From assembly GCA_040768745.1 (NCBI GenBank), contig JAXGMI010000001.1, positions 672,001 through 736,000 on the forward strand: a stretch of 64,000 bases of DNA. The letters run 5' to 3'. Shown in pieces: positions 1 to 64,000 of the stretch. The notes below the pieces were generated by a model, which ran no database searches, had not been told where the DNA came from, and worked only from the letters and a program-made list of their open reading frames with translations. Numbering within the stretch: the stretch's first letter is position 1; every line of letters starts with the position of its first letter. The DNA is from Desulfomicrobium sp. Lineage in GTDB: Bacteria; Desulfobacterota; Desulfovibrionia; Desulfovibrionales; Desulfomicrobiaceae. A program made the position numbers and the translations under genes.

Positions 1-639
<639 letters not shown>

Positions 640-875
640 GTGGGAACAACCTTGGGATGTGGGTGTATGGATGCCAGCCGGGCGCGGTGGTTGCGTTCGC
701 TGGTGTGTGCGCAAGGACGGGGATGGCCGCAGCCGTCGTTCACCGCGAGCAGAGACGTATGTCAAAAGGAAGTTTTATTCAATGACCCTGCGTGGCGGCT
801 GATGTGACGAGCCCCAAACCGTGGCAGCAGAAGGGATGCAGGACAAGCAGAGCAGGAGGCAGTTCTGGGTCTGGG

Positions 876-1244
876 TCACGCGGGGAAGTATTCCCTTTCG
901 TCGCCACCATGGCTGAATACGATCTCGAAAATCGAGGATGCAAGGATCCAGAAGACAGCAGAGACTCCCCCGGACAGCCATCCAAAAAAATCAGCCAATG
1001 AAATTCCCAGGAATTGAGAGATGTTAGGAGTCAAGTTGGCAAGAAGGAGAATGCATAAATCGCCGGGATAAAAATACAGCCATTTGAACCACAGCATCAC
1101 GTCATTCAGTGTCAGCGCCCCACAGCAATCCATGTCTGCAACGAAAGACCATTGCCGGAATCCCAAGGAAAAACCTTCCATGCCGACAAGCTTGAGGGCG
1201 ATGACGGAGTGGAACAGGAGCAAGTAAAAAACAATGCTACGCAT
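876..1244 (-). CDS. Hypothetical membrane protein (122 aa)
   Basis: ATG at 1244 preceded by AGGGGAAAG; hydrophobic segments and a W/F-rich stretch (RQWSFVADM..LWFKWLYFYPGD). Part of ORF 876..1439. Confidence 0.45.
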   Translation of the reverse strand: MRSIVFYLLLFHSVIALKLVGMEGFSLGFRQWSFVADMDCCGALTLNDVMLWFKWLYFYPGDLCILLLANLTPNISQFLGISLADFFGWLSGGVSAVFWILASSIFEIVFSHGGDEREYFPA

Positions 1245-1869
1245 GGCCACGCTTTCCCCTAATTTTGCATGGCAAATACTGCAAAAAAACAAATCATGCA
1301 ATAAATCCAGATCACATTTTTTCATTTTTTTAAAGATATCAGTGCAAGGAATGTTCAGCTGGCGCACACCAAGAAATACCCAAAAATTATGTTGAAAAAA
1401 TTGAATGAGGGTCAAAGCAAAAAATGAAATGATCTTCAAAGAATGTTTTGATTACATTAAAACTGAAATTGTGTTCATCCGCAGAAAACTCGCAAATATG
1501 ACTTCCCGCTTTGTCGAATTGACATGCTCCGACAAATATATGGAATGACAATGAAAAAATATAATGCAGGTTTTAAACCATTATTCGACTTAAAAAAATT
1601 CTTTGTTGCTTGTTTTGCAGTGTCTGCAGGAACGTGGGGCGAGATGTTACGCTTGGCGTGTTGAACAGTACAGGACGCAGGACCAATCCTGAATATATGT
1701 GATTCTACATAATTACTGAAATTATGAAAAATATAAAGATTGTCGTTTGTGTCCCCTGTCTGCACGTCGTTCTTTCCGGATTGTGGATTGCCAAAGACTT
1801 GGGTCACCTCCACAACATTAATCATCCGGATACCATGCAGGCCATTGGCACGGGCTTCTGTGAACGGTC

Positions 1870-1895
1870 TTGACATGCGATTAACTTTTGTAAAT
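1870..1895 (+). promoter_or_regulatory. Sigma70 -35 (TTGACA) followed by near-palindromic candidate operator ATTAAC-TTTT-GTAAAT
   Basis: TTGACA at 1870-1875; imperfect inverted repeat at 1880-1895, 24 bp upstream of the S24 repressor ATG; matches a perfect copy at 2569-2584. Confidence 0.55.
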
Positions 1896-1919
1896 TATCG
1901 TCTGCATGGGGAGCATCGT

Positions 1920-2549
1920 ATGAATTTCGACGGATTCTTCCAGAGAGTGGCCAAGACCACTGACATCACAACCCAGAAAGAACTGGCCAATCTGCTGGGC
2001 ATCGAGCCCGCGGCCATCACCCTGGCCAAGCGCAGAGGCGTCCCCAAGTCCTGGATGCTGACCATATCCTCCATGTTTGGAGTCAACCCGAATTGGCTCA
2101 AGACAGGTACAGGATCGGTCTACCTGCACGATCAGGGCAAGGCCGTGTTCATTCCCAAGGTGTCGGCCAAGGCATGCGCCGGAGCCGGATCTCTTGAATT
2201 GGCGGACACAATTGTTGGCGAATTGCCGTTCGATCGGTCCTGGCTCGGCAAAAAGGGCAATTCAGGACACATGGTCGCCATGGAAGTCACGGGTGACAGC
2301 ATGTTTCCGGAACTGGAACCGGGTGACACCATCCTTGTGGACCAGAGCCAGAACCAGGTTGCCGACAACAGCCTCTACGTCGTGGCTGTAGCGGACACCA
2401 TCCAGGTCAAACGTGTACAGCTCCTCCCCGGTCTGGTCGTTCTGTTCAGCACAAACCAGCGCTATCCCCCCATCACCCTGCAGGGGGATGAGATCGAGAC
2501 TCTGCGGGTCATAGGACGGGTGCTGTGGAGCAGCCGCAGCTACGCATAG
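1920..2549 (+). CDS. CI/LexA-type repressor (HTH + S24 autopeptidase)
   Basis: ATG 1920 after GGGGAG; N-terminal HTH (TQKELANLLGIEPAAIT), Ala-Gly cleavage site (ACAGAG), catalytic Ser (GDSM) and Lys (VKR). Confidence 0.9.
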   Translation: MNFDGFFQRVAKTTDITTQKELANLLGIEPAAITLAKRRGVPKSWMLTISSMFGVNPNWLKTGTGSVYLHDQGKAVFIPKVSAKACAGAGSLELADTIVGELPFDRSWLGKKGNSGHMVAMEVTGDSMFPELEPGDTILVDQSQNQVADNSLYVVAVADTIQVKRVQLLPGLVVLFSTNQRYPPITLQGDEIETLRVIGRVLWSSRSYA

Positions 2550-2568
2550 AATTTTTTTGTCCCTCATG

Positions 2569-2584
2569 ATTAACAAAGGTTAAT
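2569..2584. promoter_or_regulatory. Perfect palindrome ATTAAC-AAAG-GTTAAT, candidate operator
   Basis: 6-bp inverted repeat with 4-bp spacer lying between a TTGTCC (2557-2562) and overlapping a TAATTT (2581-2586), upstream of ORF 2609. Confidence 0.55.
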
Positions 2585-2608
2585 TTTCAAATCACAGGGA
2601 GGTCTGTC

Positions 2609-2767
2609 ATGCAGCAGAGATTTTGTGAATGTGGGCATCCGGTCCTGGTGGCCTACGTGATCACACGCAAGGGCGTGTGGCACCTGTACAAGGTGGACAT
2701 GAAGATCGGAAGCCCGATGCGCTGTCCGTCATGCGGCAGGCATATCGATATCAACGAGCTGAGGTAG
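2609..2767 (+). CDS. Small Zn-ribbon-like protein (52 aa)
   Basis: Strong RBS AGGGAGG; MQQRFCECGHPVLVAYVITRKGVWHLYKVDMKIGSPMRCPSCGRHIDINELR*; CxC and CxxC pairs. Below the ORF-track size cutoff. Confidence 0.75.
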   Translation: MQQRFCECGHPVLVAYVITRKGVWHLYKVDMKIGSPMRCPSCGRHIDINELR

Positions 2768-2906
2768 GCGGATTTGCACCGATTGCACAGCTGCACGTTG
2801 CGCCTGCATGCCCGATTATCCTGGTCGGGGCCAGGTTGTGCTGCACGGATGACGTGCCGGGATCCGGAACGCTTTTGCATCAGATGGTTGAGAAGCGCAG
2901 GGAGCT

Positions 2907-3353
2907 ATGGAACATAACACGTGTCGGGTGGAAATGGCTGGCCAAGCCGTGGGTGAGGATGCAGGGCGCCTGTCTCTTCCCTGCTATCTGCATCGAGTCC
3001 CTGCCGGATTTCCCTCCCCGGCAGACGACTACATCGAATCCGCCTTGGATCTGAACAAATTCCTGGTCCGAAACCCCATGGCCACGTTCCTGGTCAGGGT
3101 CAGCGGAGACTCCATGGCCGGTGCGGGTATCCACGACGGGGACATCCTGGTGGTCGATCGGTCAGAGGAAGCGGCACACGGCAAGATTGTGGTACTGGTG
3201 CTGGATGGGGAACTGACGGTAAAGCGACTCCATCTCAAGAATGGGCATTGCATGCTGATACCCGAGAATCCGAGGTACCGGCCCATTCACGTCGGCTCCG
3301 AGCAGGACCTGCACGTCTGGGGGGTGGTCACTGGCCTGGTACGGCAGTTGTAG
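2907..3353 (+). CDS. umuD: UmuD-family S24 protein (Pol V accessory subunit)
   Basis: VPAGFPSPADDYIE..LDLN, ATFLVRVSGDSM, GELTVKRL, WGVVT motifs. Confidence 0.92.
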   Translation: MEHNTCRVEMAGQAVGEDAGRLSLPCYLHRVPAGFPSPADDYIESALDLNKFLVRNPMATFLVRVSGDSMAGAGIHDGDILVVDRSEEAAHGKIVVLVLDGELTVKRLHLKNGHCMLIPENPRYRPIHVGSEQDLHVWGVVTGLVRQL

Positions 3354-3592
3354 TGCCCGCATCTCGGGGAACAGGGTGCCCGCTCGGCTTTCAGAAACCC
3401 GCATGACGCTCTCTGCGCAAAATGACCGTTGATCCCAGTTCTGAAAATGAATCCGGCCACCATGCGCACAACGCGGCCCTGCAGAAGAGGGCCGCGTTGT
3501 ACCCTGGAAAACCTTGCGTGCCCGGGGCGGTCACCCTGCGGTGTACCAAACCTCACTTCCCGGACAGGTGCGTAGGCCGGATTCCAGGACTC

Positions 3593-4885
3593 CTACGAGG
3601 CGCATCCGGCCTGGCGCAAGGTATTGTGTGCCTGCAACGCGCAGAGCTTGCCGCACATCGTGCAGGTCTTACCTTCCCGGGCCCGGTTTTCCTCCCAACG
3701 TCTGCGGGGCAATTCTTGGTCCAGGGCTGTGGAGAACATACCTTCCCAATCGAGTTCCTTGCGGTACACGGACATGAGACGGTCCCGGTCCATGGCACCC
3801 GGGACGCCCTTGGCAATGTCGCCGGAATGGGCCGCGATGAGCGTGCTGACCACGCCCTGGTGCACATCGCCCAGGTTCGGCAGGCAAAGATGCTCCGCCG
3901 GGGTCACGTAACACAGGAAATCCGCGCCCGCAGCAGCTGCGGCCGCACCTCCGATAGCCGCAGTGATGTGGTCGTAGCCTGGGGCGATATCCGTCGTCAG
4001 GGGGCCCAACACATAAAAAGGGGCCCCGTCGCAAATACGTTTCTGCAGCATGACATTGCCGGCGATCTGATCCAACGGCATGTGTCCCGGGCCTTCGATC
4101 ATAACCTGAACACCCCGGTTCCTGGCCCGTTTGGCCAGCTCTCCGATGACTAGAAGTTCATGAATCTGAGCCGAATCCGTGGCGTCGCTGACAGCCCCCG
4201 GGCGCAGACCGTCTCCCAGGCTCAATGTGACGTCGTACTGGAACGCAATGTCGAGCAGGTGATCGAATTCTTCCAGCAGCGGGTTCTCCCGGTTGTTGCG
4301 TTCCATCCAGGCAGCCAGAAGCGCTCCGCCCCGGCTGACGATGCCTGCCACCCTGTCCTGCGCATGGGTCTGGGCCACGGCTCGGCGGGTCACACCACAG
4401 TGCACAGTGATATAGTCGATGCCTTCTGCGCATTGCGCTGCAATGGACTCAAGCAACATCGAGGCGGTCATGGATTCGATCTCACGCCCGGCATCAACCA
4501 GGTCGGCGGCAACGGCATACAACGGCACGGCTCCGACCATGACCGGCGAACGGTCCAGGATCGCCCGCCGTGTAATGCAAAGATCCCGGCCAGTGGAAAG
4601 GTCCATGACACTGTGGGCTCCGGCCTTGACCGCCACGTCCAGCTTGGCCAGTTCGATTTCCAGTGCGCCCTGTACGCCTGATGTGCCGATATTGGCATTG
4701 ACCTTGGTCTTCAAACCTTCCCCGATGCCCTCGGGGGAGAATTCGCGTCCCACGTTCTTGGGAATGACGACCCGTCCCCTGGCCACTCCCTGGCGTATGA
4801 TTTCCGGGTCCTGATTCTCCTTTTGTCCCACAACCCGCATTTCCGGGGTGATGGTGCCCTGAAGGGCCAAACTGAGCTGCGTCAT
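3593..4885 (-). CDS. thiC: Phosphomethylpyrimidine synthase
   Basis: [54 protein letters not shown] riboswitch upstream. Confidence 0.95.
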
Positions 4886-4907
4886 GGTATTCCTCCGTTA
4901 AAAAATG

Positions 4908-4938
4908 AAAAAGCCGCTTTCCAAAGAAGGAAAGCGGC
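4908..4938 (-). terminator. Intrinsic terminator, riboswitch expression platform
   Basis: Minus strand GCCGCTTTCC-TTCTTT-GGAAAGCGGC-TTTTT between aptamer and thiC RBS. Confidence 0.85.
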
Positions 4939-4956
4939 AACAGATGTCTCGCGTAG

Positions 4957-5032
4957 CGTTTTCCTCCGCTGGAATGATCCAGATCAGGTTCAAAGGGTAT
5001 GATCTCAGGCCCGCATGGGCCACCCCTAACGT
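4957..5032 (-). ncRNA. TPP riboswitch aptamer
   Basis: Minus strand TAGGGGTG...CTGAGA..ACCCTTTGAACCTGATCTGGATCATTCCAGCGGAGGAA, the TPP consensus, upstream of thiC. Confidence 0.95.
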
Positions 5033-5040
5033 CAGAAAGG

Positions 5041-5069
5041 CTTCTACGTAGTCAGCCCTTGTGTGTCAA
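5041..5069 (-). promoter_or_regulatory. Sigma70 promoter for thiC leader
   Basis: TTGACA-N17-TAGAAG on minus strand; the -35 overlaps the pdxT stop and +1 falls just before the aptamer. Confidence 0.6.
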
Positions 5070-5692
5070 CCCGAAGCGACCTCGTCGTGGCCGCGGTCCC
5101 GCGAAGTTTCTTTCGGTGCCGATCCGGCAACGCACATGTTCAGAAAGTAGCGGTGCATGCGGTTGTCGGTGGTCAGTTCCGGATGAAAGGCCGAGCCCAG
5201 GATGTGCCCTTGGCGCAGGGCCACAGGCTGCCCCTGGACCTGGGCCAGCACTTGGACACCTCCGCCGCACCGGGTCACCCGCGGGGCGCGGATGAAGACA
5301 CCCTGCAGCGGCATGCCCGGTTTTTCGAGACCGGAAACATAAAGGTCGGCCACAAAGCTTTCCTGCTGGTGCCCGTAGGCATTGCGTTCCACCGTGATGT
5401 CCAGGAGCCCCAGACAGGGATCTTCGTCCCTGATGCATGCCGCAAGGAGGATGAGCCCCGCGCAGACCCCCCAGACCGGACGCTCGGCTCCGAAAGCCCG
5501 CATGGCCGAATCAAGTCCGGTCAGTCCGGCCAGACGCCGCATGCTCGTGCTTTCCCCGCCCGGCAGAATAAGCCCGTCGAGACCTTCGAGATGGGCAGGA
5601 AGTCGGACAGGCACGGCCTCGGCATCCAGACCGGCCAGCATGGCCGCGTGCTCGGCAAAGGCACCCTGCAGGGCCAGAATGCCGACGCGCAT
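5066..5692 (-). CDS. pdxT: Pyridoxal 5'-phosphate synthase glutaminase subunit
   Basis: GILALQGAF, LILPGGEST, WGVCAGLILL, RNAYGHQ, FIRAP, FHPELT. Confidence 0.96.
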   Translation of the reverse strand: MRVGILALQGAFAEHAAMLAGLDAEAVPVRLPAHLEGLDGLILPGGESTSMRRLAGLTGLDSAMRAFGAERPVWGVCAGLILLAACIRDEDPCLGLLDITVERNAYGHQQESFVADLYVSGLEKPGMPLQGVFIRAPRVTRCGGGVQVLAQVQGQPVALRQGHILGSAFHPELTTDNRMHRYFLNMCVAGSAPKETSRDRGHDEVASG

Positions 5693-6588
5693 CACCAACC
5701 GCGCGCAGCCATTTGGTTCGCGCTGTCCAGGGTCCTGGCCGCGACGCCGGACATGGCCGGTCCCAGGTTTGTACTGATTTCAGCCAGAATGGCTGGATCG
5801 TTGAAGTGGGTCACGGCCTGCACGATGGCCTTGGCCCGTTTGGCAGGGTCTCCGCTTTTGAATATGCCGGAGCCCACGAACACCCCGTCCATGCCGAGGT
5901 GCATCATCAGCGCCGCGTCAGCCGGAGTGGCCACCCCGCCTGCCGCAAAATTGACGACAGGCAAGCGGCCCAGCTCGCGCACCTGCCGCAGGAGCTCCAC
6001 CGGGGCGCCGATCTCTTTTGCGTAGCTCACGAGTTCTTCAGAGGGCATGGCGCAGACATGGCGGATGCCGGATTGCACAGTCCGGGCGTGGCGCACGGCT
6101 TCGACAACGTCCCCGGTCCCCGCCTCACCCTTGGTCCGGATCATGGCCGCGCCCTCGGCAATGCGACGTAACGCTTCGCCCAGGTTCCGGCAGCCACAGA
6201 CAAAAGGCACCCTGAATGTGGCCTTGTCTATGTGGAATTCCTCGTCCGCCGGAGTCAATACCTCGCTCTCGTCGATATAGTCCACGCCCACTGCCTCCAG
6301 AATGCGGGCCTCAACGAAATGTCCGATCCGGCATTTGGCCATGACCGGAATGGATACGGCGGCCATGATCTCCCGGATCATGCCTGGATCGGACATGCGG
6401 GCCACGCCGCCGGCTGCGCGGATATCTGCAGGGACCCGCTCCAGGGCCATGACCGCACAGGCTCCGGCCTCCTGGGCGATGCGTGCCTGGTCGGCATTGA
6501 CCACATCCATGATCACCCCGCCTTTGAACATCTGCGCCAAGCCCTTGTTCAGCAGCGACGTCTCCGTCGCATTCGTTGTCTGGTTCAT
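5692..6588 (-). CDS. pdxS: Pyridoxal 5'-phosphate synthase lyase subunit
   Basis: [57 protein letters not shown]. Confidence 0.98.
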
Positions 6589-6683
6589 GGCATCCTCCTT
6601 TTTTGAAAGAGATCTGTAATTAGTCTAGACAAGGAATGGCAATGCTGGTTTTTTATGGAGCGAATATGGAGGGTTTCTCCATA

Positions 6684-7607
6684 TTAGCGTTGCGCAAGGG
6701 ACAGAAGATAGGCCCGCAGGTTGGAGTTCCGGCCATCGAGCTTCAGCTTGCGCCGGATGTGATACCGATGGGAATCAATCGTTGCTGCGCCGACCCCGAG
6801 ACGGGCCGCAATCTCCTTGGTGGTCAACCCCTGGCGGATCAGATCCGCAACCTGGATTTCGGCGGGCGTGAGGTTCTGGCTGGCGACGGAAAGGCGGCGG
6901 CAAAAAGGCTTGGTCAACTCGTCGAGACCCTGACGAACCTCGACAAAAACGTCCTGGGCCGCATCCGCGGTGCAGACCGCCTGCAGGCGGGCCAAGGCCG
7001 GCGCCAGGCGATGACGGACGTTGACCAGCACGCACTGCTCCAGTTCATCCCGATCCTCGTCGCGCTGGTGGAGCAACACTTTCAGGGCAGCATTCATCTC
7101 GGCCAGCCGACTGGTCTGGGATTCGAGTTCCGCTGTGCGCGCCTTCACCCGCGACTCCAGTTCCTCCCTGTACCGCTGCCGCGCATGCTCCTTTTCCTTG
7201 CGGTCCGAAATTTCGGCCAGGGTGCCCACATAGCCCAACAGCTTTCCGTTCGGGTCCAGAACTGGGCGGGTCTGTTCCTCCACCCAGCCAAACGAGCCCT
7301 CGCCACGCACGTAGCGGTACTCTGTCCGAAAAAGGAGGGCTCCCTCCGCCACGGCTCGGGCCCTCTCTGCCATGAGCCGTCCCAGATCGTCGGGGTGCAC
7401 GGTGCGTATCCATCCATCGTCCAGGGCCTCGTCCGGGGAAAGACCCGTCATCTGGCAAAACGTGCGGTTGACGAAAACGCATTTGTCCTCAGCGTCGTCA
7501 AAGAAGATACCCAGTGGCGATCCGTCGACCAGAACGTCCATGCGGGCCTTCAGCTGGACAAGTTCGGCTTCAAGTTCACGGAGACTGGTTTCCGAGATGC
7601 CGGCCAT
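6684..7607 (-). CDS. PAS-domain LuxR-family transcriptional regulator
   Basis: PAS (FVNRTFCQMTG..VHPDD), coiled coil, C-terminal LuxR HTH (LTPAEIQVADLIRQGLTTKEIA..HRYHIRRKL). Confidence 0.88.
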   Translation of the reverse strand: MAGISETSLRELEAELVQLKARMDVLVDGSPLGIFFDDAEDKCVFVNRTFCQMTGLSPDEALDDGWIRTVHPDDLGRLMAERARAVAEGALLFRTEYRYVRGEGSFGWVEEQTRPVLDPNGKLLGYVGTLAEISDRKEKEHARQRYREELESRVKARTAELESQTSRLAEMNAALKVLLHQRDEDRDELEQCVLVNVRHRLAPALARLQAVCTADAAQDVFVEVRQGLDELTKPFCRRLSVASQNLTPAEIQVADLIRQGLTTKEIAARLGVGAATIDSHRYHIRRKLKLDGRNSNLRAYLLSLAQR

Positions 7608-7612
7608 GAGGT

Positions 7613-8056
7613 TTATCGCCGGGGTCTGATGGTAATGACCGGCATGGTGGCGATCTTGACAACCTTTTCGGCCACGGATCCGAAAACCAGGCGGTTGAAC
7701 CCATGTCGGCCATGGGTGGCCATGACGATGAGGTCAACCCCTTCGGCCTGGGACAGATCCAGGATGGAATGTGCGGGATCACCGCTGATGACCTTGCCGG
7801 AGGCTTTGACTCCGGGAAAGTGTTTGACCATGAAATCGGACATCTTTTTTTCCGCGCTGTTGACAACGCTGTTCACCACTTTCGGCAGCAAGTCAGGGGG
7901 AAGGTTCATGATCTGATCCTTCGTGCCGATTGGGACCACATGGACGACAAGCACCTCGGACCCGAACCCGAGGGCAATCTCACGGGCCGCTTCTGCAATG
8001 GTCGTGCTGACGTCGGAGAAATCCACCGGGCAAAGCACTTTTGCGAACATGGACAT
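7613..8056 (-). CDS. Universal stress protein
   Basis: KVLCPVDFS, DLIVMATHGR..FGSVAEKVV. Confidence 0.93.
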   Translation of the reverse strand: MSMFAKVLCPVDFSDVSTTIAEAAREIALGFGSEVLVVHVVPIGTKDQIMNLPPDLLPKVVNSVVNSAEKKMSDFMVKHFPGVKASGKVISGDPAHSILDLSQAEGVDLIVMATHGRHGFNRLVFGSVAEKVVKIATMPVITIRPRR

Positions 8057-8146
8057 GGGGCGATCTCCTTGAACAACTCTGTGTTCCAGTAGAAATATGA
8101 AGGTTACGTTTCGTATGCTTGATTATCATCCAACCAATATCAGGGA

Positions 8147-9415
8147 TCAGACGAAGTCCACCCGTTCCTCTCCCTTGCCTATGGTCACCGTGGCCACGAC
8201 TTCAGGAGTTTCGCTCACGACCTTGCCCCGCCGGATGACCCACAGTCTTGCAGGGCGGAGCCGCAAGGCTTCGAGTTCGTCCGCGGCCTGCAGGATGACC
8301 ATGTCCGCATTGCAGCCGGGTGTCAGTCCATATCCATCCAAACCCAAGACCTTGGCTCCGTTTTCAGTAACTGCCTGAAACATCCTCTTCAGTCCACCCA
8401 CGCCCGTCATGTGCAGGGCATGGGCTCCCATATGGGCCACTTCGAGCATGTCGTGGCTGCCCATGGGATACCAGGGATCCATGACGTCGTCGTGGCCAAA
8501 CGCGACATTGATGCCCTGGCTCAGAAGTTCGGGCACCCGCATGAGGCCCCTTCGTTTGGGGTAGGTGTCGTGGCGCCCCTGCAGATTCATGTTCACCAGC
8601 GGGTTGCAGACGCAGTGCATCCCGCACTCGGCCATCAGGGGGAGCAGCTTGGAAACGTAATAATTGTCCATGGAGTGCATGCTGGTCAGGTGGGACCCCG
8701 TGACCCGGCCATGCAGTCCGAGGCGCTGGGCCTCGAAGGCCAGCATTTCAACATGGCGGGAATGAGGGTCATCCGATTCGTCACAGTGCATATCGACCAT
8801 GAGGCCACGACGCGCCGCGATTTCGCACAGGATGCGCACCGATTCCCGACCCTGCTCCATGGTCCGCTCTAAATGCGGGATGCCACCCACAACATCCACC
8901 CCTTTGTTCAACGCTCTTTCCAAAAGTTCAATGCCGCGGGGGGCCCGCAGCACCCCGTCCTGGGGAAAGGCCACGAGCTGGATGTCGACGTATGGCCGCA
9001 TCTCGTCGCGCACTTCCAACAGGATCTCCACGGCCATGAGGCTCGGGTCCGTGGTGTCCACATGGGTGCGGATGGCCAGGTTTCCCTTGGCCACGGACCA
9101 GCGCACAAGCTTCAATGCCCTGTCTTTCAGGGCCTGAGGCGTCAACAGGGGCTTCAGCTCCCCCCAGATGCGGATGCCTTCGAGCAAGGTGCCGCTGTCG
9201 TTCCGGCGGGGCATCCCGAGGGATAGGGCCGCGTCCATGTGCAAATGACTGTCCACGAAAGGAGGGCTGACCAGATATCCCCTGGCGTCGATGACGCGGT
9301 GAGCCAGGGCTTTGATGGCTGGCCCGACCTCTGTGATCCGGCCATCCTGGCAGGCGATGTCCGAGACTGCGTCACTCCCTGCAAGAACGGCGTTTTTGAC
9401 GAGCAGATCGAGCAT
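8147..9415 (-). CDS. codA: Cytosine deaminase-like amidohydrolase
   Basis: PFVDSHLHMD, SGTLLEGI, VAFPQDG, HCDESDD, SHLTSMHS, GHDDVMDPWY. Confidence 0.85.
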   Translation of the reverse strand: MLDLLVKNAVLAGSDAVSDIACQDGRITEVGPAIKALAHRVIDARGYLVSPPFVDSHLHMDAALSLGMPRRNDSGTLLEGIRIWGELKPLLTPQALKDRALKLVRWSVAKGNLAIRTHVDTTDPSLMAVEILLEVRDEMRPYVDIQLVAFPQDGVLRAPRGIELLERALNKGVDVVGGIPHLERTMEQGRESVRILCEIAARRGLMVDMHCDESDDPHSRHVEMLAFEAQRLGLHGRVTGSHLTSMHSMDNYYVSKLLPLMAECGMHCVCNPLVNMNLQGRHDTYPKRRGLMRVPELLSQGINVAFGHDDVMDPWYPMGSHDMLEVAHMGAHALHMTGVGGLKRMFQAVTENGAKVLGLDGYGLTPGCNADMVILQAADELEALRLRPARLWVIRRGKVVSETPEVVATVTIGKGEERVDFV

Positions 9416-9484
9416 GTGGCCTCCTTTCCTGGGCTCTCAAGAACCTGTATCGGTCTACGGTTTTTTGGACACGTTTTTGGTTAA

Positions 9485-10373
9485 TCAAGCCGCAACGTTC
9501 ACGGCCTCTTTCTGGATGGCCCGCACCGCTGCCGGAGTCTTGTAGCCGTGGCGTCCAATGATCCATTCCCGGTTGTACGTCTCCTTGAACTCCAAGAGGG
9601 CAAGTCGGAGTTCCTCGACCGTATCGAACCGCCGGACCCAGAGCAGGTTTTCCTTGAGCGTGCGCACGAACCTCTCGGCGATGCCGTTGCCTTGGGGTTC
9701 TCTGACGAAAGCAGGCGAACTCCGGATGCCCAGGAAGGAAACCTCCTCTTGAAACACACTGGAAACGTACTGGCTACCATTGTCATGTCGCAGGGTCAGG
9801 CCCTCTGCCACGGCGGGTCCAAAGGCTCCAAAGCTGTGGCGCACACCTTGGCGAATCGGCTCCAGGGCTTCAAAGCGCGTCCCGTACTTAGCGGCGTGGA
9901 TGCCGACACACTCCAGAGAGCAGTGGTCCACGGCCAGGAAGATCGAAGCGTTGCCTTCTGCATGGTCATCGTCGTGGTCATGTCCGTGCCCCACATCTCG
10001 TCCACCCGGGCAGTCTTGATCGTCCCGTCATGCGCCTTGGGGCCATGCGGCCTGCCGGGCTTGCGCACTGCGAGCAGGTTGTTCTCTCTCATGATCCGAA
10101 GCGTTCGCAGGGGGGACGTTCTGATGCCCTCAAAACGCAACCTGGCCCACACTTTCCGATAGCCTTCACCAGTAAAAGGGAGTTCTGGATGCATGCCACG
10201 ATGTGCCCGAACAACTCCCCATCACTGTGGAAGCCAATAGGGCCTCGGCGGCTTGGTGTGCCCTCATTCGCAACCTTGCGTGCATAATGCGTGGACCTGG
10301 GGAGATTCCAGACCCGGCAAACCAGCACCAGCCCATACGTCTGACCAGTGGAGGGCGAGGTGGACCGGCTCAT
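9485..10373 (-). pseudogene. IS3 OrfB transposase, frameshifted
   Basis: Same as 24421..25311 except a missing C near 9958 and a missing G near 10180. Confidence 0.85.
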
Positions 10374-10759
10374 TTCCTCGACCTCCGCAACCCCAAAGGG
10401 TCTTTTGCCTCCATCATTCGGATCTTCTCGCGGAGCAGTTCTATCTCCATGGTCTGCTCGCCGATTTTCTCATTGAGGCGCTTGTATTCGGCCTCCTCCG
10501 CCGGAGAGCGTTTTTTGAGACTATCCGCGCCACCGGCCAGAAAGGCATCTCTCCATTGTGAGAGCGTGGCAGCCGTCACGCCGAGTTCCCGACTGAGCGT
10601 TTCGATGTCTTCACCACGCAGAAGCCGGAGGACGGCCTCGGTCTTGTGCTGTGCCCAGAATCGCTTGGGAGTTGCCTTCGTCTCCCCGGTTCCAGTCGGC
10701 CTACGGCCTCCCTCCACCGGGGAGACGGCTGAAATATCCTTGTCGCTTTGTTTGCTCAT
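10370..10759 (-). CDS. IS3 OrfA
   Basis: HTH (AVLRLLRGEDIETLSRELGVTAATLSQWR) and leucine zipper; identical in four copies. Confidence 0.92.
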   Translation of the reverse strand: MSKQSDKDISAVSPVEGGRRPTGTGETKATPKRFWAQHKTEAVLRLLRGEDIETLSRELGVTAATLSQWRDAFLAGGADSLKKRSPAEEAEYKRLNEKIGEQTMEIELLREKIRMMEAKDPLGLRRSRK

Positions 10760-11148
10760 GAATCACCTCATGGGGAGTCTCTCTACTCCCAATTTGGTGT
10801 CCAAGAAAACCCTATCCCAGAGGAAACCCGGGGCATGCGGCAGCCGTGGGGTCTGGCATGGCTTGGCGATGAGGGTCCAGCCGTTGTTACAGATGTGTGT
10901 ATCATTTTTTGGATCACAACCTCAACAAAACACTTCACCGTCCCGGCATTTCAACAGTTCTCCCCCGTCAGGTCGTCTGGTCCACCGTCGCATTCTCACG
11001 GGATGCGCGGACGGGCATGATGGACAGGCAACCAAGGGGAGGATCATGGCCCCATGCGTTGTGGCCATTGCCAAAATCCACTATCTGCAATCGGGAATTG
11101 AAGTGCAGTTTTGTGGTGGCCCCTTGGGGAATGTCGGAGTGCAGGGTG

Positions 11149-11433
11149 ATGACTGAGGCCAAAATCTGCGAGGCTGCCGGTCTTGGTGCCGGCGAGAGCG
11201 GGAACGAGCCATCGTTGAGCGTAAAGGAATGCCGGGATTGGTCTGTTTGGCGTCAGGATGACAACGCCAATACGTTCTTGGTGCAGGCAAACCTGACAGA
11301 ATCAGAAGCGCAAGACATGGTGCGACATTTCGAGGAAAGCGGACATAAACAGTTCTACTGGGTCAATAATGACGCGAGACAAACTTTTGAATTCCACCAG
11401 AAGAACAAATCTCTCGAGAAAGAAGATTATTGA
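11149..11433 (+). CDS. Small conserved-looking hypothetical protein (94 aa)
   Basis: ATG 11149 after GGAG; WSVWRQDDNANTFLV..LTESEA..FEESGHKQFYWV resembles a small family I recall being labelled SPOR-like (unverified). Confidence 0.6.
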   Translation: MTEAKICEAAGLGAGESGNEPSLSVKECRDWSVWRQDDNANTFLVQANLTESEAQDMVRHFEESGHKQFYWVNNDARQTFEFHQKNKSLEKEDY

Positions 11434-11514
11434 TTCCTCTGCTGAACAAAATCAATGATGATGTGACATGCATTTTTTGAATTTTGCAACATATCAATTG
11501 GTATCGGGATTGAG

Positions 11515-12984
11515 ATGCAGGCCAAGGATATGACGCATACTCCAATCGGCAACTCCTACTGGATCATTCCCGGCAGATTCCTGGCCGGAGAATACCCCCG
11601 CAACTTCGACCACGAATCCTCTGTCCCCAAGCTGCAGGCCCTGTTGGACAGGGGTATCCGCGTCTTCATCGACCTGACCACGCCAGAGGACGGCCTGGCG
11701 CCGTACCGGGACATGCTGCGCAAGCTCGACCCCCAGGCCAGTCATCTGGTGCTTCCGACCCGGGACGTGAGTGTTCCGGACCGGCGCGAGACCACCATCG
11801 CCGTCCTCGACGCCATCGATGCCGCGCTGGCCCTCGGCAAGGGCGTGTATCTCCACTGCTGGGGCGGCGTGGGCAGAACCGGAACCCTGGTCGGTTGCTG
11901 GCTGGCCCGACACGGGCTTACCGGGGATACGGCCCTGGCGAAGCTGGGGGAATTGTGGGGGCAATGCTCGAAATCGCGGGAGCGGCAGGCACCGGAGACG
12001 CGGGCCCAGCGGGACTACATCCTCGCCTGGCAGGAAAACCCGCCGGATGATGGAGCGGGAATGCTGTCCCGGGCCCAGGGGTGCTTCATGGGCCAACTCG
12101 CCGGGGATTCTCTGGGCAGCCTAGTGGAGTTCACCCCCGCCGCCGAGATCCGCAGGCTGTACCCGGAAGGCGTGCGTGCCTTGGCCGACGGCGGCACGTG
12201 GAACACCCTGGCCGGTCAGCCCACCGACGACTCCGAGATGGCCCTCATGCTGGCCCGGACCTTGATCAGGGACCGCCGCTTCGAGCCCGAGGCGGTCAGG
12301 AAGGCCTACCGCGACTGGCTCGACTCCAGACCATTCGACTGCGGCGGCACCGTCAGGTCCGGCCTGCTCGGCACACCCAACCCCCACAGCCAGGCCAACG
12401 GCGGCCTCATGCGCATCAGCCCCCTGGGCATCTTCGGCGCCCACAGACACATTTGGGACGTGGCCGAATGGGCCTCCCAGGACGCGGCCCTGACCCATCC
12501 CCACCCCATTTGCCGCCAGGCCAGCTCCCTCTTCGTCATGGCCCTGGCCCGAGCCATCCGCTCAGGCTGCCCACCATCCACCCTCTATGCCGGCATGCTC
12601 CTGTGGGCCGAACACATGAACGCTGAACCGCCCCTACGCGGCGCACTCCTGGACGCTGCCATCACCCCGCCCGCCGACTTCCAGCGCCAGCAGGGCTGGG
12701 TCCTCGTCGCCCTGCGAAACGCCCTCTGGCAGCTCCTCCATGCCCCGAGCCTGGAGCAAGGCGTTGTCGATACGGTCATGCGCGGCGGAGACACCGACAC
12801 CAACGCGGCTATCTGCGGGGCGCTCCTGGGCGCGGTCCACGGATTGGAGGCGATTCCCGCGCAATGGAAGGAAAAAATCCTGCACTGCAGGCCCGAACCT
12901 CGCCCGGGGGTAGTCCGCCCCAGGCCAGAAGTCTTTTGGCCGGGAGACGCCTTGGAACTCGCTCAACAGCTTATGAAGGAGTGA
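11515..12984 (+). CDS. CX5R (dual-specificity/PTP-like) phosphatase fused to ADP-ribosylglycohydrolase
   Basis: N-term FLAGEYP, FIDLT, HCWGGVGRTG, PETRAQ; C-term GQLAGDSLG, GQPTDDSEM, ANGGLMR, LTHP, GGDTDTNAAICGALLGA. Confidence 0.92.
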   Translation: MQAKDMTHTPIGNSYWIIPGRFLAGEYPRNFDHESSVPKLQALLDRGIRVFIDLTTPEDGLAPYRDMLRKLDPQASHLVLPTRDVSVPDRRETTIAVLDAIDAALALGKGVYLHCWGGVGRTGTLVGCWLARHGLTGDTALAKLGELWGQCSKSRERQAPETRAQRDYILAWQENPPDDGAGMLSRAQGCFMGQLAGDSLGSLVEFTPAAEIRRLYPEGVRALADGGTWNTLAGQPTDDSEMALMLARTLIRDRRFEPEAVRKAYRDWLDSRPFDCGGTVRSGLLGTPNPHSQANGGLMRISPLGIFGAHRHIWDVAEWASQDAALTHPHPICRQASSLFVMALARAIRSGCPPSTLYAGMLLWAEHMNAEPPLRGALLDAAITPPADFQRQQGWVLVALRNALWQLLHAPSLEQGVVDTVMRGGDTDTNAAICGALLGAVHGLEAIPAQWKEKILHCRPEPRPGVVRPRPEVFWPGDALELAQQLMKE

Positions 12985-13340
12985 TGGTCTCCAGAACGAG
13001 GCGACAGAAGCGCAATGCATTGACCGACTGGAACAGCAAAACCGTCCCCGTAACCATCAGCATGAGCGGCGAGAGGGCTCTTGCGCACTCCCTTCGACAA
13101 CCTGGACCCGGCGTCGATCTCTTTCAGCCCCCATTGATCTGTCTTTCCCGAAATCGAGGCTTCTTCGTCCCCAGGGAGGCAATCTTAACCAGAAATCTCT
13201 ATTTTTCGATGGCTTGGTTTTACGGGAAGGCTACAGACGAGATGGGCGAAGCTGCCAGAAAAAGTGGCAAAAAATTGTTTGAGTATCAAGCAAATCAGAA
13301 AGGGTTTACCGCTTTTTGTACGATAAACCCTTGATTTTAT

Positions 13341-13416
<76 letters not shown>

Positions 13417-13479
13417 CAAATCGTGGAAATGCTTGATATACGCGGCCTCCTGGAGCGTCAAGGCATTTTTTGAGGTGGT

Positions 13480-13777
13480 CTAGAAGACCGCTTCTGACTA
13501 ACGGTAAGCCAGGGAACGGTTCCGTCGTCGTGCTGCCATCGAGCCAATCTTCGGCCACCTCAAGAATGATCACAGGATGCTGCGCAATTATCTCAAAGGT
13601 CACATCGGCGACTCCATGAACCTGTTCATGGCCTGGGCTGCGTTCACTTTCCGGAAGTTCATCCGGATTCTGTGTTTTTTGTGCCTCAAATTCCTTGGAC
13701 ACCCATTTCGACCCAATGTTCAGCCTGTGCAAGCATGGGCCTGACGTCGCGTATTAAGAGCTTTTCAGGATCGACTA
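13480..13777 (+). mobile_element. IS5-family remnant (transposase C-terminus and right end)
   Basis: Plus frame RFRRRAAIEPIFGHLKNDHRMLRNYLKGHIGDSMN..AAFTFRK preceded by in-frame stops; ends TTTTCAGGATCGACTA. Left boundary approximate. Confidence 0.8.
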
Positions 13778-15333
13778 ATCCCAAGCTTTGCCATCTTTCT
13801 CTGCAGCGATGAACGTGACAGGCCCAGCATATTCGCGGCCCCCTTGGGCCCAGATATGACCCCCCCGGCTCTCTCCAAAGCATGCATGATGTGCCTCCGT
13901 TCAATATCCTCGAGACTTGAATTTGAGCCGACCGTCAATACGGGCGTGACAGCCGGCACTTTGGACTCGGCGAAAGCAATGACATCAGTGCAGAGCGCCT
14001 CCTCGATATCGCTTTCGGTCAAATCCCCGGAGATGCTCTTTTTGATGAGCAGCGCGTTGATGACATTGCGCAGTTCCCGGACATTCCCCGGCCAGCTGTG
14101 CTGTCCAAGCCTATTTAGAATACGCCGGGATAACTGGATTTGCGGAAGGGAGTACTGCTTCGAGAGGTGGGTGACAAAAAAACTTGACAATGCGGGAATG
14201 TCGTCAAGGCGCTCCCGCAACGTTGGAATCTCCAGGGTGCAGGACGAAAGCCTGTAGTAGAAGTCACTGCGCACCTGGCCTTTGGCCACTGCATCACGCA
14301 TCTTCACATTCGTCGCGGCGATAAGCCGGGTGTCAACGGACAGGGACACGCTCTCGCCAACCCGCTCGAAACAGCTATCATCAAGGACATGCAGCAGCTT
14401 GCTCTGCATCTCCTGGTTCATTTCGGCGATTTCATCCAGAAACAGAGTGCCCTGGTGGGCCAGCTCAAAACGCCCGACGCGCTTGGTGGCAGCGCCGGTA
14501 AAAGCACCCTTGGCGTGCCCGAAGAGCTCGCTTTCGAACAGTGTCGAGGCCATGGCCGGACAGTTGACCTTCACAAACTGCATTTTGCGACGCTGGCTGT
14601 GGCAGTGGATGTAGTGCGCCAGCCTCGTCTTGCCCGTACCCGTCTCCCCCAAAATGAGCACAGGTATGTCCAGAACGGCCACCGCATGGACCCTGGCCAT
14701 GAATCGGCGCATGGCCTGACTTTCGAAAAAGAATGTTTCGCATTCCCCCCCATCTCCGCCAAAAGGCAGCTGGGTCAGCGCCGATCCCTCCTCCAAGTGT
14801 TCCATGCCGAGGAGTGTGCCCAGCCCCGCTGCCACATAGGGCGAAAGCTCGAGCAGAAATTCCATAATCTCGTAAAGATTGTCCGGTTTTTGCCGGAAAG
14901 AGCAATGCAGGGTCCCTATGACCTTGTCGTTGAGTATCAGCGGAAACGCCATTGTCGTGGTCAGACCTGCCTCGGCCATGGGATGCAGCATGTACTCGGC
15001 GAAATGCCGGGAAATGTCCGTGATAACGACGGGTTTACGGGAGGCGATTACGTGCCCGGCCACGGTGGCCTTCTCCGCCTTCCTGATAGGTGAGAGTGAA
15101 TTGACGACCGCACCCTCGGCGGCAGTGAAGTAGCTCAACAGTTCACTGTTCGAGTCATACAGGTTGATACACAGCCGGTCATAATCGAACTGCTGACGAA
15201 AAAGGCGAGCGAGGGTCTGAAGAAAGATATTCCGAGACGTCGCCTTCGCCAGCGAAGCGATGAGCTCCCGGGCCAGTCCCTGGGCGTTGGGCAGCTGTGC
15301 TGCATGCGCGCGGTGGGTTTTGACGGAATCCAT
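13765..15333 (-). CDS. GAF-domain sigma54-dependent activator (FhlA-like)
   Basis: ATG 15333 after GGGGAG; GAF, Walker A GETGTGKT, ESELFGHAKGAFTGA, WPGNVRELRN, Fis HTH. Confidence 0.93.
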   Translation of the reverse strand: MDSVKTHRAHAAQLPNAQGLARELIASLAKATSRNIFLQTLARLFRQQFDYDRLCINLYDSNSELLSYFTAAEGAVVNSLSPIRKAEKATVAGHVIASRKPVVITDISRHFAEYMLHPMAEAGLTTTMAFPLILNDKVIGTLHCSFRQKPDNLYEIMEFLLELSPYVAAGLGTLLGMEHLEEGSALTQLPFGGDGGECETFFFESQAMRRFMARVHAVAVLDIPVLILGETGTGKTRLAHYIHCHSQRRKMQFVKVNCPAMASTLFESELFGHAKGAFTGAATKRVGRFELAHQGTLFLDEIAEMNQEMQSKLLHVLDDSCFERVGESVSLSVDTRLIAATNVKMRDAVAKGQVRSDFYYRLSSCTLEIPTLRERLDDIPALSSFFVTHLSKQYSLPQIQLSRRILNRLGQHSWPGNVRELRNVINALLIKKSISGDLTESDIEEALCTDVIAFAESKVPAVTPVLTVGSNSSLEDIERRHIMHALERAGGVISGPKGAANMLGLSRSSLQRKMAKLGISRS

Positions 15334-15382
15334 GATACTCCCCCAAAGGCTAGATATCGGCCAAGGCCTGAAGCACCCGCAA

Positions 15383-15419
15383 TGTGCCCGGATTCGGGCA
15401 CACTGTCCATCATCGGGCA
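15383..15419. promoter_or_regulatory. Tandem upstream activator sites
   Basis: TGTGCCCG-GATT-CGGGCACA (15383-15402) and a degenerate copy TGTCCA-TCAT-CGGGCA (15404-15419), about 100 bp upstream of a -24/-12 box. Confidence 0.6.
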
Positions 15420-15501
15420 CCAGTTTTAAAAGCGCTTTCGTTGAAGCTTAAAAAATCTTGAGTTCTCAGCGTATTAAAATTTTTGCGCACGCAGCATTTT
15501 C

Positions 15502-15517
15502 TGGAATGTTCCTTGCA
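15502..15517 (+). promoter_or_regulatory. Sigma54 -24/-12 promoter for suyAB
   Basis: TGGAATGTTCCTTGCA (GG-N10-GC), oriented toward suyA and divergent from a sigma54 activator. Confidence 0.65.
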
Positions 15518-15765
15518 TGTGTCACGAAAAGCGCATCGGAACGGATGCATGATTCCTGTAAAGAATACTTTATTTACAGATAATAAACGTATTATTTTCG
15601 AAGTTGATTGTTTTTGTCTCTTTTTAGAAAAATTCAATTCAACAAAAAAGATCAAAATCACTTTATACAAAAAGTTAGAGGCAGATCGAGCAAATAATTC
15701 TATTCAATGTTGAGTAGAATTTTTTGAAACTCGATTTACATTATTAACAGTTTTAGGAGGCATAC

Positions 15766-16050
15766 ATGGCTATCGATTTTTTGGTTCACGAAGCTGCGGA
15801 TGGCGTTGGCGTAGTGGTCATTGAAGGCTTGAAAGCCAATCAGGAGATCACCGGATGGGTCATGAAAGAAGACCAGACCGTCAAGATCAAGATTCTCAAT
15901 GACATCCCGATTGGCCACAAGGTGGCCTTGAAGGATTTCGCGGTGGGCGACACCGTCTTCAAATACAATACCGACATCGGCAAGGTCGTGGCCCCCATCA
16001 AGAAAGGCGAACACTTGCACGTCCACAACGTCAAAACAAAGAGGTGGTAA
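15766..16050 (+). CDS. suyA: UxaA-family SAF small subunit, probable sulfolactate sulfo-lyase alpha subunit
   Basis: RBS AGGAGG; DIPIGHKVALKD..VFKYNTDIGKVV..GEHLHVHNVKTKRW; paired with a SuyB-like gene. Confidence 0.8.
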   Translation: MAIDFLVHEAADGVGVVVIEGLKANQEITGWVMKEDQTVKIKILNDIPIGHKVALKDFAVGDTVFKYNTDIGKVVAPIKKGEHLHVHNVKTKRW

Positions 16051-16053
16051 TCC

Positions 16054-17214
16054 ATGCAGACCAAATTTTTCGGATATCGTCGTGAAAATGGCCGTGTCGG
16101 CATCCGCAACCATGTCGTGATCCTGCCCCTGGACGACCTGTCCAACGCCGCCTGCGAGTCCGTGGCCAACAACGTCAAGGGCGTGCTGGCCATCCCCCAC
16201 GCCTACGGCCGCCTGCAGTTCGGCGAGGACCTGGACCTGTATTTCCGCACCCTGATCGGCGCCGGAAGCAACCCCAACGTCGCCGCCGTGGTGGTCATCG
16301 GCATCGAACCCTTGTGGACCAACAAGATCGTCGAAGGCATCGCCGCCACCGGCAAGCCTGTCACAGGCTTCGCCATCGAGAAGAACGGCGACCTGAACAC
16401 CATCTGTGCCGCGTCCCGCAAGGCCAAGGAATACCTGCAGTGGGCCACCGAGCTGCAGCGCGTCGAATGCGACGTGAAGGAACTGTGGGTCTCCTGCAAG
16501 TGCGGCGAGTCCGACACCACTTCCGGCATCGCCACCAACCCCACCGTCGGCAACGCCTACGACAAGCTGTATGAGAAGGGCTCGACTCTGCTCTTCGGTG
16601 AAACCACCGAACTGACCGGCGGCGAGCACCTCGTCAGCGAACGCTGCATCAACGAACAGGTCCGCAAGGACTTCCAGTTCTACTTCGACCGCTACGCCAA
16701 GGTCGTCGACGACCACAAGACCGACGACCTGTCCGACTCCCAGCCCACCAAGGGCAACATCGAGGGCGGCCTGACCACCATTGAGGAGAAGGCCCTGGGC
16801 AACATCCAGAAGATCGGCCGCAAGGCCCCCGTCGTCGGCTGCCTGGAAAAGGCCGTCGCACCGACCGGACCCGGCCTGTGGTTCCAGGACTCCTCCTCCG
16901 CCGCCGCGGAAATGCTCACCCTGTGCTGCGCCTCCGGCTTCGTGGTCCACTTCTTCCCCACGGGCCAGGGCAACATCATCGGCAACCCGATCCTGCCCGT
17001 CATCAAACTGTGCTCCAACCCCCGCACCCTGCGGACCATGGTAGAGCACTTCGACGTCAACGTCTCCGGCCTGCTGCGCCGCGAAATCAACATGGACCAG
17101 GCCGGCGACATGCTCCTGGACATGATGATCCGCACCTGCAACGGCCGCCTGACCTCTTCCGAAGCCCTGGGTCACCGTGAGTTTATCATAACCAGGCTGT
17201 ATGAAAGCGCGTAG
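16054..17214 (+). CDS. suyB: UxaA-family large subunit, probable sulfolactate sulfo-lyase beta subunit
   Basis: [75 protein letters not shown], as I recall for SuyB. Confidence 0.82.
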
Positions 17215-17270
17215 GGCTTTCCCCCCAGGGCGTCTCTCGCCCTGATGGGAATTTCCCTCTATTTAGCAAA

Positions 17271-17295
17271 GCTGGGGCGGCCGTTCCGCCCCAGC
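17271..17295 (+). terminator. GC-rich hairpin after suyB
   Basis: GCTGGGGCGG-CCGTT-CCGCCCCAGC, 10-bp stem, no U-tract. Confidence 0.45.
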
Positions 17296-17338
17296 CGCAC
17301 CGAAACAGACGGCATTGAGGCTCGCCGCGGAGAAACGC

Positions 17339-17599
17339 ATGCTCCACGTCCCTGACTCGCTTTACCAGCCCATAGAAGTTACCCCCGAGGGTTTCTTCAG
17401 CTCCCTTGCGAAAATTCTCCAGTCAAAAATCGGCTGCGACCGCGTCAGCCTGACCATCTACGAATCCGCAACCGACTCCCTGGCCTGGTTCGCCAAGGCC
17501 GCGGGCATCTGTGTCACATGCATGGACTCAGGCGCCGCACTCGGGCTCATCTGCGGCGAAATCGGTACTAACAATTCAGTTTTCAAGATAGCACAATAA
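17339..17599 (+). pseudogene. Truncated GAF-regulator paralog
   Basis: FFSSLAKILQSKIGCDRVSLTIYESATDSLAWFAKAAG aligns by eye with IFLQTLARLFRQQFDYDRLCINLYDSNSELLSYFTAAEG of 13765..15333; ends at a GC drop. Confidence 0.65.
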
Positions 17600-17686
17600 C
17601 TGCGTATAAATAAGGAGGAGATTCAACTCTGCAATGAAGGATAGCATCGTCATCTTTGTGAAAAAAAAAACGAAAACGGAGGCATT

Positions 17687-18664
17687 ATGCGGTTTAAAGC
17701 GATCTTTTTAAGCACCCTGGTTTTTATTTTCAGCATTGGAACAGTACATGCAGCTGGATTCCCCACTAAACCTATCAATCTTATTGTCCCGTTTGGTGCA
17801 GGAAGCACAACTGACCTCGCAGCACGATCACTAGCCAATGCCGTTAAAGATATGCTCCCTGAACCCATTGTTGTCGTCAACCGTCCTGGAGCATCCGGGA
17901 TTGTAGCGGCAGCATCTGTAGCAAACTCTCAGCCTGATGGCTATACAATGCTCATGTCCAGAGTAAGTTGCAACGGAGCCGTACCAGCACTGAACAAGAA
18001 GACTCCCTACAAGGTTGATGATTTTACATTTGTTGGTATTACTGAATTGAATCCTTTTGTGATTTGTGTACTCGCCGATTCTCCATATAAAACATTGGAC
18101 GACCTGATAAAAGCGATCAAAGAAAATCCTGGCAAGCTGTCCTTCGGCACCTCAGGCGCCCTTTCAATGCTGGACATCGTTGGAATGATGCTTCTTGATG
18201 CCGCAGGCCTTCCTCAGCAAGCCGCAGTCTCAGTACCATATAAGGGCGATGGGGATGCCAAGACCGCTCTTCTTGGGGGGCATATACAATTTATACCCAA
18301 TAACCTTTCACCCATGGCTGATGTCATGAAGGCAGGCACGGTTCGCGCTCTGGCAGTGACAACAAAAGAACGCCTTGAAAACTTTCCAGACGTTCCAACT
18401 GTTGCTGAAGCTGGATATCCCGCTTTGTCCGGTGCAGTGGGATGGTCAGGCTTCTTTGGTCCAAAGGGCATGGATGCAGAAACTGTCAAGGTGTACGCTG
18501 AAATGCTGCAAAAAATGAAAAACGACCCTGAGTGGTTGAAAGCTACCAAACTGCTTGGCGCTATTCCTAACGTATTGACACCTGAGGAGTCGAAAGCCTT
18601 CGTCATGAAACAGTATGCGGACTTTGAAGCGCTCGGCAAGAAATTGAATATTATTGTCCAATAA
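17687..18664 (+). CDS. tctC: Tripartite tricarboxylate transporter substrate-binding protein (TctC/Bug)
   Basis: Signal peptide, FPTKPINLIVPFGAGSTTDLAAR, VVNRPGASG, PDGYT, VPYKG, PDVPT..EAG. Confidence 0.93.
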   Translation: MRFKAIFLSTLVFIFSIGTVHAAGFPTKPINLIVPFGAGSTTDLAARSLANAVKDMLPEPIVVVNRPGASGIVAAASVANSQPDGYTMLMSRVSCNGAVPALNKKTPYKVDDFTFVGITELNPFVICVLADSPYKTLDDLIKAIKENPGKLSFGTSGALSMLDIVGMMLLDAAGLPQQAAVSVPYKGDGDAKTALLGGHIQFIPNNLSPMADVMKAGTVRALAVTTKERLENFPDVPTVAEAGYPALSGAVGWSGFFGPKGMDAETVKVYAEMLQKMKNDPEWLKATKLLGAIPNVLTPEESKAFVMKQYADFEALGKKLNIIVQ

Positions 18665-18673
18665 AAACATATT

Positions 18674-18703
18674 CATGGCGCACGGATTCATCCGTGCGCC
18701 ATG
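18674..18703. repeat. Perfect 13-bp hairpin between tctC and tctB
   Basis: CATGGCGCACGGA-TTCA-TCCGTGCGCCATG. Confidence 0.7.
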
Positions 18704-18752
18704 GGTGCGTTACCTTTGTTTGTGCGACTTTACAAACTAGAAGGAGCGTTTT

Positions 18753-19262
18753 GTGAATAAAACTGTTGATATAACTGTTGGGGCTGTGTTCGCCATCATA
18801 TTTCTCGCAATGCTTTTCATTGTAAACCCTTGGGCAATTGCAGTGCCAACTGCATCAGTCACAGAGGTTGGATCTGTCACGCCGCGTTTTTTTCCAAATT
18901 TAATTTGTATTTTCGCATTTATTTTTAGCATAATTACAATAGTATACAGTTATAAATTTGCTCATTACGATAGTAATGAAAAATTCGATGTTTTAGATTT
19001 TAAAAATAAGGAACATCTCCATACTTTTTTGACACGTTTAGCAGCAATGACGTTATTAGTAATTTTTCCTTTCATTGCTGGCTCCTTAGGCATAATAGTA
19101 GGAGGAGCTATTTTATATATTTTATTTGCACTATTTTGTGGAGAAAAAAATTGGTTAAAAGCTGGTCTTGGTTCTTTAATTTGCATTGCTTTGCTTTACT
19201 ATTTTTTTGTACATATTGCTGATATTCCTATGCCGTTAGGTTTTATAGAAAAGTTTTTGTAA
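18753..19262 (+). CDS. tctB: TTT small membrane subunit
   Basis: TPRFFP motif, four to five TM segments, C-terminal IPMPLG; lies between tctC and tctA. Confidence 0.85.
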   Translation: MNKTVDITVGAVFAIIFLAMLFIVNPWAIAVPTASVTEVGSVTPRFFPNLICIFAFIFSIITIVYSYKFAHYDSNEKFDVLDFKNKEHLHTFLTRLAAMTLLVIFPFIAGSLGIIVGGAILYILFALFCGEKNWLKAGLGSLICIALLYYFFVHIADIPMPLGFIEKFL

Positions 19263-19302
19263 TTTTTAATTATTTATATTGAGGTGCAAAAAGGGGTTTG
19301 AT

Positions 19303-20064
19303 ATGATTGAACAACTTTCTCAAGCTTTTTTTCTAGCATTTACATGGTATAATTTGTTTCTTATGTTTGTAGGAATGCTTGGCGGAGTAATCATAGGTGC
19401 ATTGCCTGGCTTGACTGGAACCATGGCCGTTACCCTGGTATTGCCTTTCACATTTCATATGCAACCGATTCCTGCTTTGTTGCTCCTCGTCGCTATATAC
19501 AAAGGAGCTATGTATGGCGGGTCTATTTCTGCGATTTTAATTAAAACCCCAGGGACAGGAGCCGCTGCGTGCACTGTACTGGACGGCTGGCCGATGGCAC
19601 AACAGGGCAAAGCAGGCAAGGCACTGTTCATGGCGCTTTATGCTTCATGCATCGCAGACTTTATTTCCAATCTTTCCTTAATTTTCTGTGCTGGCCTCAT
19701 CGCCAGTTTTGCATTAAGCTTTGGGCCTCCGGAATTTTTTCAACTTATCTTTTTTTCGCTGACGATTGTAGCCTCACTGTCTGGTGAAAACATGTTCAAA
19801 GGTCTGATTGGTGGTTGTATCGGTCTGCTTTTATCCACTGTTGGCTTGGATATGGTCTATGGGACAGATCGTTATACTTTTGGAAGCGTAGACCTCATGT
19901 CAGGAATCAGTTTTATACCTTTGATTATTGGCTTGTTCGCCATCCCGGAAATCATCAAGGCATGCACCGGAAGGCCACCTCAGAAAGAACACGTAATCAG
20001 TGTTGGCGGCGACAGAGTAACCATGTCCGAGTTCAAACGTTGCTTCAAGACCACCCAAGTTTGA
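19303..20064 (+). pseudogene. tctA: TTT large membrane subunit, truncated by IS1634
   Basis: IGALPGLTGTM, YGGSISAILIKTPGT, FGPPEFF, IIGLFAIPE; only about 250 aa (roughly half of TctA); stop is inside the IS1634 end. Confidence 0.9.
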
Positions 20065-21929
20065 CAGCAATATCGAGCTTATTTGTTTAAAATTAGGATA
20101 TTATCGCTTCGGCGCTAGTTGGAGTTTACACTACATTTCCTTTTTCTCCACGGGTCGGGATCGGCGGGACTCCCAGAGCACGCAGGATCTTTTTCTGCGC
20201 GTCCGTGGGGCGACTAGGAGTCATCAGCGTCTCCTCTCCGACCATGATCTCCCCCATCTTGATCTGACGCAGAAGGCGGATGGCTGTCGGCACAGACACT
20301 GCCATTCCTTTGAGCTTGTTGCGCATCCAGCGCTCTAACTGCAATGCGATCACGCAGACAAACACATGTGCCCTGATTCGCTCCTCAGTCCAGTGATACA
20401 CAGGGCGTAGTTCCAAGGTGCTTTTGAGCGCTCTCCATCCCCGTTCAATTTCAGCAAGCTCTTTGTAATGTTTGATAATGTCTGCGCATGGTGCATCCAT
20501 GTCGGTTGTTTCGAGAAGCAAGACGCCATCGATCTTTTCCTCCCAAGCCCTGCGTTTCCTGTGGGCCTTGACGATGACCTGATCCTGAGTGAGCGCAACT
20601 TGGAACAATGAGAGCAAGCCCTTGTCACGCAGGTAATCCCTGATGCGGTCGTATTGACCCTGTGGGCTTGGTTTGCGTCCCTTGCCTGACCTTGGGGCGA
20701 GTATTTCCCGGATCTTGGCATCGGCCTTGGCAAGGCGCTCCTGGCGGTTCGCCTTGGTTTCGGCTGCGATCTTCGGAGAATAGGCCATAACGAACCGGAC
20801 CCCGCTGCGAACTTCCTCGACAATCTCCTCGTCCTGCCCATTAAACGAGATCTTAAGACGCAACGCCTCGATCACGCTCCGCGCCTCCTCTCCACGACGC
20901 AATGGATGCGCCACGATGAAGCCGAATTCCTCGGCCAGCAACGTCTCGAGATTTTGGTCCGAGAGCATTCCCCTGTCCCCGACAAACACCACGCTGCGTA
21001 GCTTGAAGCGAGTCTTCAGATCCTTCACCACCTCAACCACAGTGGTCTTATCCACGGTGTTCCCCGGAAAGACATGGTGGCAAAGCGGTATGCCGTCCTT
21101 GCCCATGACCACGCCGATGGTGATTTGGCGCCGATCAAACCGGCCATCGCGACTGTATCCGAAGCGCCGAATGTCATCCTCCACCAACGATCGATCCCCG
21201 TCGAACCATGTGGAAGTGATGTCATAGAAGAGCAGGTCGCCTTCCCAATGCGCCTTGGGCATGAAGCGCTTGGCTATCAAGGGCTCCAAAGCTTCCTTCG
21301 CATCCAGCAATCTATCCATGGCGCGCAGGAGATGGTGATAGGCCGGGCGGTGTTGCTCAAATCCAGAAAGCCAGACGCCATCGAGCCAATCCAGTAGCGC
21401 CAGTTTGGAGCACGGATCGCAGAGTCGATTGACGATCAGCAACTTGATCAGTTCAGCATAATCCATCCCGGCCCCGGTCTTTACTCCTGCACGGGCCAGG
21501 GCTTTGGAGAGTCCCAGGATTTCCCAGAGATGTTTGACCGCGTGAACATGTCCGAAATCACGTGCAAACGTGAGGAGCGGCGGTCCAGTCTGAACCGGGT
21601 CTCGACCGAGAGCTTTCTGGAAGCCAGCGATGAGTCTCTCGACCTGGTCTTCGCCCAAACTCTCGATAGTGCCGAGATGAGCCAGGATGCGTGTGCGCGG
21701 AGATCCGCCTTTCTCGGGATCACGGAAAGATTCCGCGATCTGAAGATGGCGGTAGACTTTGTCGCCTCGTTTCTGCTTGGCTATTCGTACAAACATAAAC
21801 TACGAGTAGCATTATTATTCATGAATAGCAATGTTTATGTCTATTTTGTACGTACTACAAATCGGATATCAAAAATCAATATAAGTCATAACTTCGAGAT
21901 GTTAGCCTCAAGTTGTTGTCAAACTTGGG
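20054..21929 (-). mobile_element. IS1634-family element (1876 bp)
   Basis: Terminal IRs CCCAAGTTTGACAGCAA / CCCAAGTTTGACAACAA; no flanking target duplication. Confidence 0.9.
20126..21796 (-). CDS. IS1634-family DDE transposase
   Basis: FYDITSTWF, FGYSRDGR, VFPGN, FVGDRGM, YKELAEIERGWRALKS, RPVYHW..RIRAHVFVC. Confidence 0.93.
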   Translation of the reverse strand: MFVRIAKQKRGDKVYRHLQIAESFRDPEKGGSPRTRILAHLGTIESLGEDQVERLIAGFQKALGRDPVQTGPPLLTFARDFGHVHAVKHLWEILGLSKALARAGVKTGAGMDYAELIKLLIVNRLCDPCSKLALLDWLDGVWLSGFEQHRPAYHHLLRAMDRLLDAKEALEPLIAKRFMPKAHWEGDLLFYDITSTWFDGDRSLVEDDIRRFGYSRDGRFDRRQITIGVVMGKDGIPLCHHVFPGNTVDKTTVVEVVKDLKTRFKLRSVVFVGDRGMLSDQNLETLLAEEFGFIVAHPLRRGEEARSVIEALRLKISFNGQDEEIVEEVRSGVRFVMAYSPKIAAETKANRQERLAKADAKIREILAPRSGKGRKPSPQGQYDRIRDYLRDKGLLSLFQVALTQDQVIVKAHRKRRAWEEKIDGVLLLETTDMDAPCADIIKHYKELAEIERGWRALKSTLELRPVYHWTEERIRAHVFVCVIALQLERWMRNKLKGMAVSVPTAIRLLRQIKMGEIMVGEETLMTPSRPTDAQKKILRALGVPPIPTRGEKGNVV

Positions 21930-22080
21930 CGTCAACAGTCAGGCCGAGCACAGTTTTACGGCAACATGGAGTACCAGTGGAATATTCACGGATGCGAACG
22001 CTTGCGTCATCCTCATCGGAATTTTGTAGGATTTCAAGAATACGTCCTTTAGCGTTATCCGTCATGAAAACTTTAAACAT
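21930..22080 (-). pseudogene. ErpA/IscA/HesB-like Fe-S carrier gene, truncated by IS1634
   Basis: RBS AGGAG; MFKVFMTDNAKGRILEILQNSDEDDASVRIREYSTGTPCCRKTVLGLTVDA then the IS end. Not in ORF track. Confidence 0.7.
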
Positions 22081-22105
22081 AGCTAGGCTCTCCTATGATT
22101 TGTAG

Positions 22106-22999
22106 TTAGACGATGATTGTATGCAAGTTGTGCGCATCAAAATACTTCAGAACATTCTTAAGAGCCTCTGGGGAATATCCTGGATACGTAGGCTCTGGCT
22201 TAGACAACGCGGCGTACTTGTTTTTGCCGAATGCATGACAGGGGAGCACATCGACTTCGTCCTTGCAAAACTCTTTCAGCAGAACAGCCAGTCGTTTGAT
22301 GTTTTCTTCTGTGTCATTCAGACCGGGTATCAGCGGGATGCGTATACGATATGGTACGCCGAGACGGACTATTTCTCGTAAGTTTTCAAGGATTAGGCGG
22401 TTGTCAACCCCTGTAACATCCTTGTGCATTTCCGGATCCATATGCTTGATGTCAAACAGCACAAGGTCAGATAATTTAACGAACTCCCGGAATTTTTCTG
22501 TTGGGCACTGTCCGCAGGTATCCAAGCAGACATGATACCCGTGTGAACGGCAGGCGTGCTGCAGTGCCAACAAAAAATTGCCGGCCATGGTCGGTTCGCC
22601 GCCGCAGAAAGTAACCCCACCCCCAGAGTTGAAGTAGAAGAGTTCATCCTTGCAAACGACATTCATCACCTCGTTCACAGTCATTCGTTTGCCAGAAATG
22701 ACTCGCGCCTTGCTCAAGCAAATTGCTTCGCATTGACCACAGTTAACACATTTTATCCTGTCAATCACCGCCTTCCCGTTGGCAATGGCAATAGCTTTTT
22801 CAGGACAAGTTTCGACGCAGAGACCGCACCCTGTGCAGAGATCTTGGAAGAGCATGAGTTGCGGGGACAGGCTCTGTGATTCCGGGTTGCTGCACCATCG
22901 ACATTGCAAGGGGCATCCTTTCAAAAATACCGTGGTCCGCAATCCGGGCCCATCATGCCCGGACATTCGCTGGATGTTGTACACTATTCCTGATTGCAT
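22106..22999 (-). CDS. Glycyl radical enzyme activating enzyme (radical SAM with 2x[4Fe-4S] insert)
   Basis: HDGPGLRTTVFLKGCPLQCRWCSNPES; CTGCGLCVETC and CVNCGQCEAIC; GGGVTFCGGEP; DIKHMD; RIPLIPG. Confidence 0.96.
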   Translation of the reverse strand: MQSGIVYNIQRMSGHDGPGLRTTVFLKGCPLQCRWCSNPESQSLSPQLMLFQDLCTGCGLCVETCPEKAIAIANGKAVIDRIKCVNCGQCEAICLSKARVISGKRMTVNEVMNVVCKDELFYFNSGGGVTFCGGEPTMAGNFLLALQHACRSHGYHVCLDTCGQCPTEKFREFVKLSDLVLFDIKHMDPEMHKDVTGVDNRLILENLREIVRLGVPYRIRIPLIPGLNDTEENIKRLAVLLKEFCKDEVDVLPCHAFGKNKYAALSKPEPTYPGYSPEALKNVLKYFDAHNLHTIIV

Positions 23000-24420
23000 A
23001 CAGATCACTCTACAATTTCTTCGGTTAAGCGCCGGCAAGATGGTTGGCATCCTGCCGGCTCCGAATCAATAATTTAGTTGTACTCGGTGCGTTTAATGAT
23101 TTCGTTCTGCACGCCTTTATCCAGTCGGGTAAAGTAGGCGCTGAAACCAGCTACCCGTACGACCAGATCCTTGTAGTTTTGAGGCTTCTCCTGTGCATCC
23201 TTAAGTGTATCTGAACTTACACAGTTGAACTGGATGTGGCTGCCGCCAAGGTCAAAGTAAGTTTTCAACAGACTGAGAAGGGTTCGAGCACCAGCCGGTC
23301 CTTCTAGGGCAGAGGGGAGGAACTTCACATTGAAGTGGTTTGAGGCATAATCTACGGTGTCTACTGCTTGGGCGGCGGATTTAATCAAAGCAGTACTGCC
23401 TTCCAGGTCGGTGCCAGGCATGGCAGATACACTACCGTCGGTCAGAGCCACCCCAGCTTTTCGTCCATTGGGCAGCGCACCCATCATGCCGCCAAAGTAG
23501 TTGTGAAAGGACAATGAATAGGCATCAATGAACGCAGTGTGCCCCATGTAGTCAGGACCGTAGCTGCGATAGATTTTGTGCACGTCACGGTAGAATCTGC
23601 GAACAAGGGTGTCGACTTCCGGAATGTCGTTGCCATGCTTGGGAGCTTCAATGCACATGCGATGCACATCTTCGTAGCCCTCAAAGTTGGCCGCAAGAGC
23701 TTCTTTGAGTTGAGCCATGGTCAAGGTTTTGGTGTCGTAGACCAGATGCTTAATAGCCAGTAGACAATTGGAAGCGTCAATCCCACCAGTGCCTATACAC
23801 AATGTCTGTGCATAACGAGCTCCTCCAGCTTCCTCAACCAAACCCTTTTCAAGGCATCCGTCGATGATAGCAGAGCGGAACACGCTAGGTACAACCCATT
23901 CTTTAACAGTGTTACCGATATCTGAACGCAGGCGTTGCATCTTTAGCAAATAATCAGTCTGCTTTATGAACGCAGTATAGAATTCTTCGAAGGTTTGAAA
24001 TTCTTCAGAATTGCCAGATTCAATGCTGATCTGCTTCTTGGTTGTCGGGTCCCATCCGTTGTATAGGGTAAATTCAATGGGCTTAACAAAGTTTGGAAAG
24101 TCTTCCATGATGACAAAAGATCCCTTACCAGCCACCCCGGTACCGACGCAGCCGAAGTTGGCACAGTTTCGGGCATCTTCGAGAGTGATGCCTAATTCAC
24201 CAAAGCGGTTGAAGTGACGTTGAATGACAACATTATTGTTCATGAACTGAGGTTGCCCAGTCCCGCCGCGGACTACTTCGACAGCTTTCTGCAGGTAAGA
24301 CTCCTTCATCTTAGGATGATAGAATAAGCTAATGGTGGGCTGAATATTCTTCATCTGAATTTGGGTGTCCATAATAACTTCTGCATCGGTCTACGGTTTT
24401 TTGGACACGTTTTTGGTTAA

Positions 24421-25311
24421 TCAAGCCGCAACGTTCACGGCCTCTTTCTGGATGGCCCGCACCGCTGCCGGAGTCTTGTAGCCGTGGCGTCCAATGATCC
24501 ATTCCCGGTTGTACGTCTCCTTGAACTCCAAGAGGGCAAGTCGGAGTTCCTCGACCGTATCGAACCGCCGGACCCAGAGCAGGTTTTCCTTGAGCGTGCG
24601 CACGAACCTCTCGGCGATGCCGTTGCCTTGGGGTTCTCTGACGAAAGCAGGCGAACTCCGGATGCCCAGGAAGGAAACCTCCTCTTGAAACACACTGGAA
24701 ACGTACTGGCTACCATTGTCATGTCGCAGGGTCAGGCCCTCTGCCACGGCGGGTCCAAAGGCTCCAAAGCTGTGGCGCACACCTTGGCGAATCGGCTCCA
24801 GGGCTTCAAAGCGCGTCCCGTACTTAGCGGCGTGGATGCCGACACACTCCAGAGAGCAGTGGTCCACGGCCAGGAAGATCGAAGCGTTGCCTTCCTGCAT
24901 GGTCATCGTCGTGGTCATGTCCGTGCCCCACATCTCGTCCACCCGGGCAGTCTTGATCGTCCCGTCATGCGCCTTGGGGCCATGCGGCCTGCCGGGCTTG
25001 CGCACTGCGAGCAGGTTGTTCTCTCTCATGATCCGAAGCGTTCGCAGGGGGGACGTTCTGATGCCCTCAAAACGCAACCTGGCCCACACTTTCCGATAGC
25101 CTTCACCAGTAAAAGGGGAGTTCTGGATGCATGCCACGATGTGCCCGAACAACTCCCCATCACTGTGGAAGCCAATAGGGCCTCGGCGGCTTGGTGTGCC
25201 CTCATTCGCAACCTTGCGTGCATAATGCGTGGACCTGGGGAGATTCCAGACCCGGCAAACCAGCACCAGCCCATACGTCTGACCAGTGGAGGGCGAGGTG
25301 GACCGGCTCAT
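24421..25311 (-). CDS. IS3 OrfB DDE transposase
   Basis: GYRKVW, WGTDMT, LRHDNGSQY, PQGNGIAERFVRTLKE. Confidence 0.95.
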   Translation of the reverse strand: MSRSTSPSTGQTYGLVLVCRVWNLPRSTHYARKVANEGTPSRRGPIGFHSDGELFGHIVACIQNSPFTGEGYRKVWARLRFEGIRTSPLRTLRIMRENNLLAVRKPGRPHGPKAHDGTIKTARVDEMWGTDMTTTMTMQEGNASIFLAVDHCSLECVGIHAAKYGTRFEALEPIRQGVRHSFGAFGPAVAEGLTLRHDNGSQYVSSVFQEEVSFLGIRSSPAFVREPQGNGIAERFVRTLKENLLWVRRFDTVEELRLALLEFKETYNREWIIGRHGYKTPAAVRAIQKEAVNVAA

Positions 25312-25697
25312 TTCCTCGACCTCCGCAACCCCAAAGGGTCTTTTGCCTCCATCATTCGGATCTTCTCGCGGAGCAGTTCTATCTCCATGGTCTGCTCGCC
25401 GATTTTCTCATTGAGGCGCTTGTATTCGGCCTCCTCCGCCGGAGAGCGTTTTTTGAGACTATCCGCGCCACCGGCCAGAAAGGCATCTCTCCATTGTGAG
25501 AGCGTGGCAGCCGTCACGCCGAGTTCCCGACTGAGCGTTTCGATGTCTTCACCACGCAGAAGCCGGAGGACGGCCTCGGTCTTGTGCTGTGCCCAGAATC
25601 GCTTGGGAGTTGCCTTCGTCTCCCCGGTTCCAGTCGGCCTACGGCCTCCCTCCACCGGGGAGACGGCTGAAATATCCTTGTCGCTTTGTTTGCTCAT
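25308..25697 (-). CDS. IS3 OrfA
   Basis: Identical to other copies; ATGA overlap with orfB. Confidence 0.92.
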   Translation of the reverse strand: MSKQSDKDISAVSPVEGGRRPTGTGETKATPKRFWAQHKTEAVLRLLRGEDIETLSRELGVTAATLSQWRDAFLAGGADSLKKRSPAEEAEYKRLNEKIGEQTMEIELLREKIRMMEAKDPLGLRRSRK

Positions 25698-26966
25698 GAA
25701 TCACCTCATGGGGAGTCTCTCTACTCCCAATTTGGTGTCCAAGAAAACCCTATCCCAGAGGACTTCTTCTAACTCTGTGCTTGCGTCTTCACCATTCGCA
25801 TCTAAGCCGCCTATGGTAATGGTCTGGCCAGTGTGCCCCGACAGGGCCAGGGCATAGGCATGTCCTTGATAAACAGCGACTTCGAGATGTTTGACCCACT
25901 GGAACTTAAGCAAGGTGAGCACCTGTTCGCGAGTCAGATTTCCTTCATCGATATCCTTTTTGTAGAAGGGGTACATGTACTGACCATAGCGGCCGGGTGA
26001 GGTGGCGCAACCTGTCTGCTCTATCTGAATGCCCAGATGTGTGAACCAGAAGGATTGAATTGCTTCACGAAAGTTACGAGCAGGGAATTCAGGTACTCTG
26101 CGGCAGATTTCGGCGATTTCAAGCAATTCTGCCTTGTTGGCAGGATCAGATTCCTTGGCTGCGGTCTGTTCGGCCAAGTCTGCGTAACGGTGCGCGTAGG
26201 CAATCACAGCTTTGAGGGCAATGCGCACGGCGCGGTAAAATGCGAATTTTTCCTTGTTTCCAGCTTTTTTCGGCAATGCATTGATCCGTTCATCGACTTC
26301 CCTCAAGATGCCAGAAATGCCCTCATTGAGAACGCGTGCATAGTCTGCCACGCCAGTCCCTGTGGTTATGGAGATGGCATCGTATACCATTCCAGACTTA
26401 AATAAGAAGGATGGATTTTGGCCATACAGATCCTTGAACAACGTGTTTGTTCTGTCGACGGTGGTTTTTCCCTTCCACGCCTTGTAGGTTTTTTTCAGTA
26501 GCTCCTCGGTTTCTTTCGGAATGCTGATTTCGCCCAATGAACTCATTTTGGCCAAATCCATTTCATCTTTAATCCAGTTTACATTCCATTCTGGAAAAGC
26601 ATATACGCCTGCGCGAAAACCACTAATGGTGCCGACGATGGGGTTTCCGTCCAGGAAAATATTTTTTTTGGCTAGCAACCGCTCAAGGAGTCTGGCGCGG
26701 ATTATCACAGGTTCTTCACTGGAGAGCTCGTCATAGACTTCAAGCAGGACCTCCAAGCGCAAAGGGTCCATCTTTTGCGGAGCATCCAACAAGAATCCCT
26801 TAAGGTCTTTAATTCGCTGATCCGCAGTGTTCCAGTTAAGGTAATATCCGGAACATTTTTTTGCACTGGCTTCATTTTCATCCCATAGCTTTTTCATACG
26901 ATCCTCTGGGATAGGGTTTTCTTGGACACCAAATTGGGAGTAGAGAGACTCCCCATGAGGTGATTC

Positions 26967-27356
26967 ATGAGCAAACAAAGCGACAAGGATATTTCAGCCG
27001 TCTCCCCGGTGGAGGGAGGCCGTAGGCCGACTGGAACCGGGGAGACGAAGGCAACTCCCAAGCGATTCTGGGCACAGCACAAGACCGAGGCCGTCCTCCG
27101 GCTTCTGCGTGGTGAAGACATCGAAACGCTCAGTCGGGAACTCGGCGTGACGGCTGCCACGCTCTCACAATGGAGAGATGCCTTTCTGGCCGGTGGCGCG
27201 GATAGTCTCAAAAAACGCTCTCCGGCGGAGGAGGCCGAATACAAGCGCCTCAATGAGAAAATCGGCGAGCAGACCATGGAGATAGAACTGCTCCGCGAGA
27301 AGATCCGAATGATGGAGGCAAAAGACCCTTTGGGGTTGCGGAGGTCGAGGAAATGA
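26967..27356 (+). CDS. IS3 OrfA
   Basis: Identical to other copies. Confidence 0.92.
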   Translation: MSKQSDKDISAVSPVEGGRRPTGTGETKATPKRFWAQHKTEAVLRLLRGEDIETLSRELGVTAATLSQWRDAFLAGGADSLKKRSPAEEAEYKRLNEKIGEQTMEIELLREKIRMMEAKDPLGLRRSRK

Positions 27357-28243
27357 GCCGGTCCACCTCGCCCTCCACTGGTCAGACGTATGGGCTGGTG
27401 CTGGTTTGCCGGGTCTGGAATCTCCCCAGGTCCACGCATTATGCACGCAAGGTTGCGAATGAGGGCACACCAAGCCGCCGAGGCCCTATTGGCTTCCACA
27501 GTGATGGGGAGTTGTTCGGGCACATCGTGGCATGCATCCAGAACTCCCCTTTTACTGGTGAAGGCTATCGGAAAGTGTGGGCCAGGTTGCGTTTTGAGGG
27601 CATCAGAACGTCCCCCCTGCGAACGCTTCGGATCATGAGAGAGAACAACCTGCTCGCAGTGCGCAAGCCCGGCAGGCCGCATGGCCCCAAGGCGCATGAC
27701 GGGACGATCAAGACTGCCCGGGTGGACGAGATGTGGGGCACGGACATGACCACGACGATGACCATGCAGGAAGGCAACGCTTCGATCTTCCTGGCCGTGG
27801 ACCACTGCTCTCTGGAGTGTGTCGGCATCCACGCCGCTAAGTACGGGACGCGCTTTGAAGCCCTGGAGCCGATTCGCCAAGGTGTGCGCCACAGCTTTGG
27901 AGCCTTTGGACCCGCCGTGGCAGAGGGCCTGACCCTGCGACATGACAATGGTAGCCAGTACGTTTCCAGTGTGTTTCAAGAGGAGGTTTCCTTCCTGGGC
28001 ATCCGGAGTTCGCCTGCTTTCGTCAGAGAACCCCAAGGCAACGGCATCGCCGAGAGGTTCGTGCGCACGCTCAAGGAAAACCTGCTCTGGGTCCGGCGGT
28101 TCGATACGGTCGAGGAACTCCGACTTGCCCTCTTGGAGTTCAAGGAGACGTACAACCGGGAATGGATCATTGGACGCCACGGCTACAAGACTCCGGCAGC
28201 GGTGCGGGCCATCCAGAAAGAGGCCGTGAACGTTGCGGCTTGA
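27353..28243 (+). CDS. IS3 OrfB DDE transposase
   Basis: Identical to 24421..25311 product. Confidence 0.95.
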   Translation: MSRSTSPSTGQTYGLVLVCRVWNLPRSTHYARKVANEGTPSRRGPIGFHSDGELFGHIVACIQNSPFTGEGYRKVWARLRFEGIRTSPLRTLRIMRENNLLAVRKPGRPHGPKAHDGTIKTARVDEMWGTDMTTTMTMQEGNASIFLAVDHCSLECVGIHAAKYGTRFEALEPIRQGVRHSFGAFGPAVAEGLTLRHDNGSQYVSSVFQEEVSFLGIRSSPAFVREPQGNGIAERFVRTLKENLLWVRRFDTVEELRLALLEFKETYNREWIIGRHGYKTPAAVRAIQKEAVNVAA

Positions 28244-28362
28244 TTAACCAAAAACGTGTCCAAAAAACCGTAGACCGATACAACGAGACCTCCTCTAAAA
28301 ATTTAAATTTTACAAAATTACTTCTGCGACGTGGTTGATGCGTTCAAAATTTCACTTTCTGT

Positions 28363-28378
28363 AGCAACTCGTGTGCCT
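28363..28378 (-). promoter_or_regulatory. Sigma54 -24/-12 promoter of the GRE operon
   Basis: Minus strand AGGCACACGAGTTGCT (GG-N10-GC), about 70 bp upstream of the displaced GRE RBS AGGAGG. Confidence 0.75.
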
Positions 28379-28569
28379 AATTATTTTCTCATTTAAATAC
28401 AAACCGTTATTCATTTTTTGACTTTCCTCATTTTATCTGAATAGAAAACTGTTCTCGAAGCGTTACATCCTTAGCGAACACAAAAATTTAACTATTTGAA
28501 ATACATCGTTTTTATAAAGAAGGTTTATTTGGACACTTGTCGCGAAATCAATACAGTGGTAATTTTTTA

Positions 28570-29583
28570 CATCTGCTCGGCACTTTTCAGACCATTCGAA
28601 ACTTGAGATAGGTTTCCCCCTCAACCACGATGAGCTGATGAAAAAGGGACCATTTTCCGAAGAGCAGATGGTGGGCATCCTGCGAGAAGCTGACCGCAGC
28701 CCGGTGGCCCAGGTGGCCAAGAAGCATGGAATCAGCGAGCAGACGATCTATAATGGCGGCAGCGGTTTGCAGGCATGTCCGCCGATGACGTGAAGCGGCT
28801 GCGCCTGCTGGAACAAGAGAACACGCGGCTGAAGAAGATTCTTGCGGAACGGGACCTTGAAATCGAGGTCATGAAGGAGATCGCCGCAAAAAATGGTAGG
28901 CGCACCCGTCCGACGCCTCCAGGTGGCATACGCCAGGAGTCGCGGACTTTCACAACGCAGGGCGTGTGCGCTGTTATCCACTTCCCGGTCGTCGCTTCAC
29001 TACGAGTCACGGCTGGAGGCCCGGGACATGCCGCTGCTGGCGGCTCTGGCAGGTCTGGCTGCGACGTATCCGCGCTTTGGATACCGCCCGGATCAACGTG
29101 TTCATGGAACGTCTGGGTCATGTCATGGGTGCCGACAAGGCGTTCCGTCTGTGGTCCAAGGCCGGGTTGGAAGTGCCCAGGAAGCGGCCTCGGAAACGAG
29201 TGGCGACGTCCAGTCCGAGACCGCAACTGCCGATGGGAGCAAACGAACGGTGGGCGTACGACTATGTCTACGACGCCTGCGCAAACGGTCAACAGATCAA
29301 ATGCCTGACCGTGGTGGACGAATACACGCGTGAATGCCTGGCAATAGACGTTGCCGGGAGCATCAGGTCGAGACGGGTTATCGAGGTGCTGTCCCGCCTG
29401 ATCAGCGAACGAGGAGCCCCTCTCAGCCTGCGTTCTGACAACGGACCGGAGTTCGTGTCGAAGGCGCTGCTCAAATGGGCGGCTCAGGAGTCTCTGGACC
29501 TGGCGCTGATTGGGCCTGGGAAGCCATGGCAAAACGGTTTGAACGAGAGTTTTAACGGCAAATTTCGCGACGAGTGCCTGTCG
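28570..29583 (+). mobile_element. Degenerate IS3-family (IS407-group-like) fragment
   Basis: OrfA MKKGPFSEEQMVGILREAD..(frameshift)..LEQENTRLKKILAE; OrfB WAYDYV, LTVVDEYTRE, RSDNGPEF, PGKPWQNG..ESFNGKFRDECL, then truncated. Boundaries approximate. Confidence 0.88.
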
Positions 29584-30640
29584 AAAATTTTTTGAAAATT
29601 ATGGTGATTAAAATGCTTGTTGAAAATTATCATGACAATGATTTGCAATCACTAATACGTAACGAGCTTTTTCAAATAATTATTGACGAATTGCAAATTG
29701 GATTCGCAATCATCGATACAAACGGAATTTATAAATACATAAATAAATCATATGCTAGTATTCATGGATTAGAAAACAAAGAAAAATATATCGGTAAAAA
29801 AGTAGATGATTTTTTTACATCAGCTAAAAATGGAACACTGAAGGCAATTAAAACACAAAAGAAGGTAATCACCAAAAGTAAATCTATAAATGGAGTTGAA
29901 GGATTAAGCTTTAGATACCCAATTGTTAGTAAAGACAATCGATTTATTTGCTGTATCACAGAGACATTGGCAACAAATTTAAGCAGTAAAAAATTAATTG
30001 AATTTATTGACACAATTAAGTCTCTTCAAAAAAAAGTAAATTATTACCAGTATAAATCTAATAATAGCATAGGAGTTCTTCATACATTCGAAGATATTGT
30101 CACTATAAGTTCTTCTATGGAAGAAATGAAACAACAAGGGCATCGTTTTGCAAGGAGTGCTGAGCCGATCCTTATCTTGGGTGAAAGCGGCACAGGCAAG
30201 GAGCTTGTAGCTCAAGCTTTGCACATGGCCAGCTCGAGGGCAAAGAGAGACTTTGTTGTTGTTAACTGCGCGGCCCTTCCTCGTGATCTCATGGAATCTG
30301 AATTGTTCGGTTATTCAGAAGGTGCTTTTACCGGCTCCCGGACAGGTGGGGTCAGAGGCAAATTTGAGTTGGCCCATCAAGGAACAATCTTCTTAGACGA
30401 AATAGGGGAACTTCCGCTGAACATGCAGTCAAAGTTGCTGCGCGTGTTGGAAAGCGGCGAGATTCAAAAAATCGCCCATTCAAGCCCGGTGTTTTCAGAT
30501 TTTCGCATGATCGCTGCGACCAACAAAAATCTGCAACAGATGGTGCGGGACGGAGCTTTCCGAGAAGATCTTTACCACCGCTTAAGTATTCTTGAGTTAC
30601 GTGTCCCTCCCCTGCGTGAAAGAAAGGAGGATATCCTCCC

Positions 30641-32256
30641 CAGACTGCTGACAAAGTCACCTCAAAACCCTCGTCAAATGACGGGGGTTTTGTTATGAAA
30701 GCTTACATGTTACGCAGCACAGGACCCAAACAACTGAAGTACGAATTCGTCTGCATCGAGCGCTTGGTTCCCAAAGATCATCTTCTTCGTAAGATCACCA
30801 AGTTCATCGATTTCCGTTTCATCCACGACAAGGTCAAAGACCTGTACTGTCCGGACAACGGCCGGCCGGCTCTTGATCCGACAGTGCTCTTCAAGATGCT
30901 CTTTCTGGGGTATCTGTTCGGCATCCGCAGTGAGCGGCGGCTGATTGAGGAGATCAAGGTCAATGTCGCCTACCGCTGGTTTTTGGGCTTCAGCCTGGAA
31001 GACAAGATTCCCGACGCCTCGACCATCAGCCAGAACCGCCGCCGTCGCTTCAACCAGAGCACGGTCTACCAGGAGATTTTCGACGAGATCGTGGTTCAGG
31101 CCATCCGCCGCAAGATGATCGACGGTCGTACCCTGTACACGGATTCGACCCACCTCAAGGCCAACGCCAACAAGAACAAGTTTGTCGAAGCCGAGGTTGC
31201 CAAGAGCACGCGGGATTACATCGATGATCTGGAGCGGGACGTTGCCCAGGACCGGGCCGACCACGGCAAGAAGGCGTTGAAAGAGAACGATCCGGAACCC
31301 GAAACCAAGACGGTCAAGCAGAGCACGACGGACCCGGAGTCTGGCTACATGCACCGGGACGGCAAGCCCAAGGGGTTCTTCTTTCTGGATCACCGCTCGG
31401 TGGACGGTCTTCATGGCCTGATCACGGATACGTACGTGACGCCAGGCAATGTGCATGACTCGATACCGTATCTTGATCGTCTTGATCGACAGCGCGAACG
31501 ATTTGGTTTTGAAGTGGAGGCGGTTGGACTGGATGCTGGCTACGCGACGACAGGAATCTGCAAAGGGCTTGAGGAGAGAGGGATTTTTGGAGTGGTTGGC
31601 TACCGTCGTTTTGGAAAAAACACGGGCCGCTTCAGACGCAAGGATTTTTTCTACGACGACTCAGTGGATTGCTACGTCTGCCCTGCAAACTGCCTTTTGA
31701 GTTACCGAACCACCAACCGGGCGGGTTACCGGGAATACGCCTCGGATCCCAAGATTTGCAAAGCATGTCAGCTTCTTGAGAGATGCACGACCAGCAAGAT
31801 ATGCCGACGGGTCATAGCGCGCCACGTATGGGAAGATAGTCGGGAACGCATCGACTCCAACCGGCTGACGGAGCGTGGCAAGGCCATCTATGCCCGACGC
31901 AAGGAAACGGTTGAACGCAGCTTTGCCGACTGCAAGGAACTGCATGGGCATCGTTACGCCCGGATGCGTGGTCTCTCGAAGGTCTTGGAGCAGTGCCTGC
32001 TGTGTGCGGCCGCGTTCAACATGAAGAAAATCGCGCTGCACTTGTCCAGGTTGGGACTCCGCAGGCCAGCAAGCCCGGCGGGCGCCATGGCCGGGATGAT
32101 TCTGTCCTTTATTTACGGGATATTCCAACAACAGAAGCGCCAATACGCCCCAATTTGATCCCAGAAGGGCCTCCTGAACGATTTCAGGAAAAATACACAT
32201 CGTCAGAAAAAACAAACCCTCGCCGGACAGTGTGACGAGGGTTTGTCAGTGGTCTG
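30641..32256 (+). mobile_element. IS1182-family element, copy 1 (1616 bp)
   Basis: IRs CAGACTGCTGACAAA / TTTGTCAGTGGTCTG; 16-bp DR AGGAGGATATCCTCCC (30625-30640 / 32257-32272). Confidence 0.95.
30695..32158 (+). CDS. IS1182-family transposase
   Basis: LVPKDHLLRKI, GRPALDP, GIRSERRL, YTDSTHLKANA, STTDPESG, LDAGY, RKETVERSFAD.KE.HG. Confidence 0.94.
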   Translation: MKAYMLRSTGPKQLKYEFVCIERLVPKDHLLRKITKFIDFRFIHDKVKDLYCPDNGRPALDPTVLFKMLFLGYLFGIRSERRLIEEIKVNVAYRWFLGFSLEDKIPDASTISQNRRRRFNQSTVYQEIFDEIVVQAIRRKMIDGRTLYTDSTHLKANANKNKFVEAEVAKSTRDYIDDLERDVAQDRADHGKKALKENDPEPETKTVKQSTTDPESGYMHRDGKPKGFFFLDHRSVDGLHGLITDTYVTPGNVHDSIPYLDRLDRQRERFGFEVEAVGLDAGYATTGICKGLEERGIFGVVGYRRFGKNTGRFRRKDFFYDDSVDCYVCPANCLLSYRTTNRAGYREYASDPKICKACQLLERCTTSKICRRVIARHVWEDSRERIDSNRLTERGKAIYARRKETVERSFADCKELHGHRYARMRGLSKVLEQCLLCAAAFNMKKIALHLSRLGLRRPASPAGAMAGMILSFIYGIFQQQKRQYAPI

Positions 32257-32827
32257 AGGAGGATATCCTCCCTTTAGTAAAAAACCTTCTTGGTAAAATC
32301 GCCGGTTGTGATAGAGCCCGATCCATGCGGATCAATCAGCATGTGATCGAACTATTTCACAAGTATTCTTGGCCCGGTAATGTGCGAGAGCTTAAAAACG
32401 TACTTACCTCTGCCATCTGCTCCCTCGAAGAAAACGAAAGCGAACTGGATATTTCCCATTTGCCTGTGCGAATAATGGAAAATATGAGTACAGTTGAAAC
32501 GGCTCCGAAACGAAACGCATCTAAAGCCACTTTGGTGGAAGCCAGCAACAGCGCTGAGCGAGAAGCCATTCTTGTGGCTCTTAAACGCACAGGATTCAAT
32601 AAAAGCTTGACTGCGCGGGAACTGGGGATTTCCCGAACCAAGCTATATAAAAAGATGCAGCAACTTGGCATAAGCTAATATCAGCATGAAATATCGAGCT
32701 ATGTGGGAATCGTTCCATCCAGACGCCCGTAAGCGGGTGATAGTGGTGATGAGCTGGACTTGGTAGTCCGACAGAGAACGGACAGAAAGACGCTGCGGAT
32801 TACTGCGAACTGTGAGGGGGTGTGGGA

Positions 32828-32857
32828 GGTGCCTGCCGGTGGTGCGCGGCAGGCACC
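32828..32857 (-). terminator. Hairpin downstream of glmS
   Basis: GGTGCCTGCCG-N8-CGGCAGGCACC. Confidence 0.55.
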
Positions 32858-32866
32858 CTTTCGTGT

Positions 32867-34684
32867 CTATTCCACAGTGACGGATTTGGCCAAATTCCTG
32901 GGCTGGTCCACGTCCTTGCCCAGGTACACGGCCATCTCATAGGCAAACAACTGCACTGCCGGCAGCACCAGGAAGCTCTTCAGCGGCCCCCAAACCTCGG
33001 ACAGCACCCACGGACTCTCCACATTCGGGGCCGCTCCCGGATTGACCAGGGCAATGATGCGTCCCCCCCGGGCCTGCACCTCCTGCAGATTGGAGGCCAC
33101 CTTCTGCAAGAGGTCGTTGTTCAAGGCCATGGCAAAGGTCGGAAAATGGCTGTCGATCAGCGCGATGGGCCCGTGCTTCATCTCCCCGGCAGCGTAGCCC
33201 TCGGCATGGATGTAGGAGATCTCCTTGAGCTTCAGGGCCCCTTCCAGGGCCAGGGGAAAATACTGCCCCCGCCCGAGGTAGAAGAAACTGCGGGCATCGC
33301 TGTATTCCTGGCACAGGGTCTTGGCCTTCTGGCGGATCGCGGGCAGCTCTTCTTCCAGCTGCCCGGGCAGACGGGTCAGGGCCGCGAGGGTGTTCTCCAC
33401 TGTCCCGGCCGGAAGGGTCTCCTGGCGTGTTCCCCAATGCAGGGCCATGAGCAGCAGGACAACCATCTGGCTGCACATGGCCTTGGTGGAGGCCACGCTG
33501 ATCTCGGGTCCGGCCTGGGTGTAGACCACCTTGTCGGATTCGCGGGCAATGGACGACCCGACCACGTTGCACAGGCCCAGGATGGGTGCCCCGGCCTCGC
33601 GGGCGATGCGGATGGCGGCCAGGGTGTCGGCCGTCTCCCCGGACTGGCTGATGGTCAGCACCAGATCCCCGGGCAGGAACACGCTGTCCCGGTAGCGGAA
33701 TTCCGAGGCGATCTCCACCTGCACCGGGATGCGGGCCCAGGACTCGAGCAGGTACTTGGCCCACAGCCCGGCATGGTAGGACGTGCCGCAGGCCACGATG
33801 GTCAGCCGTCTGGGGACTTCCAGTTCATCCAGTTCCGGCAGCACCACCCGCCCCTTCTGCACCCTCCCGGCCAGGCAGTCCCGGATGACCCTGGGCTGCT
33901 CGAAAATCTCCTTGAGCATGAAATGCTTGAACCCGTCCTTCTGCGCGGCCTGCACGTCCCAGGAAATATGCTTCACGTCCTTGGTCTTGGGGGTCAGGGT
34001 CTCCAGGTCGAAAACCTGCCACGAGCCGGCGTCGATCTCCACCAGTTCGCCGTTGTCCAGGAAAACCACCTCGCGCGTGTAGGGCAGGAAGGCCGGGATG
34101 TCCGAGGCCAGGAAATTCTCGCCGACGCCGATGCCCATCAGGAGCGGACTCGCCTTGCGGCTAGCCCAGATCGTGCCCGGATGCTCGCGGGAGAGAAGCG
34201 CAAAGGCGTAGGCCCCGTCCACCTGCTTCAGGGCCCACGCGATGCCCTGGCGGATGTCGCCGGTCAGGGTCACCCCCTTGGCGATGACATGGACCAGAAC
34301 CTCGGTGTCGGTTTCTGACAGGAACACGTGGCCCTCGGCCTGCAGCTCGGCCTTGAGTTCGGCGTAGTTCTCTATGATCCCGTTGTGGACCAGGGCGAAC
34401 CGGTTGTCCCCGTCCATGTGCGGATGTGCGTTGCGTTCCACAGGCAGGCCGTGGGTGGCCCAGCGGGTATGGCCAATGCCGCACAGAGAGCAGGCCGTAT
34501 CCAGGCCGGCGATCTTGCAGTCCAGGGCTCCGAGCTTGCCCTCCGCCCTGACCACATGCAGACCGTCCTGCTCCGCGTAGGCCACGCCAGCGGAATCGTA
34601 CCCCCGGTATTCGAGCCTCCGCAGACCCTCCACGATGGCCGGGATGGCCGGCCGGTGTCCTGTATAGCCAATTATTCCGCACAT
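32867..34684 (-). CDS. glmS: Glutamine-fructose-6-phosphate aminotransferase
   Basis: MCGIIG, RLEYRGYDSAG, GHTRWATHG, SQSGETADT, PRNLAKSVTVE. Confidence 0.98.
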   Translation of the reverse strand: MCGIIGYTGHRPAIPAIVEGLRRLEYRGYDSAGVAYAEQDGLHVVRAEGKLGALDCKIAGLDTACSLCGIGHTRWATHGLPVERNAHPHMDGDNRFALVHNGIIENYAELKAELQAEGHVFLSETDTEVLVHVIAKGVTLTGDIRQGIAWALKQVDGAYAFALLSREHPGTIWASRKASPLLMGIGVGENFLASDIPAFLPYTREVVFLDNGELVEIDAGSWQVFDLETLTPKTKDVKHISWDVQAAQKDGFKHFMLKEIFEQPRVIRDCLAGRVQKGRVVLPELDELEVPRRLTIVACGTSYHAGLWAKYLLESWARIPVQVEIASEFRYRDSVFLPGDLVLTISQSGETADTLAAIRIAREAGAPILGLCNVVGSSIARESDKVVYTQAGPEISVASTKAMCSQMVVLLLMALHWGTRQETLPAGTVENTLAALTRLPGQLEEELPAIRQKAKTLCQEYSDARSFFYLGRGQYFPLALEGALKLKEISYIHAEGYAAGEMKHGPIALIDSHFPTFAMALNNDLLQKVASNLQEVQARGGRIIALVNPGAAPNVESPWVLSEVWGPLKSFLVLPAVQLFAYEMAVYLGKDVDQPRNLAKSVTVE

Positions 34685-35316
34685 CGCGCATTCCCTCGCA
34701 GGCTGTGTGCCACCTTTGCCCAAAACGTGGGCCATTGCCGCATCAAATCTCGCAGGGCCAGACTCCTGTGGCTGCAGGCGTTTTTTGTCTCGGCATCCAT
34801 CTCCGCTGCCGTGCATCCCAGCACCGGATCAAAAAAGACAGGATCGTAGCCGAATCCGTTCCCGCCGCGCGGCTCCCTGGCCACCCTGCCCGGCCAGATC
34901 CCCCGGCCGACGATTTCCTGCCCGTCCGGGGTGGCGGCCAGCATGACGCAGTCAAAATGGCAACCCCGCTCCCCGTCGGCCACACTGTCCATCACCGTCA
35001 GAAGTTTGGCCGTGTTCCGGGCATCCGTGGCCCCCTCCCCGCTGTAGCGGGCGGAATATACCCCGGGCGCGCCGCCCAGGGCGTCCACGGCCAGCCCCGA
35101 ATCGTCAGCCACGGCCACCAGCCCCGTGGCCACGGCCACGGCCAGGGCCTTGATGCGTGCATTCTCTTCAAAAGTCGTGCCGGTCTCGGGGATGTCCCCG
35201 ATCTCCGGGAAATCCCTGAGGCCCAGAACCTCTATGTCCGGCTGCAGCTGGGCCATGAGCGCGAACAATTCCCGGATCTTTCCGGCATTATTGGTGGCCA
35301 ACACTATTTTCGGCAT
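34672..35316 (-). CDS. rdgB: XTP/dITP diphosphatase (HAM1 family)
   Basis: LATNNAGKIRE, ADDSGL, PGVYSARY, GFGYDPVF, SHR. Confidence 0.95.
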   Translation of the reverse strand: MPKIVLATNNAGKIRELFALMAQLQPDIEVLGLRDFPEIGDIPETGTTFEENARIKALAVAVATGLVAVADDSGLAVDALGGAPGVYSARYSGEGATDARNTAKLLTVMDSVADGERGCHFDCVMLAATPDGQEIVGRGIWPGRVAREPRGGNGFGYDPVFFDPVLGCTAAEMDAETKNACSHRSLALRDLMRQWPTFWAKVAHSLRGNARCAE

Positions 35317-35331
35317 ATGTGTCCCTGTCCT

Positions 35332-36171
35332 TCAGGCAAGGTCGTACAATGTAAACGCAAAGGAACTCAGGTCCGCGTGGAGCATGCGACCGGCCAGGCG
35401 AAGATCCCCCGTGATCAGGTACTGCACCGCTTCGGCCGCCTGCAGGGAGGCGGCCAGGCATGCGGCCGGGGCCAGGCTGCCCAGGACGCGTTCGGCATCC
35501 CTGGCATCGGATCCCGTCCACATGGTCGAGATGCCTGTCTGGCCGGGCAGTTCGCTCCCCACGAGGGCCGTCCAGCCCGCCACCGCTGCACCGACCACCG
35601 GAACCCCGGCCTGGCTGGCCGCCACGCGCAGGGCCCTCCTGAACCTGATCCCGCCCAGGGCATCCACCACGATGTCCACGTCGCCAAGGGCTGCGCACAA
35701 GTTGGACTCGTCCAGGAAAAAGTCCAGGGCCTCGACGCTGACCAGGGGACTCGTCCGGCTGGCCCGTTTTGCTCCGGCGCGGGCCTTGTTCTGACCTAAA
35801 TTGTCTGCGGAAGACAAAAGTTGTCTGTTCAGGTTGCTCTCCTCGAACACATCGCCGTCGGCAACAGTGATCCTGCCCACTCCGAAACGGGAGAGCAGTT
35901 CCAGGGCATAGCCGCCCAGTCCTCCGGCCCCGACCAGCAGGACAGAGGCATGCAGCAGCTTGGCCTGATCCGCCATGGACAGGGCATGCAGGTTTTTGAG
36001 CAGGGGCAGAGGCATCAGCGCCTGGTTCACGGCCACCCGTGCACCCTGAGGGAGGGACAGCCCGTGCTCCAGACAGAACGCCTGCAGACCCTCAAGGCCC
36101 ACGGTCCGCACTCCGCGCTCGGGATCGTGCACGGCCAGGGCTGCCAAGGCGGCACCAGGATCGGCGCTCAT
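35332..36171 (-). CDS. HesA/MoeB/ThiF-family adenylyltransferase
   Basis: VGAGGLGG, DGDVFEESNLNRQ, VVDALG. Confidence 0.9.
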   Translation of the reverse strand: MSADPGAALAALAVHDPERGVRTVGLEGLQAFCLEHGLSLPQGARVAVNQALMPLPLLKNLHALSMADQAKLLHASVLLVGAGGLGGYALELLSRFGVGRITVADGDVFEESNLNRQLLSSADNLGQNKARAGAKRASRTSPLVSVEALDFFLDESNLCAALGDVDIVVDALGGIRFRRALRVAASQAGVPVVGAAVAGWTALVGSELPGQTGISTMWTGSDARDAERVLGSLAPAACLAASLQAAEAVQYLITGDLRLAGRMLHADLSSFAFTLYDLA

Positions 36172-36392
36172 CCTCCGCCGACCGCCGGGAAGAGCCCCAC
36201 CTGGTCTCCGTCCGCAAGAACGTTTTCCAGACTGCTGTTCCTGCTGTTGATGAAGACCAGCTTGATGTCGTCGGGACCGAGGCCAAGGTCAGGGAGCATC
36301 GTCTGGACCGTGGCACCCTCTGCCAGTTCGAGAAATCCGCCGGGCGGGCTGTGGTCTGCCAGCGTGGCGAAACATTTGACGTGAATGCGCAT
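36168..36392 (-). CDS. MoaD/ThiS-family sulfur carrier
   Basis: MRIHVKCFATL..LADGDQVGLFPAVGGG, C-terminal GG. Confidence 0.9.
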   Translation of the reverse strand: MRIHVKCFATLADHSPPGGFLELAEGATVQTMLPDLGLGPDDIKLVFINSRNSSLENVLADGDQVGLFPAVGGG

Positions 36393-36510
36393 AGAATATC
36401 CGTGTCGAGGTTTCATGAAGCGGGACGCCGGGCAACCAGGCCGCCTCTCATGTTTCAAAAGCGGCTGGGCCGCGTCAAGGCAATCCAGCGGCATCGGGTC
36501 AGCACACGTC

Positions 36511-37215
36511 TCAATCCAGGGTGATCTCCACGCGCTGCCCCGGCACATTGCCCTTGAGTTCCGTCAAAAGCCCCCGCAGGGTGGAGGTGACCATCCGGTC
36601 GATGAACGGGTTCAGGGACAGCTGCCGTCCGCCTATCCGCACGCTCAGCTTGGGCTGCATGGCCAGGCATGCATGCGTGTCAGCCTTTCCGGCCACAATC
36701 TCCTGGGCCAGGGCATGGCAGGATTCCCGGCCGCAGGCTCCGCAGTCCAGGCCAGGCAAGGTGAACCCCCGGGCGTCGACCAGACTGGCCAGTTCGGCAA
36801 TGGAGGCCGCCGGGCGCACCCCGGCCAACTCGCCAGTCCCCCAGGAGGCCAGGGCCAGTCCCCTGTCCAGGGATGCCTCGTCCTCGTCTGCGCCCAGAAC
36901 CACGATGCGCGGCAGCCAGGTCAAGGACTTCCCGCCCTCGACCAGCACAACGTCCGCGCCCAGCAGAGGCAGGACATCCTGCAACGGCCTGGACGCATTC
37001 CAGCACAGGGACGTCTGCCTGCTGCCCATCCCGGCCACGCAGACACACTCCTGGGCGAAACGGGCCGTATCCGTCCCGTTCATGTCCAGGCCATGCTCCG
37101 TGAACTTCACAGCGGCGACCTTCCTCCCAAGACGGGACAGTTCCCGGGCCAGCTCCAGAACCAAGGTTGTTTTCCCGGACTTCTTGAACCCCACCACCGA
37201 AACGGCCTTGAACAT
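36511..37215 (-). CDS. mobB: Molybdopterin-guanine dinucleotide biosynthesis protein B with Fe-S domain
   Basis: VVGFKKSGKTT, VLVEGGK, LDCGACGRESC, LNPFI. Confidence 0.88.
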   Translation of the reverse strand: MFKAVSVVGFKKSGKTTLVLELARELSRLGRKVAAVKFTEHGLDMNGTDTARFAQECVCVAGMGSRQTSLCWNASRPLQDVLPLLGADVVLVEGGKSLTWLPRIVVLGADEDEASLDRGLALASWGTGELAGVRPAASIAELASLVDARGFTLPGLDCGACGRESCHALAQEIVAGKADTHACLAMQPKLSVRIGGRQLSLNPFIDRMVTSTLRGLLTELKGNVPGQRVEITLD

Positions 37216-37363
37216 CGCACCTCCGTCTTTGACAATCGTTCGTCTATCAACTATTCGGATTGATTTTCCGTCCCCACAACATCTGATCCCAGGCCCGACG
37301 ATGCCGCATCAGATGGAGTCTGGCCAGCATCATCCCAAATTTCGCCAAGGACTGCGTTTTTCT

Positions 37364-38617
37364 ATGTCTAAAATTCAGAAAATTAAAGGCTTTTCTGACC
37401 TCTTCTGCCCTGAAAGCTCCGTGCACACCCTGATGGAAAACCTGGCTCGGGACGTGTTCGGCAGGTACGGATGCCAGGAAGTCCGGGTGCCCATCCTGGA
37501 AAAGACGGAGCTTTTCGCCCGCTCCATCGGCGAGGAAACCGACGTGGTGCAGAAGGAGATGTACACCTTTGCCGACCGCAAGGGCCGCTCGCTGACCATG
37601 CGCCCCGAGGCGACTGCCGGGATCCTGCGGGCCTTCATCGAGTCCGGCATGTGCGGCCAGGAAGGCGTGACCAAGCTCTTCGCCTGTGGCCCCATGTTCC
37701 GGTATGAACGCCCCCAGAAAGGACGGTTGCGCCAGTTCCACCAGCTGGACGTGGAGGTGCTGGGCACCGAAGCCCCCCAGGCCGACGCCGAAGTCGTGCT
37801 CATGCTGTGGACCTTCCTGACCAGACTCGGGCTCCAGAACCTGGGCCTGGAGCTCAACTCCCTGGGTTGCCCCCGCTGCCGCCCTGGTTTTCACGAAAGT
37901 TTGCGGACATTCCTGACCTCCGTCGACCAGTCCGCCCTGTGCGAGGACTGCACCCGCCGCGCCAACACCAATCCCCTGCGGGTCCTTGACTGCAAAGTCC
38001 CGGCCTGCAAGGAGCTGGTCAAGGACGCTCCCAGCATCATCGGTTCCCTTTGCCCGGACTGTGCCGAACACTTCGCGCAGGTCCGCCTGATCCTGGACAG
38101 CGCGAAACTCCTGTACAAGGTGAACGACAGGCTGGTGCGCGGCCTGGACTACTACCAGCGCACCACATTCGAAGTCGTTTCCGGAGAGATCGGATCCCAG
38201 ACCGCCGTGGCCGGTGGCGGGCGCTACGACGGCCTGATCAGGCAGCTCGGCGGGCCCGACATGCCCGGCATCGGGTTTGCCTGCGGCATGGAGCGCCTGG
38301 CCCTGCTCTACGGCCAGCCCCAGGCCGTGTCTCCGGACTTCTATCTGGCGGTGCTGGACGACCGGGCCCTCAACACCGGCCTGCTCCTGGCCCAGCGCCT
38401 GCGCGAACGCGGCTTTGCCGGGGAGGTGTCCTTCGAAACCAGGAGCGTCAAAAGCCAGATGCGCCAGGCCAACAGACTCGGCGCCAGGACCTGCCTGCTT
38501 CTGGGTCAGGACGAGATGAACAGGGGACAGATCGTGGTCAAGGACATGGCAACCGGCGTGCAGAATACCATCGGCCAGGACGATCTGGAGCAGGCCATGG
38601 GTTTTCGCAAGTCCTAG
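37364..38617 (+). CDS. hisS: Histidine-tRNA ligase
   Basis: [45 protein letters not shown]. Confidence 0.98.
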
Positions 38618-38667
38618 ACCTTTACAGGAATCATTTGCAGCCTATCGTTATCCAAGCGAGGACATAT

Positions 38668-40470
38668 ATGGCAACGGACGACAGAACCACGGAAATCCGG
38701 ACCGACACCCTCGGCGGATGGAGCAGGACCCATCACTGCGCAAGTCTCGGCCCTGACCAGCTGGGCCAGGAAGTCTGCCTCATGGGCTGGGTGCAGTACC
38801 GCCGCGACCATGGCGGGCTTATCTTCATCGACCTGCGCGACCGCCAAGGCCTGACCCAGGTCGTCTTTTCCCCGGAAGTGGCGCCCGAGGCCCATGGACG
38901 GGCACATGTGCTGCGCACGGAATACGTGCTGGCCATCAAGGGCGTGGTCCGCGCCAGACCCTCGGACATGGTCAACCCCAAGCTGATCACCGGCGCCATC
39001 GAGGTCTACGTCACGCAGTTCAAGCTGCTGAACACGGCCAAGACCCCGCCCTTTCCCATCGAGGACCGGGTGGACGTGTCCGAGAACCTGCGCCTGAAGT
39101 ACCGCTTTCTGGACCTGAGGCGCAAGGCCATGGCTGACAACCTCGTCCTGCGCAACCGCGTGTCCCAGTCAGTGCGCCGCTACCTGGACGAGCTGGGCTT
39201 TCTGGAGATCGAGACCCCGGTCCTGACCAAATCCACCCCCGAGGGGGCCCGCGACTTCCTCGTGCCCAGCAGGGTCAACCCCGGACAGTTCTACGCCCTG
39301 CCGCAGTCCCCCCAACTTTTCAAACAGCTGCTCATGTGCGGGGGGCTGGACCGCTACTACCAGATCGTCAAATGCTTCCGCGACGAAGACCTGCGCGCCG
39401 ATCGGCAACCCGAGTTCACCCAGATCGACATCGAGATGTCCTTTGTGGACGAGGAACAGGTCATGCAGATGGCCGAGGGGATGATCGCCCGCGTCATGGC
39501 CGAGGCCCTGGGTCGCCAAATACCCCTGCCCCTCCCGCGCATGCCCTACGCCCAGGCCATGGCCGAATACGGCGTGGACAAGCCGGACACCCGTTTTGAC
39601 CTGAAACTCACGGATGTGACCGAGATCGTGCGCGGCTCGGAGTTCAAGCTCTTTGCCACGGCAGCCCTGGTCAAGGCCCTGTCCGTGCCCGGCGGGGCCG
39701 AACTGTCCCGCAAGGAGATCGACGACTACACCGACTTCGTCAGAATCTACGGTGCGCAGGGACTGGCCTGGATCAAGATCAAGGAAGACGGCTGGCAGTC
39801 GCCCATCGCCAAATTCCTGAGCGAAAAGGAGCAGACCGGCCTGACCCGGGCCCTGGGACTCGCGCCTGGCGACATCGTCTTCTTCCAGGCCGGAGCCCCG
39901 GACATGGTCAACAGCGCCCTGGGCAACCTCCGCCTCAGGCTCGGAGAACGTTTTAACCTCATCCCCGAGGGCGAGTTTGCCCCCCTGTGGGTGACTGATT
40001 TCCCCCTTCTGGAGTGGAATCCGGACGAGAAACGATGGGTGGCCATGCACCACCCCTTCACCGCACCCAAGGACATGCAGACCCTGGGCAGCAATCCTTC
40101 CCACGCCGCGGCCAGGGCCTACGACCTGGTCCTGAACGGCACCGAGGTCGGCGGAGGCTCCATCCGCATCCACAACCCGGAGACCCAGCAACAGATGTTC
40201 GCGGCCCTGGGCATCGGCCAGGAGGAAGCCCGCGCCAAGTTCGGGTTTCTGCTCGACGCCCTGGTGTACGGGGCCCCGCCCCACGGAGGCATCGCCTTCG
40301 GGCTGGACCGGCTGGTCATGCTCCTGACCGGTGCCAAATCCATCCGCGATGTCATCGCCTTCCCCAAGACCCAGAAGGCCACCTGCCTGATGACCGAGGC
40401 CCCCTCGGAAGTCGAGGCGACCCAGTTGCGCGATCTGGGCCTGCGGTTGCGGGAGAAGCCCAAAGAGTAG
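38668..40470 (+). CDS. aspS: Aspartate-tRNA ligase
   Basis: [54 protein letters not shown]. Confidence 0.98.
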
Positions 40471-40473
40471 ACC

Positions 40474-40986
40474 ATGTCCAGAAAAATTGTCACCTACCCT
40501 CACCCTGTGCTGGCCGGAAAAGCCGCGCCCGTGATGGAGATCACCGACGAAATCCGGGAACTGGCCGCGGAAATGGCCGTTCTCATGTATCAGGACAAGG
40601 GCATCGGGCTGGCCGCCCCGCAGGTGGCCGAAAGCATCCGGCTCATCACCGTGGATTTGAGCGGACCCGACAAGCGCGAGGACCTCAGGGTCTTCATCAA
40701 CCCGGTCATCTCCAACCTGGAAGGCGAGGTTGTGTCCGAGGAGGGCTGCCTGTCCGTCCCCGGCTACAGGTCCAACGTGACCAGGGCCGAACGGCTGCAC
40801 CTCTCGGCCCTGGACCTGGACGGCAACCCAGTGGAAATGGACGCCGACGACCTCATGTCCATCTGCCTGCAACACGAGATCGACCATCTCGACGGCGTGC
40901 TGTTCATCGACAAGATCAGCAAGCTCAAACGCACCCTGTACGAACGCAAGCTCAAAAAATGGCTGAAGCAGAAAAAAGAAGACTGA
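40474..40986 (+). CDS. def: Peptide deformylase
   Basis: GIGLAAPQV, EGCLS, QHEIDHL. Confidence 0.98.
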   Translation: MSRKIVTYPHPVLAGKAAPVMEITDEIRELAAEMAVLMYQDKGIGLAAPQVAESIRLITVDLSGPDKREDLRVFINPVISNLEGEVVSEEGCLSVPGYRSNVTRAERLHLSALDLDGNPVEMDADDLMSICLQHEIDHLDGVLFIDKISKLKRTLYERKLKKWLKQKKED

Positions 40987-41963
40987 GAGCCGTGTTCATG
41001 GGCACGCCCGATTTCGCGGCCGCGTCCCTGAGGCACCTCCTGACCTGGGGCGGCTGCGACATCGTGGGCGTCTATGCCCAGCCGGACCGCCCCTGCGGAC
41101 GGGGTCAGATCTGCACCCCCCCTCCGGTCAAGGTCCTGGCCATGGAAAAACGCCTGCCCGTGTTCCAGCCCCTCAATTTCAAGGCCCAGCCCGAGGTGGA
41201 TCAGCTGGCCGCCCTCAAGCCAGACCTGCTGCTCGTGGCCGCCTACGGTCTGATCCTGCCCCAGTCCGTGCTGGACATCCCGCCCCTCGGCGCCCTCAAT
41301 GTGCACGCCTCGCTTCTGCCCGAATACAGGGGGGCGGCGCCCATCCACCGGGCCATCATGGATGGCCGGCACGTGACCGGCATAACCATCATGCGCATGG
41401 AGGCAGGTCTGGACACAGGCGACATCCTGCTCCAGCGCAGCTTGGCCATCGGCATCGAGGACACGGCCCAGACCCTGCACGACGAACTGGCCGAGATGGG
41501 CGGCAGGCTTCTGGTCGACGCCCTGGAAAAAATGGGACAGGGCCGGCTGGTGCGCATTCCCCAGGATCACGGCAGGGCAACCTATGCGGCCAAGCTCTCC
41601 AAGGACGAGGGCCGCATCGATTGGGATCAGCCGGCCCTGACCGTGCACAACCGCATCCGCGGCCTCTTTCCCTGGCCGGGTTCCTGGTTCGACTGGACCG
41701 GGATGCCGGGCAGAACCCTGCGCCTGACCGTGTATCCGGGGCGTATTGGCGAGGTTCGGCCCGAAAACGCGGCACCCGGTGAAATCGTCGGTGTGGCCGG
41801 AGACACCGTGCTTATCGCTTGCAGGGACCGCATCTACGCCGTGCCCCACGTCAAGCCGGCAGGGAGCAAGCCCCTCAAAGGACATGAATTCTATTGCGGG
41901 TACCTGAGCCGCTGCTCAGGCGAACACCTCGTCCAACCCGAGCCCTCCTGCCCTGAAGGCTGA
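40959..41963 (+). CDS. fmt: Methionyl-tRNA formyltransferase
   Basis: FMGTPDFA, QPDRPCGRG, NVHASLLPEYRGAAPI, GLDTGD. Confidence 0.97.
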   Translation: MAEAEKRRLRAVFMGTPDFAAASLRHLLTWGGCDIVGVYAQPDRPCGRGQICTPPPVKVLAMEKRLPVFQPLNFKAQPEVDQLAALKPDLLLVAAYGLILPQSVLDIPPLGALNVHASLLPEYRGAAPIHRAIMDGRHVTGITIMRMEAGLDTGDILLQRSLAIGIEDTAQTLHDELAEMGGRLLVDALEKMGQGRLVRIPQDHGRATYAAKLSKDEGRIDWDQPALTVHNRIRGLFPWPGSWFDWTGMPGRTLRLTVYPGRIGEVRPENAAPGEIVGVAGDTVLIACRDRIYAVPHVKPAGSKPLKGHEFYCGYLSRCSGEHLVQPEPSCPEG

Positions 41964-41972
41964 CACCCCACC

Positions 41973-42782
41973 ATGCCCAAACCCGGAAGCACCCCGCAGC
42001 GATTCGCTCCCCTGGAGCGGGAGATCCGGGACAGTTTCAAGACCCGCAAGCGGGTCTTCATCGGGCTGATCACCGGCTCTTCTGTCCTGGTCTGCGCATT
42101 CCTGGCCCTGCTCTGGATCATCCCGTATTACGGACTGACCACCATCCACCCGGCTGCGCCCTGGGTGCTCGGCACCGCTGTCCTGATCCTGATTCTGGCC
42201 ATCGGCTGGGCCGCCCTGGCTCTGGTCCTGAACATCCTCCTGGGCCGGCCGGTGCTCTTCTCCCAACGCCTGCGCGGCGTCACGATCAAGCTCTTCCTCC
42301 CGCTGATGACCCTTCTGGGACGGGTGGTGGGCATCCCCAAACAGACCGTGCGATCCTCGTTCATCAAGGTCAACAATGAGCTGGTCAAGGGCGAAGGACA
42401 CCGCTATCCGCCGGAAAAAATCCTCCTGCTCATGCCGCACTGCATCCAGAGCAGCCGCTGCAAATTCCGCCTGACCTACGACATCGACAACTGCAAGCGT
42501 TGCGGGGAATGCTCCATGGCCGGACTCCTGGAATTGCGGGACAGGTTCGGCATCACGCTGGCCGTGGCCACGGGCGGGACCATCGCCCGGCGCATCGTGG
42601 TCCAGCACCGCCCCCGGCTGATCATCGCCGTGGCCTGCGAACGGGACTTGGCCAGTGGCATCCAGGACGCCTACCCCGTGCCTGTTTTCGGCATCCTCAA
42701 CACACGCCCCTTCGGCCCCTGCCTGGACACGGGCGTGGCCCTGGATCAGGTGGAGTGGGCCATCAGCGAATTTTCCGCATGA
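41973..42782 (+). CDS. DUF116-like membrane protein
   Basis: LLMPHCIQ, CKRCGEC, ATGGT, AVACERDL, GPCLDT. Confidence 0.8.
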   Translation: MPKPGSTPQRFAPLEREIRDSFKTRKRVFIGLITGSSVLVCAFLALLWIIPYYGLTTIHPAAPWVLGTAVLILILAIGWAALALVLNILLGRPVLFSQRLRGVTIKLFLPLMTLLGRVVGIPKQTVRSSFIKVNNELVKGEGHRYPPEKILLLMPHCIQSSRCKFRLTYDIDNCKRCGECSMAGLLELRDRFGITLAVATGGTIARRIVVQHRPRLIIAVACERDLASGIQDAYPVPVFGILNTRPFGPCLDTGVALDQVEWAISEFSA

Positions 42783-44053
42783 GCATCCCCCCGGCCCGCA
42801 GCATGGCCCTCGACATCCTGCGCCGCACCCTGGATCAGCGTCAGGATCTGCAGGCCGCTGTGGACACCGTTCTGGGCATGGCCGCCCCTGGCCCTGAAAC
42901 AGGGCTGGCCACGGAGCTGGCCTACGGCTATCTGCGCCTGCGCGGCCGACTCGACTTCCTGCTGAGCCTGCTGCTCAAGAACCCGGTCCAGACCTCACCC
43001 GCATTGAAACGCATCCTGGGACTGGCCGCTTATGAACTCCTCTTCCTGGGCGGGGTGCCCGAGTACGCCACCCTGGACTGGGCCGTCAGCCTGACCAAAA
43101 AACGTCTTGGCCAGACCATGGCCAACGTGGTCAACGGCGTGCTGCGCAACCTGATCCGCCTGGGCCCGGACGCCCGACACGCGGATCTTTATCGAACCAG
43201 GACAACCGGGGTCGTCCCCTTTCTCGCGGCCTGGTATTCCTGCCCGGCCTGGCTGGCCCGGATGTGGATCGCTGCCTATGGGCAGGAACAGACCGAGCTG
43301 TTCCTGCGGGCCACCCTGTCCCCACCGCCCGTGGGCGTGCGCATCAACCAAACCCATCCCGGAGCCCCGGACCTGAGACGGGTCATGCAACAATCGTCCG
43401 CCTGTCCCGGGGACTGGTCGTGCGTGCTCCACTCCTGGACGGACTTTATGCGCGACGCCGCACGCAACGGCGTGGCCACCCGTCAGAGCCTGGCGGCCCA
43501 GAGCATCATGGGCGACCTCGACGTGGCCCGCTGGCCCGACCCGATCCTGGACGCCTGCGCCGGCCGCGGCGGCAAGGCCTTCCTGATGGCGGAACTGGGC
43601 AAGACGGTCTGGGCCTCGGACATCAACGTCTTCCGGCTCAGACAGCTGCGCAGCGAAAGCCGACGGCTCGGTCTGGCGGTCCCGGCCTTCCTGGCCCCCG
43701 GGCAGGGCCCCTATCCCCTGCGGATTGCGCCGCAAACCGTGTTTCTGGACGCACCCTGCTCGGGCCTGGGTGTTCTGGCCCGGCGACCGGACATCAAATG
43801 GAAGCGCACGCCCGAGGACTGCGCCGGACTGGCCGAACTGCAGCGGGAAATCCTGGCCGGCGCAGCGGGACTTCTGCCGTCCGGCGGCCATCTCGTCTAT
43901 GTGACCTGCACCCTGCATCCCGACGAAAACCAGACCCAGATCCAGCGCTTTCTGGCCCTGCACCCGCAGTTTTCCCTTCTCATCGAAGTGCAGACCGCCA
44001 CGGACTCCGGGCTGGGAGAGTTCTTTTACGGCGCTGCGATGCGCAAAAAATGA
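42779..44053 (+). CDS. RsmB/Sun-like RNA m5C methyltransferase with NusB-like N-domain
   Basis: VNGVLRN, LDACAGRGGK, LDAPCSGLG..RRPDIKW, YVTCT. Confidence 0.88.
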   Translation: MSIPPARSMALDILRRTLDQRQDLQAAVDTVLGMAAPGPETGLATELAYGYLRLRGRLDFLLSLLLKNPVQTSPALKRILGLAAYELLFLGGVPEYATLDWAVSLTKKRLGQTMANVVNGVLRNLIRLGPDARHADLYRTRTTGVVPFLAAWYSCPAWLARMWIAAYGQEQTELFLRATLSPPPVGVRINQTHPGAPDLRRVMQQSSACPGDWSCVLHSWTDFMRDAARNGVATRQSLAAQSIMGDLDVARWPDPILDACAGRGGKAFLMAELGKTVWASDINVFRLRQLRSESRRLGLAVPAFLAPGQGPYPLRIAPQTVFLDAPCSGLGVLARRPDIKWKRTPEDCAGLAELQREILAGAAGLLPSGGHLVYVTCTLHPDENQTQIQRFLALHPQFSLLIEVQTATDSGLGEFFYGAAMRKK

Positions 44054-44144
44054 TCGTGATTGCGGGTGGATGGAGGAATGCTGCGCAGGGTGGATCCACC
44101 GCGGCATGGCCCGCACAGCCCAAAAAGCCCGTCGCGTTCCCGGC

Positions 44145-44393
44145 CTATGCCTTGCTGTTGGCCCGCCGATGGAATTCCTTGATCAGAATTTTTTCCAGAC
44201 AATCCCTGCAGAGGTCCGTATTGTTGCAGTGCTGCAGCCGCATTTCGATGGCCGGATTCATCTTCCCGAGCTGGCCGCCCAGCCTGGTCAGGTTGACCGG
44301 GTCCTCGATGCAGAGAGTAAAGCGGTCCTCGTAGATTCCCTCCTTGAGACCCAGGATCTCCATCCCGCAGACATCGCAAAATCTCTTGATCAT
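44145..44393 (-). CDS. Small Cys-rich hypothetical protein (82 aa)
   Basis: RBS AGGAGG; MIKRFCDVCG...DLCRDCL, two CxxC pairs. Confidence 0.65.
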   Translation of the reverse strand: MIKRFCDVCGMEILGLKEGIYEDRFTLCIEDPVNLTRLGGQLGKMNPAIEMRLQHCNNTDLCRDCLEKILIKEFHRRANSKA

Positions 44394-44628
44394 CCCCGCC
44401 TCCTGCGCCTTGTGATCACCGCAGAAAACCATTTGATTCAAAGGAATGGATCCCCCCTCTGCGCGGGGATGACGTCGCAACATGCGGTCAGCCGGGATTC
44501 CGGCCAGTCCCGGTCTATGGATTGCCGACAGAAGTGACGCACGGCATCGACGTCATTCCCACGCAGGCGGACTTGTGCCCGCCAGGGTAAATCCATGTCT
44601 CTCCCCGCCCCGACGTCTGCAACAGCCC

Positions 44629-45543
44629 CTAGGCCCTGAGCGTGCCCCGGTACTCGTCCCAGGACGATATCCCCAGCGACTCGGCCAGAGTGCGGACCTC
44701 CTCCACCAGGCGGAAGGCGTTGTCCGGCCGCATGAAATTGAAGGTCCCCACCTGGACCGCATGGGCCCCCACCAGAATGAACTCCAGCACATCCTCGGCG
44801 CTGGTGATCCCGCCCATGCCGATGACCGGGACCTGCACGGCCCGGGTGACCTGATGAACCATGCGCAACGCCACCGGCTTCACCGCTGGGCCGGAGAGTC
44901 CGCCGACAATGTTGGCCAGACGGCTCCTGCGGGTGCGAATGTCCACGGACATGCCCGAAAGGGTGTTGATGAGGGACAGCATGTCCGCGCCTGCGTCCAC
45001 CGCGGCCCGGGCGATGACCGTCACATCGGTCACGTTGGGGCTCAGCTTGACCATGACCGGCTTGGACCCGGCCCGTTTCTTCACCGCGGAGGTGACCCGG
45101 GCGGCCATGGCCGGATCCTGCCCGAACTGCACCCCGCCCTCGCGCACGTTGGGGCATGAGATGTTCACCTCCAGGGCCGCCACCCGCTCCTGGGCCGCGA
45201 ATATGGCCGCCAGCTCGCCGAAATCCTCTGGCGTCTGGGCATACAGATTGGCGATGAGGGTGGTCCCCGGTGGGATATAGGGCAGCTTTTCGGCCAGGAA
45301 TTTCTTCACGCCCACATTCTGCAGTCCGATGGCATTGAGCATCCCGCACGGCGTCTCGGCGATGCGCGGCGTGGGGTTGCCCTCGCGTGGGGCCAGGGAA
45401 ATGCCTTTCAGGCAGATGGCACCGAGGGCGGTCAGGTCGCCGTAGCGCATGAATTCCAGGCCGTAGCCGAAGGTGCCCGAAGCCGTGATGACGGGATTCT
45501 TCAGGGTGAGGGGCCCGAGTTGGACAGTCTGATCCATGATCAT
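44629..45543 (-). CDS. pyrD: Dihydroorotate dehydrogenase B catalytic subunit
   Basis: [43 protein letters not shown]. Confidence 0.96.
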
Positions 45544-46316
45544 TCCCCCAGATCGATGTCGCGCACGTCAAAGACCGGGCCGTGCACGCAACTTTGCACA
45601 TATTCGCCCGTGACGGTCCTGCCCACGCATCCAAGACATGCCCCCACCCCGCAGGCCATGCGGTTTTCCAGGGAGATCTGCCCTTCGGTGCCATGCATCA
45701 GGCAGTACCTGCGCACCACCTTGAGCATGGGCTCCGGCCCGCAGGCCAGGACCTGACCAATTCCGGACAGGGTCTTGATCCGCCCGGACAGCACGGTTTC
45801 GAAAGCGGCGATGTCGGCCGCTGTGGTCTGCCGCATGGCCTCGCTCTCTATCCGATCCGCTATTTCAGCATAGGGATAATGACACAGGTCCAGGCGGTGG
45901 CCGAAGAGCATGGACAGGTTGTCCGTTTTTTCCCTCCTGGCCAGCATGACGAACGGGGCGATGCCCACCCCTCCGGCCAGGATCAGGTTGGGCCTGTTCT
46001 CGTCGATGCGGAACCAGCGCCCCAGGGGCCCCCACACCGCGACCTTCTGCCCGGGCTGGAGCCCGGCCAGTTTGCGCGTGCCCCGGCCCACGACCTGGAA
46101 AAAGATGCGCAGCCCAGCATCCGAAACGTCGCAGACCGAGAAGGGCCTGGGCCAGACCAGCTCCGAGCCCCAATCCAGGGGGCGGATCATGACGAACTGC
46201 CCGGCCCTGCAGGTCCATCCCGGAGGGGAAAGCACGAGGTCCACCAGGGTGGGCTCGGTTCCGGGCCGGCAGGACAGGACCTGCAGTTCCCGGCATGGTG
46301 TCTGGGTGGTGTTCAT
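45540..46316 (-). CDS. pyrK: Dihydroorotate dehydrogenase electron transfer subunit
   Basis: [39 protein letters not shown]. Confidence 0.93.
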
Positions 46317-47920
46317 GGTTGTTTTCCGGACGCCGGGGCGTCGTGCGTAGAGGGTGGAACAGCGGGGGTCTCCCCGGCCATGCGGGCCAGCTCTGCCTGG
46401 CGCCCGGGCGCGGAGAGGGTCGCGCAGAAGGTGAATGTCGTCCCCCCCTGCACTTCCTTGCGGATGGCGAAATGTTCGTCGGCCAGCCGGGCCAGCTGGG
46501 GCCAGTGGGTGACGAGGATGACCTGCTGGCGCTGGGCCAGGGCCCGGATGCGATCGGCCACCTTCATCAGGGTCTGACCGCCGATCCCGGAATCGACCTC
46601 GTCAAAGAGCAAAGCCGGAAGCTGCTCCCTGGCCCGCAGGCTGACCACAGCCAGCAGGAAACGGGACAGCTCCCCGCCCGAGGCGATGCGGTCCAGGGGC
46701 TGCGGGTCCAGGCCGGGATTGGGCAGCCACAAAAACCGGGGCCGCAGCTCCTCGACTCCGGGGTGGATGGGCAGGGGTCGGAAATCCACCAGCACCCGCA
46801 CGTGGTCCGAAAAACCCAGGTTGACCAGTTCCTGCTCGAGATTCCTGGTCAAGCCCGCGGACGCCTCCCGTCTGGCCGTGTTCAGAGCCTCCGTGGCCTG
46901 CCCCAGGACCGCGGCGGCCAGGGCTTCGTCCTTTTCCAGACGTTTCAGCTCCAGTCCGCTTTGATCCAGAAAGGACAGGTTCTCCTCGATTTCCGCACCC
47001 AGGGTGATGACGGAATCCAGGGAACGCTTCAATTTGCGCTGGAGCTGCTGCAGGTCCCACAGCCGCTTTTCCACACTTTCCGCATCGAACTCCTGGGTCT
47101 GACGCGTGACCGCGGACCGCAGGTCGCGCAGCACCTCGGACAGGCTGTCCCGGAACCGCCCCACCTCCTGGGCATGAACGCGGAAATGCTCGCCGGCATC
47201 GCCCAGACCGGCCAGAAGCCGCTCCAGGGCGGTCAGGGAGTCCTGCAAACCGGTCTCCCCAAGCAAAAGCCCCTGGGCCTCTACCGCCCCTTGGCGAACC
47301 CGTTCAGCCTGCCGGGAACTCTCGCGCAGCCGGAGAAGCTCCTCCTCTTCCCCGGGGCGGGGATCCACCTTGCGGATCTCGGACAACTGGAATTCCAGGA
47401 ATTCACGGCGCTCCAGGAAACCGGCCATGCGGCGCTCGACCTCGTCCCTGCGGGCCAGGATGCCTTGCACCCGGTCGCGGGCCGAGCGCTGCTCGGTCAG
47501 GATCCGGGGATCGGGCAGAAAGGCGTCGAGGATCTCGACATGGTGCTCCGGGGTCAGCAGCCGCTGCTGCCCGTGCTGGCTGGTGTGCAGCAGGAGGCCG
47601 GGCCGCAGTTCGGCCAGGCGTTCCTGGGAGCTCAGATCGTCGTTGATGAAAAGGCGGCTGCGCCCCGTCTTGGCGGAGAGCTCGCGGCGGAGGAAGACCT
47701 CCTCCCCGTCCAGGCGGAACACGGCTTCCACCAGGGCCTTTTCGCGGCCCGGGCGGACCAGGTCCGCGGCGATGCGATCGCCGAGGATGAAGTCCAGCGC
47801 ACGCAGTATGAACGACTTGCCGGCCCCGGACTCGCCCGTGAGCACGTTCAGGCCCGGACAGAACTCCAGTTCCACGTCGTCGATGAGGGCAAGGCTACGG
47901 ATGCGCAGAGTTTCAAGCAT
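46313..47920 (-). CDS. recN: DNA repair protein RecN
   Basis: LTGESGAGKS, ASGGELSR, FDEVDSGIGG, VTHWPQLA, ELARM. Confidence 0.95.
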   Translation of the reverse strand: MLETLRIRSLALIDDVELEFCPGLNVLTGESGAGKSFILRALDFILGDRIAADLVRPGREKALVEAVFRLDGEEVFLRRELSAKTGRSRLFINDDLSSQERLAELRPGLLLHTSQHGQQRLLTPEHHVEILDAFLPDPRILTEQRSARDRVQGILARRDEVERRMAGFLERREFLEFQLSEIRKVDPRPGEEEELLRLRESSRQAERVRQGAVEAQGLLLGETGLQDSLTALERLLAGLGDAGEHFRVHAQEVGRFRDSLSEVLRDLRSAVTRQTQEFDAESVEKRLWDLQQLQRKLKRSLDSVITLGAEIEENLSFLDQSGLELKRLEKDEALAAAVLGQATEALNTARREASAGLTRNLEQELVNLGFSDHVRVLVDFRPLPIHPGVEELRPRFLWLPNPGLDPQPLDRIASGGELSRFLLAVVSLRAREQLPALLFDEVDSGIGGQTLMKVADRIRALAQRQQVILVTHWPQLARLADEHFAIRKEVQGGTTFTFCATLSAPGRQAELARMAGETPAVPPSTHDAPASGKQP

Positions 47921-48105
47921 AGTTCCGCTGCTGCGTGGCTGTCATGGATGGATGGCGGCTCCTGGGACGGAAAACACCACCCGGTTCGCACTCTCCACGG
48001 CCTTGTAGCTTTCCGGTGCGGGCAAGGCAAATGGAAAGCGCCGTTCCTTGCGGCCAGGCGAGAGGGCCAGGGATGCGCGGAGGCAGCTGCCGCTCATGCC
48101 CCCGC

Positions 48106-49596
48106 CTAGGCGCCCTGGACAGGTCCGAAAAGGCGGGCAAAGGCCGGACTCCCGCATATCTCCCCCCACGGCCCCCGGGCCATGTCCCTGCCCCGCTCCA
48201 GGATCAGGCCGTGGGACAGCAGGTCCGCCGTGAACTCCGGGGTGTGCGTGGCCAGGACCACGGTCCGGCCCTGAGCCGTCAGATCCCGCAGCAGGGCGGC
48301 CATGCGCCCCTGCCAGGATGCGTCAAGGCCGGAAAACGGTTCGTCCAGGACCACGAGTTCGGGCCCATGCACCACGGCGCGGGCCAGCATGACCTGCCGG
48401 GCTTGGCCGTAGGACATGGACCTGATGGGCCTGGACAGCCAGTCCGCCATGTCCCAGGATCCGGCCAGGATCTCTGCTTCCAGCATCTGCCCCTCGGAAA
48501 GCCCGCGGTGCACCCCAAGGCCCCCGCACAGGCCGGACAGGAGCACGTCCCGGCAGGTGGCCTCTGGCTCGATCCACTCCTTGATCCACGGCGCCAGGAT
48601 GCCGATGCGGTCCCGGATGGCGGACACGTCGAAGCGTCCGGCCTGCCCGAACCAGGTCAGGCTTCCCCCTGGCCATGGGCGGCGGTATCCGGTGATCATC
48701 TGCAGCAGCGTGGACTTGCCGCTGCCGTTGTGTCCCAGCACGCCCCAGCTCTCCCCGGCCTGCACCGCCCAGGTCAGGCTATCCACGGCGGGCAGGCCGT
48801 CCATGACCACGGTGCAGGAACGGACATCCAGAACCGTCTCCGCCGCGCCCTGTGGCGCGGACCGTTTTGGCAGGTTCAAGGGTGTGGTCCTGACCGATGC
48901 AGGGCCATCGGCCAGCCGTCCGTGCTCCAGGTAGATGCGCCCCCTGATGGCATCCGGCATGGCCAGCACCCCCTGGCCGCTGACCAGCAACCGGGTGCGG
49001 CCCGAGACTGCGATGCGTTCCAGGGAGTCCAGCAGCTGGAACCGGCCGCGCCGGTCCAGGCCCTGGCCCAGCTCGTCCACGGCCAGGAGCTTTGGCTCCG
49101 CGATCATGGCCCGGGCCAGCAGCGCCCGCTTGGCCTGTCCCGTGGACACGGCCCGCATGGGGCGGTCCAGGACCGTGATCAATCCCATGTCGCTGCCCAG
49201 CACCCGGGCCTGCTCGCGCTCTTCCGGGGAGGCCTCGTGGTAGAGAAAAGGGGCGTTGCGCAGTCCTGCGCAGATCACTTCCCAGACCGGGACCTGCAGT
49301 TCGTGGCGCTGGTACCAGTCCGCCATGTCCGGGGCGACGAAGCGCATGTGGGGCCTTGCGGCGATGGGCGAAAGGAAGGTCTCCCCGCGCAGCACATAGG
49401 TCCTGGCCCCGCCGCTGCGCTGGGAGGGCCACAGTTCGCCGACAAGAAGGCGCAGCAGGGTGGTCTTGCCGGCGCCGTTGTCTCCCAGCACGGCAAAATG
49501 CCCTGATCCGGACAGGCTCAGGGTCAGATCGTGCAGGATCCGGGCCTCGCCCAGATCCACGTCCACATGGTCGAGATGGATTTCGAGCTCGTGCAT
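48106..49596 (-). CDS. ModF-like ABC ATPase with two nucleotide-binding domains
   Basis: GDNGAGKTT / GHNGSGKST; VSTGQ / MSYGQ; DELGQGLD / DEPFSGLD. Confidence 0.85.
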   Translation of the reverse strand: MHELEIHLDHVDVDLGEARILHDLTLSLSGSGHFAVLGDNGAGKTTLLRLLVGELWPSQRSGGARTYVLRGETFLSPIAARPHMRFVAPDMADWYQRHELQVPVWEVICAGLRNAPFLYHEASPEEREQARVLGSDMGLITVLDRPMRAVSTGQAKRALLARAMIAEPKLLAVDELGQGLDRRGRFQLLDSLERIAVSGRTRLLVSGQGVLAMPDAIRGRIYLEHGRLADGPASVRTTPLNLPKRSAPQGAAETVLDVRSCTVVMDGLPAVDSLTWAVQAGESWGVLGHNGSGKSTLLQMITGYRRPWPGGSLTWFGQAGRFDVSAIRDRIGILAPWIKEWIEPEATCRDVLLSGLCGGLGVHRGLSEGQMLEAEILAGSWDMADWLSRPIRSMSYGQARQVMLARAVVHGPELVVLDEPFSGLDASWQGRMAALLRDLTAQGRTVVLATHTPEFTADLLSHGLILERGRDMARGPWGEICGSPAFARLFGPVQGA

Positions 49597-49619
49597 GGGT
49601 ACCGCGGATCAGGCCCGGC

Positions 49620-50231
49620 TTACTGGCCGCGCAAGAGCTCCATGTCGACGGTCAGTTCCACGCTATCGCCCATGACGCCCATCTGGGTCCACCTTGCCGA
49701 GCCCACATGGAATTCCACGCGATTGATGGAAAATTGAGCCTGCAGCCCAAGGACCTTGGTGTTCGGCATTTTGTCCTTGAAAGGGTGATCCGCAATGCCC
49801 AGCACCTTGAGCGGAACCCGGACCTCGGCGGTCACGTCCCGGATTGTCAGGTCCCCGACCACGACCAGTTCATTGCCGTCCCTGGCCTCCACCTTCTTGG
49901 AGGCGAAAATGATCCGCGGGGAACGGGCCACGTCGAGAAAATCTTCGCCGCGCAGGTGCTCGTCGCGCTGGGGCACGCCGGTGTGCACGCTGGCGCTGTC
50001 AATGAGAATGTAGAACTGGCTGCGTTCCGGCTCCCGGGGGTCATACTCCACCTCTCCGGAGAACCTGGCGAAAATCCCGGGCACATGGCCGACGATATGC
50101 CGTATCCTGAAGCCGATGGTGGAGTGCTCCTTGTCGATCTGCCAGTGCTGACCGGACGCTTCTGCCCCCAGGGCGGCGGATCCGCTGAATATGAAGGTCG
50201 CAAGAATCAGGGTGGCCGATAAAAATCGCAT
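49620..50231 (-). CDS. YceI-family protein
   Basis: Signal peptide, WQIDKEHSTIGF, RDEHLR..DF, GDLTIRDVT. Confidence 0.92.
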   Translation of the reverse strand: MRFLSATLILATFIFSGSAALGAEASGQHWQIDKEHSTIGFRIRHIVGHVPGIFARFSGEVEYDPREPERSQFYILIDSASVHTGVPQRDEHLRGEDFLDVARSPRIIFASKKVEARDGNELVVVGDLTIRDVTAEVRVPLKVLGIADHPFKDKMPNTKVLGLQAQFSINRVEFHVGSARWTQMGVMGDSVELTVDMELLRGQ

Positions 50232-50429
50232 CGTGATTACCTCCGGTGATGCTTCTGCCGGCATCCACCATGGCCGGGACATCGTGCTGGCCGACGGGAT
50301 GCATGGCGCGGGGACGCGCGTATTCGGGTCCCCCCTATCAGGGAGTCCCCTCTTCCACCAGATGGCGGTCTGAAAAATTTTTCGGGTTGACAGGCGCAGT
50401 CGTTTGTATCAAAAGCAGCTTCGCGTTGT

Positions 50430-50505
<76 letters not shown>

Positions 50506-50542
50506 ACAACAAACGCATACAAAATGCCCTTGAATGCCGAAC

Positions 50543-50571
50543 AAGAAAACCGCCGAAATGGCGGTTTTCTT
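50543..50571 (+). terminator. tRNA-Ala terminator hairpin, duplicated by IS1182 (second copy 52188-52216)
   Basis: AAGAAAACCGCC-GAAAT-GGCGGTTTTCTT. Confidence 0.85.
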
Positions 50572-52187
50572 CAGACCACTGACAAACCCTCGTCACACTG
50601 TCCGGCGAGGGTTTGTTTTTTCTGACGATGTGTATTTTTCCTGAAATCGTTCAGGAGGCCCTTCTGGGATCAAATTGGGGCGTATTGGCGCTTCTGTTGT
50701 TGGAATATCCCGTAAATAAAGGACAGAATCATCCCGGCCATGGCGCCCGCCGGGCTTGCTGGCCTGCGGAGTCCCAACCTGGACAAGTGCAGCGCGATTT
50801 TCTTCATGTTGAACGCGGCCGCACACAGCAGGCACTGCTCCAAGACCTTCGAGAGACCACGCATCCGGGCGTAACGATGCCCATGCAGTTCCTTGCAGTC
50901 GGCAAAGCTGCGTTCAACCGTTTCCTTGCGTCGGGCATAGATGGCCTTGCCACGCTCCGTCAGCCGGTTGGAGTCGATGCGTTCCCGACTATCTTCCCAT
51001 ACGTGGCGCGCTATGACCCGTCGGCATATCTTGCTGGTCGTGCATCTCTCAAGAAGCTGACATGCTTTGCAAATCTTGGGATCCGAGGCGTATTCCCGGT
51101 AACCCGCCCGGTTGGTGGTTCGGTAACTCAAAAGGCAGTTTGCAGGGCAGACGTAGCAATCCACTGAGTCGTCGTAGAAAAAATCCTTGCGTCTGAAGCG
51201 GCCCGTGTTTTTTCCAAAACGACGGTAGCCAACCACTCCAAAAATCCCTCTCTCCTCAAGCCCTTTGCAGATTCCTGTCGTCGCGTAGCCAGCATCCAGT
51301 CCAACCGCCTCCACTTCAAAACCAAATCGTTCGCGCTGTCGATCAAGACGATCAAGATACGGTATCGAGTCATGCACATTGCCTGGCGTCACGTACGTAT
51401 CCGTGATCAGGCCATGAAGACCGTCCACCGAGCGGTGATCCAGAAAGAAGAACCCCTTGGGCTTGCCGTCCCGGTGCATGTAGCCAGACTCCGGGTCCGT
51501 CGTGCTCTGCTTGACCGTCTTGGTTTCGGGTTCCGGATCGTTCTCTTTCAACGCCTTCTTGCCGTGGTCGGCCCGGTCCTGGGCAACGTCCCGCTCCAGA
51601 TCATCGATGTAATCCCGCGTGCTCTTGGCAACCTCGGCTTCGACAAACTTGTTCTTGTTGGCGTTGGCCTTGAGGTGGGTCGAATCCGTGTACAGGGTAC
51701 GACCGTCGATCATCTTGCGGCGGATGGCCTGAACCACGATCTCGTCGAAAATCTCCTGGTAGACCGTGCTCTGGTTGAAGCGACGGCGGCGGTTCTGGCT
51801 GATGGTCGAGGCGTCGGGAATCTTGTCTTCCAGGCTGAAGCCCAAAAACCAGCGGTAGGCGACATTGACCTTGATCTCCTCAATCAGCCGCCGCTCACTG
51901 CGGATGCCGAACAGATACCCCAGAAAGAGCATCTTGAAGAGCACTGTCGGATCAAGAGCCGGCCGGCCGTTGTCCGGACAGTACAGGTCTTTGACCTTGT
52001 CGTGGATGAAACGGAAATCGATGAACTTGGTGATCTTACGAAGAAGATGATCTTTGGGAACCAAGCGCTCGATGCAGACGAATTCGTACTTCAGTTGTTT
52101 GGGTCCTGTGCTGCGTAACATGTAAGCTTTCATAACAAAACCCCCGTCATTTGACGAGGGTTTTGAGGTGACTTTGTCAGCAGTCTG
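50572..52187 (-). mobile_element. IS1182-family element, copy 2 (1616 bp)
   Basis: Same IRs and transposase as 30641..32256; 29-bp flanking DR. Confidence 0.95.
50670..52133 (-). CDS. IS1182-family transposase
   Basis: Identical protein to 30695..32158. Confidence 0.94.
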   Translation of the reverse strand: MKAYMLRSTGPKQLKYEFVCIERLVPKDHLLRKITKFIDFRFIHDKVKDLYCPDNGRPALDPTVLFKMLFLGYLFGIRSERRLIEEIKVNVAYRWFLGFSLEDKIPDASTISQNRRRRFNQSTVYQEIFDEIVVQAIRRKMIDGRTLYTDSTHLKANANKNKFVEAEVAKSTRDYIDDLERDVAQDRADHGKKALKENDPEPETKTVKQSTTDPESGYMHRDGKPKGFFFLDHRSVDGLHGLITDTYVTPGNVHDSIPYLDRLDRQRERFGFEVEAVGLDAGYATTGICKGLEERGIFGVVGYRRFGKNTGRFRRKDFFYDDSVDCYVCPANCLLSYRTTNRAGYREYASDPKICKACQLLERCTTSKICRRVIARHVWEDSRERIDSNRLTERGKAIYARRKETVERSFADCKELHGHRYARMRGLSKVLEQCLLCAAAFNMKKIALHLSRLGLRRPASPAGAMAGMILSFIYGIFQQQKRQYAPI

Positions 52188-52372
52188 AAGAAAACCGCCG
52201 AAATGGCGGTTTTCTTGTTTTGGTGGGCCAAACAGCAATGTTGGCTTCCCCGGCCCATCAATGCCCTCCCATTCGACAATCCAAAAGTCCTGCCGTACAT
52301 CATGCCCATGATGCAGCGCGAGGCGACAGGCCCTCTTGGGAACTTACCCTTCTGACCCATCGGGAGGTCACC

Positions 52373-52807
52373 ATGTCAGAGGACATACAAACCGGACGGC
52401 AACCCAGGGGACACCTGGTCCTCAGAACCCTGGCCATGCCCAGGGACACCAATCCCAGCGGCGACATCTTCGGCGGCTGGATCCTGGCCCAGATGGACGT
52501 GGCCGGGGGCCTCATGGCCGCGGAAGTCGCCCAGGGCCGGACCGTGACCGTCAGCGTGGACAAGATGGTCTTCCAGAAACCGGTCCGGGTGGGCGACACC
52601 ATCTGCGTGCATGCGGAACTCCTGCACGTGGGCAACTCCTCCATGGACATCAAGCTGGAGGTCTGGGCCAGGCAGATCATCGGCGCCTTCGAGGCCGAAC
52701 GCCAGCTGGTGACCGAGGGCTTGTTCCGCTACGTCGCCGTCGACGCCCAGGGCAAGCCCCGCCGGGTTCCGGACAACCCGCTCTATTTTTCGCAGCGCCG
52801 GGCCTGA
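52373..52807 (+). CDS. Acyl-CoA thioesterase (YciA-like hotdog fold)
   Basis: LRTLAMPRDTNPSGDIFGGWILAQMD, PVRVGD, YVAVD..GKPR. Confidence 0.92.
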   Translation: MSEDIQTGRQPRGHLVLRTLAMPRDTNPSGDIFGGWILAQMDVAGGLMAAEVAQGRTVTVSVDKMVFQKPVRVGDTICVHAELLHVGNSSMDIKLEVWARQIIGAFEAERQLVTEGLFRYVAVDAQGKPRRVPDNPLYFSQRRA

Positions 52808-52846
52808 CGGCCCCTGGAAGGTTTTTTCCCCCGCCATCCGGCTGCC

Positions 52847-53680
52847 TCACCCCCGCCACATCCGGCGCAGCAGGGCTATTTCTTCAGCGTACCCCGGCAG
52901 CTCGTTGGGCGTTTCCAGATAAAACGGCAGGTTTTTGAGCGCCGGGTGGTTGACGATGCGGCCGAAGGTCTCCAGTCCGATGTGGCCGTGACCGATGCGC
53001 GCATGGCGATCCTTGCGGCTGCCCCGGGGATGCAGGCTGTCGTTCAGATGCACGGCCAGTATCCGCTCCAGACCGATGACCGCGTCGAATTCTGCCAGCA
53101 CCCCGTCCAGGTCGCCCACGATGTCGTAGCCCGCATCATGGACGTGACAGGTGTCGAAACAGACGCCGAGGCGTTCCGCCATCCCCACCCTGTCGATGAT
53201 CTCCCGCAGTTCCCTGAACGTCCCCCCGATCTCGCTGCCTTTTCCGGACATGGTTTCAAGCAGCACGGTGGTGCTCATCCCCGGCCACATGACTGCATCC
53301 AGCTGGGTTGCGATGAGGGCGATGCCCGCCCCGACCCCCTGCCCGACGTGGCTGCCGGGATGGAAATTGTACATGTTCCCGGGGAGGTGTTCCATGCGGG
53401 CCAGATCGTCGGCCATGGACTCCAGGGCGAAATTCCTGATCCTGACCTCGGCTGAACAGGGGTTCAGCGTATAGGCCGCGTGCGCCAGGACAGACGTGAT
53501 GCCCTTCTCCCGGGCCAGTTCGAGGAACGCGGCCATGTCCTGGGGGTCGATTCCCTTGGCCGAGCCGCCCCGGGGATTGCGGGTAAAGAACTGGAAGGTG
53601 CTCGCGCCGATCTTCAGGGCGGTTCGACCCATGGCCAGAAAGCCCTTGGAGGAGGAGAGGTGGCAACCGATATTGAGCAT
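52847..53680 (-). CDS. nfo: Endonuclease IV
   Basis: [51 protein letters not shown]. Confidence 0.95.
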
Positions 53681-53933
53681 GGGTGCTCCGAATGATGGAC
53701 GAATGAAACATGCCCGGAATGAACACGCTTGACGTGGCGTTATCCGTTGAAAAGCGACATCCCGGCCGCGACGATGCTGTAATACAGGGAGAAGCGCGGG
53801 AAGCGGAAGAGGCACCCCGCGAAAACGGCCCAAGAACCCAGACCCAGAACGTCCACGTTCCGGCGCCTGGCCCCCCACGCCAACTGGCCATTTCGGACTC
53901 GCCCTCCCCAGGTTCGGCGTGTATCCTCGGACC

Positions 53934-54887
53934 ATGACTCCCAACCCCGGCCTGACCCTCGCTTTCACCGTCTTCCGCCCGGAAACCCTCCCCTTTGCGG
54001 CCAGGGCCATGCGGGGGCACGACCTGATCCTCCTCGAAGAACCTAAGACGCCCGGATTCGAGGACATGTTGCGCGGGGAACTGCCGGTGGAAGAATACCT
54101 GCTGCTCACGGACTTCGAATTCCCGCAGTACGCTGCGGGGCAATGCCGGACCCTGCAGGCGCTGCATGCCCGGGGCGCGGCCGTCCTGCAGGTCCACCCC
54201 TGGATGGATGAACTTGTGGGCATCCACGAGTTCTTCTCTGCCGGCAACGGCCCGGACGATATCCCCAGGAACGGCAAAGCCTGGGCCGTATATGCGCGGG
54301 AACGGGACTGGAGCGCAAAGCTGCTGGCATTCTACAGGGCGGCCGGAAAGAAGGATTTCGATGCCATTCTGGCCGTCGTGAACGACTTCGCACGCGCCGA
54401 CGCCGGAAGGATCATGGACATGGACCAGGTCCGTGCGGCGGCCATCGCCCGCCTCCTGCCCGGTCGGACGTCGGTCTACGTCGAGTGCGGGGCCATCCAC
54501 CACGACATGATCGGCCTGCTCCTCAAGATCCCGGGCCGGGGGAAGGTGCGCACCGTGCACCTCATGGAGGAGGTCTGCCGCGAGCGCCACGGCCGGCGCC
54601 GCCTGATCCCGCCCGGCGACATGCTGACCTTCCGCCATCTCCTCGGCGCGCCGCGCGACCCCGCTCTGGAGAACCTCCTGGCCGCCCGGGCCGTGGTCTA
54701 CAACCGGCTCATGGAAAAGGAGGAGACGTTCGAGTCGGCCTCGCCCTGCCCGCACTTGGACGCCGAGGCCCTGGTCCTGGGCCTCATCGGCGGCTTGGAC
54801 ACTGAGCAATGCCGGAACCTCTTCGAGCGCATCCGACACACGTCCGTGCATGACAGCCTGAAGCTCGTGCTGGGCAAGCGGGACTAG
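53934..54887 (+). CDS. Hypothetical protein
   Basis: 317-codon ORF with host-like GC3 codon usage filling the gap; no family recognised. Confidence 0.7.
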
Positions 54888-55220
54888 ACAGGGGGGCGTC
54901 CTCCGGGCGCGGCAGGCAGGGAGGACATGACCCGGGTCCGGATCTCCGCCACCTCCCCCTCTCCGTACACGTCCCCCGGCACCACCCGCCCCCAGACCAC
55001 GCCGGGCCAGTAGGGGTCGGTTTTCCAGCGCCCGATGACGTGGAAATGGAACTGCGGAACCAGGTTGCCGATGGCCGCCACGTTGATCTTGTGGCAGCCC
55101 AGTCCGGCTGTGAGCATCCGGCCCAGAGACGAGGACGCCTCCGCGAGCTGGCCCCGCAAGGGTTCGGGCAGGTCGTGCCATTGTATCGGTCTACGGTTTT
55201 TTGGACACGTTTTTGGTTAA

Positions 55221-56111
55221 TCAAGCCGCAACGTTCACGGCCTCTTTCTGGATGGCCCGCACCGCTGCCGGAGTCTTGTAGCCGTGGCGTCCAATGATCC
55301 ATTCCCGGTTGTACGTCTCCTTGAACTCCAAGAGGGCAAGTCGGAGTTCCTCGACCGTATCGAACCGCCGGACCCAGAGCAGGTTTTCCTTGAGCGTGCG
55401 CACGAACCTCTCGGCGATGCCGTTGCCTTGGGGTTCTCTGACGAAAGCAGGCGAACTCCGGATGCCCAGGAAGGAAACCTCCTCTTGAAACACACTGGAA
55501 ACGTACTGGCTACCATTGTCATGTCGCAGGGTCAGGCCCTCTGCCACGGCGGGTCCAAAGGCTCCAAAGCTGTGGCGCACACCTTGGCGAATCGGCTCCA
55601 GGGCTTCAAAGCGCGTCCCGTACTTAGCGGCGTGGATGCCGACACACTCCAGAGAGCAGTGGTCCACGGCCAGGAAGATCGAAGCGTTGCCTTCCTGCAT
55701 GGTCATCGTCGTGGTCATGTCCGTGCCCCACATCTCGTCCACCCGGGCAGTCTTGATCGTCCCGTCATGCGCCTTGGGGCCATGCGGCCTGCCGGGCTTG
55801 CGCACTGCGAGCAGGTTGTTCTCTCTCATGATCCGAAGCGTTCGCAGGGGGGACGTTCTGATGCCCTCAAAACGCAACCTGGCCCACACTTTCCGATAGC
55901 CTTCACCAGTAAAAGGGGAGTTCTGGATGCATGCCACGATGTGCCCGAACAACTCCCCATCACTGTGGAAGCCAATAGGGCCTCGGCGGCTTGGTGTGCC
56001 CTCATTCGCAACCTTGCGTGCATAATGCGTGGACCTGGGGAGATTCCAGACCCGGCAAACCAGCACCAGCCCATACGTCTGACCAGTGGAGGGCGAGGTG
56101 GACCGGCTCAT
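55221..56111 (-). CDS. IS3 OrfB DDE transposase
   Basis: Identical to other intact copies. Confidence 0.95.
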   Translation of the reverse strand: MSRSTSPSTGQTYGLVLVCRVWNLPRSTHYARKVANEGTPSRRGPIGFHSDGELFGHIVACIQNSPFTGEGYRKVWARLRFEGIRTSPLRTLRIMRENNLLAVRKPGRPHGPKAHDGTIKTARVDEMWGTDMTTTMTMQEGNASIFLAVDHCSLECVGIHAAKYGTRFEALEPIRQGVRHSFGAFGPAVAEGLTLRHDNGSQYVSSVFQEEVSFLGIRSSPAFVREPQGNGIAERFVRTLKENLLWVRRFDTVEELRLALLEFKETYNREWIIGRHGYKTPAAVRAIQKEAVNVAA

Positions 56112-56497
56112 TTCCTCGACCTCCGCAACCCCAAAGGGTCTTTTGCCTCCATCATTCGGATCTTCTCGCGGAGCAGTTCTATCTCCATGGTCTGCTCGCC
56201 GATTTTCTCATTGAGGCGCTTGTATTCGGCCTCCTCCGCCGGAGAGCGTTTTTTGAGACTATCCGCGCCACCGGCCAGAAAGGCATCTCTCCATTGTGAG
56301 AGCGTGGCAGCCGTCACGCCGAGTTCCCGACTGAGCGTTTCGATGTCTTCACCACGCAGAAGCCGGAGGACGGCCTCGGTCTTGTGCTGTGCCCAGAATC
56401 GCTTGGGAGTTGCCTTCGTCTCCCCGGTTCCAGTCGGCCTACGGCCTCCCTCCACCGGGGAGACGGCTGAAATATCCTTGTCGCTTTGTTTGCTCAT
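56108..56497 (-). CDS. IS3 OrfA
   Basis: Identical to other copies. Confidence 0.92.
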   Translation of the reverse strand: MSKQSDKDISAVSPVEGGRRPTGTGETKATPKRFWAQHKTEAVLRLLRGEDIETLSRELGVTAATLSQWRDAFLAGGADSLKKRSPAEEAEYKRLNEKIGEQTMEIELLREKIRMMEAKDPLGLRRSRK

Positions 56498-56850
56498 GAA
56501 TCACCTCATGGGGAGTCTCTCTACTCCCAATTTGGTGTCCAAGAAAACCCTATCCCAGAGGACCATTCTGTCGCAGTCGTTTCGGGGACCAGGATGAACC
56601 AGCGCACCTGGGCGTCCTTGTGCAGCAGGACCCGGAGATCGCGCCACTGGCCCAGAACATGGCAATCGGCGCGCAGGGCGGGGTGGAGGGTGAAGTTGTG
56701 CATGACCCGAGGGTACGGCAGGGAGGGCTGCGCCGCAAGGGGCCGAAGACCCCCCGAAGGTGTCCGGGATGATCCAAAAAACGGCGTCATCCCGGACATG
56801 GGCGTTCTCTGATGGACGCGGGGACGGTCAGCGGCCCGCGATCCAAGATC

Positions 56851-57915
56851 TCAGTCGAAGGCGGCGAACAGGGCCTTGGCCCCAGCGGGGTCCTGGCGGC
56901 ATTCGAGCAGGGCGCTGAGCATGATGGGGGCCACGATGGTGGCATCGGATTCAATGACGAACATCGGCGTGTCCTTGGTCAGTTTGTCCCAGGTGATCTT
57001 CTCGTTGGGAGTGGCCCCTGAATAGGACCCGTAGGACGTGGTGGAATCGGAAATCTGGCAGAAATAGGCCCAGGGCGCGGCTTCGGCCCGCAGGTCGTAC
57101 TTGATGGACGGCACGACGCAGATGGGGAAATCGCCGGCAATGCCGCCGCCGATCTGGAAAAAGCCCACTCCCGCGCCCTGGGCGAGCTCCTGGTAATGGT
57201 CGTAGAAGGCCGCCATGTACTCGATGCCCGACTTGGCGATGGAAGGGCTGCACTCTCCGGTCTTGACGTAGGAGGCAAAAATGTTGCCGAACGTCGAGTC
57301 CTCGTATCCGGGGACGACCAGGGGCAGGTCCTTTTCCGCGGCGGCGAGCAGCCAGCACTCCTGCGGCGACCCGGCATGCTGGTCCGGGCCCAGGGCGCGC
57401 ACGAGCCGGTAGAAGTACTGATGCCAGAAGTGCCGCTCCCCCTTTTCGGTGGCCGACTTCCACATGGGCACGATGACGCGTTCCACGGCCCGGAAGGCCT
57501 CGTCCTCCGGGATGCTGGTGTCCGTCACCCGGCGCATGCCCCTGTTCAGGATGTCCGTGTCGTCCTGCTTGGTGAAATAGCGGTAATCGGGAAAATCCTG
57601 ATAGTGGCCGTGAGCCACAAGGCGGAACAAGGACTCCTCCAGGTTGGCCCCCGTCACGGACAGGCCGTGGATCAGCCCGGCCCTGATGGCTGGGGCGAGG
57701 GTTATGCCGAGCTGGGCCGAGGACATGGCCCCGGCCACGGCCCAGAACATTCTGCCCCCGGCCTCGACGTGCCGCCAGTAGGCCACCAGGGCGTCCCGCA
57801 CGGCCCGAGCGTTGAAATTGTGATAGTTCCGGACGATGAACTCGCACACCGGCAAACCCGTGTGCCCGACCTGCATGGGCCCGGAGGCCCCTTTTGCCAT
57901 TTTCGTTTGACCCAT
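56851..57915 (-). CDS. Deoxyhypusine synthase-like protein
   Basis: AGAMSSA, TGANLEE, QIGGGIAGDF, GSYSGATPNEKITWDKL, IESDATIVAP. Confidence 0.9.
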   Translation of the reverse strand: MGQTKMAKGASGPMQVGHTGLPVCEFIVRNYHNFNARAVRDALVAYWRHVEAGGRMFWAVAGAMSSAQLGITLAPAIRAGLIHGLSVTGANLEESLFRLVAHGHYQDFPDYRYFTKQDDTDILNRGMRRVTDTSIPEDEAFRAVERVIVPMWKSATEKGERHFWHQYFYRLVRALGPDQHAGSPQECWLLAAAEKDLPLVVPGYEDSTFGNIFASYVKTGECSPSIAKSGIEYMAAFYDHYQELAQGAGVGFFQIGGGIAGDFPICVVPSIKYDLRAEAAPWAYFCQISDSTTSYGSYSGATPNEKITWDKLTKDTPMFVIESDATIVAPIMLSALLECRQDPAGAKALFAAFD

Positions 57916-58137
57916 CGCGATCCCTCCACCGCTGTTTTGTCCGTGCCGACGGGCAGTCCTTGCCGCCGCCCGGAGTTGTGCGCCGTCAGAAAAACCCCCT
58001 TTCCCTCCTTTTCCCCCCGCGTCAATGCATTTTGCGGAAATCCCGGGGTCCGATCCTGTTCTGCGGTATTGAAATTCGCCCCGCAGGGGTTCATAGTCCG
58101 GCCGCCTGGGGCTTGACTGCAAACAAGGACTTTTCCC

Positions 58138-59910
58138 ATGCAGCTGCTGCACCTCTACATGCGCGTCTTGCGCCAGTTGGGGCCGGAAACCCGGCTGGCG
58201 TCGGTCCTGGTGGCCGCCAATCTGGGGCTGGCCATCGCCCAGTTCGCCGAGCCGGTCCTGTTCGGCCGGATCATCGACGCCCTGAGCCGGGCCCAGGGGT
58301 CGGACACCCCACTGCGCATGGCCGATCTTGCGCCGCTGCTGGCTGCCTGGGTGGGCTTCGGGCTCTTCGTCATCGGCGCAGGGGTGCTGGTGGCCCTGCA
58401 CGCCGACCGCCTGGCCCACCGCCGCAGGTTGGCCATCATGGCCCATTTTTTCGAACATGCCCTGAACCTGCCCCTCAACTTCCACGCCGGCATGCATTCA
58501 GGCCGGCTCTTCAAGGTCATGCTGGAGGGGGCAGGGACCATTTCCGCCCTCCTGCTCAACTTCCTGCGCGAGAACTGCGCGGCCGCCCTCTCCCTGGTGG
58601 TCCTGCTGCCGCTCTCGCTTTTCCTCAACTGGCGGCTGGCAATGCTCCTGCTCTGCCTGGTCGGCGTGTTCACGGTGCTGACCACCGTGGTCCTGCGTTA
58701 CACCGAGACGCTCCAGGGCCAGGTGCAGCAGCATCACAACGTGCTGGCCGAACGCACCACCGACGCCCTGGGCAACGTCCCGGTCATCCAGAGCTTCACG
58801 CGCATCGAGGCCGAAGTGCTGGACCTGCGCAAAACCATCGACCGTCTCCTGGCCGCCCAGATCCCGGTGCTGTCCTGGTGGGCCCTGGCCGCAGTGGCCA
58901 CCCGCGCCGCCGTGACCCTCACGGTCCTGTCCATCCTGCTGGCCGGCACCTGGCTGTACATGCACGGACAGGCCACAGTGGGCGACATCGTCACGTTCAT
59001 GACCCTGGCCGGCATGCTCATCGCCAAACTGCAGACCGTGGTGGGCTTTGTGAACACGATCTTCCTGGAGGCCCCGAAACTGCGTGACTTCTTCGACGTC
59101 CTGGACACCGTGCCCCAGGTCCGCAACCTCCCGGGCTCCGTGGACGCGGGGCGGCTGGAGGGAGTGGTGGAATTCGACGGTGTGGGGTTCTCCTACCCCG
59201 CGGCCCGGGACCAGCTTCCGCGCATGGCCGTGCAAGGCCTCAGTTTCCGGGCCCACAGGGGGGAAACCATCGCCATGGTGGGCGCCACAGGCAGCGGCAA
59301 GTCCACCACCTTGTCTCTCCTGCACCGCGTCTTCGACCCCCAGCAGGGAGCCATCCGCATCGACGGCAAGGACATCCGGGACTACACCCTGACCTCCCTG
59401 CGCAGGAACATCGGGGTGGTCTTCCAGGAACCCATGCTCTTCGCCCGGACCATCGAGGAGAACCTGCGCGTGGGCAACCCCTCGGCCACCAGGGCCCAAC
59501 TTCTGGAAGCCTGCGAACGCGCCCAGGCCATGGACCTGCTCGAGCGTCAGCCCGGGGGGTTGAACGCCCTGGTGGCCGAGCGCGGCCGGTCCCTGTCCGG
59601 CGGAGAACGCCAAAGACTGTCCATCGCCCGAGCCCTGCTCAAGAACCCGCCCATCCTCATCCTGGACGAGGCCACCAGCGCCCTGGACGCGGCCACCGAA
59701 GTCAAGGTCCAGGCCGCTCTGGACGAGGTCATGCGGGACCGCACCACCTTTGTCATCGCCCACCGTCTGGCCACGGTGCGCAACGCCGACCGTATCCTCG
59801 TCTTCGAGGATGGCCGCATCGTGGAGTCAGGCAGTTTTGGGGAACTGATCAGCCTGGGCGGACGATTCGCCACGCTGGCCAGGGCCCAGCTGCTGGCGCC
59901 CGAACCCTGA
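58138..59910 (+). CDS. ABC exporter (permease + ATPase), NdvA/ChvA cyclic beta-glucan exporter-like
   Basis: [67 protein letters not shown]. Confidence 0.85.
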
Positions 59911-60001
59911 GCCCTTCAGGCCTTTCGCCGACGAGAGGCTGCCGTCTCCCCGTCTGTCCATCTCCACGGGCGTTTCCCTGCCAGCCACCCTCCAGCGTAA
60001 C

Positions 60002-61117
60002 TCAGGACCCGGGGCGGTGCAGCATCTGCTTGACTCCCTGAATCCGCCGAAAGGAGAGGGCGATGCGCTCTGGCGACAGGCGGCCGCTCTGCACGGCCCC
60101 TTCCAGGACACGCACCGCCGCGGGCACGATGTCCGGGTCATATTCCAGGTTGTTGCCGAAAACCAGGATGTCCACCCCAGCCTCCACCGCCCGGACAATG
60201 GCTTCGGCCTGGCCGTACTGCCCGGCGATGGCCCCCATCTGCATGTCATCGGAAACGATGACCCCCTGGAATCCCAACCGTTCCCGCAGGAGCCCTGTCA
60301 GCACGGCCGGGGAGAGCGTGGCGGGATGCGTCGCGTCGAGGTGGACTGTGAAGAGATGCCCGGTCATGATCAGGGGACTGGCCTGCAGTGGAATGAGGAC
60401 TTCGTATGGCCGGAGCTCCACTCGGCTCCAGGTCCGGGTGATGTCGGTCAGGCCCAGATGGGAATCCGCCGTGGCGCTGCCGTGCCCGGGAAAATGTTTC
60501 AGACAGGGCAGCACCCCCCTGGACAGCAGGCCTTGACAGAACGCGAGGGCATGGGCCGCGACCAGATCCGGGTCGGCCGAAAAACTGCGCTCCAGGGCGC
60601 CGATGGCCGGGCTGGCCGGATTCACGTCCACATCGGCCACCGGGGCGAAATCGAGATTGATGCCCAGGCCGGCCAGCAGGTCCCCTGTCCGCTCTCCCTG
60701 GGCCCGCGTCGCTGCGGGCGACCCGAACCCCAGGACCCTGGCCGAGGGAGAAGGGGGAAACCCCTGTTCCTCCTTCAGGCGGCAGACCCGCCCCCCCTCC
60801 TGATCCACGGCGATGAACAGGGGCACGCTGGCGGTCGCCTGCAGCTTGGCGGTCAGGGCGCGGACCTGCGCAGGGCTTTGGATGTTGCGGCCCGGAGAAC
60901 CCAGCCGCACGTCCCTGTCAAAGAGAATCACGCCCCCGAGGTGATGCTCCCGGACGTCCCGCAGAACCGGGGCGTCCTCTTCCAGGACCGCGCCCCGGAA
61001 CCCGATCAGGAGCATCTGTCCGAGCATGGCCCGAAGGCCTGGCCCCTGGTCCATGGCACAGAGCAACGGCGGCCGGAGGACGCAGAACATCAGGGCCGCC
61101 AGGATCCGGACCATCAT
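60002..61117 (-). CDS. nagZ: GH3 beta-N-acetylhexosaminidase
   Basis: AVDQEGGRV, DFAPVAD, KHFPGHGSATADSH, SDDMQM. Confidence 0.88.
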   Translation of the reverse strand: MMVRILAALMFCVLRPPLLCAMDQGPGLRAMLGQMLLIGFRGAVLEEDAPVLRDVREHHLGGVILFDRDVRLGSPGRNIQSPAQVRALTAKLQATASVPLFIAVDQEGGRVCRLKEEQGFPPSPSARVLGFGSPAATRAQGERTGDLLAGLGINLDFAPVADVDVNPASPAIGALERSFSADPDLVAAHALAFCQGLLSRGVLPCLKHFPGHGSATADSHLGLTDITRTWSRVELRPYEVLIPLQASPLIMTGHLFTVHLDATHPATLSPAVLTGLLRERLGFQGVIVSDDMQMGAIAGQYGQAEAIVRAVEAGVDILVFGNNLEYDPDIVPAAVRVLEGAVQSGRLSPERIALSFRRIQGVKQMLHRPGS

Positions 61118-62481
61118 CCCGGCCCTCCTCCGACCCCGTACTTCAGGAGCTTGGCGTGCATGGTCTTCCTGGTGATGCCCAGTCTGCGGGCCGCCTCGCT
61201 CTTGTTCCCGTCCGCTTCCTCCAGGGCCTCCAGGATGGCCAGACGCTCCAGCTCCTCCAGGGTCATCCCGGACAGTCGCGATTCCGCTCCGGCCCCGTCC
61301 TTGAGGCCGGTCAGGGCCGGGGGCAGTTCGCGCTCGCTGACGTATTCGCCGATCAGCAGGACCACGGCCCGTTCCACCGCGTTTTCCAACTCCCGCACAT
61401 TGCCCGGCCAGGGATGCTTCAACAGCCGATCCATGGCTTCGGGCGTGAACCCCTTGATGCGCTTGCCGTTCCTGGCCGCGAATTTCGCTAGGAAATGACC
61501 GGCCAACAGGGGGATATCCTCCTGCCGCTCGCGCAGAGGGGGCAGGGCCAGGGTCACCACGTTCAGGCGGTAGTAGAGATCCTGGCGGAAGGCCTTCCGT
61601 TCCACTTCCTGCAGCAGGTCCCGGTTGGTGGCTGCCAGGATGCGCACGTCAACCTTCACGGTCCGGTCTCCGCCCACGGGCTGGATCTCGCGCTCCTGGA
61701 TGACCCGCAGGAGCTTGACCTGCATGGCCATGGACATCTCCCCGATCTCGTCCAGGAAGATAGTCCCCTTGTCCGCGGCCAGGATCCGGCCCTCGCGCCG
61801 GCGTTCCGCCCCGGTGAAGGCCCCTTTCTCGTGACCGAAGAGCTCGGACTCCAGCAGTGTTTCGGTCAGGGCCGCGCAGTTCACAGCCACATACGGTCCC
61901 TTGCTCCGCTGGCTGTTGGCGTGGATGGCCCAGGCGATGAGTTCCTTGCCCGTGCCCGACTCCCCCGTGACCAGCACCGTGGCCTCGGACGGGGCGATGG
62001 TGGACAGCATGTCCATCAACCGGCGCATGGGCGGACTCTGGCCGATGATCCCCCCCGCATCGAAAGACGAGGCCAGAGTCTCCCGCAGAACCCTGTTCTC
62101 GTCGCGCAGGGAGGCATGATCCAGGGCCCGGTCCAGGGTCAGGCGCAGGTCGTCGAAATCCAGGGGCTTGGTCAGGTAGTCGTAGGCCCCGGCCTTGATG
62201 GCCTCCACCGCCGTCTCCACGTTGGAATACGCGGTCATGACCAGCACGGGGATGGCCGGATTGTAGGCCTTGATCTCCCTCAACGCCTCGATGCCCGAGA
62301 TTCCGGCCATGCGCACATCCATGAGAATGAGGTCGAAAGGCCGCTCCCTGCACAAGGCCACGGCGCTCTCTCCGTCCCCCACCCCTTCCAGGCGATACCC
62401 CCAGTCCCCCAGCAGGGTCATGAGCATGCGGCGGTGTCCGAGGTCGTCATCCACCACAAGAATGGTGATTTTAGGTTTCAT
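61114..62481 (-). CDS. Sigma54-dependent response regulator (ZraR/NtrC-like)
   Basis: Receiver (LVVDDD, LMDVRM), GESGTGKEL, GAFTGA, Fis HTH. Confidence 0.93.
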   Translation of the reverse strand: MKPKITILVVDDDLGHRRMLMTLLGDWGYRLEGVGDGESAVALCRERPFDLILMDVRMAGISGIEALREIKAYNPAIPVLVMTAYSNVETAVEAIKAGAYDYLTKPLDFDDLRLTLDRALDHASLRDENRVLRETLASSFDAGGIIGQSPPMRRLMDMLSTIAPSEATVLVTGESGTGKELIAWAIHANSQRSKGPYVAVNCAALTETLLESELFGHEKGAFTGAERRREGRILAADKGTIFLDEIGEMSMAMQVKLLRVIQEREIQPVGGDRTVKVDVRILAATNRDLLQEVERKAFRQDLYYRLNVVTLALPPLRERQEDIPLLAGHFLAKFAARNGKRIKGFTPEAMDRLLKHPWPGNVRELENAVERAVVLLIGEYVSERELPPALTGLKDGAGAESRLSGMTLEELERLAILEALEEADGNKSEAARRLGITRKTMHAKLLKYGVGGGPG

Positions 62482-64000
62482 GGGTGCACCTCGCCCACTG
62501 GCAACAGGAGGGTGAACACCGTGCCCTGGCCCACCCGGCTTTCCACCTTGACCTCGCCGCCGTGGGCCTCGATGATGCGGTGCACGATGGCCAGACCCAG
62601 GCCCGTGCCCGAAGTCTTGGTGGTGAAATAGGGATTGAAGATGCCCGGCAGGAGGTCCTCCGGCATGCCGCAGCCTGTGTCCGCGATGCGCAGGGCGATC
62701 CGGCCCTGCTCCAGCACCGCGGTGATATGCAGGACGCCGCCCGGGTCCATGGCCTGCACGGCGTTGAGGAACAGATTGAGCAGGGCCTGGGTCAGGCGCT
62801 CCGCGTCCAGCAGTGCATGCGGCAAGGCCTTGTCCGGGGTGAACACCACGCGGATGCCCTTGGCCTCGGTATCGGCCCGGATCAACCGCAGCGCCCGCTC
62901 CACCAGCTGGTTCACGTCCACGTCCTTGCGCTGCATCCGAGCCGGCCGGGCAAACTCCAGCAGCTCCGTGACCACCCGGTTCAACCGGTCCGTTTCCTGG
63001 ACCATGGCCCTGGCCGCTTCCTGATCCTGCCCCTGGACCTTGCCGGAAAGGTAGGTGGCGAACCCCTTGATGGAACTCAAGGGATTTCTGATCTCGTGGG
63101 CCACTCCCGCAGCCAGGCTGCCCAGGGCCGTGAGCCGCTCGTTGCGCCGGACCTGTTCCTGCAGGCGGCGCAGTTCGCCCAGGTCGCGCAACAGGAAAAG
63201 ATGTCCCAGGAACTGGCCGTCGGTGTTCACGATCCGGGAGAGGCTAAGGCTGACGGGAACAGTGCCCCCCTCGCGACTATCCAGGGTCGCCTCCCGTTCC
63301 AGCACGGCATCCGCGGCGGCCAGATCAGCGGTGAATGCGGACCAGTCCAATCCACCCAGGGCCTGCAGATCCGAGCCGGACAGGTCCTCGCCCCCGCGGC
63401 CCAGCAGGCGGGCTGCCATGGCGTTGGCCAGGACGACCCGGCCTTCGGGGTCCGTGGTCAGCAATCCCAAAGGCAGGCAGGTCACCACTTCCGAGGCAAA
63501 GGCCTGGGTGTCCCGCAACAGTCGGCTGGAAAGACGGTAATGCTGGGCCCAGAACAGGGCCGCGAACCCGCCCAGCCCCATGAGTACGACCAAGGACGCG
63601 ATGATGGCGCTGTTGCGGAGTTCATTGGCCATGGCCCCGTCCAGGGATGCTGCGTCCAGCCCCACGAAGATGACCGCATCGTCCAGCCCGGACTCGCGCG
63701 CACTGGCCCCTTCCGGCCCCGGCCCGCCCCCGCGGTGCCCCCCCGCAGGGGCGCACCACATGGAGCGCCCCACCCCGGGCAGGGGTGAGAAATTTTTATA
63801 CACCTCAAAGACCTTGCCCCCGCCCGGCATGGTCCGGAAATGCCCTCCTTGCCCGGCCTGCGCAGCAAGGGCGGCCATGGGGCCAGGATCATGCAGGTTC
63901 GACCCTATCCGGTCGGGGTCGTTATGGGCCAGAATCCTGCCGCTCCCGTCGGTCACCGCCAGATAGACGATTCCGTTCTGCTTGGCCGTCTCCTCCACCA
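62478..64000 (-). CDS. Sensor histidine kinase (ZraS-like), 5' end outside window
   Basis: TM, PAS, H-box AAGVAHEIRNPLSSIKG, LNLFLNA, DTGCG, FTTK..GTGLGL. Confidence 0.92.
   Translation of the reverse strand, partial: VEETAKQNGIVYLAVTDGSGRILAHNDPDRIGSNLHDPGPMAALAAQAGQGGHFRTMPGGGKVFEVYKNFSPLPGVGRSMWCAPAGGHRGGGPGPEGASARESGLDDAVIFVGLDAASLDGAMANELRNSAIIASLVVLMGLGGFAALFWAQHYRLSSRLLRDTQAFASEVVTCLPLGLLTTDPEGRVVLANAMAARLLGRGGEDLSGSDLQALGGLDWSAFTADLAAADAVLEREATLDSREGGTVPVSLSLSRIVNTDGQFLGHLFLLRDLGELRRLQEQVRRNERLTALGSLAAGVAHEIRNPLSSIKGFATYLSGKVQGQDQEAARAMVQETDRLNRVVTELLEFARPARMQRKDVDVNQLVERALRLIRADTEAKGIRVVFTPDKALPHALLDAERLTQALLNLFLNAVQAMDPGGVLHITAVLEQGRIALRIADTGCGMPEDLLPGIFNPYFTTKTSGTGLGLAIVHRIIEAHGGEVKVESRVGQGTVFTLLLPVGEVHP

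Follow-up and report, generated by a model that had tools for sequence, protein, structure and literature searches.

Glycyl radical enzymes (GREs) depend on an activase-made glycyl radical that generates a thiyl radical on a Cys residue, and to our knowledge every GRE clade so far characterised gave a new anaerobic reaction. A Cys-x-Glu motif is present in all characterised eliminases and isomerases (PMC13450708) and is required by IAD and HPAD (PMC13450708, PMC13232127), while the oxyanion hole of the Cys loop holds the fumarate carboxylate in BSS and MASS (PMC12358834) and water or the Glu carboxylate in IAD and others (PMC13232127). In Desulfovibrio vulgaris, two papers give DVU2272 only as a putative pyruvate formate-lyase (PFL), listed at 91.2 kDa (PMC4641369, PMC10920352), and the literature that we found, available in part, contains nothing on the function of the clade to which this protein probably belongs.

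A GRE module interrupted by insertion sequences

The window, a stretch of 64,000 nucleotides of Desulfomicrobium DNA, contains one part of a GRE module with the following features.

20053..21929, minus strand: multicopy DDE insertion sequence (IS; 7 full copies), one end of an inversion of about 850 kb
21930..22080, minus strand: first 50 codons (5' half) of a gene for a small ErpA-related protein, Cys-Cys form, NF033940 type, cut by the IS
22106..22999, minus strand: intact GRE activating enzyme, 297 aa, with a radical-SAM motif and two ferredoxin-type cluster motifs
23074..24377, minus strand: 3' half of the GRE, with the Cys loop GCVG (Cys455, Gly457), Glu470, Asp663, His670 and the Gly loop RVAGF (Gly789)
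24382..25762, minus strand: 1381-bp IS interrupting the GRE (Pfam rve/HTH_21/HTH_Tnp_1), with a GAAG target duplication
25763..26897, minus strand: 5' half of the GRE (codons 1-378), with Thr181 (strand 1 His/Arg position), invariant Cys297, Glu339, His355 and Gly357
26902..28282, plus strand: second 1381-bp IS copy, 4 bp ahead of the GRE start codon
28289..28294, minus strand: AGGAGG ribosome-binding site of the GRE, seen in the sequence and displaced by the IS
28363..28379, minus strand: predicted sigma-54-type promoter, TAGGCAC-N5-TTGCT, with GG-N10-GC spacing
29574..32678, plus strand: divergent PAS-type sigma-54 activator, interrupted at 30695-32158 by a multicopy IS (8 copies)

The first-pass annotation had proposed that removing one IS and one copy of its target duplication would leave an uninterrupted 812-aa GRE reading frame with Cys near 455 and Gly near 789. 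Joining 26897-25763 to 24377-23074 by script gave exactly this: 812 codons with a single terminal stop, Cys455 within GCVG and Gly789 within RVAGF. The 1381-bp IS, which we take to be IS3-like, is flanked by the 4-bp GAAG duplication (25766-25763 and 24381-24378) and is present in the genome in 10 full copies, most with a readable 4-bp duplication; across the rebuilt junction the GRE sequence matches intact homologues. The insertion is real, as contigs of X1, X4, X6, X10 and X11 extend into the IS ends. The X12 contig from a manure metagenome omits exactly 1385 bases, 24376 to 25762, and is a putative IS-free allele of the GRE gene, found in one of eight runs with a short side of just 30 letters. 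The second IS copy separates the GRE from its AGGAGG site and sigma-54 promoter. The first-pass annotation had mentioned neither this copy (26902-28282) nor the invariant Cys297, the ErpA-like partner and the displaced half of the module described below.

The activase starts at 22999, 74 nt past the GRE stop. Its CxxxCxxC and two CxxCxxCxxxC motifs (three clusters) and a TIGR02494 score of 343 bits, above the cut-off of 174, identify it as a cognate radical-SAM activase adjoining the GRE, in agreement with the earlier description of an intact activase with a two-cluster insert. The accompanying statement that there is no room for a small subunit gene between the two overlooked a small ErpA-like gene, which comes after the activase in the window and right after the GRE elsewhere. 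The genome was found to contain no 3' half of this gene. The DDE element that cuts it, presumably IS1634-like, has its counterpart at the other end of the inversion (G000:C1:1543844-1545720), where the module continues with a dctP remnant, dctQ, dctM, a TGA-containing ErpA-related gene, C_GCAxxG, USP, DUF4037 and DUF4125. The remaining half of the module was relocated by about 850 kb through this IS-mediated inversion, which also splits tctA between its two breakpoints. The adjacent suyAB-like and tctABC genes were considered as functional partners and rejected, as the inversion juxtaposed them with the GRE and they were not seen at other loci. On the other side of the GRE, the N-terminus of the activator is most like that of the activator at L074, the closest intact locus (39%); a scan for the sigma-54 pattern, which is either too strict or noisy, found it at 28 of 73 loci. 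Hit by five IS, the module copy in the window is a dead, decaying pseudogene and serves mainly as a pointer, the intact orthologues P0004 (at L074) and P0121 being the ones worth study.

An uncharacterised clade, probably near IAD and HPAD

The C-terminal RVxG[FWY] Gly loop together with the Cys loop, in a 10-stranded barrel, places the protein in the PFL-like GRE superfamily, and a structure model of P0001 (pLDDT 93.6) gave TM scores of 0.87-0.93 to solved GREs. Four clade members scored far below all NCBIfam GRE cut-offs, the best case being 491-512 bits against 678 (TIGR01774). Scores were 472-499 bits for NF033718 (IAD, cut-off 1100), 400-411 for NF033715 (HPAD, 1150), 459-503 for HypD (1100), 400-446 for CutC (1050), 437-464 for HpsG (1000) and 66-88 for TIGR01255 (PFL, 994). 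The closest solved GREs are 24-33% identical to the window family, and the earlier view of an uncharacterised GRE is upheld. By raw score (GD 413, CutC 408, HypD 405, AAD 386 and HPAD 282 bits, with AAD ranking seventh) the eliminases are as close as, or closer than, the decarboxylases.

An unrooted tree of 55 rows (IQ-TREE, LG+G4) with verified anchor rows, chosen by likeness to the query and omitting the PFL row for its long branch, recovered the window family with 100/100 support, nested in a 19-row uncharacterised clade (100/100). The window GRE is almost certainly a broken member of this clade. A 99/97 split unites the family with the IAD- and HPAD-scoring rows and two more uncharacterised groups; these lineages meet in a fork of uncertain order, and FastTree support for a link to IAD is only 0.62. 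The window family stands outside the 99/99 clade of eliminases and isomerases, the AAD-like row (P0307) lies on the opposite side of the 99/97 split and the XSS-like row also branches apart. In this tree the family appears on the side of IAD/HPAD, away from AAD and from the eliminases. The first-pass annotation had thought the protein nearer to the arylacetate decarboxylase branch than to PFL; the decarboxylase side stood, with IAD/HPAD and not AAD as the relevant enzymes.

Residues were counted in 120 intact homologues, 56-73% identical to the window GRE, and all pocket assignments derive from alignments. The residue at Cys+2 is Gly in 55, Ser in 43, Ala in 12 and Thr in 10. Glu is found in 0 of the 120, so GCVE, which the first-pass annotation had allowed might be the form of all orthologues, does not occur among them, and decay after inactivation is ruled out as the origin of Gly457. 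The Glu-less loop itself is already known, from AAD (CVL) and from the fumarate-adding, benzylsuccinate-synthase type (CMS), and is found in 67 of 139 related 50%-clusters; by itself it is not unusual. Cys297 is invariant (120/120) and aligns with the pocket position of GD His281 and HypD Asp278; Glu339 (120/120), His355 (119/120) and Glu/Asp470 (117/120) are conserved, as are Gln294 and Gln358. No Arg occurs at the position of PFL Arg176 and IAD Arg226 (Ser/Thr in 113/120), at the sulfonate Arg position of HpsG and IslA (Asp/Glu in 119/120) or at that of BSS Arg508 (window 466; Tyr/Phe in 115/120). Replacement of Arg508 by Glu470, both at Cys+15, was ruled out, because a longer loop in the XSS-like row aligns the Arg with Phe466; Glu470 may face away from the pocket. 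The clade lacks the acid/base residues of known GRE classes. Pocket signatures vary among subclades, which makes several substrates likely.

P0121 (AAS96745.1, 817 aa, 91.25 kDa) is 67-68% identical to the window GRE and, from its name and mass, is probably DVU2272, which would bring the D. vulgaris protein into the clade. Within one family of the same order, 52 of the 294 genomes sampled have a member, and some clusters of the clade bear names from D. piger, from B. wadsworthia and from N. vulgaris. Common in sulfate-reducing bacteria, the clade is without the catalytic Glu that most of its studied relatives have. Metabolic models of D. vulgaris, a model sulfate reducer, may accordingly hold the wrong reaction, that of PFL.

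Genomic context, the Cys/Sec partner and candidate reactions

Across 41 loci with greedy ORF calls, which make all counts lower bounds, the GRE is accompanied by an activator in at least 38, an activase in at least 34, an APC amino-acid permease and TauE in at least 25 each, DUF4125 in at least 20, EamA in at least 5 and BCCT in at least 1; no conserved dehydrogenase, kinase or aminotransferase was found nearby. At two close loci, L074 and L079, the carboxylate-selecting Arg of the TRAP binding protein is replaced (Tyr, Met), although it is kept at the sister-group locus L058 and in 6 of 6 readable unrelated DctPs of the window genome. According to PMC4646407, just 3% of DctPs lack this Arg and one such protein binds ethanolamine; a plain carboxylate substrate is thereby argued against for the window subtype. 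Solved structures offer no close relative from which to transfer a ligand, the best E-value being 2.5e-24 for the TRAP and 2e-18 for the APC proteins. The pocket acids and the amino-acid, BCCT and Arg-less TRAP transporters together point to amine-bearing substrates. The reaction of intact copies is likely the breaking of a bond in some amine-bearing molecule taken up by the cell, and is undescribed in the literature found.

An intact ErpA-related copy scores 137 bits against NF033940 (cut-off 65). Among 400 genomes of the order, this protein is found in 53, the GRE in 52 and both in 51, or in 52 when a GRE split over contig ends in G096 is included (52 of 54 genomes having either); the genomes are related, so this partly reflects shared inheritance, and many of them hold other GRE candidates. 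A sister member, G323, has the GRE and no match to the small protein. A copy is present in 45 of 46 loci, 38 with an in-frame TGA that aligns with the Cys of paralogues and is followed by a conserved hairpin; overall 42 copies have TGA and 32 Cys. With tRNA-Sec present in the window genome, the TGA-containing copies are predicted selenoproteins. The small protein has one conserved Cys/Sec and not CxxC, and at several loci its gene lies directly 3' of the GRE with the activase elsewhere. No account of a GRE paired with a HesB-like selenoprotein, or of a selenocysteine-linked GRE without assigned function in Desulfovibrio, was found in the literature searched (mostly non-subscription texts), nor do the sections consulted of a 2026 GRE review mention that a small Cys/Sec protein is paired with the enzyme. 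The partner likely acts specifically for the GRE or for its activase.

Our preferred, though tentative, reading is that intact copies import an acid with an amine group and decarboxylate it, doing so without a Cys-x-Glu base of the usual kind. In keeping with GRE chemistry in general and with the motifs present, the activase would place a radical on Gly789, which yields a Cys455 thiyl radical. Gly, Ser, Ala or Thr in place of Glu would free the oxyanion hole that backbone amides form in the Cys loop, where the substrate carboxylate could be held beside the thiyl as fumarate is in BSS and MASS. CO2 would leave after one-electron oxidation or hydrogen abstraction, the product radical would regain hydrogen from Cys455, His355 or Cys297 might be the proton donor in place of Glu, and Glu339, Glu/Asp470 and Asp663 may bind the amine end. 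No enzyme for a later step is conserved, so the product would be released as it is. AAD, a characterised decarboxylase likewise without this Glu, speaks for decarboxylation and the Cys-x-Glu dependence of IAD and HPAD counts against it; retention of the selenoprotein partner is left unexplained.

A rival reading, which we consider rather doubtful, is a reductive radical cleavage of a C-N (or C-S+) bond in an amine, amino acid or onium compound. Cys455 would start the radical chemistry and form a thiol pair with Cys297, in the manner of ribonucleotide reductases, while re-reduction of the enzyme would fall to the small Sec/Cys protein, an outcome akin to that of the Stickland selenoprotein reductases. 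The invariance and pocket position of Cys297, the co-occurrence and adjacency of the small protein, the Arg-less TRAP proteins and the amine-type transporters agree with this scheme. However, Cys297 lies on strand 2, unlike the second Cys of ribonucleotide reductases; the small protein lacks CxxC; no conserved reductase is encoded near the GRE in the loci surveyed; and family annotation makes ErpA-type proteins Fe-S insertion factors, for which the three-cluster activase offers a simpler role. The co-occurrence is in part inherited. The fuller claim, that the clade is the first PFL-like GRE with net reduction, cleaving C-N bonds of amines or amino acids with Cys297 and a dedicated small selenoprotein as electron relay, is unlikely. 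If true, D. piger, B. wadsworthia, D. vulgaris and other sulfate reducers would have an unrecognised amine/amino-acid pathway mislabelled as pyruvate formate-lyase.

It is improbable that an amine-bearing substrate undergoes redox-neutral elimination or isomerisation, as in an ammonia- or amine-lyase, for which His355, Glu339 or Glu470 would take over from the Cys-x-Glu base: conserved polar residues, amine-type transporters and the top sequence and fold scores fit it, but the characterised eliminases and isomerases all keep Cys-x-Glu, their 99/99 clade excludes the family and the neighbourhood has no conserved enzyme for processing an aldehyde or ketone. Still less probable is a radical addition (X-succinate-synthase-like hydroalkylation) or other C-C forming step. 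The small Cys+2 residue, a pocket apparently enlarged (His to Ser/Thr, Phe/Tyr to Gly357), the small acidic partner as a possible subunit and DUF4037/DUF4125, which also lie beside fumarate-adding enzymes (L107; PMC12583861), would suit it, against which stand the missing Arg508, 28% identity to the separately branching XSS-like row and the lack of conserved beta-oxidation genes.

A sulfonate C-S lyase tied to the suyAB-like or tctABC genes or TauE, of which the first-pass annotation had raised the C-S cleavage, is very improbable in spite of a sulfidogenic host group, TauE/SafE at no fewer than 25 of the 41 loci and ABC proteins of the SsuA/NMT1 type at two loci of the sister group: the two Arg and the Gln that anchor sulfonate in HpsG, IseG and IslA are Ile177, Thr181 and Asp663 here, Cys-x-Glu is absent and the adjacency is a product of the inversion. 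Pyruvate formate-lyase activity, by which DVU2272, detected in proteomes, is annotated, can scarcely be right, as the family has a single Cys and not Cys-Cys, Thr181 and Phe472/Pro473 at Arg176 and Arg435, 22% identity to E. coli PflB and the TIGR01255 scores given above.

Comparison with known systems

With IAD and HPAD the family shares one side of the 99/97 split, a short strand-3 loop, a three-cluster activase and a transporter in a cluster without downstream enzymes; Ile573 stands where IAD has Leu616 (PMC6181972). It differs in identity (30-32%), in length (about 810 aa against 878-904), in scoring less than half of the cut-offs, in lacking Cys-x-Glu (Gly457), counterparts of Arg226, His514 and Phe401 and the HPAD Glu637, and in adding Cys297 and the ErpA-like partner. 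AAD (PDB 7E7L) is likewise a single-subunit GRE without Glu at Cys+2, with a similar strand-8 stretch and Phe-His end, but it is about 30% identical, lies across the tree split and differs in the strand-3 loop and strand-1 residues. In phenylacetate decarboxylase (PhdB/PAD), Tyr691, Gln484 and Trp495 are essential. The X-succinate synthases (BSS, MASS) resemble the family in the small Cys+2 residue, open oxyanion hole and DUF4037/DUF4125 neighbours, whereas they are 24-28% identical, branch separately and have Arg508; in the family, no genes for beta/gamma Fe-S subunits lie between those for the GRE and its activase. GD, PD, HypD, CutC, IslA/IseG, HpsG, YbiW and PflD share the fold (TM 0.88-0.93) and the top raw scores, yet their His/Asp/Arg anchors correspond to Ser/Thr, Cys, Gly and Asp in the family. 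In D. vulgaris Hildenborough, the DVU2272-DVU2269/DVU2275 regulon (Kazakov 2015, PMC4641369) has the same arrangement of divergent sigma-54 activator, GRE, activase and two more genes, the GRE being annotated there as PFL; it represents a GCVS subtype with an APC permease, in contrast to the GCVG subtype of the window, which has a TRAP importer and a pocket of more hydrophobic character. Clues to the substrate may lie in genome-wide fitness tables for D. vulgaris.

An insertion-split glycyl radical enzyme gene

The glycyl radical enzyme (GRE) gene at 23074..26897 of the window lies on the minus strand in two pieces, one on either side of a 1381-bp insertion sequence (IS; 25762-24382) with the target duplication GAAG. 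Joining 26897-25763 with 24377-23074 by script gave 812 codons with a single stop, Cys455 (GCVG) and Gly789 (RVAGF), as the first-pass annotation had proposed, and the junction agrees with intact homologues. The intact activase that it placed beside the gene is indeed complete:

22999-22106, minus strand, GRE activase, intact

Eight public sequencing runs were compared; in one (X12) a contig passes directly over the 1385 bases, its short side covering 30 letters, consistent with an IS-free allele, and contigs of five others enter the IS ends. A second copy of the IS (26902-28282) sits 4 bp ahead of the GRE start codon, parting it from an upstream AGGAGG site and a predicted GG-N10-GC sigma-54-type promoter. 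The divergent activator, preceded by an IS fragment, is interrupted by a third IS, and the gene 3' of the activase is truncated by a fourth. The GC content of the module (39-49%, versus 60% for the genome) and the failure to find it in any of 34 further genomes from the family fit a horizontally acquired island that is now decaying. Across the 3.09-Mb genome the 1381-bp IS occurs in 10 full copies; four copies lie within 47 kb (window 9445-10824, 24382-25762, 26902-28282 and 55182-56563), and the IS load around the low-GC island is heavy. A 489-aa ORF at window 11515-12984 carries the motif HCWGGVGRT and is presumably a tyrosine-phosphatase-like domain fused to an ADP-ribosylglycohydrolase-like domain. 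The sole other PFL-like GRE of the genome (contig C3, 52650-55007) is intact and scores above the HypD cut-off (1195 versus 1100 bits).

An inversion of about 850 kb between two copies of one IS (window 20053-21929 and contig C1, 1543844-1545720) has split both tctA and the GRE module. Past the C1 copy lie the final 25 codons of the TRAP importer gene dctP (matching locus L074), dctQ and dctM, the last matching DctM of GRE locus L079 at 55% and other DctMs of the genome at no more than 35%, together with genes for a TGA-containing small ErpA-related protein, C_GCAxxG, USP, DUF4037 and DUF4125. A deletion at one breakpoint took the 3' half of the small gene beside the activase and most of dctP. 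The inversion splits tctA, and the closest intact locus, L074, runs activator, GRE, activase, ErpA-related gene, dctP; we rejected a link between the GRE and the adjoining suyAB-like and tct genes, which were brought alongside by the inversion. The latter comprise a SAF plus UxaA/GarD-type two-gene dehydratase, which we take to be SuyAB-like, with tctCBA (window 15766-20064) and a GAF-type sigma-54 activator at 13765-15420; since the 3' half of tctA and an Ldh_2-family dehydrogenase lie at C1:1540287-1543775, these genes are possibly the remains of a module for sulfolactate or a sugar acid.

Extent of the clade and residues of its pocket

A homologue search returned 1269 proteins at E<=1e-50, and residues were counted in the 120 listed (56-73% identical, full length). 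At Cys+2 these carry Gly (55), Ser (43), Ala (12) or Thr (10) and never Glu, so that Gly is not a post-inactivation mutation. Clade members occur in 52 of 400 genomes of the order (E<=1e-120), all within one other family (52/294), and in a 400-genome phylum sample 10 genomes are matched at E<=1e-150, four at 56-64%. Cluster names include D. piger, B. wadsworthia and N. vulgaris; P0121 (AAS96745.1, 91.25 kDa), 67-68% identical to the window protein, is by name and mass probably D. vulgaris DVU2272, given as a putative PFL in passages of PMC4641369 and PMC10920352. Locus L053 (G347:C7) holds two near-identical GRE copies in divergent orientation with a common interval between them.

The four members tested missed all NCBIfam GRE cut-offs. 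Compared with the PFL-like GREs, a predicted model of member P0001 (pLDDT 93.6) gave TM 0.87-0.93 and 24-33% identity throughout, none standing out. No functional study of the clade was found in the accessible literature searched. The clade is thus a real, widespread and, as suspected at first pass, uncharacterised GRE variant outside every named family tested; the window copy is a pseudogene. Aligned to anchor enzymes, the pocket reads as follows:

Ser/Thr: position of GD His164, PFL Arg176 and IAD Arg226
Cys297, invariant: position of GD His281 and HypD Asp278
Gly357: position of GD Tyr339 and IAD Phe401
Asp663: sulfonate-binding Arg position of HpsG/IslA
Ile573: position of HPAD Glu637

Glu339, His355, Gln358 and Glu/Asp470 are further conserved residues assigned to the pocket, and by this alignment no known anion-binding position appears to hold Arg in the clade.

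Partner genes and importers

Neighbours were surveyed at 40 fetched loci plus the window by greedy ORF calling, which makes the counts lower bounds: sigma-54 activator at least 38, activase 34, APC permease 25, TauE 25, DUF4125 20, C_GCAxxG protein 7 and EamA 5, with no recurring downstream enzyme among the 41. DUF4037/DUF4125, often with a TPR protein, recur both beside this clade and beside a fumarate-adding-type GRE (L107:356-1324; L055, L057, L078, L108), and may serve a subset of GREs as general accessory proteins. An ErpA-related gene (NF033940) was present at 45 of 46 loci. At 38 it contains an in-frame TGA where paralogues align Cys, with a conserved hairpin behind it; overall, 42 copies have TGA and 32 Cys, and the copy beside the window activase is a Cys-Cys rather than a Sec form. 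NF033940 matches 53 of 400 genomes, the GRE 52 and both 51, assuming from identical tallies the same genome draw, in which kin genomes are not independent. G096, whose GRE was found split over contig ends, joins those with both; the remaining mismatches are G321, which has the partner alone, and G323, which has a sister-type GRE alone.

Pocket signature and importer vary between subclades. The main GCVS type pairs with an APC permease that, among solved structures, is matched best, though weakly, by cationic amino-acid transporters; one GCVT locus has a BCCT importer. The window type, whose pocket is the more hydrophobic, and L079 have TRAP binding proteins with Tyr or Met in place of the carboxylate-selecting Arg, which is kept in all six readable unrelated DctPs of the genome and in sister-group L058. 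Arg-less DctPs make up just 3%, and one binds ethanolamine (passages of PMC4646407). Importer types, Arg-less TRAP proteins and the acidic pocket point to amine-bearing substrates, probably more than one, for the core family. The sister group (about 50% identity; L046:2349-4829, L052:7163-9664, L058, L062, L111) differs in its loop, SCVG, in carrying Arg/His-Glu at Cys+13/14, and in its importers, which are of anion type (DASS, Arg-type TRAP, SsuA/NMT1 ABC); it would represent a second activity, likewise uncharacterised.

Tree position and candidate reactions

Tree anchors were confirmed by cut-off or PDB match (IAD P0276, HPAD L101, HypD P0290, CutC P0245, HpsG L043, E. coli YbiW/PflD, C. butyricum GD); AAD-like P0307 scored 677 bits to 7E7L, and the XSS-like row falls short of every curated test. 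The family has 100/100 support and sits inside a clade of 19 rows, itself at 100/100, that is uncharacterised and mostly Glu-less. In a tree without PFL and PhdB, a 99/97 split groups the family with IAD/HPAD and a further two unknown groups, opposite the AAD-like and XSS-like rows and the eliminase/isomerase clade (99/99); a quick tree including PFL agrees, and FastTree (147 rows) supports the IAD link at just 0.62. The family therefore appears, with modest certainty, to fall on the decarboxylase side, as first proposed, but with IAD/HPAD instead of the arylacetate decarboxylase (AAD) then named. Another dozen or more GRE clusters at the 50%-identity level (P0205-P0216 and P0223) form a superclade with good support; most lack the Glu, and no cluster scores above a curated cut-off.

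Motifs, conservation, tree position, neighbours and breakage are observed; from here we infer the reaction. Our tentative preference is decarboxylation, in which the freed Cys-loop oxyanion hole would hold the substrate carboxylate next to the thiyl radical, CO2 would depart, and His355 or Cys297 would supply the proton. Reductive C-N cleavage through a Cys455/Cys297 pair is the less likely rival; TRAP proteins lacking the Arg and a Sec/Cys partner dedicated to the enzyme favour it and count against decarboxylation. Redox-neutral amine elimination is more doubtful still, and radical addition improbable. The C-S-cleaving option raised at first pass is very improbable, with Asp663 at the sulfonate-binding Arg position and the local suyAB-like/tct hint an accident of the inversion, and PFL chemistry is scarcely credible given Ser/Thr at the Arg176 position.

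The oxyanion hole on which decarboxylation would depend holds a carboxylate of fumarate in BSS/MASS (PMC12358834), whereas in IAD and others a water or Glu occupies it (PMC13232127). According to a 2026 review (PMC13450708), Cys-x-Glu is kept in all eliminases and isomerases and used by IAD/HPAD too. The first pass called the loop non-canonical, but its rarity was overstated: AAD has CVL, a fumarate-adding-type enzyme CMS, and Glu at Cys+2 is present in 72 and absent in 67 of 139 full-length representatives (from the best 150 50%-identity clusters, after setting aside ten whose length was aberrant and one that belongs to the family). By alignment, it is the whole pocket rather than the loop that distinguishes the clade from known GREs.
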